Notes under the pieces: generated by a model
The model's database searches: none
Told to the model about the DNA's origin: nothing
Seen by the model: only the letters and a program-made list of their open reading frames with translations
Translations under genes and position numbers: made by a program
Shown: piece after piece, positions 1 to 64,000 of the stretch
How positions within the stretch are numbered: the first letter of the stretch is position 1
Layout: the number at the start of each line of letters is the position of its first letter
Assembly: GCA_030141605.1 (NCBI GenBank)
Contig: JAQGDQ010000096.1
Coordinates: 496,001-560,000, forward strand
Direction of reading: 5' to 3'
Length of the DNA: 64,000 nt
Origin: Tubiluchus corallicola
Lineage: Eukaryota; Animalia; Priapulida

Positions 1-1171
1 GATAATTGGCATTATCAAGATGCAGCATATAAAATTTATTAATTTGTTATTGTTCATGTAATGTGCATGATGAGCATATAGGCATGCAAGGCAGGGGTGG
101 GGTGGTATCGTCTCAAGTTAAATGAATTGCACATTTTCAAGGCAGAAGTTGAACTATTTCCAGGACAAATAATTCTTTTCTAAAATACCAAACTTCAACA
201 ATCACGTGTTGCACCTTCTTTTTTAATGGCTGCTGTTAAAACATTTGTAGTACGGCACAACACTTTTTAAATTAATAATGGTACCTGCTATCAAATATGG
301 TGCTCATCTATGTATAGACAAGGTCATACAGACAGTCATGTTTGCAAAAGGGTAATAGACCATCATGATGTTTTCGAATTTGTTAAACACTTGAAAAAGT
401 AAATCTGAAAGTATCTGCATGTTTGCTTAGTGTGAAAACATAAGCCTTCAATCCGTATCTTGTTAAAATCATGATTTTCTTAGTAAAACCGAATCACGTA
501 ATTTCGCTGCATTATATACACAAGCTCATTTTTAGACATTTTTGTTATTTATGCCTTATATAGGCTAATTATGTAAACCCTTGTGCTTATAATAGGAAAT
601 CACTTAGATTAAGCTGCCACAACTTAGAAAATTTTCAGGTCAAATTCTTTCAGCCATCCCTATGAAATGTACTACTGATTACCTACGAATAAGGAGATAA
701 AAATCAGAAAAAATAAAAGGATAATCAAAGGGCATCTATGGCAATGTAAACAACACTAGTAAACATGCAGCTAAAGTAATTCTGTTAGTTAGTGCAAGAA
801 CTTGAGTTTATAAATATCATAGTTACATACCTATTTAAACTTATTGTTGCCACACATTTTTTTCTCTGCCTTACTTGTGCCGTATTTACAAATAAAATTT
901 AATATTGATGGCTGATATTCATTCCACCAGTGATTCACTATCAAGTAAATCTGTTCAAAAAAATGGATTTATTGTCATTCACTGTATCGTACATTTGTAG
1001 AATAGGCATTACATCTAGCCAACCTGAAGACAAATAAATGTAGCAGGTTCAACAGATTCTAGACATTACTTCGATCAATGGCCTTTCAATGCCACTTCTG
1101 TGTTTCATTGCTTTCATCTCAAACCTTCCGAAGAACAAGTCAGTCAGTTTAAAAAGTTTTGCCTTGCCCAT

Positions 1172-2255
1172 CTATATTACTGGGCACTCCTGTGGAAGTA
1201 CAATTTCCAGTTCTCCGGTATCACAGCTCAGTCTCTGTACCTTCTCTCCTTTTTCTGCCAGAATTTCTTCTATGTTCCTGAAATTCAACATGCCAGTGTT
1301 CAAATTAATCGGAGTTGTTAATGATATGTACGAATTATTTGCCTAATAAGTGCTAATGATATACTGCACCTTACAATTTTCTTTTTTTAACTGATGCTGT
1401 GTAAAATTCTGGAACTCAGCAATGTATTACACACAATCTAATGACTTTACTGAGGTAAGAGATTTTAAGGTAGATCTGAGATGAGTGTAAAAAACCTCAA
1501 CTCTCCAGCTTCTGCTTGGATTTCGAGCATTTTTAAATTGCATGATATGTTTTGTTTGCAATATCCGTACAAAATATTATCCTAAATTTGTACTCTGTAC
1601 TCATCAAGGTTTTAAATTTGCCTTGTGCATTTCTGGTAGAGTACTCATCCACAGCCCCTCGATCTGGTAGAGCACTCACCCACAGCCCCTCGATCTGGTA
1701 GAGCACTCACCCACAGCCCCTCGATCTGGTAGAGCACTCACCCACAGCCCCTCGATCTGGTAGAGCTCTGGGATCAAAATTAAGTTTGAATAAATGTATA
1801 GCAATTTCATCTCACCTCTTACCCTCCAAGTCAGTGAACCAGTTCAGGTTGTCGGCAATGAGATGATTGTTCTGGCATCCTTCGCATCGGACGATGACCA
1901 CACCCGTTGTATACGCTATTTTCGATATCGTCTTCTGCATCCTTGTATTGCAGACTTTGCACGTGAACTCTAGCAACAGCCGCTGCTGTTCGGGAGGAAT
2001 TTGAAATGTTGTTTTGCTGCTGCTTTTGTCACGAGTTTGGTCATCAGCGGCCGTATTTTTCCCGTTGGTTGAATATTCACTTGTACAGCAGTAACCTATA
2101 TTAGTAAGGTTACGAGATGCTGGAAATAAGAATTTGCCCATGGTGTTTATTTGTGTTAAGCACCACAGTTTTCTGTTCTGTTGCAAGGCACAACATGATT
2201 TCATGTTATTTGCAAACAGTCTTGGAAGAAGTTGTACTAATCGACACCCGGACAT
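1172..2255 (-). CDS. DNLZ: DNL-type zinc finger protein (Zim17/Tim15/HEP1-like mitochondrial Hsp70 escort protein), 2 coding exons, 181 aa
   Basis: Exons 2255-1816 and 1277-1172 join in phase 2 (AG|gtgag ... tttcag|G). The product reads ...[69 protein letters not shown]...*. It has two CxxC pairs and the HLIADNL signature of zf-DNL. The N-terminus is basic and acid-poor, like a mitochondrial presequence. Confidence 0.95.
1632..1766. repeat. 31-bp minisatellite, ~4.3 copies, in the DNLZ intron
   Basis: Unit TCTGGTAGAGCACTCACCCACAGCCCCTCGA starts at 1632, 1663, 1694 and 1725, with a partial copy at 1756. The first copy has 2 substitutions. Confidence 0.95.
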
Positions 2256-2996
2256 TTTAGACAATTTTGAAGAGCTGTTAAACCAACCGTCAATTCTGAG
2301 CCTCTTACAGAAGAAAAAAACAAAGCTACAAAAGTCTCAAGTTTTCATTTTGTGTTTTTTGTCTTTAACGTACTTTGGTGGAACCTGCTCTGATCAGCTT
2401 CTATGTATCACAGTCATAGAACTTCTCTGGCCTTAATGGTTTTTCGCAATACAGCTGCTGAAAATATCAAGAAGGCATTGCAACTTATGAAACTTTAAAT
2501 TGATTATTATTTTATCACACTATATGATATTGCTGTAAACCAGTATGTATTTATTGATACAAGTTCGCCTTGGTATGAAGGGTAAAAATCATGAAACTCA
2601 CAGCACGTATTAATTGCTACAAGTAGACTTTCGTATCAAGGGTCCTAGTCATAGAACTCGGTAGGTCCCGGTATTAGAAATAGAAATTGTTGGTAAGATT
2701 GTCTATTCACCAACATTTTACGTAGGCCTTTATTTTTTCATCTATCTGTTTGTAAAAATGAAAACTTCCAAATACCAGAAAAGACGTTTCAGTTTTGTTA
2801 AATTCATTAATTGTGTGGGTCTATTCTTGTCAGTAAGTGATTTCCTAATTTTCGTATTAGAAGACTAGTTGCTTTAGTTTACTAGGTGCTTTAATAAACC
2901 TTATGGGTATATATTTGGAATACTGCGTTGCTGTATTGAGGTTTTATAGGTTTTACTGTTATTGAAATTACTGTGATAACTCTTGCCCCTCTCCAC

Positions 2997-3860
2997 TCAT
3001 GTGGCTTTGCAAGGGCTTTGAAACACTTTGAAACAATAATATTCATCCTTGCGGCTTTTATTTATGTCTGCACCTGTCATAATTTTTGTGTAGCATAAGC
3101 AGTCTTGTACAAACTTTGAAGCTTTCAACAGCCTTTCACTACATTCACTTGAAACATCATCCATTGAAACTTCTGTCACATAATTAGCTTTGATTTTATC
3201 ATACTGCTTACATGAAAACAAATGCTTTCTATTGTCTTGTTCCTACCTACACATTGGGCATAAAAATGATTTATGAGTGAGTTCTTATACTTTAGTTTAA
3301 CTTTTACCGTATTTAGTCTGAACTCCATAATATTTTTAACATCTGAGGTATTTAGTTTTCAGGCCCCATTTATTTTCTCTAAGAAGTCTTAATTTTGTGC
3401 TTGTATCCACTTTCTTGTATTCATTTTGTATTTCATTTACAATTTCCTTTTTAATTTGTTTCTTCCATTCTGACTTTTTTACTTACCACGTACTCTTTAT
3501 TTATGGCGATTCCAGATTTACGAACTATGTCTTTCAACGCAGTGCACCAACGTCCACTGTATAGTACTGTTGAAATAAAACTTCGCTTGCTAATCCTCCA
3601 TTACTTGGTAAAAGAAGCTTCCTGTAAAGCACGAGTTTTCTGTAATTAATACGATCGCCAATAGGCGCGCACCCAATTCCAACAATATCCCCCAGTGACT
3701 AGTACTCATTGGCAATTTCATCAGGCTTGCTAGTAGTGATCTGCCTTGAATTTTTCTAACTCTTCTAATTCACTCTTTTTAGTATTTTACTGTTAGACCA
3801 CGTTTCCGAATTATATACTAGTGATGATATTGCCAAAGAGTCATAAAGTTTTAGCTTTAG
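2997..3860 (-). mobile_element. Decayed non-LTR retrotransposon (LINE) ORF2 3' fragment: post-RT region plus CCHC zinc knuckle
   Basis: Minus-strand translation across frameshifts and stops gives LKLKLYDSLAISSLVYNSETW..ELEELEKIQGRSL..KLPMSTSHWGILLELG..IGDRINYRKL, then KSEWKKQIKKEI..IMEFRLNT..LCPMCR*EQDNRKHLFSC. These are typical LINE ORF2 C-terminal motifs. Confidence 0.8.
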
Positions 3861-3982
3861 CATTATGCTGATAAGTGATTAAAAATGACTAACTTTTTCG
3901 GAAAAGCTAACAAACCATAGAAACTTCCTTTCTTTATCGGCTCTCCAACAATTTTACTTTACAATTAAATGTATATTCTGTA

Positions 3983-4078
3983 CACGTGCTAGTGTTTTCC
4001 TTTTTGCTGCTTTGACGATGGAATGACGTCAAAATAGGCGGGGCTAGAGTGATACTGGAACGAAAACATGTAAAGGAG
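3983..4078 (+). promoter_or_regulatory. Probable promoter and non-coding first exon of the BTBD8-like gene
   Basis: CACGTG at 3983-3988, a perfect CRE TGACGTCA at 4024-4031 and a GC box GGCGGGGC at 4037-4044, followed by a strong donor GAG|gtaagg at 4078/4079. Confidence 0.5.
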
Positions 4079-4800
4079 GTAAGGTGTGTTTAATTTTCTA
4101 TTTCTACAATTATAAAAACTCTATTTCACTATCGACTGTCGCGTGTTTCTACTAAATGTCTTGTGAACATTCAGTAGAATTTTTATAATTCTTTTTCGCT
4201 TTTGTCTACCATAAATCAACTCAAAATATCAGATGATTTTCCTGCCGTTGGTTACACGCTTCGCCATGGTGGAGGATGAGGAAGCAGCGATCAATGGTAC
4301 TGATGCTCTCACGGACATGGTTCACTGCATGACGTGAGTCAGATCGGCGTTCATTGAGAGAAGAAAAGAATGACACAACAAAGCCTATTATGGGAGCAGA
4401 TCAGCTCTTGGATAGGACAGGAGAGGTTGTCTTGGCGCGTGCCGCGATAGACCAGCTGCTGAGGCTGCTATAAAATAATAGCACTATTTTTTCTATTAAG
4501 GTTGACAAAATGTGAAGCAGTCTGCAGTTACGTTAGTTTTTAGAATCATTTTTCTACGATATTTTAATTATATTTGCATCATTACAAGTTTTGTTGTGCA
4601 GGTCTGCTAACTGGAAAATGAATAATGGTAAGGCGATGACAACTAATAACTAATGAAGTTCGATTAATCAGTGAATATTAATGTCTGTCATTACCACCGA
4701 TTACAGACTGATTATTATATCTCTGTCATTTGTTTTTTTTTCATTAAAATAGAGTTTATTATTGCTTTTTTGCTTTTCTCTCTCCCTGTCTTTTGCAGGA

Positions 4801-4860
<60 letters not shown>
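4801..4860. repeat. (CT)n microsatellite
   Basis: Visible dinucleotide run. Confidence 0.95.
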
Positions 4861-4864
<4 letters not shown>

Positions 4865-5025
4865 CCTATCGTGGTTTCATGTGCTTCCTTTTTCCTTTAC
4901 AAAAGTTTACATTAATCTTTGTAGAAGGAAGGACTTCTGTGTACCAGCTAGTGCTGAATGGCAATGCTTCTTCAGGCAATCCATTTAATTGCTACAATTA
5001 CTGTTATCTTTAGACACAGGTGCCG

Positions 5026-8000
5026 ATGACAAATGGGGAGGATGATAACACCGGCAAGATGCCCCGGCAGCCTTTAGATCAGAGCAAAGGCTATCAGGAA
5101 AAATGTCAGAAAGAGAGTGATCGTCTTAAAGTGAAGCTTGCCCGTCAACTACAGCATGACATGCAACGGTAAGTGCATCTTTTGCTTTTCGCTTAAATTT
5201 GATAAACTGTATAAACACAAAGACATTGTTCATAGGATTTTGGACAAAAGGACTAGCTAACCTGGTCTCAGTGGTTGCTTGGCTGTGGTAATTGAGTGCT
5301 AAGCTGAACCTGGTTAATAAATGGATTAGTATTAGTAAATTACCACTTAGTAAACACCTTCATGTGATTTTGTGATTTCACCTACGACTATGTATAGTTA
5401 TAACTTATTGTACAGTTATTTTGCTCATTCGGGGAAGGTGAATACTCATCAGAACCTGGTTCTCATTGTGACGGTTTAATGTTTTATTTTTGAAAGGTTG
5501 CCTTTGATAGTTTGCAAGGTTTTTATTCTGTCACAACACAAAGTCATTATAATTAGGTGTAAACATTTTGCTTATCAAGGTAAACTTATATTCTGTTAAT
5601 ATGGTATTATGGCGAAGTTAAAAGTTGGTCAAAATACGGGACAAACTTAATTATTTTTACCAAAAATGTTGCTGCATATAGTTTGCGAAGAGTCTAGTTG
5701 GAAATATCACAACTTCTCCAAAAAAAAAAAACGTTTGCTAGGTCATTGAAAAGTTGAGTTGAAAAGCAAAAAGCATCGACTGAAGAAATGGAAAAAAGTG
5801 TAGACACTGTTTTGGTGATATATATATATATGTATATATCATATATATATATATATATATATATATAAATGATATAAGTGATATATATTTATATATATAT
5901 CACTTATATAATTTTATATAAGTGCAGTACGGTTATTATGGTAGAAATGTGTTTTTTTTCAAGATATCTACGTTATCCCCCGTATTCATTAGAGTATTGT
6001 AAACTTAACAGTATCAATCAAAGTCAGCTGAAAGCCATTAAAACACAATGTGTTTGGCTGCTTCTTTGCTACCTATTGTCCTATATACATACGTATATTC
6101 GTGAAATGGTAATAATTTTTGTCCAATTTTACGTTTGCTCTGTATTTCTATTTGATGGAGTAGAGTCTGCAAATTTTTATAGAAGAAAGCAGCTAGATCC
6201 CTACTTTAACGTTTTACAATTGCAAAAATCGATATTAGCAGTTGCTTTGCTCACGTTCAGACATTTCAGTATTTGCAGAATTCAGGCTGGCTTCATGGCT
6301 AACACACAATACAGGGTTTCTTTGCCGCAGCTTTCTGCTGTTAGATTTCCCAGAGGCTACCTAAAGTCAGGCTCTACAAGCTGCGCAAAATGATAGAGAT
6401 GGTTTATTATTATTAATAATACGTCATGAGCATCGTCGTCTTCGTCGTTGTTGTCGTCGTCATTATCATCATTGTCGTCGCTATCGTTATCTTCATCATC
6501 ATCGTCATCGTCATCATCATTATCATCATCGCGTCATCTTCACATCAGTCTGTCATCATCACATCATTATTTTTTTTTACCAACCGCTGTTATTTTCATC
6601 CCTGTAGAAAAATGGTTTCTTCCAGACTGATTTATTGTTTGTGCTATTTTATGATGTTTCTTTATTTTGCATCAGTCAGCGGTTATTTCATGTTCGTGAA
6701 GAGTTTTGATTAATAGAAATTCAGCGCAAATTTTTCATCAATTTACTGCTAGTAATGGTTGTTTTATTCCGGCGTTTCAGGTTAATGTTGTGGCACCGAT
6801 ATATTACGGATGAAACTTTCCCTTTCCAAGTAATTTGTAGCTAAAGTGTCGCCTATTATTACTAATTTATACATGATTACCGATTATTATAAACGATTAA
6901 CTCTCTAATGAGAAACAGAGAGAAATGTAGAAGAAGTGTGAGAGAGAGAAAGAAAGAGGAAGAGAGAGAGAGAGGGGGGAGAGAGGGAGCGAGGGAGAGA
7001 GAGAGCAAGAGAGAAGGGGAGTTAATTTTTTGTAAAGGATGATTTGGAAATAGAGAAAAATAAAAAAGACAAAATAGAGAATGAAAAGATAAGTAGGCAT
7101 GAGGAGCTCAGAGATGTTAACAATAGAAGATTCGCCGTCGTCAGATTCACTTGTAAGGAATTACAGATTTTGCTGCGAAAAAGGTACCAGGCGTTGTCTT
7201 TAAAAATTTATCAACTAAATCTGGACAAAGCTAGGTCTCCACACATCTGCTATAAAACATATGCTCAGCTACTTACTCATCTCGCGAAAATTAATTAATT
7301 ATAATTGCTTAATTATCTCGCTATCGCTATACCTCCTGATTACTTTTCCCAGATAAACATCTGCCTTTAATTTTGCTGCCTTCAATCTGGTAAGTGACAA
7401 TATTCATCTACTATTGCCTCTTCAATTGATACTAATTGATGTTTGAATTAATGTCTGTTCAAAATTTAAGCAACGGGGGGGGGGGAATACTAATGAAATA
7501 GGTAGTTCACAGACTAGCAGTTTGACTCAATAGCTTAAAATTTTTATCTCAAGCGGGTTTTAATAAAACAAAAACATGTTAAATTAAATACGCATATATC
7601 GGTTTCTAAAATTCGTATTTTATTCGCCTTTGCATTTATTTAGTTTCTTCATACAAACTTTACAATGAAAAATAGAATTAAATCATCAAAGCTCCTTTAA
7701 ATTTTCAAAGACATTCTTCTAAAGGAAATTGTGTAAAGCAAATGAGCATTTTTAGGTTTTCAAATTCAATTTTGCGGGAAGATAATAAATAGAACAGAAA
7801 GGGGAAAAGACAAAAAATTACTTTTCCAAAAAGTAGTAAGAGAAGCTTTTACATCGGGACAATTTCATACAAATAAAAAAATGACTGATGCGTTGACGAA
7901 AGAAAGGTCAATGAGGTCAATGGCCAATAAAACTTCATGCTTGCTCGACGAGCTTAAGCAGGTAGCAGGTGTTCGTTGAAAGGCATAATCTTATTGCATG

Positions 8001-9642
8001 TAGCCAACTTGCTGATTTGTAGCCAGCTTGCAAAATTGATTGCAGTTTTATGTATCTCCTACGTACAGTATACACAATATATTACCGTTCCTCACAAAGC
8101 AGCAAAAATCAAAACGCAAATGTATAAAGAGGCAAAGATCAAAGCCCTAAAATAACAGAAGGGTCAGCTAAGGGAACTACACACCTTTCGTTACAAATAG
8201 AAGATGTAAAAAGATAGACAACAATGAAAGAATTCAGCTTCGCACTTGAATCAACTGTTCGATAAAAATATTAGTTTGGTTTAGTTAAGTTCATTTCCAA
8301 AATATCATAGTAAAATATACATTGATAATTTCATTACAATATAAGCTATTACTGCTGCAAGCAGAAATTAAAGATGCACTAGATATCGAGATATCGGCTC
8401 CAGCTAAGAAGATAAGCTTGTATGGGCCTGAACAGAAGGGCAAAATGGAAAAGATGTAGAAAGTGCGAAATAAAATAAGCAAGAAAAATGAAATACCAGC
8501 GTGATAATGATTGTAAGGTCATTACAATGAAAAATGAATGAGATGATGGTGAAAAAGAAGATTAGACTCACAAGAGAATGTAAAAGAAAAACAGACAATC
8601 AACTGAAATCAATTAGTGACTGTAAAATTCAGTAATGAGTCAAACCAGAGACAACAGACTTAAGTACTTCTTCTGTACTCCTGAGTCATACTTCTTCTTC
8701 ATTTTTGTACGACATGTGACTAATAACATTTTCAATAACGAACTAATATTGTTTTCAATCAATAATAAACGTAAAACAATTATTATAATTATACCAGTTT
8801 GGTAGATTATGTCAGTTTGGCAGATTATGTCACAAATTCTTGCAATGCTTATTGTAGCACGAGCTGCTCAAGAACTTTAAATTTTTAAATATCCATTGTG
8901 CTAAAACACGCTGTCCACGCGTCCCTTTAAACACCTTTGTTTGATTAATGACTGGGGCTCCTGATGCCTTTTGTTGAAATGATTACGTCAGTCGCAGGTT
9001 AAAAAGCCTCATGTTATTATTTCAGCTAAACTCACTGATCTGGTTAAAAAATGACAGCAGTAAAGTATAATTACTTAAAATGTTTTAGATTAAATTATTA
9101 CTGTTTGTGAAATCATTTTCTGCGATGCAAAATGCCTGTTTAAATGCGTGCGCGAAACTTCGACAGCCTCAGTTAATTCGTGTGCTTTTCCAGCTGTCGT
9201 ATAAATGCACGGTAGTAATCAAACAAAAGAGTTTTGCTTGGATTATGAAGTCATAAAAATTTGTCCATACGTGGTATGGGTACACGTGGGAACATCATGA
9301 ACGATTATTGACGCCAAGCTTTGATTAATATACGTGCACTCCGTCGTATTTGCATATTGTGTGTATTAAATTAGTACTGTACCAACAGACGCCCGTTGTA
9401 TTATTGTACTACGCCAAACAAAGGAAAGTGATTTGCTATAGCAGGACACAAACCAATTAAATTATTTCTTGTTTTTTGCCCAGTTGCCGTCTCAGCTAGC
9501 ATTTTAATGTTTTAAAATAATTCTAATTTCCAGTAAACGCCGTGTTTTTTAATTTTGTATTTTTATGTCATTTTTGTCATTTAAATACGGATAGTATAGG
9601 CGCAAAAATTGCGGTTATGAAACACGTAAGTGAAGCTATCAA

Positions 9643-9678
<36 letters not shown>

Positions 9679-12600
9679 ATGCGTGCGTGCGTGCGTGTGT
9701 GTTGCTTAACTGAAGTTTCTGCTGCTATTGTAAATGTTGACTTTAGCTCTCAAAACACCCACCTCTCCTTATACAAAATAAGGAATAATTCAGAACAAGT
9801 TCATTACGTCTCACAGTAGTGAAAAAACTAATATGAAATTAGATGAAATATCAAACTTATAATGAGTTTAGAATTTATTTTTTGAGGCCCGAAAATTTAA
9901 CAACTACAATAGGGACCGTAATAACGAATTCAAGCAGGAGATTGAGAGTTTTCAATACTAATCTTAATATTATGACATTTTTCGTCTGCAATCCCGCCTC
10001 CACCCCCACTGCTTGTCGCGCCCGACAATTTTGTTACACAGACGAATATGACTCATCTAAGTTCAGCCAATTTACCCTCTTTTCCAGTTCATTGAATAGC
10101 AGACAGGGATCATTACTGCAGGGAAGCCAGGCCAGGAAAGTCTCTGCCTTCTCTCCCGAATACATAATTCTTTTTCAAAAACGTTTTTCATTTTAACAAG
10201 TGCCTAAGTGGTAACAATTATCGCTTGAACATCCTGTATTTATTAACGTGATTAATTAGTAAGTGCACTTAACGAAGCTTTGTGATTGTCTGCATTTTAG
10301 AATTATCATTTCAGTTTGAGCTTTTAAATGTGAAACTTTTGTTAGCTGTCACAGCAAAGTACATTTTTCTATTGCAACATTTAGACAGAACTGGTACTTC
10401 GTATTCAGTTACCTTTTTCGTCGTTGTATGTACGCAATTAAGGTTGTTCGTTTATTATTACTTCACTATTGAACTATGCAATTATGATCATAGTTTTACT
10501 TTGGTATGCATCCACATATTTAGATATTCCCTTGATGACCTAGATTACTTCTATTACATAAGCCGGATCATAGCTATCATAGCAGCACTGTCGTAGATGC
10601 GCCCTTATATGGCTTCAGGACACCGATGAGCTGAACATGGCTTCGTGTGGATATTTTCCTGGGTGACTCAGACTACATAAATCATAGCTAAGTGGCACAA
10701 GTGTAACGCGCAGTGGTCTATAACAGGAAGAGGGTACCAGACATTGTCCAAGTCATTCATGATTGGGCTGCGGACGTGGATCTTTTCAAGAGTAATTCAA
10801 TGGTCAATTAGTTTTACATGACCACTGGCCAGGAGTGATTCACACAACAGCTGTTGCCTAGTCTGAAACTAACAGCTGTTATTAAATGAACAGCATCCTT
10901 TCTTTAAATCCTTTGTTATCGTGAGATCACTATGCAGTATGATACAGTTGTGGGCGAACAGTTTTTTTGTTTTAACTCGGGTTTGGCAGAATTTTTTACG
11001 AGTGTCTGTTTTTTTTTCAAATACCTAATTTTGTATTAAATAATTGCTTTCGCTATTCAAATAAAATTACCAAGATGTGGAGAACGATAAACGAAAACGA
11101 TTTAAAGAATTCTTTTGCATTTAATATAATTACTGCACATTTAATTGATGCACAAACTATGAAAGCGACGATGTTAAATATAATTACATTTATTAATTTC
11201 CTTAACTTAATTTTCACACTGTACGTGGCGGTCGATTTTACTTTCGTTTATTCTTTATACTATTTAATTTTGATCTTAGTTTTAACAGATTTTGATGGCA
11301 AAAATTACTTCAGTGATCCAATTTGTCTTCTAAGGTGAAATTGCGCATTAAACTAAGTATTTCATTTAATTTCCCGAGTTCCCCAAGGTTTCTGTTGACT
11401 TTAATAAAATTTACCTCACTTGAGCATTGCTGCTTATATAGAACACAGTGATTCACTGATCTTGTAAAAGTTATAATAGTTACTTGTTACGATAATAAAT
11501 TGTTCATTTAATAATCACTGTAAGACCAGCAGAGCAGATTGAGCTGCAAGCTTGTTTTGACGTCAGTGAACCTCAATAAAAAAGTGATGGCACAGTATAG
11601 TTATCGATTAACTGGCTTCTCTGATTTTACATTTATTGCTGCAGTACGTCGGGATTGTTTGTCCTCTTGCGAAAGCAGTTTGTTGGCAATAATCACTGTT
11701 TATTACTTTTCTTATCAAACCCGTAAATTATTGACAACGTTTTCCACTTCATCCCTGCTGTTGAAGATGAAGCCGTTGAAATGGAATTATTTTTTGCCTG
11801 TGGGTGCTGTTTGAAATGGTCAGTTGACAAAATCGACATGCATTGTAGTTAGTTATACACGGTTCGTCTTCTACTTTATAACATCATTTCAATAATTAGT
11901 ATCTGTAGGCCTAACAAAACTTTCATGAACCTCATAATATCTCTGCTTTTGTTGACATGCACATCCTAACTTTATTATATTACTTAAAATTTTAATTTTG
12001 CCATCCAGGTAAGAGTGTAGAACAGTAAGAACACCTGGATACCTGCACTGCTGTGATTAGTTGATCATATCAGAGCGTTGAATAAAACCTGTTATCACAA
12101 TCACCACTGCATTAATTTGGGTATATTTTCCTGTAGGCCAGCGCACAAGAATCTGGACACTAAGACATTTTGGACTATTTTCATATACTGTAGTATAGGG
12201 CATTTTTTCGTGTCTGCAATATCAAATTGCATTACAGTTGTAAGACAGTAAAATTTCAAGAGATCTTTAAAGTACTTGGTCTACGCCATAACAACAACAT
12301 ATTTAAATTCTTGGACAGCACCTGGCATTATTACTACTACAATGTCTGAAGAAATTTTTGTTTATTATCTAATCTAGCCTGCTAACTCAATTTAATGATT
12401 ATTTAAATTTTATTATAGATTACTGGACAATGCCTGGCATTCTGATGTTACTATTACAACAGAGTCTCAGGAAATTTGTGCTCATGAGCTAATCCTACGT
12501 GCTCGTGGCAAACCGTATTATGATCAGATCACAAGCGATCCAAGCAACTTGAGGCAGGAAAATGGTACTAAGAAAATAGCCATACAAGGCGTGGACCCCA

Positions 12601-15600
12601 CAGCTTTAAAAACTTACCTGAGGTATGGAGAATTGCATGATAGTGTTGTCACACATCTTTTGATCAGTGACTATTAGTGGTTCTATCAATGACCAATAGT
12701 AAGAGTCTCCCTAAAAACTACAGTAGGCATTATACAAAATGCTCAAGCATTCTAATTGCTTTATTAATGAGATGATGGCTTTCGAGGTATAGCTTCTAAC
12801 CGACTATTAACCATTAACACTGGATTAAAAACTCCGCAGAAATTTAGCTTTTCACATTTTCCGGTCTAGAGCTGTAATTTTTGATTCACTTATCCAGGCT
12901 GTATTCTTGGACAATATATTCCAGTAGCATTGTTATATCTTTCACTTCCATATCTGCATTCTAGATGTACGTCTAGAATCACATTTCTTGATAAAGTTTA
13001 AATTAAAAATTTTACTGCTGACTGATCGATTCTGGTGTGCGAGAACTACGAGAAACAAATTAATACATGATCACCTGGTTACAGTTATAGGTGGCTGGTT
13101 ATAGTAGCATGCTTAATATGACTGTTCATCATAATCATGGTACATTCTTGTTCTCTAATCTATTTGGTTTATTGTATCTTAGGGACATATACACAAAAGA
13201 CGGAGCTCCATTTGCACCTTTGAATGGTCAAAATGATAACCTTGTAAATGGTAATATGGAAGGTGTCATATCAATGACTACTTCAGCTACCGATGTCATC
13301 ATGGCAGACACCTGCACTGCTTACAGTGAGACCGTCAGTTTAGCCACTCTCACCCAGCAGAGCCCAAGCGAGGATATCGGTCACTTTGAAGCTGTCATGC
13401 AGAAAATATCGAGCACCACCAGTCCAAATGTTACTAAAAAGAACCTCACAATTGACAACAAAGACTTTGTTCAAAAAGAAAAGATTAATTGCTTTCCAGC
13501 ACTGATTGATGGTGCACCTGTGATTTGTGATACTAACAAAAATTTAAATGGTGTTGCTTATGATGAAGATGTAACACAGACTGCAGCGGCACCAGTCACA
13601 CCGCAAAAGGTTGTCATTGGCTGGTTAGACTTGGACAGGCTAAACAGTCTGGGTAAGAACAATCCACCGGATTTCTGTGATTCTTTGGGCTCAAATGCCA
13701 GTGCTATGTCAGTGGATAGTATTCCAGCTGATCAACCAAACACTGTTCACAACACTTCTCCAATAAGTGGAAGTGAAGCAGCTCTGTGCAATGGCGAGGC
13801 TGCTAGCCGTCTGAAACCAGATATGTCACTGGAGGACCTTGACAATGAGATTGCTGTATTAGAAAAAGAACTGTCAAATAGTTATCATCAGCAAGCAAAT
13901 GAAACAAATGATTTAGCTCCTTTATATGATCCTGTCATACGTGACTCTTCTCCAACACCACCATTCCAAGTAAATAGAACCGAGCCGTTAACTGCAGCAT
14001 TGTCACCAAACCAGCAAAGACCTGAAACTTTAGGCTTTAAGTCAGGTGAAGAAGCAAGCTCTTCAAAGTGTGGTGATGGTCACAGTGAGAGTAATATCAA
14101 AGAAAACCAAAGTGATTTTAGTGAGAATGCTGATGAACACGAAGCAAGACATTCCAATCGTAACTCTTTCGGAAAGATGTCAGGTGAAATTTCTCCATAC
14201 ACTAAAAGTCCTGATGACTGGGAGGTCGTCCCTCAGTTGACTAGCCCAATCTCTGAGTTTCCTCTTCCTAATATGAGAAGTCCGGGCAATGGGGCAGTGT
14301 CACCGGAAATGGATAGGCAAGCGCTTTACAGTAAGGCACTTGTTAGCGAAGCTGTTGAGGAATCCACTGAAGAAAACTCAGCTAAAGAAAAGAAAATTGA
14401 GGAATCTGCAGAAAAAGAAATACTATCAAATACTATTTTATCTAGTGATCCTAGCACAAAAAAAGACTTGACTGATGATACTCACAACAACAGTGCGAAA
14501 TCACCTCAAATGCCTCGCATAACTTGTAAGTGTAAGAAACGCATGTATGATGAGACCGAGGAAAACCGTGATGTACCTCCTAGGCCTGTTTTTTGTGTTT
14601 ACTGCAAGGGTAACACCCCAACACAAGAAGCGCAAGAATTTTCGGTAACTGCTGACTTTACTGAGCACGTTCAGACTGCAAGGATTGTATCACCAGATGG
14701 AGATAAGAGGCAGCTTAGTAGTGAAGTCTCGATGACAGCAAATGCTAAACCAGAAGCTAATGTTCTTTCAGATAACGAAAGTCTGATAACTGAAGACAAA
14801 CAAGAAAAACTAACTGTACCCATTAATGTTTCTGAATGTTGCAACAACTCCCCGATTGAAAATTTTGGTGTGGGTGATGAAGAAAAGAATCTTAATCCCT
14901 TCTTTGAAACAATGGCTAGTCCAAATGACCGACCTCAGACTCATGACTATATTGATAACTTTAGATTAAATGAAAGTGGTAGCCTAGATGAAACTCTATA
15001 TGCATCTCCGATTAAGCTTGCCGCTAATTCACATAATGTTGAAGCTACCTCTTTCGTTAATGATTCTAAGCTTATAGATGTTGATGTTGGAAATGAAGAT
15101 ACTAAAAACAAATCACAGGCAGAGTGCAGATCCACAACTGGCAGCAATACTATTAGTCACTTATATGGTGTAGATAATCCTGCATTTGATGATAGCTTCC
15201 TGCCTCCACCACCACCATTGCCACCTAGTAATATTTGTCAGGTATCTCCATCTAGTGGCAAGTCACAGAAAGCAACAGGTGTTGTTTCACCTATGTACCA
15301 AGACGAACACACGTATGAAGAAGAACTGATGTACAGAGACCAAGGTGCAAGTGAAAATCTCTATGAAGAGATACATTACAGGCAACAGCTGGTAAAGAAT
15401 GAGGGACCTCGAAAAGAGGACGTTGTGTATGAGAACTACATTCCCGAACATCCTTCAGAGGATCACATTTATGAAGAAATTCCATATCAGCGCATGCCAC
15501 GGTCCCACAAGGATTCTGGAACTTATGAAGAAATCCCAGATTACATGCAAAATGCCTTTGATCATCACTATGATGTTCCAAAACCTGTTGCTCGCGTGCA

Positions 15601-18600
15601 CCCAGAAACTGTGGTATTACCTGATGATGCTCGTGGAAAGCATGAAGATCATGTCTATGACATTCCTAAGCCAATTGCGAAAGTTGCACCACTTGAAGAA
15701 AAATTGTCAATTGAGATTCCAGATGATGTGGTGTCTGCTGAAGAACGGGCTGCACAGAGGTTAGAGTCATGTCCAGATAAAAAGAACGAGGAACCTTGTT
15801 CTGTTTGTGATGTAAACGGAGCTTCAGCACCTTCATCTGCTGAAGCTCAAGAATCTGTCGACGTTCACACTCTTGCGTTCTTTGTTGATGTCAACAAGTT
15901 GTCCCCAGAGCCAGAGAAGTCCCCGCTGAAACAGAAGCCAAAGACAGATAGTAGCCAAGACGGTATGGCATTTTTCATCGACCTCAACAAGACAGAGGAA
16001 AGCATGGAGAATAAGAAGAGATCCAGTGTCAAGAAAAAGAAACAGGAAGAATGTAAAGGCGAAGCGATGTGGTTGGATTTAAGCGAGGAAAGAGAATCAA
16101 AAGTGATAAAGGGCAAACATCAAGTAGAAGTTTCTTCTACTGATAACAGTGAGAACATTGAAAAATCTGAAAGTGGAGACAGTTCTGAAGAAACCAAAAG
16201 CTTCAGTCCACCTAACTTGCCTACAAAGGTATGAACTGTTATCAATTGCAGAATTTTCAGCTAGACAGAGTTCCATTCTAAATGAAATTTACATAATATT
16301 AATTTTATCTCACAGTGTAACATTTTGTTTTTTTCTTGAAAACTATGCTTTATGTATAATAGTATGTAAATATTTTAATAAGGTGTTTTCCTTATTATCA
16401 TTTCCAATTTTCATTGTTAAAACGTTCATTTATGCAGAATGAACGAACAATTTGTTAAACATTACTTGTAATTTAGGAGAGTCCCGAACAACATGGGTTG
16501 CACAGTGTTAATGCTATTCATGTAAATGGTGATGCTGCTGCTACCTGTAATTGGGAAAGTCAAACTTCAATGGAAAGTAGCCAGTTCTCTTTAACAAAGG
16601 TATTTCTATTTGTGTGTGTAACTTGATACCGATGGCTTGGACTGTTTAGCATGATTTTTCGTAAAATTTAGGACATTTTATTAATGAAAATGCTTTTCTG
16701 ACTAGTCAAAGCCAGTTGTTTCCTCGCAATGCTACAGTGTCTTAGGAACTGTTTTTAAAAGATAAAAGTATTTATCTTATAAATGCTTATAAAAATTGTA
16801 AGTTCGGGTTACAATTGCAAGATTTTTGTTGATAAAATTCAGTAGCTGTACGTGATATATTCCAAAATTGAACAGTTAAATAGCACTACAACAACTAGAC
16901 CCTTGTAGCTGTACTTTTTAATTTTTTTTCTCTGTTTTGCTTTTTTTCAAGGCATTTTTACATACATTTTTCTGAATGTGTGCACATAAACTGTAAACTT
17001 TTCACTATTGCCTGGATTTTATTGATAAAAAGTGATCGGTTGTATCACCTTGTTTGTACATTTATCAGATTTTTATGTTTACCTCAATTATTTTCATTTT
17101 TTTTACAAACTACACATATGGTAGCATCCTTACAAAAACAAAGTAGTGCTATAATTGACATCATAAAGTAGTTTGCAATGTTCTATTGCAGTCAGAAATC
17201 GTGACAGAGATGGAATCATGTGACGTGGAGAACAGCAATGTTTCCGAAGAGGAAGACTTGACACTCGCAGAATATGAAGCTTGCTCTAAGCTTGGCAGGG
17301 ATTTGCTCAAGTTGTACCTGAACTCCATAGATACCGATGTCGTTTTGTATGTTGATGGGACAGAAGTGCTGGCACACAAGTAAGTTGGTCATTATTAGTC
17401 ACATAATGAACTAGAGTTGAACTTATGCCAGAGATTTTAAAACAGTAGTTATGTTGTTTGTGTCTGTAGAATTGCAGAATTAAAAGTATCTTTCATTTAA
17501 GACATGAAACTATCTCTTAATAATCGTTTGATAGTTGTCTGTGAAACAAATAGTAGTGCACCTGTTTCATAAGCTTGCCAATTTGACGTTGCCGTGACCA
17601 CAGTCTAGGTAGCAGGTTTTGTGAGAAAAGAGATGGATAAGAAAGCAGTCTGGGAGTGTGTTAGTTAGATGTTACAAATATTCCTTTCACTGTCCGTATA
17701 AACTAGTACTGCAATGATGTGAGTGCAGATCTGGTTGATACTGTTCAAAAGTATTAATTAACGTAATATAATTATCATTGTTCGTGTTCATTGTTTAAGC
17801 GCGTCAAGAACATTTTAAAAGCTTCTAAACTATCTTGCTGTCCCACCCAGGTACAAGATAAAAATTCGTAAAAGTTCAGCGAAAATTAGTTTGGTGCCAG
17901 AGTAAGATGTAGGATTTATTTTTGTTTAATTTTAAACATTGTTTTGATTATGCATTGAATCAACCATAGACAAAATTACCTTCTTATTTAGGTGGCAAAC
18001 TTTTAATTGCCACTTTAATGGATTTCAGGAACTTTCTTTATTTTTGCTTACAGATGTATCCTAACAGCCAGATCAGATTACTTTGCTAATATTCTCTTGG
18101 AAAATAGCCATGAGAATAACACAGCTGTTGAACTACCCGGGTGAGCATTTTATAAGTTCTTTTCTTGTAACACGAGAATAGAGAGTGTGATTGCTAATTT
18201 CAGATAAATAATGTTAAACTTTTCCATTTCTTGTGTAACCATGAGGTTTACGACAAAAAGAAATTTCGCAGATGAATCACTCAGATGTGGTGAATTCACT
18301 AACCAGTTATTCTTTTATGGCAACCAGTCTTTATATAGTAACAAAACTGGATGGGGCTGATATGCATGTTCAATGGCATACATGTTTCAAAAATAACAAA
18401 ATGTGTAAAATGGGGTTAGATTGATGTGGAAAATGCACCTGCCCATCACCAACCCGTGAAACAACGAAGCCCATTCCATAGTGACGGTTTTATACCTGAT
18501 ATTCAATGCCATCATGCATTGTCAGTTCCTGCAAAACTAAAAAAAATATTCTAAATTTCTTAGCTTCGGTGCTTGTCATACGACTATGTATTGTATTAAG

Positions 18601-21600
18601 AAATTTGTATTATCTTTTGTAGTGTCTCCAACAAAACCATTCAAGTCATTATGCACTACATTTACGGTGGATGCATACGCATAGATGACGACGTTAACCT
18701 TCTAGAATTAGTCCGCCATGCCGACTTGTACAACCTGGATGGGCTGAAAGATGCAATTTGTTTTGTAATCAAGAAAAATCAATGTCACTTTTTTCACAAG
18801 GTATTTTTTATTTTAAAGTAAATGGTAGTAAATAAAGTTACGTCAGAATGTGTTTTTTACGTGTTTGTTAGTGTTTTTCTATTAACAAAAACAAGGCATG
18901 TTATTTATATTTGAGGTTTGTTTTTCTGTCAGTTAGACAAGTTATGCAGTTTTCACTACAGTTTTCTGACTGGTTTTGCTTAATTTACATGCCAGAACTG
19001 GGATAATAAGTAAAACTTGTCTTGACTAAAAGAATCGCCAAGGTTTTAGTTCATCAGTGCCAATCTTTAAACATTTTGCTTTGTTTGGTAAAAAAATATT
19101 AAAAAATGTAAAGTGTACAGTGACTTATGAGACACCCTGTATTATTCTCAAAAAGCTTTATTTGCATTTAAGGTACATTATGTAAGCCATGTCATCATGA
19201 ACAATGGTATAAAATGAGAAATGGTATAAAGAATTTCATAAAGGTTTAGCTTTACTGTATAGGTTATATATGTGTGTTTCTATTTTGTCAGCCCTGCCAG
19301 ACATGTGTGAGTGGCATCACCGAAGCTCTTCCACTTTCCGTAGCCTATAACTTGCCTGAGCTGGAAGAACGAGCATTCCGTTGGATCACAAAGCACTTCC
19401 ATCGCGTCTGGCCCACGAAGGATTTTGCCACGTTACCAGAAAGCTTGCAGGAAAAGTGCTATGACAATGTCATGTTTGAAATGGTATAAACATAATTTCT
19501 AAAATCTGTGCAGTAGTTTTATAGGCTAATTGTATATATTGTGGAAATAAGTAAGAATTCGTGAGTTTTTAGAACCAAATTTGAGTGAAAGGAATGAAAT
19601 ATGAAGTGATTCAATGGTCTACTGGTCGTGTCTTTGAACTTGTAATTCAAAGTTTGCTGGTTCAAATCCAGGCTCAGTCTCGACATTTTCATGGTTCCTT
19701 CTTTTTGTCAAGTTTGGTTTCAAAGATTCAGATTGATTCAAAACACAATAATTGATGTGACATTACAATTTTAAACTAATATCGTCAACATGTCAATACA
19801 TCATAGTTTGCAAAAAAGTTTAGCCTTTGTTATATTAAAAGGGCGTAACAAAAATTTACAGTATGCAGTAGAACATGTTCCAGAACAATCTGCAGGAGAT
19901 ATTTTTCCTAGAAAGAATCAAATGATACAATTATCATTTGCTTTCATATTGCCTGTGCCATTCCCCTCTTGCTGCTTGTTTTATCTATAGGTATGTTAAT
20001 TTGAGAATTTACAAATCAACAAAATTGAAAATTTATTCTATTCATTACTTCTTAGTAAACCTTGTCTTCTTTAAAACTTCTTGCAGAACAAGGAAACTGT
20101 TCTTGACTTAGTTGTTGACTGTGATAAAACATTTGCTATGCTTCCACAAGCAAAATGGACAGAGACTGTGTTTGGCTTGACCTCCCAGCTATTGGAAAAC
20201 TGCGTCGGATTCTTAGCGGATGATTTTGTCAATGTTTTGCGGAGTGAGAGCGTGATTAAACTGGCAAAGGTGAGTCTAATTCATTTGAGTTTTCTCTTCA
20301 ATTTTTTTTCACTCATTTTCCATCCCTGATTAAAACATTGCACAATTGGCTGTGAAGTTATGCAATGCTGGCCTAATTGTAAATGGATGGGTGGTTACCA
20401 GTAAAACTGTTGTTGGGAGATTTTGAGGGACCCAGTAAAACTGTTGAGGGACTTGAACTTATTTTTTAAAAAAAATCTTTGTTTGACGTGTGAGGGTGCT
20501 CAGTGCAGATGACTAGTCCATCAGTTATTTTCTTTCTATTTTCATTAATGTAGATTTTTTGTTTGTAAAAACTTAAATTGAAACCTTTTCCATTCATAAG
20601 TTTTTCCGCATGATTTTGATTCTAAACGTTTTTGGTCACTCGCAAATTTCATTGGCTTGCCAGAGTGAAAGATTTTGATCTTATGGAGCAGTGTGCCTTC
20701 AAATATGAAAACAAAAAAATCTTTAAAAAAAATTTTTTTACACAGGGTCTGGGTTGGCATGTGACCATCATAGAGGAGACTATTTGTTCCGCTGTGACTA
20801 AGATGTCTGTGGACACGGCGTGCGTGGGTTATGTAGAAACAGTTCGATTGGCTAAAGACCTAGAACAGGGAGCAGACTGGAATGAGGTATGTTGAACAAT
20901 GCAGTGTATCGTTATGCTGTACAAAGTAGGTATTGGAACTGTTTTTATACACAATCCAATGTATGGTTTTATAGTAAAAAATAGAGGTGGGGCCAGTTAT
21001 TATTCACTTAGTTTAGTTACATGTTCTCCAGTGTGGAAGTGAACAAACTACATCCACTATTTGATGTTGAAAATTTCAGGAATCATAATTCTTGCTATCT
21101 GTACAAAAATTCACTGATTAGTATACAGTCAGACCTCGTTATAATGTCAACCTCAGTACAATGCCAACCTTTTTTGCAGTCATAAAGTAGGCGGTATAAA
21201 GAAGTTTGAGTGTAACTATAATGTCTGATGTTTGCTGTATATTACAGTATTTACATTAACATTTGGGCATAGAATAAGCCTGAAATTTTTAACAATTACC
21301 TTAAATCTGGTTCTCATATGGAGCTTCTTAAGAATCTGCCCAGTTATGGGGGATGTTACTTACCAGAGATCAGTAACTACACTTGAACAGTTCTTATTGG
21401 TCATTAACATAAAGCATGAAGCCAACATCTATTGCATGCTACCTTAGTTAATGTGTAATCTCCCACCTTCACCATCAGGGTTTGAATATTATGTTATAGA
21501 TATACAGCGCAATAATTGTTGCTGTTAACAAACAACTTTTCATTGTTTTTAAGAAGTGCATTTTTATATATAATTATATACACTCGTATTTGCAGAACTT

Positions 21601-24600
21601 TGTCAACATGCTACCAAGGTTGACTAGAAAGCTGGAACAGCACCTGCTACAAAATTCAAATGCAGTGAAGTCGTGCGAGGCGTGGAATATGTTAACTCCA
21701 GAAGTTCAGCAGAAAGTCTCTGATGGTAAACTGCACTCAATTTTTAACTATCATGACTGACATTTAATAGTTGCAAAGCTTTTACTCAAATGCAGTCATG
21801 TATTTCGCATAGAGGCAACTTAAGAACTGTGATTAGGTTAAGAGTTTCATCATTCGGCTTCTAATAAGTGATATTTTATCGATAACTTTTATACTTGTTA
21901 AGTTTTGTGTACTCAAAAGCAATTCTAAGCACCTGTGATGGTGTAGAACTGGCGAATTGCACATGTTTCCATTTAAAAACCACAGTTCACATGTTTTCTT
22001 TGTTCTTTGGTTGTACTATCATGTTAGAGATTCCACGATCATAATGTCTCTACCAAGATTTCGTTTTTGATTTGTGTTCAGACAAAATGACATCACGCGT
22101 TGTAAGATCACTTGATCATTAAGTCAACTATGATGTTATGAAAGTTTAAAAAATGTAAAGAGAAACCACAGGGGCAAGAAAACTGGAAGAAATGTTTTTT
22201 CCACAGATCTGCATGTCTGTGATTCATTCTACTTACGTTATATTTTTTAAAAGACGTTTTAAATAATTGATTTTATTGCATTGTGCATTTATACAAAATT
22301 TTTTTGTTACTTGTTGGTTTTGGTTTATGTTGCTTTTGTGTCTGTTTATTTTATTTTCTTATCATTTTCCACTTGTTCATTTCAGCTGCCATGTTTGTTG
22401 TTGACATGGAGAAGCCAAAGTCTTCTCCTCCTCGCTTTTCCAGTCTTAACAGGGTAAGAATTTGCTTAACTCCCGTTTATGCATCGAGCTGGCGCAAACC
22501 CTTCACTTCCTAGTATTTAGATTTAGAAAATGTGTCAAACTTCCTGTAGACTAATGATGGAATCTGTTATATAAAAAAATGTTGCCAAAATGCTAAATTT
22601 ACCCAAATGTTAGCGGCTGTTCTGTAGTCATGACAACTCCATGGCTGTAAAATGTTTTTGTCATCTCAGCAGATGATTCTGTCCATTACTAGAGGTCACG
22701 CTGAAACGAGTAATGTTACAAAAAACTTGCTCAGTAGCCTGAGAAGGTCAGAAAACATTGAGACATGTGCATATCAGTTGTTGCTAATTCTACGGATCCG
22801 CATTTATAAATATTAGTCACAGTTGCACTATCATTATAAAAACACTGACTGAGATAGATTAGGATACAAGGTACCATTTCCTATTAATTAGTCAAATTTT
22901 GTCAACCCCAACTAATGATTAAATAAAAAAACTAGTAATTTTAATTGACAGAAAGAGTAAACATTACTTGTTTGAGTTGTTGTACAGTTTACTGAAACAC
23001 TGGGAAATTTATGGGCATCCGCTGGGGGTGTGGGCACTAAGTCATTTGCCACCCCCTGGATCAGGCCTTCTAACCTAGGGTGAGGGGTTTGGAAGTTGAA
23101 CTTCATAATTAATTCCGTAAGGAGCGTCAGAAATTTTTCTTTGCTTAAAAATTAAGAGGGATATAAAGACCAGTCTTCTTGTGAAGGGTTACACACTGGC
23201 AGCAAATTATGATTTGAAAAAAGATGCAAAGGGGCCACACAGTTTTTGTCATGTATGATCAACCAAATATTCCCATTGGCTCACTTATTCTTCACACTTG
23301 AAAGGAGCTTTCTGCAAGTATTGTATAATTTTTCCACAGCCTGTTCATCTTACAGATGGGTATGATAATTTAAGCAATAATTGTGATAACAGGAGTATAT
23401 CCCTTTGCCTCCCCTTGGAAAAGCTGCAGCGGACTCCCTTGATTGGAATTGCAATCAGTTACAATGATGCCAGCTAAACGTTATTATCTACAAGTAATGC
23501 TTTGTTTTCTGGACTGTTCTGTAGTCTTTTATCACGGTCCTAATCATATAGATGTTGGGTAAGTAATGTTGTGAGTAATGCAAAATTTGGCTGCATTATT
23601 AAAAAACAGTTTTGGTTTAGCATTTCTAATTTCTAACTTTTGTAATGAATAGAAATTTCGCAACGGTCACAGCATGGAGCAGGATCACAAATCACCGAGT
23701 CCAGAACATCCCAAACCTACTAAAGAGACATCCGTTGCTGCTACTGCAAAGTCCTCTAATGGAACCGCCAATGCACCTTCTGAAAATAATAAAGTTGTGA
23801 GTAGGAAATTGCTTCTTGGTGTCATTGCTACCTGTGACGATCATGATGATGATGATGAAAATGAAAATGATAATGACAAAAATGATTTAATCTATTCTTT
23901 TTAGTAATAGATACTGCTTAGTATTTATATCTGCTTACTAGATGTAATTTAAATGTGAAACATGTGGTGTCTAGTGCATTCTGTAATAGGTTACTACTTA
24001 TTATGAGAAGAGAGATTATGATTATGAACATTATTCAACAAATTTGGTGGTAAAATTGCTGTAGATGATTGTTTGTTGTGAATGTTAGAACAGCAGAACT
24101 CTTGTGACTGTACATTCTGGGTTTCTTTTTACATTGTGATTATTTTCAGGAGAAAGTCAAAACAAAACAAGCGGCAAAATCAAAAGCCGAGAAACCCAAG
24201 GGACCAGAGAAGTCCAAATCATCAACGCAGTTAAAGACTTCCAAACCACTGGCGTCGACACAGCAATCGACAAAAAAACCCACTCGTCCGAAATCGTGGG
24301 CAAGTGACCAGGAATCTGTGCAGTTGAAAGGTAGTTTGTCGTGTTCACAACACATTGATTTACAGATATTGTTGTTATTTGTAAGTGAAATTGTTTTTCA
24401 GCAAAATTTTTACAAGGTCAAATCCAGGTGTTTGGTATTCTTGGCAGCTCTTCTAGCCATTTAAGTGACCATACCATATTTTTCAAAATCACTATTGAGT
24501 CACAGAAAAACGTTATTGAGTTGTTTGAATATTTAAAGCCTGCTCGAAAGAAGTCTTAAAGCCATGATCTTCATTTTGTTTTGCCTCACGTGTGGTAAAT

Positions 24601-25309
24601 TTGTGTTCTGCAACTGCTATCCTTAGGGCTGCCTTTGCTAGAAAGGTGGAATTTCTAAGTATTAAGATTCAGAAGATTTCTTAGAACTTGAAGGGAAGAG
24701 AATATGTGGTTTGCCAGGCATTTACTAGCTAATAGCTAAATTACACAATGGACTTTTACAGGTTTCTTGCAAGAGGTGCAGGTTATATTATTGGCTGAGT
24801 TGTTTTCGGTGTCTATTTAAAAAAGCAATATCTTAGTGCATTCTGTTTTTGGGAACAAAGGTATTTGCGGAGGCAGAAGGTAAATTCAAAAGACAGACGA
24901 TAAAAAGCAATTTTTAAACAGTGGCTGGTTTAAAAATATGAGAATGTCAAGAATCTGATGCAGTGAAGCTGTTGAGCAAAGACTGATGTTTTATTGTGCA
25001 ACAGAATGTGCAAGAATATTAGAACGGCTCATGCTGAAACCTGCAAACTGTTTACAAAATGGTTAGCTTTGTGTATTATTTTCCAGTTGTCATCTATTTT
25101 CATTTTCTTTCAGTGTAAAAATTGTAGCATTATTCTCATTTATAGCAAACAAGACAGCAAAAACCTCCACTACAGGAACCACAAGACCAATTCGAACAAA
25201 GAGTGTCACTGGTACAACTAGCACCCGACCGAATCTGACTAAAAACAAGTCGACGACTTCAAGTGTTCCAAAAAGTAAGATTCCTAGCAACAAGCGACCT
25301 ACCTGTTGA
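5026..25309 (+). CDS. BTBD8: BTBD8-like tandem BTB/POZ (+BACK-like) protein, 15 coding exons, ~1723 aa
   Basis: Phase-consistent GT-AG exons: 5026-5168, 12419-12622, 13183-16228, 16477-16599, 17192-17379, 18054-18140, 18623-18800, 19292-19483, 20087-20269, 20746-20886, 21596-21725, 22386-22453, 23653-23796, 24150-24330, 25146-25309 (TGA). BTB1 reads LQHDMQRLLDNAWHSDVTI..AHELILRAR. BTB2 reads LGRDLLKLYLNSIDTDVVL..AHKCILTARSDYF..IMHYIYGG..ADLYNLDGL..CHFFHKPC, followed by WITKHFHRVWPTKDFATLP. This matches recalled BTBD8-family features. The start codon is uncertain. Confidence 0.82.
5818..5900. repeat. (TA)n microsatellite
   Basis: Interrupted TA run. Confidence 0.9.
6431..6568. repeat. (TCA/TCG)n trinucleotide repeat
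   Basis: Degenerate CAT/CGT run. It produces the spurious poly-Ile/Val and poly-Ser ORFs in the track. Confidence 0.9.
6909..7020. repeat. (GA)n purine-rich low-complexity tract
   Basis: Visible GA/GGA-rich run. Confidence 0.85.
9644..9702. repeat. Compound (TA)n(TG)n(TGCG)n microsatellite
   Basis: Visible alternating purine-pyrimidine run. Confidence 0.95.
12301..12376 (+). pseudogene. Decayed partial tandem duplicate of the 5' part of the BTB1 exon
   Basis: atttaaattcTTGGACAgcaCCTGGCATTattactactacaatgtctgaaGAAATTTtTGtTtATtAtCTAATCTA aligns with 12401-12496 (atttaaatt..CTGGACAatgCCTGGCATT..TTACTATTACAA..GAAATTTGTGCTCATGAGCTAATCCTA). The copy has deletions and lacks the acceptor AG. Confidence 0.65.
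13183..16228 (+). CDS. BTBD8: Giant 3046-nt coding exon of the BTBD8-like gene: end of BTB1 plus ~1000-aa acidic, probably disordered region
   Basis: Corresponds to ORF 13091-16234. Acceptor tcttag|G at 13183 and donor AAG|gtatga at 16228; phases match both flanking exons. Confidence 0.9.
19613..19690 (+). mobile_element. tRNA-derived SINE-like head (intronic)
   Basis: A-box-like TGGTCTACTGG at 19615-19625 and B-box GGTTCAAATCC at 19659-19669, at tRNA-like spacing. No intact cloverleaf. Confidence 0.6.
20354..20400 (+). mobile_element. 5S-rRNA-derived (SINE3-like) fragment
   Basis: GAAGTTATGCAATGCTGGCCTAATTGTAAATGGATGGGTGGTTACC resembles the 5S internal control region and the copies at 45568 and 63684. 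Confidence 0.45.
21126..21212. mobile_element. Short Tc1/pogo(Tigger)-type MITE
   Basis: TA|CAGTCAGACCTCGTTATA ... TATAAAGAAGTTTGAGTG|TA: imperfect TIRs starting CAGT, with TA flanks. Same family as 50984-51197, in the opposite orientation. Confidence 0.75.
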
Positions 25310-28300
25310 TTGGCAACGTTCCCATTGATGAGCATTTCCTGCTTTATTTTTTAAATTGATACCTTTACCTTATATGGTAATTGGTGTGTTAGTTTATTAC
25401 ACTGTGTACTGTGAATGCTTTACAGTTTTTGTGCAATTTTTATATACTCATTACAGCTTATTCAGTCATTTTTTCATACATTCTAGTCCTATATAAGAGA
25501 GCTTTTCCATAACATTGATGACTTAGTTATAGTTACAATCTGTGAAATTGTTAGATCCATCTCAAAGACTTCTCTTTTAGGCTTTTGACCAAAGTTAGTT
25601 TAAATTTGATTCATACCTTGAGTTTTCATCTCCTTTCTTGACTGACGCACTTTATGACATGTTGCAATGCAATGTGCTATGATCTTAAAGCTTTTTTTAC
25701 ACGAAATTTGTGTTAAATATTTCCCATGGAGTTTTGATTTGTTTGGTAGATGTTTATTTTTTTTTAGTTGTTCTTTATTTATAACATATAATCAGTTGAC
25801 ATGGTGCTTCGTTGTTGTGAAGAATAATTAAAATTAGTGCTATGATAAAACTTTAGAGTTTTGGTGTTACTCAATCATGATAGAGTAGGTAGAAGTACCT
25901 GTAAATGTCTGGTATGGAGCTGAGAACGTACAAGCACATAAAAGATGTATGCAAAGCTGGAGGATAGCTGAGCAACTAAGTTTACCTGGACTGCCTATCC
26001 TAGTTCAGTGATTGAACTTGTTCCAGACTGGGAGTAACTGTCAATGCTAAACGTTCTTCGTGCATCAAAAGCAGATTGTTTTGTAGACTGTCTAGTAGCC
26101 ATATAAAGTACATGAAAAATGTCACGTGCTACTTGTTGTAAGACTGTGACACAGTGCCGCATCAAGTATTACAATTTTACATGTCTGTTCCATTCCGATC
26201 AGGGTGATGGAATCCGTGAACATGTGCCATACATTTAATATCATTAGGTATTGTGGTTAAGGTAGATGTAATATTTAGTATCATGTAAATAGTATTTAAT
26301 GTACAGTGTCATTGCATAGCGACGTTTGCACGAACCAGGAGAACTAAGCAAGTTGATGTCTGAAAATAAATTTAAGAACAACTCTAATGTCAAATATTTG
26401 ACCTTGTGTCTTACATTTGTAACCAAACCATGCAGCCTTGATTCAACTTCCTGCTACATTTATCAAGTACTTCTTATTTTGAGATAAGAACTTTTCACTT
26501 GAGCATAGTGGCAGTCCATAGCAGACAATTCTTCCGTCAAGTTTAACTGCAGTTTTTAGTTCCAGCACAGGTAAAATGCCTATATGAGCTGATCCTGGCA
26601 TACTTAGAATATTTGACTGGTAGTCACCCAGTGAACTTACTGACCAGGCACAAAGTTGCTTAGCTTTGATGTTACTGGTCATCCTGTGACCACTCAGCAA
26701 CTCCTTTACCACCGTGAACAAATCCTCGTGTTAGTTTCCTAGGTTGCTGCATATGGATCAGTCGATCTTGACAAGAATTATCAACCATGGAACTTGCTTC
26801 TCTACTGCAGTGACACTGTATTACAACATTAATTCCCTCTGTTGCATGTTGAAACATGTCGTAAGCGTATGTATCACTGTGTTATTCGATTTCGATGAAG
26901 TGCTGTAGAATTGTGTAGATTAGACTTAGTCTGTTGTCCATAGATATCAGTAATAAATGATTAATTACATACACTCCAGTATGTCTACCTACCTCTACTG
27001 TGGGCCTACTGTAAAGTACACATTTTGTAATATGTATTTATTATTAGCTGATAATGTTGGCGAAGCAGCCAAGTTTTCTGAGGAATATCAAAATCATTTG
27101 TCAATGCTAATGGTACTGTGTGCATTTGTGCAGTGTTTTTCTTTTTGAAATTATTAATTGTTCTTACTAATATTTTTTCAGTTTTTGTTTGGTAATTATC
27201 TTCCTGTTTCATGCAAATCTGTTATCTAGAAAGCTGCAAATTTTTTGCCAGTCAGTCAAGTGCCATTTTTTCTAAGCAGACAGATTAACTACTATTGTTT
27301 GCTGATTTGGAAATTTTTCAATTCAGAAGTAATAGGTGGTAAAATCTGTGTTAATTTTTTTGATGCATTATTGCCACGAGTCTTAGTGCAGCATTTCAAA
27401 AATTTGAATTTATATTTATAAAAGCTTTGATTTTATATTAGCCATTCATCTTGAAATGCAGCTGTGTTTGAAGCTTTATTATTTCATGAGAGTAGAAGCA
27501 ATTAAGACTTGTAATGTAACCTTAACAGCTACTGTATATTACTGCAATTTGATACATTTCATGTTGACACCTACGCACTACTACACTTCGTTATTGTGTG
27601 ATTATATTTTTTTGGTATTGCATGTGCATGGTGTGTTGTGATAATATTTTGGTGTTTACTATACTGATAAATTATAATATATATTACTGAGGGTGAGAGG
27701 ATCTAGTCATTTTTCTCTATTTATATTCATCTGTGTATTTATAAGTTATTACATAATAATCGTTTATGTATATGCAATTATTAATAATTGTGTAATCTGG
27801 ACATTAGCAAATCAACACATCTACTGCTTACATTCACTTTCATTAGGTATGATAAAGTCTTGGAAATATTTTACTGTTTAACTTTATACATTTAACTCAA
27901 TTGATGATGGATGACAACTAGTGAAGACTTTATAAAATATGGTAGCAAAATTTTCGAACTCATTTGATTTGTTAACTGACATAAGTTTCTGCCATTATGC
28001 AAATTGCAATCACCAGACTATGCGATGATATTAACTTGATAGTTCTTATTGGTGAATCATTCTATACATTGTTTATTGCCGTTCAGGTGCATGAATGTTG
28101 TAAAACACAACACTTTTTACTTTTTGATTGCAGACACTTCTATCTGTTGCTACTGCCCCCACTGCATTGTCTCTACGATTGTATTTGCTAAGTCATTTTG
28201 CAGTAAATTGTTAGATGTCAACAGTTAACCTCTCTTGGCTTTCTTATTGCTTTACGAGGCTTTATCTATCGCTGCCTAAAGCAATACGTAATGCTTTGAG

Positions 28301-31300
28301 ATTCCCAAGCAGCCATATTGCATGACCAATCCAATGAAATCTTCTTACTCCGAGGGTTTTCTTCGTGCAATTCATCATTGGATATTCTATCAGCATATAT
28401 CATAACTTATAGTTTTCTGAAACTATAGAAACTCTTATGGAAACGCCTTTGAAAAACGTCAGTTTATTTTTGTTGTTTGACTTTTATTGTTCGCAGTTCA
28501 GCATTGACCAAGAATACATGCTTAGCTAAAGTATTGAAGGACTCATAACTGAAATGCATTAATGAATGTAGGTAGTATGTGTGTGGGTTGTCTAAATGCT
28601 CAGAGTAAACCAGCTACGTACCAAAGATGATATAAGTATATATTGGTATTTATATAGATGTGCTTGGATTGTTGTGAATGCACTTGTCTTTGTGTCATTT
28701 TGTCAATGTTGGGTATTATATAATTGAACGATACAGATTTCCAAATAGTTGGTGTTGCTTTCTGATCTAATAATATGACGAGGTTTAGGTAAATTGTAGG
28801 TATAAATATTTTAAGAAAGCTTTAACAATACATCTGTCCCAGTGCTGTTTTTTACCAGTCAGCATGCACAGGTCTACGCAATGTGCCTAACTCTGCATGA
28901 TTATTATAATTGTTTGTGTTTACTGCACAGTAGTATTAGAACTATATAGTAAGAATAATTCTGTATAAACGATGAGTTATGCTAGTCTTAAGCCTTTGCA
29001 AGTGTGTGAGTGTTTAATATCTATTTATTATTAGTATCTATTTATTACTAACGTGGTAATTATAAAGCCATCTTGGCTGGTATAAGGGTGAGTTGAATCT
29101 AGTCATTTAAGTTATTTAAGGCAAAAATGCTAATAGCTGTTCTAAGCATGTCAGTAGTGGTCTCTTCAATAGGTCTTGTAGTAATGGTGAGTGTGCAATT
29201 GTATATTTTATCAATAACTATGTCTATCTTTTCGCGCAATATAATGTCTGTAATGTTTATTATTCAAAAATTTGTGCAAAAAATTGAAAAATAGAACATT
29301 GATACCAATACTAGATAGTGAATGTTGGAATACATGAGTGTAGGCCTGTTGTACTATTTAAAGTAAGGCCGGTTATGTGCAATACTATTTATGACATGAT
29401 TTTACTGTGTGATGTAATTTATTTTCCTTATGCTAAATAATTGCTATATTTATTAATTTATTTATTCATTTATCCTTTCTTGATTTGCTATTTATAATAA
29501 TTTATTAAACAATTTGTTTTTGTGATGTGACTTGCAGTATGTAACTATTGTGATTTTTTATAGCAAACTGATTAATTTTATTCTTGGTTATAAAAGGGCT
29601 GGAATTAAATCTGATTTATATTTGTACGTTCATGCAGCACAGCATAAAGTGTGTCAGTCAAAAATTTGTTCTCAGTCTGTGAACATCTTTTCTGTAAAAT
29701 TGTTTGTCCGTTCTGAGCCTATTCATTTGTAACTCTGAGGTATCTAGATGCTCTCTATGACAATACCAAACTTACGGACAATAATTATGTACGTTCTCTG
29801 TGCCTGTAGTCCTAACCTTCTTAAGCAGTTCAGGTTTAGACCATTCTATTTCTAGATCCATGCTAGTCAACAGCATTTTCAAATAACAGAACTAACACCT
29901 TGTAACTTGTTTTATTTGCGTTAAGGTCATAATTAATTTGCGCACTTAATTTTTTTTACAAGAAAATCGACGTATTTTGAGTAGGTACATATAGACGTAG
30001 ATAGATTCGACCTACTTATTTGGCGAGGGAAGGAATTATCTTTTCCCGCACTGTCTCTTGTGGGTCAGATGAGTAACCAACCTGAACAGGGTATTTTGTA
30101 TGTACATTCCAAATAAATTATATTTCCTGTCAGTAGTTCCATATATTAAATTAAGATTAGATTTTTTCATTGTGTTATCAGAATTAGTGCTAGTTTTTGT
30201 GAATCAAATTAGTAAATAAATAATGTGCAGGTAATCAAGATATTTTATGCTTGAGTAATTTTAGAAAAGTGTTGTGTTGGTAGATAGCCGTCCTTAGCGA
30301 CGGGAAGATGCTGTGCAGCTTCCTAGGCGGAGGATGAGGAATCTCCAAGAGTGCACATGTAACAATCATGAAAGTAGTTTAGTTGTCTATTGTAGCACTG
30401 TTTTCATACCAAAATGGGTCATCCAGATACTTATCGTTTTAAACCATGAACAGAAAAGACCATCTGAGTGACCCACTAGGGGGTGAACCACTTTGGTGTG
30501 AATGGAGTATAATGTTGTCTTAGTGTTGTAATCTAGCAGCTGTATAGCAGTTTTTTATTAACTAATTATATAAATTATTCTGGGATAATCCCATTATTGT
30601 ATGTTGTTCATGGTAGTTTTAAGCACACTTTTAAATTAGTAAGATGTCACACTTCAGTTTGTCAATTTTGCATCTATAGCGTTGATGTTGTACCCTCCTG
30701 TTTTCCATTTTTATTATATTCACTGCTAGTGTATGTGTGCGTAAATAGACTGAATAGACTATATTTGCTTGTACATAAACATATATACAAGTATGTATAT
30801 TGATAATTACTGTTGAAAATAATTTTTATTTTCACAACATGGACAGGTTGGATCTCAAAACAAAGTAGCATAGTTTATGTGTTCTAGCTGTTACCAAATA
30901 TTGCTTAGCAACATTACTACGATTACACAAGCAGAATGAATTATAATACAAGAGAGTATACAAAACGTTATGGCCTTTATAGTCTCAAAGATTATAAATT
31001 TATTCAGTAGCTTTTGACGTAGGGGCCTCACTGAATAGAAAGTGCTGGTAACCAGCTAGGGCAAAAGCTACTGAACAAATATTATAATCTTCGAGACTAT
31101 AAACGGCATTATGGTTTCTCTGTTAAGAATGAATTGTGCTTTAAACAAAAAATTGTCTAATGTACTTGGTTACTGATGCTGTTAAACTAACACCAACTGA
31201 TTTTTTTCAAATTGAGCACATAAATTTGACAACTAATTTAAGCGCCCTGTTAAAACCTATTCACCACTTTACGGCTTTGTTATGGACAGATACTCACAGT

Positions 31301-31981
31301 GTACAGGTGGTGGAGCTAGTAAGTTGTGCTGCCACCAAGTGGTCTTTAACTGGTTTTAATAACACTGTAAAGATTCTGCACAAAATTACATCTTCTGTTC
31401 AGTTTTGATCGCGACCAAGTACAAATTATCTGAGTTGTTAGTATCCGTGCAAAATTGTACTCTATGACTTGGAGATCATAGATAAGATCAGTGAAGTACA
31501 ATTTTGCTTGCAAATTGACAAAGGCCACATTGGTAATTGTCAAATGAGCATTTCATTTTGTCATTTATTAGGAATTTTATTGTAAAAATATTTTTGAAAA
31601 AACTGTTGTATCCTGTAAAATACTCTTGAGCATTGAGTAACAGTGTGCAGTAGTTTGAAAACATATAAATGGTATAGTCACAAGCTTTAAAAGGCATGTA
31701 TTAAATGTTAGAAGTATACATTGTGATCTTCTATGTGCGAATGTTTAATCTAATCACTTTATCGTGCAATTTTTACTTCTCTTATATAGTACAGTTTTAC
31801 GTATGTATTGTGTTATATTATATATAAATGCAGTGTTTCATGTATTACATTGAATGTGATTAAAATCAAGCGCATTTTTCTATTTGTTTGCCCTTTTGGC
31901 AGCCTATTATAATGATTATGTTGCAAAAGATTTTTTTCTATGCAAATTTTGTGATCATGCTGAATTAATTATAAAAATAAA
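25310..31981 (+). other. Probable long 3' UTR of the BTBD8-like gene
   Basis: No further exons are recognisable. The T-rich plus-strand skew continues to ~32.2 kb and then flips to A-rich. There is an ATTAAA at ~31858 and an AATAAA at ~31976. The end point is inferred. Confidence 0.45.
30976..31103. repeat. Inverted-repeat (foldback/MITE-like) hairpin with ~47-bp arms
   Basis: Left arm TTTATAGTCTCAAAGATTATAAATTTATTCAGTAGCTTTTGACGTAG versus the reverse complement of the right arm, TTTATAGTCTCGAAGATTATAATATTTGTTCAGTAGCTTTTGCCCTAG. The loop is ~33 nt. Confidence 0.9.
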
Positions 31982-33707
31982 CCTATAGGATATCATATGT
32001 CATTTAACTTGTTAATTGTACTTTGGTGAGGGATGTTCTGTTGGCGATGTGTAGTAGCTTAAGTTCTCTCTGCGTCAACTTATCGTTCCGATGCAACTCG
32101 TAAATAAATTAAGCACACTACTCTCAAGTGATTCAAACTGAGTACTTTGAGAGGGTATTTTCTGAAATAACACTGTGTTTCTTTCAGAAATGTTTAAGAT
32201 ATTTTATATACTTTATCCTAGTATAAAAATAGTACATTTTATTGTTCTAGTGTACTGACTCACAGACAGTATACAGTTCACTGATTTATAATATCAGAGA
32301 TTCTGATACATTTCCACATAGTTGTAATACATTGTAGTTACAGATATAATTTTTATTATCATACTTTTACACATGCAACACATCAATAAATTTCACTTTA
32401 CCTACAGTAATAATTATATAGAATTTAAAAAACGACAAGGACAATGAATTCTGGAAAACGTGTGAAGGAATAGAGGATCAGGAAACACAAACAGACAAAA
32501 CAATCCTCTAAAATCCACACTACTATTTTACTAAATTATGTTATTTCTTAGAAGCCTATTAGACTTTTAGACTTATTACAGAATTTTTTATATAAACGAA
32601 AACATGGCAAGGCATAACTTACATCTATTTGGCATCAAAACAATTGTGATTTTGTTACATGTTATTTTGTGTATCACAGAAGCACAGATTTTAAAAGTGC
32701 CAGATGTATATTAATAAAAACAATAGCTTCGGTGGTAACAGAATAATTTTTTGAGAAACCAAAATAATGTAAACTGTCTGCCACAAAAATAATTCCCACA
32801 AGGCAATTTGTAATCTTTCCAGCACACACTTTCGACAGTTTTAGTGGATCATGATGAATTTCAGAATTTACAGCTCACTTTTGCTTTATGTAGCAATTTC
32901 AGATGAAAGGTTGTTTACCCGAATAAGTGAGCAAACACAAAATCAACAATGTTCTTACCATTAAGTTCAATGACAATGTCAATTGAGATTATAAGACAAA
33001 CATAATACTCTAAATCAAAACAACAAATAGACTTTTCTCTGAGCAAACAAAAAGAGTATGTGAGTTCATAGTATTGCACTTTTAGTTTGAATGTAAACAT
33101 CTACATTAAAACTTAATACTGTAGTTCTAAGTTTTGACTAACAAAGTGTGGTTGATGGATGGTGTCAATTTAACAAATACAAGCAAAAATTATTCCAATA
33201 CTGCATGTGAATGAAGTAAAGTTAAAAGCACATCTACTACTGTTTAGTCTGGTTTAATAAAAACTGCTAATTTCATTTACACAAAAGAAGTAACTGCTTT
33301 TTTAAATACTACTAGTAATTAAATCAAATCTAGTTGACTTCACTGGACATGCTTTGTAGTTTTAGCATATGTTAAGTTCTTACGATGTTCATTCTCGTCA
33401 AATGATTTTAGTAAAAAAGAAAAAAAGCATGTGATATACAGCACCAGAACTAAAATTGCACTATAAAAAAGGAAACTGATCCCAGAAAAGTGTGGTAAAG
33501 TTAGAGAAAATGAAACTGGATGTAAAATCAAAGACTCAAAATTTTGATTACGTGCAAATATAACAATAAACACTGAAAGAAATGCAACATAACCAATAAT
33601 ATAACTGGTAATTATCCTTTCACTAACTACGTTCTGGCAAAAATGATATATAAAGTAATGCTACCATCTCTAACATCAAAAATAACTGTTGCAGAGTTGG
33701 GCTTTAA

Positions 33708-34149
33708 CCCTTTCATACCCGTTGTATCCCGTGGGATACGAGAATATTTTCTGTCTTTAAAATTAATAAAATTTTAAAACTGACAGTTATTTGATCAGTT
33801 GATAGTTATTTTGATTTAAGCCAATAACAAAAGACTAAAAATGGTGATAAAATGGCAAACTAGAAAATCTACATAACATAAAAAACTGCTCAAAGTACAG
33901 TACTTTAGAGACGACTTTGTGCAGATCAGCATAGCATGCATACTAAATGTCTTAAATACTTTAAAAAATTATTAGCAGTTGCAAAATGAAGCACATTTTA
34001 TGCTTCCATTGAATCCCAATGTATCCCGTGGGATACAGGCTATATTTAGCACGAGGGCACAGGTAGAAAAAAAATTATTATTTTTTTGAACAAAAGTACC
34101 AAGCCAAAAATTTTTTTCTTAGTAAAAAAATAATTTGGGACTGAAAGGG
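33708..34149. mobile_element. Non-autonomous piggyBac-type element (442 bp)
   Basis: TTAA|CCCTTTCATACCC ... GGGACTGAAAGGG|TTAA: TTAA TSD on both sides and 13-bp CCC..GGG TIRs with 2 mismatches. The internal palindrome GTATCCCGTGGGATAC occurs twice (33724, 34021). Confidence 0.88.
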
Positions 34150-35676
34150 TTAAAAGATATATTTGTATATACATGAATATGTATATACAAACACGGATTT
34201 TACTTTATATATATATATATATATATATGTATGAATGTGTATACTCTCTATATGGGCCCAAACTGTAAAGAAATAATAAGTATGCGAGGTTATTCAATTA
34301 AACTCTTAAATATCATGCAATAATTTGTTTACAAAGCTCATCACAACACATAATTTACGCTTAAAAACCTCATATTTAGGTTAAATAAGCCCTTGAACAA
34401 AAGTGCACAAACACCATTAAAACAGTTATGCAACAATGATTAATTCACATTTTAAGTGACGATTATTAATCTAAAACAGCAAGTCACACGACAAACTATA
34501 ATTCTCACATTAGGTGTCTTTCGCTGTAAGCAAAATGTACAACATAAATAGATTGTCATACTGCGTAAAACACAAACTTGAGAATAATGATTTTATACAA
34601 TACTTCTCTGTTTTTACTGCAATGCATTAGTAAGAGTCACATTATAAGGACAGACTTGAACATAATTCAGAGTTTGTGTGAAATGTTTTTACGGGGCTTC
34701 CAATGAAATTTACTAGTATAAAGTTAAAAGTTAATGAAATAAATCCTGCTGCTGAAAACATAGAGTAACCAGCAATGGGACTAACATTATAATAGTTTTT
34801 CTACCCTGCAATGCAGAACTATTGCAGTACTAATTTAACAGTCTTGGATATAATTACTGCCGTAATCTATGAACACACAGATCAACCTAAGCACTAAAAT
34901 ACTATTAAACTTACTAACCTACACACATTTCTATGCACATTGATAGCTAAAACCTAGCTAGCGAAAAAATGTCTTATTCATACTTGAAGATACAACGAAA
35001 TACGACAATGAGATTGCACAACACTACTCTTTTTATAAGGAGTGGAGTATTCAGAACTGAGTAAAAATAAGCTCTTAATAAAATATGCCAATGTTGTAAT
35101 CATTAGTAAACATGCTAAATAAGTAAAATAATTAGATAATGGTGAATATGAATATCTCACAGGGAAATACATTACGTAACTAATACAGCAGGTTTGCAGA
35201 CGTGTATAACACCCAGCATGACTCACAGAATGTCAAGGTAGCATGCAACTGTTCCACTGTGATGAAAAGACAACAAAATTCCCTACACTGTTTTATGCCA
35301 CCCAGACACGCCAGTTTAATGAGTGTTTTTCAAAACTATCATTTACTAATCTATGACAACTCGTATTCGATTAGAAATACTGAGATTCATTAAAGCCCTA
35401 GAACACAACAATTGCAAAAAGTTGCAATTATGGTCTGTCTGGACATTTCTATACCATAAATACAGAATAATCAAGTACTAAATATGACATTAAAACTTTT
35501 AATTCTTAGTAGAGTAAAAATAAATTACAGACACTTCAGTAAAATGACTCCTGAGCAAGGAAAAGAACACGGATACACCTTTAATATCAAATATCTTGGT
35601 TGGTTCTTATGTAAAATGAAAGAAGATTCTAGAAAAATGAAGAGATTCGATGCAGGTGGAGTTGAATAGTTGTGGT

Positions 35677-38600
35677 TTACGTTCTCTGGGCTTTCATTGT
35701 CTGAAAAACGTAATGATAATAATAATCATAGTAGTTTATTCTTAAAAGTGCTCAATCTGAAGATCTTAGTGCTTTTTACAATAAAATTAAAGGAGATAAA
35801 AAAATCATACATAATCAATCACAATAAAAATTATTATGCATGACAATTTAAAAGAAATAGCTACGTATGATACTGAATAAAAATTTGCAGTTACAATCTA
35901 CAGTAAAGATAGTTAAAACAATAAAACAAAATTTGTAGGTAAAAATTTGCATGAAAATGAATCGAAAGTCAACAGAAAATGCCAAAAAAGAACAGAAAGA
36001 AAAAGTAAGAACAGTAAGAGAAGTTCATATGAAAAGCAAGACTGTACTGCATCTGTTTGGTTGACCTTTTGGGTGACCTGTTTAAGGCAGAAAAAGTTTA
36101 ATTAAAGAACATTTGAATGAGAGAATTTTTGCAAAGAGAATGAATGAGACACCAGTATTATACAATAAAAAAGCAACAAATTTTTTATCTGCAAGACTTA
36201 AGTTTTTTCATTTGCATATGAAAAAAGGGGAGGGTGGCAGCATCATGAATGTCACAAAAAGGTAAAGTATTTAACAGGGCTAATTTTACCTCCTTGTGCA
36301 AAGCATTTGACTGAGGGATACACTGACTCTGAAAAGATTCTTAACAAAATCTGTTAAGAACTAGTAGCCACATATGAGCTTGTTGAAGATTTAAAATTAT
36401 AAAATAGTTGTGCCATATGGGTACCTAGAAGTCATTGGTACCACTCCTGTTATGCTGATGCTTTCTGCATTTGTGGTTTTTGCGTGAAATGGTCTCAATG
36501 AAGAATTTTTCTTCAGTTTTGTGCATTTATTATTGTGCATTTGCTCCTTGTGTTCTTCTTCTGTACGACCAGTTTACACTTAAAGCATAACACTACATTT
36601 GAGTGCACTCAAAATGCAAGTGATTTGTTTCTGGAAGAAAACTGCAAAAGTCCTGCAAAAGCATTTCAGTTAAAGCATGCAGCTTACCCGACTAATGTCG
36701 ACGCCCGTCATTGTTTCTACAACCTTTGGTAACTGACTGACAATATCCATGACTTCACCAGTGAGTTTTGATGCACCCATTTCACCCTTGCCGCTGCTCA
36801 CCATCGTCACCTTCTTCGCTTGAGACAGTGGCGCCGCCACCTCTGCGACCACCTAGAAAGAACAGTATTGCATCGAATAAGCAATGTATGGAAATCTTGC
36901 CTTACCATTTCTTACTTGTACATTAAAAATATAATTTCTGAAACTGTAATTCCTGTAAGTAAAAGGAAAAATGCTGCATGGCACAAAGCACTCAAAGACA
37001 GGGATTACTCATGGAACTGTTCGTGGCATCGAGGATATCTCTCTAAGATTAGACTGTGAAAGAATAGATTAGCAACAACTACAAAAGATTCATGACAAGA
37101 TCATAAGATGATGAAATAACTCAACACAAAAACTAAAGCAAAAACTGTTAAAAATTTAGAGCAGATTGGTTCCAATAAGTTTGTGGTTCATTTCACAATG
37201 ATACCTTCGGTAGTGTGTCCAGTACCATATCCACCATCGCAGCATCCTTGTATTCCTTCCACGCATCCGCTTTCTTTGCCATCTGTTCCGCTTCTGCCTT
37301 GGCTTTGGCTTCAATTGCAAATGCCTCGGCTTCACCCTTGACCCTCACTGCTTCGCTGGCTGCTTCTGCCTCCATGACAACTTTGTTCCTGGACAAAATT
37401 TGATACACACTACATTCAGTTCTCATTACTATTTCAAAGTTCCTGCAATACATCCTCTTTTAGATTTACAATTTGAAATGTGAAAGGTTAACTTTGCATC
37501 ATTTTGGACATTTGCATAAAAAACTGCATATAATATATTTTATTTTTGTTTTGCTAAAGATAACAGTTCACGCACAACAGTTAAACAGTTAAGCAACACG
37601 GAAATTATGACAACTAATTAACTTTTAATTTGTAAAATAACACATATACAGCAAACAAATACAGTGTAGGCTGAACTTAATGACTTATTTTCATGAAATT
37701 GCACGTTTATAGGAAATGATTTCAAAGCATCATCCTTCCACTACCTCATTCATTTCATCATAATACTAATTCCTACATTCTCACTTTTCCATACTCATAA
37801 TTCCATAATCAGGACAGTCTTACAAGCCTCGGTTTCTGATTAGAGGCATCACAATATGTTATACTAACTATACTTTGTATTTTTGAAATGTAATTTGTTT
37901 GAGAAGATGGAATAAACTACTACTACCACTATAAATACAACCACAGTGAAAATCTACCTAAAATTATTCATATTTCACTGTAAGTTTCATTTCGTGGCCC
38001 AGCAAGGCAGTTTAACATTACATCTCTTAATACAACTTAGTATGGCCTCCGTTGGTGTAAATCAGTGGCAGTCATCCTTCAATAAATCTATCCTGAAACT
38101 GGACTCTTGAACAGACCCAGAAGGGTCATGCTTTTCTAATTTTTGACATCATCAAAAACAAAACAAACTGTTACTTTCTGGAATTTTTTCATTCATGTTT
38201 GCAATTGACTAATCAGTTGCAAGTGCATTGCCTTACATGAAGTGCCTCAACTAACTAATTTTAAGACATATTTTTAACATGCAAGATTCGAAGTTCTTGG
38301 ATGTTTTCATTAACAATCTTACTTATTTGCTTCTGCAATTTTCTCCAGTCTGTATTTCTCGGCTTCGGCTGGCTGCTGAACCTGAGCTGCTAGTTCCTTC
38401 TCCTTGCGAAGGATTTCCTGTTCTTGCAGCGCTATCTGTTGAGCGCGTTCCACAACGGTGATCTGCATTTCCTCTTCCTTGATCCTCTGCTTGGTTTTAG
38501 CCGCCTTAAATAATCGCAAAAAATATGGGTGACAAATATGCATAATAGGACCAAATAAGCTGTTCTGAAATTTTGCTAATAAATGCGATAATACCAGCAC

Positions 38601-41600
38601 AGGAAACAATTTTCGTTACTAATTTAAAACTTTGAAAGAAGTCCCTGTATCCATGGGCGCCATAAGAGAGTTGTTTCTGCAAGGTTGGCTGCAATATCAG
38701 TTAATTTTGCTTTATTGGTATCAAGTATCAGAACGAAACAATAATACGAAGAGCCTACGCAAGCCTTTGAAAAGAAGAAAATACATTTGACCACTTCTTG
38801 AACGTACCTGCAGATCATAAGCCATTTCAGACTGTGCCTTCTTAGTATTGACTTCAATCTCGTAGAAAGCCTTCTTCAGCTCAAAATCTCTTTGTGCAGA
38901 AGCGATGAGGATGTCATTGGCATACCGGGCCTTCATTCTCTGTTCTTCCGCCAGCGCCTCCTAAAAATAAACTGAAATTTTGGTGCCTCCAAATAAGCAA
39001 ATGGTCCCATTTCGGTTGAAGTGTCGCTCTACAAATGACAGAATTTAGGAGTTGAGTAATAGCCAGCACAGCCAGTATTATAATCAACGAAAAATCATAC
39101 CCGAATTCCGGAGTCTTTGTGAGCTTCAGCTTCTCCAATTCTTGCATCCCGGTGCACTTGTGCTGTCCTTCCCATCCCCAGTGCTTTCAGGTATCCCTAT
39201 TTCCAAAACAGAATGCATTTTTTACGCACAAACACTGAAAAAATATCAAATACACTAAACAGACTCCTAAGTTTCTCTAGCAAACATTGAAATATAATGC
39301 CAAATGTGTTCATGACATTGAAGGTTGACATGAGGTTGACTCCACAATTCTAAATAAGGGAAATTTGCAAACTTTTCCACTCACCAATTATCGATTGTAA
39401 CATATAACTTCAAATTCTAAAATTGAACAAATTGCCCAACTGTCAAACAAGAAGCAAGAAAGATGGAACAGATTGGTAAACCAACGACATCTCCTTACTA
39501 AAACACGCTTAAACAGTCAATATATGCAAATTGGTGACAATCAAATCATTTCATTACAGTTTAAAATTGGAATTTACCCTACATTCTTGACATCTTTCAC
39601 AAAATACAATCTTAATGCACAAGTTTTTGCCACCTTGTCCGCACACTTTGCCACAAAACCACAACACCACCTCTACCGACCTCTTCATCGTGAATATCCT
39701 TCAGCGTGTAGCTGACGACGCTGATGCCCATGTTGACTAGATCTGATGAAGCCACTTCAAACACATGCTGCGAGAACTTCTTTCTGTCCTGATAGATTTC
39801 CTAGGTGCAAGAAAGAAGAAAAACTGAACAGCAAATGACAATACCGACCTCTTCGTCTTGTATATCCTTCAGCGTGTAGCTGACTACGCTGATGCCCATG
39901 TTCACTAGGTCGGATGAAGCAACTTCAAAGACATGCTGGGAAAACTTCTTGCGGTCTTGGTAGATTTCCTGCATGCGGTAAGAACACACGAAATCAATGT
40001 GGATTAAACACACATGCAACAAGCTCTACAGGACTCTACTTACATGAGCCTGCTAGTTTTAGTTGTAGAAAACATAGAGAATGACAACTACAGCACAACA
40101 AGCTAATCACACTCTCAAAAAGCCTATATTACTAAAAAAACTACATTACTATTATTCTGAACAGCCTGTTGCTTAAAAGGAATTAATGGCAAACTATAAA
40201 CATAACTTGCATCAGGGTTAGTAGTAACTGCCAGTTAAAAAAAAAATCAAAGCAACAGCATCAAACTTCAACAATAACTTCATCATGCTGCGTTACGAAG
40301 AAAAGCGCGTTGAAAAAAAATCTGCCTTTTATTGTAACATGAAACTTAATTACAGAAATGAAAAAAATGAGTTCCAAAAAGCCAATGGACTAGTCTTTCC
40401 ACTATACTGAAAACTAGTGGAGGTAAAATGAATTACTGGATATGCAATAACGCGTACACAATTTTGAACATCTAGGCAAACACGACTTAAGACAAATCAG
40501 TTCAAATGTTCATTGCTACATATTTATGAAACGATATCGTTATATACATCGTTACAAATGGAACATATTTATGTTCAATTTAAGTAACGACAACGGGAAA
40601 AACAAATATTTTTTGAAAACTCTGCACAAAGAGAACAGAAGCTTCATAAAGACGCTCTAGTCAAAGTATGGTAAATAGGTTAAGTGAAAAGATATTTGTT
40701 CTTGTACAAGCTGATAGTGGCATTTGATGAATACTAACTAGCAACATGACATAAATCAACTGCATCCTGACAATTATAATCAATCTATCAATCAATCAAT
40801 TGCATCTTCAATTTCTGTACCAAAATAAATTGCTATACAATGTGAATGCATGCTGAAATATGCTACTAGACCAACACAACTGGCACAAACACAAATTAAT
40901 GCATCTGCAGTGACTCATATTAACAACACTAGAAATAAAACAACGACATATTGTTTGTAATCTTTGCCAACTCTTGTGGGGGTGAACTGGAACAACTGTT
41001 TTTATCATGAAAAGCAACAAAGCAAGTTAATAGAAAATGTACACTCTGCACCTGCAAAAGAAAATGTAAACAATGCACATTGACAACCACAAACAATTAT
41101 ATGTACGATTTTTTGAAGACTTGTCTCTGTCAATTAAATTGTTGTGTTCAAAAGCCTTTAGAGGTTGTAGAAAGATTTTGTTTGACTTTATTACTTGTTT
41201 GAACAACAAGTAAAAACATCAAAAACATCAACATAAATTTTTGCCATTACAACTTTGGCAGATAGAAGTATTTAGCCACAACCTAAAAGTTGTTTAAATT
41301 TATAAAATGCATCGACAGCTAAAGGTTTTACACTATGGCCACTTAAACAAATGGCAAGTTTGGTAAACTTAGAAGATCTGCCTCACCTCTACAGTCATGT
41401 TTCCCATGATGGCTCTCTGATGTCCCTCCAGGGTTTCGTGTGCCACTCGCATGATCTCCGACTCACTCTTTCCGAGAAACTGCTGGCAGGCAGCTTCTAA
41501 CATCTCTTTCGTCTGTCCTTGAATTTTTACCTGCCAGCACAGGTATTAGTGCAAGCAAAACATTTGCAAGACAACAAAATAACAAAATAATTGTTTTTGC

Positions 41601-43917
41601 TTTTAGACAAATTTAAATTTCTGATTAAATATTGACCAATAGGCAAAGCAGTTGATTTCTTATATGGTAGGCCCAAATAACAACTCACATTTGCACTGCA
41701 CTTTAAGATGACTTTGTAGCAAACCTGAAGTTTGGATTAACAATCTCATAATGAATGTTTCATTATGAGTCAAACAGTGCTAGCTGCAGCGTATTTGATT
41801 AGTTACTGGGGTATTAAGTTACAAGTTCGCATGGGTGAGCATTTAGTATTTGCATAATAGAAGCAGCTCTACAAAACGTGAAGGTGGTCAACAATGGGCA
41901 CTCGGAAGGGAAACAAAAAACAAAAAATAAATAAAGTGAGTCGCACATATAATGGCACAGTCAGTGGCAACTGGAAACAAACATATTTTATCTACCCCTA
42001 GTTAACTGGCAGAGGTGTGTTAGCCTAGACACCCATACATCCTTTCTTCAAAGAGCTATACGACATGTGAAACTAGCCAGAAATAGATTTTACAGACTGT
42101 TATTAGTGTCTGCCACCCATTCATTTATAAGCAAGGTTCAGCATTGCTCACAATTACCTTGTACAATTATTGCGCAAGTTCACTGACACTATTAATGTAA
42201 ATATGAAGTTTGTATTGCATTTGCCCAAAGCAATTAAGCAAGTACATAGCTTAATTGCTTATGAGTCGCAAAATAAGGTATACATGTAAAGATAGGTCAG
42301 TGTGATTTTCCTTACATGTAATGCAGTACTTACTATTATTACTATGTCTTAATTACAGCTTGTTCAAAAAGATTATCACTTACTTGTGCAATTCCTGTCA
42401 CAGATATGGCCACGCCCAACCGGGTGTAAACTTTTGGACTTGTTATGCATAAAGTCATCGTATTGAGACTCAATCTGAAAACGAATTAATTATAGTAAAA
42501 CTTATTTACAAATAAAGAATTGTATAGGATGCAATAAATTACACTAGTGAAGCCATTACATCTAAACTACATCTAACTATCATGATTAAAGGGAAGAAAA
42601 GACAATTTTAAAGTATGTCACAAAAAATGTCTGTATAAAGTTATATTACCCTGCATTCTAACTTAAAGAAGAAAATTCTTAGTAATTTAAAATGTTTTTG
42701 CCAAACATTCCCATTCACAGACTCACCTTTTCAGTGTGCACCACTGACTCACCAAAAAACGTATTATTAATCTTACTGACAGGTTTAGACATTTGCTTAG
42801 CTAGTGAAGCACTCGCAACGAATGCTCTGATTGTTTTTTTCAAATTTTACACAATGTTATCTAAACTTGTTTCAAACGACCTATTGTCGAAATGGCTATA
42901 CCTAATGATCATCGTTTTGCAGTTTAAATTTTCAAGTTTTGCACATCGTTACTGTTAATGCAAGCTTTGTATGCAATTTGACAGCATGTAGCTGATATGA
43001 AATTTTTTTAAGGCACTTTTTTTAGCTTAATCTAAGAAAAGAGTTTTCTTGTACTTTAATTATCTAAGTTCCAGTATTAAAAATAGTCTTATTCATCTAG
43101 TAGTCTATAAATCAAGCAATATATAACATATGACCACTCATATTGATGCCATCAAGTCTTAGATGCAGAATTAAAATATAAGCAATTTTATAATCAAGGA
43201 AATGCAGATTATCTATATGATTAAAACTCACCTCTGAATTTCTTGAATGTACGGCCACACAAACACCCGACCACCACACACCAGCCTGGGCTTGCTATAA
43301 CAACAACCTAAACATATGCTCTCAAATATAATTTTTTCACTGAAAAAGACTTCTTAAAATCATCAATAATTTTACAATGTTTTGTACAATAAATACCTGC
43401 ACTTTGAATTTTCTCCTTGGAAAGACAGACAAGATAGTTGATTATTAATTACCATTCACACGTTTTCTCTATAAAGATTTATGTGCTCCAATTTTTTTAA
43501 AATGATCTTTTGGACATTTTAATTTAGATAAAAATTAAAATGTTTTGAAAAAGTCGCAATATAACAGACTATTTTTTGTAGATGAATTGAATACATTAGT
43601 ACTAGACTTCTGTTTCATAGTGCACTTCTGAAGACAATTCTGTTTACCTTTTATTACGATATACAGGAAGCGTGCATCACACCACAACCCATCACATTAA
43701 TTTAAAAAAGACATCATTTCTAGTTTGACAAGCTGTCCCATGGTGACATGTTAATCATTCACACAAATTTTTATGTGTGGCCGATAATAATACCTAGTCA
43801 ATTTTAGAAGACCATACTGTTTGGAGTTATTCTACTGATTGAATAACACTTCGTAATTACCTAAAACCTACCTGAAACCACCATGGCCTCATTTGGTCCA
43901 CAAGTTTCAAATCCCAT
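35677..43917 (-). CDS. FLOT1: Flotillin-1 (reggie-2), SPFH plus flotillin coiled coil, 426 aa
   Basis: Exons: 43917-43872 ([15 protein letters not shown]), 43307-43232, 42474-42384, 41530-41387, [39968-39849 OR 39800-39681], 39196-39101, 38960-38808, 38504-38323, 37388-37205, 36852-36688, and 35700-35677 (TMKAQRT*; this last exon is less certain). All junctions are GT-AG and phase-consistent. Motifs include [30 protein letters not shown] and [13 protein letters not shown]. Confidence 0.96.
39681..39800 (-). CDS. FLOT1: Flotillin-1 exon 5b (duplicated exon, His variant)
   Basis: acctag|...|gtcggt, 120 nt, phase 0-0, [40 protein letters not shown]. Confidence 0.9.
39849..39968 (-). CDS. FLOT1: Flotillin-1 exon 5a (duplicated exon, Gln variant)
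   Basis: atgcag|...|gtcggt, 120 nt, phase 0-0, [40 protein letters not shown]. Confidence 0.9.
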
Positions 43918-44248
43918 AATTACGCAAAAGGGATAATTTACGTTAAGGACAGAAACTGCACAAGCATAAAAATGTAAAGAGAAGAAAATGCAGTGGATAT
44001 AACAGCAAATGGATGTTGAAAAGGCTGTACTGACATCTAGCGAACGATCACGGAAAATATTTTTACTATTTTCGAAAACTGTCAGAAGGTGCCGCTAATA
44101 ACTTTTTGCATAATTTGCTCCAAATCAGCTGACATGCAGGCCTCTGCCCACATTTGCGCACGTGGCAGGGTCCAGGAAGGAATAGAAGAGTGTAGCATCA
44201 AATTCTGTCATCGTTATTATCGAAACAGGTGGATATTGATTTCTGAAC
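43918..44248. promoter_or_regulatory. Compact bidirectional promoter/5' UTR region shared by FLOT1 and PRDX6
   Basis: The divergent ATGs at 43917 (-) and 44249 (+) are only 331 bp apart. CACGTG E-box at 44159-44164. Confidence 0.7.
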
Positions 44249-47200
44249 ATGGGTATCAATCTGGGAGACGCTTTTCCTGATTTTACTGCTGACTCATCAC
44301 ATGGCAAAATCATCTTCCACGAATGGCTAGGAAACTCGTGAGTAGGAGTTATTGTAATGTAGCAATACCGGTACAGAGCCACTATAAATGTGGCAGTGCT
44401 TGCAATCGCTGCTTGTCAAGCTAGGCCTATAATCTAATTTAAAGGTACCTTGGGTTTAGATTCAATTTAGTATTATTTTATTGTTGCAATATTATGGCTG
44501 CAGTTGGAAACCACGAGAAAAAGTAATTTGACAACGAAACATAAGTTGAAGATGATAGGCGATTGATTTCTGAACAGAGGTTATCCCTGGATAACAGTGA
44601 CTTAAAAGCTTGGTTTGCATATTGCATTAATTACTTCAGTGGTTTTGAGGATCATAGTTCAGCGTGTTTGAGTTGAATTAATGATGCGATGTAGAGGTGA
44701 AATAACTATAAAAACGTAATTAGCATTAGCCTGGCCTGTCACTCATTCGTCAATCACTTCCATTGATAGACTCGGTGCATTGCCTATTGTTCACTAGTAG
44801 ATGTCTTGAGCAGTCATTTTTAAATGCTTAATAAAGTGCTATAGGCATTAACACAGCTCTGGCTGCCCCATTTTCAGCTAAAAGGCTACTGATTGAAATT
44901 GGCCCCGAGCTACACTATAATTAATACTGCAGCAGAGTGACTTCCCCACAAATGGACATGGTTATTTTGCTTTGTGGCATGCAGATTTTGCCGCTGAAAG
45001 GTTTTATACACAGCCCGCAGAACTTGCAGTAACTGGTTAGAACTATTGTCACGGACCTATAACCTCATTTTGGCCTTGAAGTAACTCTGCACTCCTAAAT
45101 ATTAAGTTTAGTCCTCAGACTGTTCAACAGCATGTAAATAATACCTTGATTAGCTCCAGATCTCTGCCCACATCAGTTGGGCCTTAAATGTTCATATCTT
45201 GACTGGACTTTGATACAGTATTTGCCAGGGTCCGTACGATAGAGCTAATGTTTAACATACAACTCGTAAAAACTAATGAATAGTTTCTTGCTGTAATAGC
45301 ATATGCACAACCAGAACCTGTTTTGCGACATTATACTTTTGGTAATTTTACCTCCAGCCATTGCTATTCATTCTAAAGTTTGTCATGAGGACTGTAAAAA
45401 GATAATGTTAAATTTGCAGGAGGAGTATGGGTATAATAGACTGCATTCAAATCTGCTTATTTTTTTGTTAAAATTTATGTATCATACTTTGCTACTTTAA
45501 CATGTAAGCAGTACAGAAATCCATGCATGACAGTAATAGCTGAGTGAGTGGAATAATCTGACTGCATGAGTTAAGCAACACTGGGTTGGGTTAGTTAGTG
45601 GATGGGTGACAGGCAAGAAATCTGCTACTTAGGAATGATGTGTTGCATGCTAGGTAAGATATGTCTGTCAGTTTAGTGCTACTTATCTTACGTACTTATC
45701 TTGGACTTGAGACCAGGAATTTAAGGGTAATCAAAGCTGTAAAACGTATTAGAATTAACTTTCACGGTGCACTGTACATATGTTTGAAAGCAAATGTTCT
45801 GAAAATTGCTTTTTTCTCATCTTCACTTGTCCAGATGAATAAAACAGGAAATGCTTGAATTTCCTGGCTAGTGCTCCACTTCAGATCTTGAGCACGTGAT
45901 ATCTGGTACGTAAGAATTGTACAAAGTGTATGCATATATGAATGTACTATATTAGCCAATGACTTGCTGGGAAAACATAGATGAAATATTGTCCAATGAA
46001 CATTGACAGCTAAATTTAGAAATATCAGCTTGAATTTTATTTCCCAAGGACATCTGGTCATTAACTTAAAATGATAAAATCAGATATCATGGCAGAAATG
46101 ATGAAATACAGCCAGTTCCAGAATAAATTAATGGGAGAAAACTGGGAATAAATTGTGGGTTACTGAGGGGTGAATTAAGTGAATTTATGTCAATTATGGC
46201 TCTGCACAGAACTTTAAAGATTTTAATTGGTGCTTAAAGCAAAACCGGACCCAATCTTAAAGTGTGAGTCAAAACAATTTACTTTTTAAAATGTTGAAAG
46301 GAAGCATACTATTTTTTTCAAAAATGACTTACGTGAACAATATCAATACACAAACACAATTTTGCATTCGCGCCACTAGTTCTTCGCTGCTACATCCATT
46401 TCACTATTTGCTAGTTAGATGGGCACTAGCACCTGGATTTCGGAAAAGGCATTGCACACAAAACAGGTGCTGTACTTCTCAGTTCAAATGTGTTAGTTTG
46501 TGACAAACTACGCACGTTCAACAACTTGTGTGTACACAGCAATAAATTTGAAATTCGAATTTCTATCTTAAAACTTCCCTAGTTTTAGTACAACACACTA
46601 AGTATCTTACACTAGCACTGTACTTCAATTTTTGCTTTTGCAAACACATGCAACATGCATGTGGAATATTTTTTCTGTTGAAAATTATGTTAGTTTGTGA
46701 TGTCATCAATAGTTGTGCTCACCCACCACTAATTAAGTTTTTAATCTATTATTTAATTGTAACAAAAACGCTTTTGCTATATTAATTGTGTTCAATTGTA
46801 TACTTCTTATCTCACTTGAAAATATGGTAGTATATCAAAAGTCATCCTGTCTTCCTTACAGTGTCTTTTAAAACTACAATTCGTCTAGTACTATAGACTT
46901 GAATGCCAATTACACGGGTTATTGATTACGATGCAAATTTAACACTATGTTTACATTCAAGAATTAGTTTGTAAGGGCAGATCCATGCAAACAGGGTAAA
47001 AAACACTTTAACTCGAGATATGCTATAATGGCATAGTTCTCGACAGATGCCATATACTGTGAATTGACCACGAGCAACTCGCTGTAACTGAGTTGCATCA
47101 CATTGAATTGCACCGTAAGCTTGCTTATGTCGACTGGATATATTCGGAACCAGCGGCGTACCGTATGCCACTAGTCTCTGAGTTTCCAATTGCTCTCAGT

Positions 47201-48740
47201 TGTGTTGTGTCACAAGTTCGACCTAAGCCTGCCTTAAGTAACCTGTATAAATGACCTGTGTGTTCTCAAAGTGTAATTGTACAACATCAGAGTCCTCTTA
47301 AGATAGTACAACCCATCTAACCATTGTCTGTATGTTTTATAGATGGGGAATACTCTTCTCCCACCCAGCTGACTATACGCCTGTGTGCACCACCGAGCTG
47401 GGGTCTGTCGCAAAAATGATGCCGGAGTTTCAGAAGCGTAATGTGAAACTGATTGCTCTCTCCGTCGATGACTCCGAGTCTCACCGTGGATGGATTAAAG
47501 TAAGTTTCCTCTGAACTGGTGCACAGCTATCGATAATTCTAAGAATGGGCTGTATTGTAATATTGTTGCAGCTGAATTTCCACAAACTGTGTAAGCATTC
47601 TCAAGAGCTCAGCAGCTTGCTCACTGCATCTGACCTTTAGACCACATTCAGGATCACATTTCACTGTTTGTGCTTAAAACTTTATGTACATTTTTAACAG
47701 GACATTCAAGCCTACATGGGGGTGAGTGGTGACTTCCCATATCCCATCTTAAGCGACGAGAACCGAGAACTTTCCATCAAACTGGGAATGCTCGATGCAA
47801 AGGAGAAGGATTCAAAAGGGATGCCGCTGAACTGCCGCTCAGTTTTCATCATTGGGCCTGACAAGAAGCTTCGTTTGTCCATACTCTACCCGGCCACTAC
47901 CGGACGTAACTTCAAGTGAGTATCTTCCTGTGCTCTGCCAGCTGAGCTACTAGTTCAATATATTGGCATAGCATGGGAATACTAATCTCAGGACTTGGGT
48001 TCAATTCCCGCTAGTCCACAATTCTTCAGCATCTTCTTTCTCCAACGCATTACCCACAATGGGTAATAATTGTTAAAATTAAACTGCAATGGTTTATAAA
48101 CATCCTGGCTATCACAGTCATAATCTAACTAATTCATGATATCATTAGTTGCCAGCTAATTTGAGAAAAGAGTTGATACTATAAGTATCCCCCTATTGTC
48201 ATGTGTACCAGTGGTGCTGTTGGGATGGTGTGCTACAAGGAGGAACGGGCCTGCTCTGTCAGGTTGAACTAGTAGCTCACCTGGCAGAGCACAGGAGTAC
48301 TAATCTCAGGTCTCGGGTTAAAATCCCAACTAGTCAACAATTTTTCAAGGTCTCCTTTCTTTCTCCAATGCATTACCAGCAATGGGTAATAATTGTTAAA
48401 AATAAACCTCAATGATTTTTAAACACTCTGGCAATCACTGTCATAATCTAACTAATTCACGATAATGTGAATAAACTTGGCAGTGTTTTCCATCATCGTC
48501 ATTTAACGACTCAAATTAATAATTGGCTTTGATTTCAGTGAAATACTCCGTGTCGTTGACTCGCTCCAGCTGACTGAAACTAAGCAAGTGGCAACACCTG
48601 CTAATTGGTGTAAAGGTGAACGTGTGATGGTGGTGCCATCTGTCAAGCAAGAGGACACTCCCAAACTGTATCCACAAGGCGTGGAGGTGTTCCCGTTGCC
48701 ATCCAAGAAGCAGTACCTTCGCTTCACGCCACAGCCTTGA
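44249..48740 (+). CDS. PRDX6: Peroxiredoxin-6 (1-Cys peroxiredoxin), 4 exons, 220 aa
   Basis: Exons 44249-44337, 47343-47499, 47701-47915 and 48539-48740 (TGA). The product reads [80 protein letters not shown]. The peroxidatic PVCTTE and the GxSxG (GNSWG) motifs are intact. AATAAA at 49172. Confidence 0.98.
45568..45622 (+). mobile_element. 5S-rRNA-derived (SINE3-like) fragment
   Basis: GAGTTAAGCAACACTGGGTTGGGTTAGTTAGTGGATGGGTGACAGGCAAGAAA resembles the 5S A-box/IE/C-box segment (AAGCTAAGC..GGTTAGTACTTGGATGGGAGACC). Confidence 0.6.
47959..48141 (+). mobile_element. tRNA-derived SINE, copy 1 (PRDX6 intron 3)
   Basis: B-box GGTTCAATTCC at 47998-48008. The body aligns over ~180 bp with 48264-48464 (shared TACTAATCTCAGG, CAATGGGTAATAATTGTTAAAA, GTCATAATCTAACTAATTCA). 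Confidence 0.75.
48264..48464 (+). mobile_element. tRNA-derived SINE, copy 2 (PRDX6 intron 3)
   Basis: tRNA-like head TAGCTCACCTGGCAGAGCA (A box/D arm) and degenerate B-box GGTTAAAATCCC. The body is homologous to copy 1. Confidence 0.75.
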
Positions 48741-50883
48741 AGAAATTTTCAAAATTCAGACCCGGTGAAATTCTTAGTGACAATGTAAATTAGGAGTAAA
48801 ATTGAATATCATTGCACTAAAAGTACTTTTGTTTAGTTCCAGGTATTTAGAGTAGAATACTGGTTAGTATTTAATTTTGCATATTGTGTATTGTAGCAAA
48901 AGGTAGCTATATACCTAACACTGCTTAAAATTTGTATGAAAAAGCACATAAAATAATTGTAATTTCTGCCTTTCAGTTCAGGCATTGAATACCTGTAGTT
49001 GAAACAAACAGCTAATCATAATTAATCTAAGTTTTTCTTGTGTGAGCCGTGATTGCACTGTGATAAGAAAAAAATGCATTTCCAGTTTTGATATAGTTTA
49101 TGTTTTGATAAAATGCACTGTATTTTCATAAGGCTGTTATACGAGATTGTGGAAATGGTAACTACTTGATTAATAAATTCTTTATCTTTGCGTTAAAATT
49201 TTTTATTGCTTTTTAAATTCATTCTGGATTTGTACACAATTTAATTAGCACTGCCACTTGTAAAAAGAAATCTAGTAAGAAAATCGTAAGGAGATTTATA
49301 CTACGGCTGCTGCTAACTCACTAATATTTACTATAGATGGCGACAGTATAGTATTTAATGTTTCAGTATCATGCAAAACATACGGGTAACTATTGAACAT
49401 AAGAGAACTACACGAGGTAGTCGATTTATGAAATGAGATATTATTGAAAAATTTGTGGAAGGGTTGAATAATGGGTTCGTTAGTGTTTTAGTTCCAGAAA
49501 AGAAACCAACATCCATTTCTGTGGATGTTGAGGTTCACTTCTCATCCCACCTGGAGGACATGCAGAACCAAAGTTTGGCATAACACATCCTTCTGTAAAT
49601 ACTGCAACAGTGTCTAGAAAACAAAGAACAAAAACGAACTGCATATTGTGCAAAAATTTATTAATGCAATAATTCACATTTCTACTCGTATTCAGAAACA
49701 CAAGTCACAGTGTTGCAGTACACTGCAAAAAAACATGATCAAGTGTAAACATACACCATCACCAACAACCATTATACATAAATAAACTCGCAATATCATA
49801 ATAATAATAATAATAGTTATATGACATCATCACAATAGCATTTAGGAAAAATGTGCAAAATAAGATAAAAGTAAACACAAACACAAATGACAGAAAAGGT
49901 AAGATTACAGAATCACTCACTAAAGCTTGTAAAAGTAAAAGTTTGTAAAAATATAACAGATCTGTCTCGAAAGTAAATTATTACAGAACTCTACAAAGAT
50001 CACAACCAATTACATCACTAGCCATGAAAAAAGAGCCTATTTTTATTATCTAATTAACAGGTACAATTTATGTCGTACAATAGTATGTACTTGACACTTA
50101 AAATAAATGATATATTTCATAATAATAATAATTACACAGTAAAATATCACGGAAATCTGTCTCAGGTTAAGAAAGCTGCCCAACTTTTGTATATTATGCA
50201 TGTTTTCATAAAAATTAGTTCAAGTATCTAGTTGTAACAATATTTCATACAGTTATTATGGGTCATATTAACAGCACGTACAATATTTAAAATAAATAAA
50301 CATAACATTGAAAAACAGAGTCATTAAAGAGTAAGTCAGAACAGCTGTTTGCACTGTAGGCAAAGCTTTTGTTAGAGTTGTTCCATTAAGGAAAAAGGAT
50401 TATGTCATACTAAAGTGAGAGTCATTCATTGTCCCTGAAAACCATGTAAATGTTAAAGGAATTTCTGTTGTGCAAAAGCATTGATTCCTATTATAATTTC
50501 ATGCATACACTAAATAAAATAGTGTAAATAGACCTGGTACTGAGTCTGATTATAAATAATTAATGCTAAATATTTGTAAACAGGTGTAATAACAACAAGT
50601 AACAAATGGAATGTCAATGACAGCGATTGTGCCATCATCACAATTAAATACAAAAAACATTTTACTTTCTTGGAAAATCTCTGCCTAATTAAAGTGGTGT
50701 GAAAATACGAATACGTTTTGGAATGTTGTACTTATCGTCTCGAATGTTTCGTACTTACAGCCTTGATTTGGACGGTTTATAATAGCTAAGGACGAGTCTT
50801 CATGTCAAAGGCACAAATGAATAATGTATAACTAACATAAAAGTTTCTATCAAAATTGAACTTAAAAAATGGTAGAAAAACTA

Positions 50884-50963
50884 ACACTCTGATCAAGTGA
50901 CCATGTCCACTGCCCTGATCAAGTCACCACATCCAGCACTCTGATTAATTGAGTATGTCCACT
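50884..50963. repeat. Degenerate 26-bp tandem repeat, ~3 copies
   Basis: CTGAT recurs at 50889, 50915 and 50941 within ACACTCTGATCAAGTGACCATGTCCA-like units. Confidence 0.75.
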
Positions 50964-50983
50964 ACCTCGCTGTTTCGAATATG

Positions 50984-51197
50984 CAGTCAAACCTCTTTAT
51001 ACTGCCTCACTTGGATTCCAAAAAGAGTTGGCATTAAGCGAGCTTGGCATCATAACGAGGTGCTTTAATACATTTTGCAATGTAATTATGTAAAATGTAC
51101 ATGAATCAATGCAATTACAGACATTTTGTTTTCTCAAAAATATGGATGCTAGTCAATGTTGGTATTATAAAGAGAGCATTATAACGAGGTTTGACCG
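50984..51197. mobile_element. Tc1/pogo(Tigger)-type MITE, 214 bp
   Basis: CAGTCAAACCTCTTTATA ... TATAACGAGGTTTGACCG|TA: ~18-bp TIRs, internal ATAACGAGG repeats, homologous to 21126-21212. Confidence 0.8.
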
Positions 51198-54100
51198 TAT
51201 GGATTGGCTACATAATGGATGGACTTTTAATGTTGGCACTGGAAATTGGACACACTCCAATTTGTGTTGGGTGGCTTAGCATTTGGATAACATTTTAAAA
51301 ATACTTCAGATCAAAATGGCTGACACGAAAGCACAGATTTTGTACTACTATACACAAAAATCTGAGAATCAGATAAAAGTGAATAGTTATTTCACACGAG
51401 TTATGAAATGTCCCAACAATCGTCTGATATTAAATAATCAAAATGGTGATATACAGATTAAGCTATTATTAAACATTACATTATAGTTCACAAATAACTT
51501 TTCATTTAACTTAAGCTGCATCAGATTTTTTAACACACCTGAATATGAACGTTTTTGATCCACAATATTTTCAGTCATGATTTCTGGGATCAATATACAC
51601 AAGAAATTTAATAATAATTTAATCTAAACAGCAAGAGGGGATAATAATACCAGGGGTATTTTGATTATCAGCAGTAATGGTGGACTCCGTGAATGGAGTT
51701 TTCTTTTTGAGTCAACAATTATAAAAGCAGGCACGATATACGCATTACTAAACATTTGAAGCAAAGAAACAGTTCATAATTATACTATATTTTGGATGTC
51801 TTGGAACATTTTACTTTTATAACAGTTCACTCCAACTACTCTGAACAAAATTTCTCTATTTCACAATAACATCAGTTCTACGGTAGCATAGTTTAAAAAA
51901 TTACCGAAATCGCAACAATATTGATGGGCATGAATAAAATGCCAGATTGCTGCTTACAAAGATACACTAAGTGACCCTTAGCTATTTAAGCTATATTTCA
52001 GACAACCAATCAGCTACTTGTTCCTCCACTGTACAAATATAATAATAAGTACATTGATTGTTTTACTTTTGGCCGCTTTCTAGTGTTCCCCAAATAAAGT
52101 CTCTTCCATGAATAAATTAGGCCAAATGAGAAGCAAACATGTTACGCAAAAATGTGAAGTTGGCCATGCAGTATTGTAATATTGTAAGTTACCGTAAGTG
52201 CATATAGTATAATTTCTTAAGCTAGTCACAGATGATTACCCCACTGTTTTTAGTAACATAATTCAAAGAGTTAGTCAGAAAACATATATATGATTAGCTA
52301 TGCAGTGCTTAACAACATGCGTTAAGCTAGTGTTAGTACTGTGCAAACAATCGACAAAACATGCATATGTTATGGACGGTTATTTTTATGTGCTTTTGGA
52401 CATATCGTAAAAGTGAAAACGACTATAAAACTATATCTCTACAATGCAAGTGCACGCAAGAAGCATGCTTCTAAAAGAAAATTTTTAGTATGACCGAATG
52501 TGTGAGTTCTTACACAAACCATGCCATCTATTTCCATATTCGAAATGCCAATTATTTTCTAATAATTATCAAGATTTTAACACAGGACCAGCATGCTTCT
52601 TACAAAAAACTGTATAATATTATTTCAATAAAACCGAGTTAAATATAAACCTTTAAATAACAGTACAATTAGCAAATATTTGAAGACAAAGTTAGGTAAC
52701 AGGACAAAATTTACATGAACAAAGACTCGTAACAGAAAACATGAGCAAATAACTGTGCATATATGTTACTGATATCCAGCCCATCCATCTAGATCTAGCT
52801 TGCAGTGAGAGTCTACTGTGTGCTCAGTAGAAGTTGCTGTTATTACAAATATTCTAGTAAAAAGTACTGCAACATGCAAGGCAAACTTCTCTTTTTTATC
52901 AGCAGAGGGAGACACTCGCAACCCAGCAAAATGGCCGCCTTAGACCGCTAGCAGTACGGGAGTGCTGTAGCTTGATGGTGAGTAACTGCAAAACCAAATG
53001 AAAAACAAGAACTTGTAAATAGAGCAAAAAGCTGTCGACATAATCGCACAGCAGTGACAGAAAATTACAAATTCTTTACAACAGATAAAAAATAGAACTA
53101 CGATATTGTTGTTAATGTACAACTGCTAAGCTAGATCCGATTTCTCTCAAAAGATGGGGCTGATAACCTTGCTGATAATCCACTACATGGCGTAAAGTAT
53201 TGTAGGCGTGTCATACCTCACTGCATAATTAGTGTACATGCTATAACTAGAAAATAAAATAAAAAAGAATTATTGGCAATTGCTTGTTTGCAATAGAGAA
53301 ACAAAGAGTGCATGTATGTTGTTCTTAAGCTTGAAACCCAACACCAATGTTGTTGTTTAAGCGAAATAAATATAAGTGTTAGTGAGGATGTGAATTTATG
53401 GACCAAAATTGTTTCAAAAAGTGGAATAAGTTGCTGACAGTTACCTAGTAAATTATAAAATTATTTCACACTTGAAGAAATATGAAGACATGAAAGGGCA
53501 AACACAGTAACCATACAACTCCACTTGTCCTCTGTAGAAGGCTCTCGCTTATCTGTTTGCATTTTTGGAATCACCTCAAAATTTAAGGGAAAGAAAATGA
53601 AATGACCAAAATTTTCCAAGGAGGGCAGGTGCTAAATTACGATAGCTGAATAACTTAATTATAGTGACTCATTTACTACAGCCATTAACTAAATGCATGT
53701 TATTCTAAAAGTAAGATTTTCACAATGTTTTTTTAGATGCTTGCTGTCACAAATCAGCAAATTATACTTATGCCACCCACCAAGAATGATGTTAATTCAA
53801 ACACTGTGTAAATCAGCATCAAAATTAGAATGATACATGTAAAAACATGCCATTATGTAGCAGAGCACATGGCAATAAATATGCTTTCAGGCAATAAAAC
53901 TCATGCAGCATGCATGTAAATGGAACATCCCAACGGGTTTTTGTGGAGTGCAAAAATATCACACTAAATCTGTTTCGAAGTGCCTAAAAAATATACCGCT
54001 GTACAGAAGCTAGGAGCAGATTATTATTCAAATGCGCAATCTGAGATCAGATTTCAGCGTTTCTTCTATGGAAGGACTGCAATTTCAGTTAAACTAAATA

Positions 54101-55127
54101 TTGTCCGATTCACTATTTAAGTAGTAATCTCAACGGCATGCATGGAATATATTAGGAGTTTTAATTAAAGACAAATTTAGCTGCAAAAGTTTGCAGTGGA
54201 TTTAAAAACAAAAGAAACAAAAAATGGTCAGCTTAAGTACTAATGCTTGTTTCGTATGCAAGCTTTTAGGTGACAGAAGATACAAATATGTTAGTAACAC
54301 AAAATAGGGGTCATCTGTTACTTAAAATGTGACACAGAGATAATAGAGCAGAATAAGGAGATAAATTAATATTTATACATGTTAAAACAGACAAGACAAC
54401 GAATAAAAGAAAAAGTAGTGATAATGATTATATACACACACATGATCGCACACACGCACACATACACACGATGCTATCATAAAGTAACAACGCAATAATA
54501 ATCAGGCTGAGGAAAATGTTATCACAGGATATCCATCACCACTTGTCGCACTTCTAGGCAAACACTGAAAACCTACTATCTATCTACTTAGAAGCTTCTA
54601 TACTACCTACTACACACAACAACTTTGCCAATCAAAACCGATTCATAAATCATCCATTCAGTTAACGCTATTAAAATACCAAATACAAATCTCTGCTAGT
54701 GTTTAAAACTATTGTAAAAACTGAGTGATTATGCACAAATAGCTGTTATGATTACATTTATAATTATGAACCACCAAGTGATTAGTTAATAGCGGCTGTT
54801 AGACTTTTAGAGTGCTCTGACATAGAAAACAAACACCAAACATTGCTATGCTGAAACCCAAAAAAAAACAGTGGTCCTGAGATTGGTCAAGAATGTAAAA
54901 AATACTGAAAGAATGAAATTCAAAGCTGGACTGATATAAAAAGAATGCATAACAGTGCAGAGGAGACTAACAAATTGGCACGACTTAACAAATCATGTCA
55001 AAACATCTTAAATAACACTATAAAGTAAAAGCAGCAAGGCACAACACAGTGCTTTCTAAACAGAAATCAAGAGATTTCACAAGTTTCCTTGGCAACAATT
55101 GCCACATCAACAACATGAACAGCCCCT

Positions 55128-58100
55128 TCACCAACGACATAGACCCTCATACCATCTAGGTGCTCGGCCGCGGAAGTACTGCTCAGCTGCAAACTGGCAC
55201 AAGCAGTAGGCGTTCCGTACGTGTTGTGGCTTCGGACGGCATGTCACGTCAATTGCAGCACTAGGAAAATTGAGCAGATCTCGAGCCAGGCTCTTCAAAT
55301 AATGCTGAGAAAAGCGTAAAATTGTTTTCTCTGCTTTGATCTGTAAATTAAAATTTACAGTAAGCATGATCATTGTACATTGTACCTACATAAGACGATC
55401 AACTGAACAAAATGTTTAGATTTTAAAAATGGTCACAACTGCACACAAACTTTAGTGATTGTGATTTTATTTATAGACAGCACAATTTGTGTAACTAATG
55501 TGAATGTATCAACCAAATAATTTTCCTTTAATTTTCCTTTTGCACTTGATTTGCTGTAGTATAATTCAATTTCTACATCATCACCAACCGTGGTCAAGGA
55601 AAATGCATAAATTAATTTAACGTGAAGCATGATTACATAATAACTTATTACAATAAAGTAGCTAATTAACTAATTAATTATGTTCATTATTTTACCATTC
55701 TTTGAGTGTGTGTCATGTTAGTCGCAGCTGCATTCCCCATTATTGCTTCCGTATCAGCCTCCAGCGTTGTAGCGGAAACCGCGCTACCGGCTACTGGGGT
55801 GATTGTCGTGTCCGTCGTATCGACAGATGAGTTTAGTGATCCCCCTTCCTGAGACTTGCTGCTTCTCTTTGACTATACACACCAACAAGCGAATCAACTC
55901 AAAATTAAATAGTTACGTTTTCGATTCTCTGATTAATGGCCAAGGCGATCCTTAAAACTCTAGACTGGGTACCCATGAAAAATCCAAAACAGCTTTCAAA
56001 ATTCAGGTCCAATATTTCTTATATGGACAGGACGGACTTTGGTAGTCCAGAAATTCAAGTTCCAAATCTGAATCTGAGCCTTGATTTGGATTATGCTCAG
56101 GATTTATTTTAACTGCTTCGGAACCGATTCAGTTCGGTAAAAAATTGTGAAACATTTACCATAAGTTATTTGTCAACTCACCACATGACTGACATTATTC
56201 ATTTAATAATAGTGACACAGCTTACACAAGTTTCAGTTATTGCGCTTTAGAACACAAAAGATATTTTAGCAAGGTTGTCTTTAATTTCCTTTTTACTTTC
56301 CAAAGTGTATTAATTTAGTTTCAAATACGAAAGTGCAGTCATGAAATATGCTAAAATTTCTCAGAATTTATTGTACGCATGAACAGTTTGCATAGTTTTC
56401 AAGATGGCAACAGATAAGAGAGCAAAGCACGCTTAACATGAAGTAAGGCAAAAACTAAATCTGAATTAATAAACTGTGTTTAGCAAGACCGTTATGTTTC
56501 AACAAAACTCTATCATTCATTGCAGCTAAATATTACTGCATTGATTCTAAGATGAATTGGCATTAAGTTACAAGATTCAGTTTCAATTTGGCATTGCAAA
56601 ATAAGCGAATTAAAGATTCGGGATCGTTTGGGTTTCGGAACCTGCAAAGTTGTGAGATTCGAATTAGATTCGGTTTTGGAAATTTAAGTTTCGTCCCATC
56701 CCAATTTCTTACTAATAAAAACTACTTACATAACAAATGCTATTCTGCACCGCAAAAGTTTCCCAACATTGAAAAAACATGTTAGTGGCCATTAAATGAT
56801 GAACAACTGATTGAAGTAGATTATAAAAACAAAGTTACGTTATAAAAAATAATTTCTCTACAAAATTATATTAGATACGCCAAAACGAATGTGTAACCAT
56901 CTTCTGACGCACTCCTTACAAAGTTATGCTCTCTTTGCTGTGTTTTTGAATGCCCATAACACACACACAGCATTAACACTTATAAAACGTTAGTGTAATG
57001 AATTTCATCACATTCTTATACCGTTGCTATCACAACTCAAGATTTGATGCCTAGTACCAAGCGAGACACTTATTATGGATGACACACACACACTGTAGCT
57101 ATAAACAAAATGCAGCAGGAATGGTGGTTTAGTGAACTTACATATTTAATGCTACTCGTTTCAGAACCGGAAACTGAGCCCCCGTGTTTCCCTTTCTTTT
57201 TCTTCAGTTCATCTTCGAGCAAAAGTTGACAGAACTGAGTCTACAAAGAAACAGAAAATATGGGAATTTAACATGAATGTCTCTAAAAGCGGCTTGAACA
57301 CAAATGTCCTTAAAACAACTTGAACACGAAATAAAAAAGAACATTTTATATAAGCTTGTATCATTACACTACAAAAAAATTGGAATTACAAATAGAAATA
57401 CAAATACGGTTACAAAAAATTGTGCCATAAGATGTCAATTGAAAAGGTTTAGAATTTTTCAGTTGTTAGAACGAATTTCGGAAAAATTTGCGAAACTTGG
57501 TTTTATGTAGATCATATAAAAAGATATGGAAATTAAAAATGGATTATTTATTGATTACGAATAACTTTTAGTTGCTGATTATCAAGAAAATCTAACATTG
57601 TTCTGCTTGGTGACACTGAAATTTGAAGTAATCTGAATAATACATTGACATGACCTTCATAGGTACAAAGTCATACTACTGTCACTAGACAAGAAGTTAA
57701 AAAGCTTTTGGTGCTCTAATATAGTTATTTTAACAACTACAGCTTCAGAAGTAGACACATCTGACACATGAGCTTGAATACTGGGAAATGAAAACAGTTC
57801 ACAAAAAAGTTTTCAGGTTTGGTGAGCCACCAAACTGACAATCACACTTATTATGTTGCACCAACACTTTTATGATCGTGTAGTTGTTAAAATTCGTAAC
57901 CATTTCGCTTAGCATAATATACAAGTTCAAACTGAAAGCAACGACTGCCCAAGGCACTGAACAAGCACTTTTCCTTTGCAATCAATGTTACTAGACTATC
58001 AATAAACTTAATGTAGGCAAACGTATTTACTCAAGTAGGACCAAATTCTTTAATTCAAGAGATTCAAAACTGTTTATTCCACATCAACACAAATATAATA

Positions 58101-61100
58101 AATGCATTAAAAGAAACAAAAAGTTTTCAATAATTCAGTGGTTAACAAACATTAAGATATCTCAAAAAGCAAATTTTGAGAAAAAACTGATTAGCTACCC
58201 ACTTAAATGATTTGTGTTGCAGGGCATTAAAGAAGCCAAGCTTGTAAAATGCCTTGATTGTGAAATTTCAAGTAAGAGGTACATTCATATGTAAGTTTAA
58301 ATAAAAAAATAAAAGGAGAGGATGTAAACAAGCGAGTGAGGATGAGAATTTAATGATGACGATGAAATGGAAATAAACATTTATTTATTTATTTATGGAA
58401 ATAAATAGACAATTATACAAAATTAAATAACAATAAGAATATACATCTGCTCAAGATTGAATGATAAATCATGAATGTAGACAATTCTTATAAACGCTGA
58501 TAAAATGGAGAATTAAAACCCCCAAGTTTGATCTTCTGGTTACATTTTTATGACATTATGACATTGTCTCATTACGTGTGATAATGTAATTTATTACGTG
58601 TAGAAGAAGCTGGTTTTCAGAGATTTTTTTCAACCTGTTTATACTAACGCTTTGTTTTGTAGTGATGTCTAGTATATTCCAGAGTTTAGCATCTTGAAAA
58701 GTAAAAATTCAAGATTAAAACAAAATTATAATTCAAGATTATAAATGGCAAACATGTCACACAGGTTAAACCAAGCGTTGAGTTTTATTTTGCTGTTCTT
58801 ACACTATGCGAATCAATGTTCTCGCTATTATACAAGACGTTAATTAGTGTAAATTTAATCAATACTTACCACGCAGTCCCGAATGTCATAATAATAGAAG
58901 TGCAGCTGCAGGTGCAGTTAAGGAAAGCAGGTAAATCAAAACTATAGACTGTACAGTAGCACACCAACACTGCTGACTGTGTTTATGACATTAAATAATG
59001 ATTACTAAAAAAATTAAGAGATATTGATATGCTCTCAAGATAATTGCTTGAAGAAATTTTCAGAGGTTCTAATCAAATTCATGCAAATCAAAGTATTCAA
59101 AAATAATTGCAAGTGATTTAGAATCAACTCCATGCTGGAGCTGCAGCTGTGGATATTAAATACAATTTACTAGGCTACAGCAAGTGCTCTGCTCTACTAT
59201 TTTCATTCATATGCCAATACATAAATCATCAATAAGACCACACTAGATCAGCACCCTTCATTTAGTGTATGACTACTATCTGATAAAAATAATATATATT
59301 AGACATTTTGCTTCAAAACAGCCATCTTATAGGGCTTTCATGTGTGAAGTAATAATAGTAAACTCTATTTTGTATCGAAGATACAATACATCATAAAACA
59401 AAATACAATAAAATTACAACACAGTAAAGTTCACATCAAAGGTAAACTACAATATATACAAGTTTGTTATTTTATTGAAGGTTTCTGGTATTTAGAGCCT
59501 TATAAAATTCATTTTCTACTAGACGTTTTACATTAATACAAGATGAGTTCCGCGGTGTCTTAGAATTCGTATGCATGGATTGACGAGATTTATTAATATA
59601 GCTATCTAGGTGATACATAAGACTTTCATAGAATGTAAGTTTTCTTATATCAATTAAATAGTTCAGTGGTATTGTAATACAGAAGTTTTGGAGTTATCTA
59701 ACAATCTCATTTTTTCCTTGTGTGTTAAAAAAAATATGGGATTAAAATAGACCAGAATCAGTAATGATCCAAGACGAATAAAAGGATACCATGATTTTAT
59801 GGCAGGACAAGCGTCCTTTGTCTTCCATACACATCAGCAGATTGTGTTTTGCTAGCGTCTGATTGGCGGCTGACACCGCGTCGTCTAGGTTACGGTCCCA
59901 CTGAAAATAAAACAAACTGACTCATCTAACTTGAGTTCACTCAGCATAAAAGTTTAGCTGAAATACTAAAAATCAACTCATCGACTTCAATGAGACCATC
60001 CCTTTAGATAACTTCAGCACATAATGGGGTAATATGCAAGGGTTAACTTAGAGTAGAACGTCAACAGTAGTGAAAATACAGACTGTTCATATAGCATAGT
60101 TCTGTAGTTTTGTTAAAGTTCTGCTCACATATATTATACATATTAGCATACAAATGGCCAGCACTTGTAATTTGTAATTTATTATCCACCTCAGGATATA
60201 ATTTTACATTAGAGTTTCCGTTATTGTCTTATAATTATTGTGTGATATAACTAAGAAAAGAGATCAAATACAATTACAACAAACCTATATTAATATAATT
60301 ACTAAACTACATAATAGTTTATCAACCAGAAATATATGCTGCGAGGCGGTCGAAAAGTAAAGACTGTGAAACCACCATGAAAAGTGCAAAAAATTGTTTA
60401 GTTAACAAGAAAAAGAGTTTATAGAAAAACAGAGAATAGTAAAGATAAAGCAATAGAGTAAAATAGAGAAAAAGAGAAGGGAAATAAAACAGAAAGGAGG
60501 TCAGCAGAGACATGCGAGGTAAAAGTAGGAAATTATGAGCAGTACAATAACCAGTTGCTCTATGCTTTACACCATTTATAAAAATATATGTGACCACGTA
60601 ACTGATGCAGTGGGTTTACACAGTTTATTTATATACCAATAAAAAAGGACAGCTTAACTTAACTTAAATGACTTGGCTTAAATGAGAAACAAAGTTAAAT
60701 ATTGGTAACCCATTCTGGTTTTATCCCACCCAACAATTGGAGAAAATTTCTACCAAATAAAAAAATTCTAACAATTCTAGCAATTCTAAAAATTTAATTT
60801 CTCCTTACAACATTTTTTAAATTCATATCTGTACAAAAATAGCATACAACTTGCTTAATATCATTTTGTCATTTAAAGACTACTTTATTTTAATAATATT
60901 TGTAGTAGATGGCAGCACCTATGCTGCAAGCAAATATAACATTATCCACAATGTGGTGACATCTGTTGGCAAAAAAGAAGTTTTTTATGCTACTGCTCAT
61001 TTAAGGTTTTGCTGTGTTAAAAGGCTTTCTAGAATTTTTCTCAACTGCTATTTATAGTAAAGCATCCCTAATATTTACTGCCACTTATGACGCTTACAAC

Positions 61101-63312
61101 CTTCACACACATTGTAAAATGCTGAACTGTATCAACAACAACACCTTTCAGCTACGAATGCTTGAATGAGATTTGACTCATCCAGTTATAGGTACAATAA
61201 TGCGGCTAGAGTTCCTGTTACTGCAGCTAAACGCTCCCATTCAATGCAAAATCGGTCAAGCATTACCTACTCGGTCACTGAAGAAAGAATAGTTGCCATA
61301 AGCAAGCAGGAGCAACTTAGCAGTTGTGAACAGTAGCTTTCACTATAATTTAATGGATAATTGATTATTTTATGATAAGAAGGATTCGGGTACAAAACAT
61401 GAGAAATCAGTTTATCTCATTCTAGCTGTCTTTCAGTTTCTCAAACCAGTTTTAAATGAGTTGAACCTGGTCTCTGTAGGAAGGGAATAAAGTGTCATGC
61501 ATGGGAATTATTGTAATTATTCACAGTTGCTGTGTGAAGGCATGCAAGATAACAACGCATTAAAAACAAATGAACAGTTTTACGACAAGCGTAGTAATTT
61601 AGCACAAGTACAGTGACCACCACTGTATACAGCCAACCCAACAGGAATGATTACAAGAGACTGTTTTTGCACACTTAATACCTGTTGCGTAACTATCATA
61701 ATAGTTTGACTAGTTGAAATATGCGAAAACAAGGACGTGGAAAGTACTTCAGAAATGTTGCACACGGCAATCGGGTTATAGCACTTTGGCATTGGAAAAA
61801 TTGTAAAATCCATAAAAGCGTACCTGATAGAAACAACCTTAGGTATACCTTAGTTTTTGAAAAAGAAGTTCTAATGGAAAAAAAAACATCAAGATAATAA
61901 TGGATCCACCACAACTAACAAATAAGCTTCAATAAGACACTAGTGAACTAATGGATCTGCCAAAACTGAAATGATTTAGCATCACGTGTGTGGCACAGTG
62001 TGCCAATTAAAATATTATTATTAGACATTAGAGTAAGAACTGCAGAACTTGATCTACTCCAGTCAGTTTTCAAGAATTTTCTCCACTATTTGCAAAGATG
62101 CAAAGCTTAATCTTCATACATAATACCAAGGGTAGGATGCTGTACATTGTGCAGGGTATTTCCCAGGTCATAAACCAAGGTGAGATTTCGCAGGCAATAT
62201 AACTTTTCACGTCATAAAACCATAAGTCCATAACCACACAATATAATTTCTAAGAAGCAGTAATTTGTATCTTATGTACAAATGAGTGCTATTTATAAAT
62301 ATGAACATACATTTTTTCATATTGCGCTGAACAAATAACAATAATTAGTTTGATTTCCACATAGTTTACCTTTCGTTTCAAGAACAGGCACACAATTATC
62401 CCCACAGCATTTACGACTAGCCACACAACTCCAACAGCAAAGAGATTCAGGCCTTTAAAAAACACAAAATAAACTCAATTGTCAAGTAGGATAAAGTGTT
62501 AACAGTACAGAATTCAGTCACCCAAGGAGCAATAATAACCAGTGATATAAAATTCCGAAAATATATCACAAAACATCCCAAATGGCTTTAGTCATTAATT
62601 TTTTACTTCAATTATTTAATTCTAGTGAAAAATTTTACAATTATGAGCTTCTAATAGTGCACATTATTGACATTATTCAGAGTTAAACCAAGGTACAGTT
62701 GTCAATGATCAATAACTAAGAAATGCGCAGTGTTTTCTTACCAATAATCCGTGTAGCTTACATAAGCATGCCTACATGTAACTTTACTCTAATGTACAGT
62801 TATTTGTGGTAATGAATGATGGCTATTCAATAATTCACAAGGCATTTGTATTACCTAGGCTGCTGCTGATGTCACAGCAGTGAATGACGCAAAATTTAAA
62901 CTTGTCGTATCATCCACATTTTCAAAATATAGTAATCTATTCTATTAAACAGTATAATGAATTCCTCAGCAAGTTTTGCAACCTTTTCCACTCCAATATG
63001 TAGGCAAAAACAACTACAAAAACACTGCCTAATTAACATCTTTCTTAGTTTATATTACTGTTTCAGTGGTTGTAAACACAAGTTTCCGCATCATTCAATG
63101 CAACTAGAAATGACGCAAAAGATTTTTACACAGAAATATTTTTAGAAAATGTCGCATATACCTTTTAATCCAGAAAAAATGAGAGCGAATAACACAACAA
63201 AACTGAAAAGTAACCAGATGACGATGATGCGTCGATAGCACATGGAATAGATGCCAAACCGATGATCATTGACGAGGAATGACACAGCCATTGAGAAACT
63301 GTCACGACCCAA
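55128..63312 (-). CDS. TMEM268: TMEM268 (C9orf91)-like two-TM membrane protein, last 7 exons (289 aa visible; 5' exons lie beyond the window)
   Basis: Exons: 63312-63162 (LGRDSFSMAVSFLVNDHRFGIYSMCYRRIIVIWLLFSFVVLFALIFSGLK), 62452-62370 (GLNLFAVGVVWLVVNAVGIIVCLFLKRK), 59900-59790 (WDRNLDDAVSAANQTLAKHNLLMCMEDKGRLSCHKIM), 58905-58870 (LHFYYYDIRDCV), 57240-57142, 55872-55696, and 55340-55128 (IKAEKTILRFSQHYL..HVRNAYCLCQFAAE..*). All junctions are GT-AG and phase-consistent. The motifs match recalled TMEM268-family sequences. Confidence 0.87.
55960..56705. mobile_element. Possible degraded non-autonomous DNA transposon with GATTC/GAATC subterminal repeats
   Basis: The right end GATTCGAATTAGATTCGGTTTTGGAAATTTAAGTTTCGTCCCATCCC is partly mirrored by TTCCAAATCTGAATCTG and AATCCAAAAC near 55980-56075. 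The left TIR and TSD are not clear. Confidence 0.35.
58379..58707 (-). mobile_element. 3'-end fragment of an L2/CR1-group LINE with (TAAA)n tail
   Basis: The minus strand encodes FTFQDAKLWNILDITTKQSVSINRLKK/LKTSFF, the typical ORF2 end LWNxLP..FKxxLK. The tail ATAAATAAATAAATAAAT lies at 58379-58396. Confidence 0.65.
61209..61280 (+). mobile_element. Possible hAT transposase dimerization-domain relic
   Basis: VPVTAAKRSHSMQN/VKHYL resembles PVTxAxxERSFSxLKxVKxYL. It is short and frameshifted. Confidence 0.3.
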
Positions 63313-63683
63313 CTAAAAGCAAACAGCAAATGCACATTCATGATGACACAACAGTAAAGCATTGTAAAGGAAAGAAATTCAACAAAGGATAAAGTAGACG
63401 GTCCTTGAGACAAGTTTATGAAAACAAAATTTGATTCAAGGAACCTTGCAGTTTTCTTACATAGGTAAGAAATTTCACACAATCAAGCAATCAATGGCAG
63501 GCACTAACTTAAAATGGATGGTAATGGTCAAACTAGAATCTAGCTCAATATCAAGGATGATCATCTAAAATGAGACACTGAAACAACAGACATGCCTCAG
63601 CTATGTTTGTATTTGTATGGGAACACATTCTCCTTCTATAAGGTAAATAGCCAGAATCAGTATGGCAAATGAAACCAGTGAAA

Positions 63684-63743
63684 GCCAGTATTAACCCAGC
63701 GGTCACCCACCCATTCAATGACTAGATGACATTGCTTAGCTTC
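63684..63743 (-). mobile_element. 5S-rRNA-derived (SINE3-like) fragment
   Basis: Minus strand GAAGCTAAGCAATGTCATCTAGTCATTGAATGGGTGGGTGACCGCTGGGTTAATACTGGC resembles 5S GAAGCTAAGCA..TGGATGGGAGACCGCCTGGGAATACC. Confidence 0.6.
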
Positions 63744-64000
63744 CAATGCACATAATGTGCTATTCCTGTGGTGCAAACATATAAAAGAATTAGTAGACTC
63801 AGCCCAGCACAGTTGCCAGACAGTATTGATGGGAATCACAATGGATTGATGAATTTTAGTTGGCTTGTATGACTATTAACTACTTATGTCTGGATCATAT
63901 TTGGCAGCACAGGCTAAAACTTAGCACCTTGTGTCACCAGAGCTGCTACAGGTCACATTTCAAAACTCAGATGACGAAAACACATTTCAGTGGCATTATT

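Follow-up and report, generated by a model that had tools for sequence, protein, structure and literature searches.

The flotillin-1 gene in the window, that is, the whole 64,000-nt stretch of DNA analysed here, carries two intact tandem copies of its fifth coding exon, referred to below as exon A (upstream) and exon B (downstream) (Table 1). Both exons are very likely used, in a mutually exclusive manner. Given such use, regulation of the choice by tissue is likely, and near-equivalence of the A and B products would in turn be quite likely. Taken as a whole, the explanation favoured here, tentatively, is that one or the other copy is spliced in, that the choice is set by tissue through RBFOX-type motifs and that the resulting products are near-equivalent.

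The flotillin-1 gene and its exon pair

The gene was assigned to flotillin-1, nearer to FLOT1 than to FLOT2, by domains and bit scores read on the nearest named protein, Priapulus flotillin-1-like (P0018). This protein is 76% identical to the flotillin-1 model of the window, has Band_7 and Flot domains and scores 560 bits against human FLOT1 vs 372 against FLOT2. The window protein and the Priapulus protein group together with a support of 98/96 in a tree of 14 rows only, and the animal is therefore probably priapulid-like. A peroxiredoxin-6 exon, with best hits at 72-79%, did not resolve the taxon.

The initial annotation had described twin 120-nt phase-0 exons with intact splice sites and a common donor GAG/GTCGGTA, all of which was confirmed, as were the 15 nucleotide differences between A and B (14 synonymous and 1 non-synonymous), which are spread over 14 codons. 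The sole replacement is Q/H at residue 156. The two exons are 97.5% identical in protein at a nucleotide divergence of 12.5%, the longest run without an A/B mismatch is 23 nt, and the flanks beyond the splice sites are unrelated, with 17 of 48 positions identical on each side. A and B are thus alike in length, phase, splice sites and sequence, as in homologous mutually exclusive pairs, and no second doubled exon of flotillin-1 was found within the window. The non-consensus donor was considered as a mark of alternative splicing and rejected, because the same GTC donor is present at this exon in 5 of the 59 genomic loci from other animals at which it is single, and it is therefore not special to the duplicated exon.

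Inclusion of one copy, be it A or B, gives the normal 426-aa flotillin-1 that had been claimed, while the predicted product is 466 aa with both copies and 386 aa with neither. Retention of the intron between them runs into the in-frame TAG already pointed out and ends the protein at 174 aa. Intron 2 of the gene contains a high-copy interspersed repeat (window 42590-43020), where the summed depth of the DNA-like run X1 was 1240-3330 vs ~15 elsewhere. No Rfam match was obtained at 35000-45000 of the window.

Table 1. Positions of the flotillin-1 features, the motifs and the neighbouring genes in the window, and of tandem exon copies at flotillin-1 loci (L) of other animals.
Feature	Position	Strand	Remarks
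Flotillin-1 coding region	35677..43917	-	11 coding exons (pair counted once), 426 aa
Exon 4, upstream common exon	41387..41530	-	144 nt; single here; duplicated in L016, L056, L061
UGCAUG overlapping GUGUG by one base	40009..40018	-	50-41 nt upstream of exon A; adjoins candidate branch site 40007-40003; predicted RBFOX + RBM24/SUP-12-type silencer
Second GUGUG (39989-39985) and GCAUG (39976-39972, -8 to -4)	39972..39989	-	In acceptor region of exon A
Exon 5A (upstream copy)	39849..39968	-	Residues 120-159, Q156; 120 nt, phase 0, CAG acceptor
Intron between exons A and B	39801..39848	-	48 nt; in-frame TAG at 3' end
Exon 5B (downstream copy)	39681..39800	-	H156; 120 nt, phase 0, TAG acceptor; copy matched by spliced contigs of a relative
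Exon B donor	39674..39680	-	7/7 nt same as exon A donor (39848-39842)
Exon 6, downstream common exon	39101..39196	-	96 nt; carries Y161 (human Y160); single here; duplicated in L040, L055, L059, L056, L061
Exon 4 tandem copies	L016:866-1338; L056:1399-2141; L061:362-1011		Intact splice sites, 9-14 residue differences
Exon 6 tandem copies	L040:2294-2928; L055:3552-4088; L059:2690-3224; L056:3840-4428; L061:2831-3418		3-9 residue differences; holds Y160-equivalent
DNL zinc-finger gene	1815-2336	-	
Multi-exon BTB/BACK gene	12399-25310	+	Includes one 1047-codon open frame; presumably BTBD8-like
1-Cys peroxiredoxin (peroxiredoxin-6)	47302-48737	+	Head to head with flotillin-1
Three open frames resembling exons, no Pfam match	55131-55872	-	Probably another gene

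Selection on both copies and age of the duplication

Purifying selection on both copies had been claimed in the initial annotation, which proposed dN/dS as a check. Over 23.8 synonymous and 96.2 non-synonymous sites the comparison of A with B gave a dS of 1.15 and a dN of 0.0105 (dN/dS 0.009; Fisher p 4e-11), which bears the claim out. Continuous neutrality of one copy from the duplication onwards predicts ~38 replacements, and 1 was seen; neutrality for a tenth of that time has a probability of 0.03. The case for use of exon A is thus one of selection, not RNA, and the substitution pattern places both copies under coding constraint. Judged by a dS >1 the pair is old. Silent sites of A and B (14/24) are more diverged than those of the window and of a relative sampled by run X2 (at most 0.37; P 0.03), and the duplication therefore probably predates the split of the window animal and this relative.

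The 48-nt intron and probable one-at-a-time splicing

The spacer between A and B is the shortest of the 25 introns examined, the next being 140 nt, in a sample too small to set the minimum intron size of this animal. The other 10 flotillin-1 introns span 140-1418 nt and 14 introns whose positions in two neighbouring genes were assigned by eye ~200-1200 nt. No yUnAy site was found within the 48-nt intron and plausible branch adenosines are located only at +13 and +24, which puts the predicted branch point at most 24 nt from the donor. The earlier observation of a 48-nt spacer was correct, its branch point is predicted to lie close to the upstream donor, and the geometry fits steric exclusion. 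The pyrimidine tract of the B acceptor is the strongest among the 11 acceptors of the gene (0.90 vs 0.50-0.70), that of A being 0.65.

The steric limit for the distance from donor to branch point is given as under about 50 nt (PMC5740500, PMC7969005), and with the predicted branch adenosines the A/B intron falls below it. Given a 48-nt spacer whose predicted branch point is no more than 24 nt away from the donor, a steric either/or choice between A and B is likely. Some doubt is cast on steric exclusion by C. elegans, which excises introns as short as ~40 nt (PMC4165533). Enforcement by NMD does not apply, as the frame stays open upon A+B inclusion, and a frame shift cannot impose the choice since double inclusion keeps the 466-aa frame. 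A switch at the RNA level had also been put forward in the initial annotation; as far as RNA structure is concerned, pairing was sought and none was found above shuffles. Exclusion by docking/selector pairing was not above chance, with a local fold z of -0.5 and with the best intron helices reached by 103/120, 22/120 and 183/200 shuffles. One of 22 duplex tests, pairing of the exon 4 donor with intron 5-6, stood out at 1/100 shuffles; it was rejected as it disappeared over whole introns, where 103/120 shuffles were equal.

Spliced RNA of a relative

No RNA run carrying the window's own sequence was listed, which is no measure of its expression. Run X2 was identified from its contigs as spliced RNA of a relative, because the contigs are ~8% diverged from the window in exons (64 differences over 773 nt) and skip six introns at their ends. 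Of the differences listed, 16/17 are silent, and six exon joints of the flotillin-1 model are seen. Among these are 41387>39800 and 39681>39196, in which exon 4 is joined to one B-like exon and this in turn to exon 6. The joints support, for a B-like exon in a relative, the claim that single inclusion is the normal product. At 80% likeness 2/2 contigs fit B and 0/2 fit A. The X2 exon has at most 10 differences from B and is B-like at 5/6 readable sites that differ between A and B (hand reading; p 0.11), and it is likely orthologous to B. No A-type contig was present in X2, which is one run represented by contigs only from a relative that may have a single exon, so that this is not evidence of absence; nor was an A-to-B junction (39849>39800) listed, where contigs likewise show presence, not absence. 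The X2 contigs break within the exon. One contig of 152 nt has 25 loose letters that repeat the middle of exon 5 joined to the middle of exon 4 (window 39729-39758 and 41441) and is probably a library chimera.

Motifs upstream of exon A and a proposed mechanism

Two GCAUG motifs are located within 60 nt of the acceptor of exon A, and the upstream motifs surround two candidate branch sites of that exon (Table 1). GCAUG is absent from the other 10 acceptors of the gene. At the single-copy loci of other animals a GCAUG pair was observed at this exon in 0/59 and a single GCAUG in 1/59, and in the window two GCAUG were found at 5/3774 YAG sites, with the UGCAUG/GUGUG 10-mer occurring once. The chance of the pair is P 0.0017 at the site of A and 0.019 over 11 acceptors, for a motif that was spotted by eye before counting. 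UGCAUG and GUGUG upstream of the upstream exon and near its predicted branch site form an egl-15-type arrangement, and this layout suggests RBFOX-type control of the A/B choice. The initial annotation, while sound in its description of the exon pair, had overlooked these motifs as well as the duplications of neighbouring exons elsewhere. If such control is true, an RBFOX/SUP-12-like layout outside nematodes, in an animal grouping with priapulids, would suggest a regulatory grammar that is either ancient or readily regained.

In the proposed mechanism the 48-nt intron would be too short to remove, U1 at the donor of A and U2 at the branch point of B being unable to load together, so that joining of A to B would fail and one copy would be retained per transcript. 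Where present, as in muscle and neurons, RBFOX and an RBM24-like protein would cover the branch site and acceptor of A, and with A covered B would be chosen via its strong pyrimidine tract. Elsewhere, without such cover, A would be the copy spliced in first. Near-equivalence is predicted for the two 426-aa products, and each copy would feed subunits to a cage with 22 flotillin-1 chains, the flotillin cage being a 44-mer (PMC13000311). Both copies would then stay under selection because, by the arithmetic of 22 chains, 10% use of A would already put an A chain in 90% of cages.

Residue 156 and the flotillin cage

The initial annotation had also envisaged a switch through the single Q/H residue, a proposal that lost ground. 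Among 252 aligned homologues, a redundant set picked by similarity, the residue-156 column contains nine residue types (R 170, H 42, K 26, T 5, S 4, N 2, E 1, Q 1, D 1) and is one of the four most variable of the exon's 40 columns, and a Q/H protein switch is doubtful on that account. The sole Q belongs to the Priapulus protein; exon A therefore probably retains the ancestral Q, the single replacement having fallen on B by parsimony.

In the Priapulus flotillin-1 model a helix (125-141) and the final SPFH2 strand (145-157), which residue 156 ends, fall within the exon, and a long coiled coil extends from 161. As the exon encodes this helix and strand, a double copy is expected to be disruptive to the protein. 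Residue 156 aligns to human H155 and Y161 to human Y160, a hinge tyrosine of human flotillin-1; the cage no longer assembles when this residue and flotillin-2 Y163 both carry phosphomimetic mutations (PMC13000311).

Flotillin-1 exons in other animals

Comparison with other animals was based on the best 80 of 185 confirmed loci, consisting of 60 genomic loci (49 distinct exon sequences) and 20 cDNA-like loci in 3-kb pieces. A second copy of exon 5 was found in 0/59 other genomic loci, 22 of which display both flanking exons, and the Priapulus protein cluster has 1 member. The exon 5 pair can accordingly not be called a conserved switch, as had been claimed. The neighbouring exons gave a different result within the same best 80 loci: exon 4 (144 nt) was duplicated in 3/29 loci showing it and exon 6 (96 nt) in 5/38, counts that refer to loci related to one another and not to independent events, with L055 and L059 nearly identical. 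Exons 2, 3, 7, 8, 9 and 10 had 0 duplicates in 9, 16, 22, 15, 7 and 5 of these loci, respectively. In L056 and L061 exons 4 and 6 are both doubled, which allows up to four combinations.

The exon 4 and 6 duplicates have intact AG/GT, phase 0, spacers of 185-455 nt and synonymous sites near saturation. Copies pair up across loci, the first exon 4 copies of L056 and L061 being 96% identical and the second exon 6 copies 100%, and these duplications are for this reason regarded as older and shared across loci. cDNA-like loci carry one copy each, L057 one like second-copy exon 6 and L021 one like first-copy. The exon 5 peptide of L040, L055 and L059 is the same as that of the clam Mactra, which suggests that these loci are from molluscs. 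In the cDNA-like locus L001 a 16-residue insert (665-712) sits precisely where exons 5 and 6 meet, at the SPFH2-CC1 hinge, and is possibly a cassette exon. The proteins P0001, P0002 and P0003, in which the exon 5 peptide is present twice, were examined and are not tandem double inclusions. In three bird flotillin-1 models (P0004, P0017, P0029) the exon is closely followed by degenerate partial repeats of its own 3' end, which may be an intronic minisatellite annotated as coding.

Because other animals have separately doubled the neighbouring exons 4 and 6, exon duplication appears to have affected the hinge region of the flotillin cage repeatedly. A wider proposal, which we consider decidedly unlikely, is that animals have repeatedly and independently made hinge exons swappable (human FLOT2 at exon 3, other invertebrates at exons 4 and 6, the present animal at exon 5) for tissue-specific cages, with an egl-15-like RBFOX/RBM24 switch here altering one residue five positions ahead of the regulatory tyrosine and tuning cage assembly in muscle. 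Three adjacent exons (4, 5 and 6) around the hinge controlling cage assembly, each duplicated in some invertebrate, provide natural variants for structure-function work on the flotillin cage, a wider result that carries more weight than the pair itself.

Alternative explanations

Several other explanations were weighed against a tissue-regulated choice between near-equivalent exons. It is fairly unlikely that the pair persists as a neutral trap, with an A/B ratio that is the same in all tissues and favours B and with selection acting only to block decay, a clean loss of A requiring a deletion or loss of its acceptor that has not yet happened. The single near-neutral residue difference would agree with this, as would the codons of B, which are the gene's commoner ones at 9/12 informative positions (p 0.15), and the intact acceptor of A, since a neutral base remains unchanged with P 0.60 at the estimated divergence and a two-base acceptor would hence survive with P ~0.36; the GCAUG pair upstream of A is, however, rare by chance to the extent given above. 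A regulated Q/H choice at residue 156 could alternatively tune the SPFH2-CC1 hinge five residues before the tyrosine whose phosphorylation is proposed to disassemble the cage, by altered kinase recognition or pH response for instance. We regard this as unlikely given the nine residues seen at the column and the text of the structure paper, which makes no mention of H155 (PMC13000311), even though residue 156 lies at the strand end beside the counterpart of human Y160, a hinge residue needed for assembly (PMC13000311), flanking exons are duplicated with 3-14 residue differences in other animals and the L001 insert is located at this very junction.

A recent loss of function that has left A silent or almost silent, with B constitutive, is quite improbable. 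X2 shows a B-like exon only and the pyrimidine tract is weaker in A than in B, as such silencing would predict, but any neutral period of A can make up no more than ~a tenth of the age of the duplication, no splice site of A is damaged, a tract of 0.65 is ordinary for the gene and rare forms are lost from contigs. Excision of the 48-nt intron, giving some transcripts that encode a 466-aa protein in which the helix and the strand occur twice, is highly improbable: single inclusion is seen in X2, the intron is without a canonical branch site, the other 24 introns examined are >=140 nt and no tandem double peptide occurs among the 240 homologues listed. These points outweigh the reading frame being kept, the ~40-nt introns excised in C. 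elegans and the flanking introns down to 56 nt at single-copy loci of other animals. Two alleles or paralogues set in tandem by the assembly would be a trivial explanation and an extremely improbable one, already largely refuted. Differences between X1 and the window elsewhere show that the material is polymorphic, and X1 may be the source sample, which makes the run independent of the assembly and perhaps not of the animal. Against this, a single 421-nt X1 contig (39634-40054) bridges both copies with 0 differences and 0 gaps, the A/B divergence is restricted to synonymous sites, the flanks are unrelated and no other exon of the gene is doubled. Together with the longest identical run of 23 nt, the contig upholds, as far as testable, the initial dismissal of a collapsed allele or assembly artefact.

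Comparison with known systems

Searches of the openly accessible literature, made with the exon 5 pair in view, found no duplicated flotillin-1 exon, and FLOT1 had no match in the text obtained from 10 supplementary files of PMC5740500. The same supplements list (cluster 1201) a mutually exclusive pair in human FLOT2, at a 91-nt exon that corresponds to exon 3 of the present gene, which like A and B consists of tandem homologous exons of equal length within the flotillin SPFH2 domain. The duplicates of exons 4 and 6 resemble A and B in being adjacent phase-0 exons of the same gene with intact AG/GT, whereas they differ in the exons affected, in their longer spacers, in the number of residue differences and in being shared between loci.

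For the tissue-regulated choice preferred here, the closest regulatory counterpart is egl-15 of C. elegans, in which a UGCAUG/GUGUG layout represses the upstream exon 5B in muscle (PMC2777236, PMC4165533). The egl-15 5B/5A pair shares with A/B a very short intervening intron and the placement of UGCAUG and GUGUG ahead of the first exon of the pair, close to the branch site of that exon (a candidate site in A), but its intron is 14 nt, its exons are of unequal length and their protein identity is ~10% as compared to 97.5% for A and B (PMC2777236, PMC4165533). Regulation and phenotype are proven for egl-15 (PMC2777236, PMC4165533), while regulation of A/B is predicted from the sequence. Exons 4a/4b of OGDH, among the steric pairs of vertebrates, likewise combine a pyrimidine-rich downstream acceptor with a branch point that is no more than 50 nt away from the donor upstream (PMC7969005). 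They differ in having distant branch points in a longer intron and exons that differ in function (PMC7969005), the A and B products being one residue apart. Mutually exclusive pairs are a well known and common class of mechanism to which this pair alone is a modest addition. As an old pair with one difference at a variable residue it nevertheless offers a clean test case in nature for the persistence of such pairs in the absence of functional divergence.
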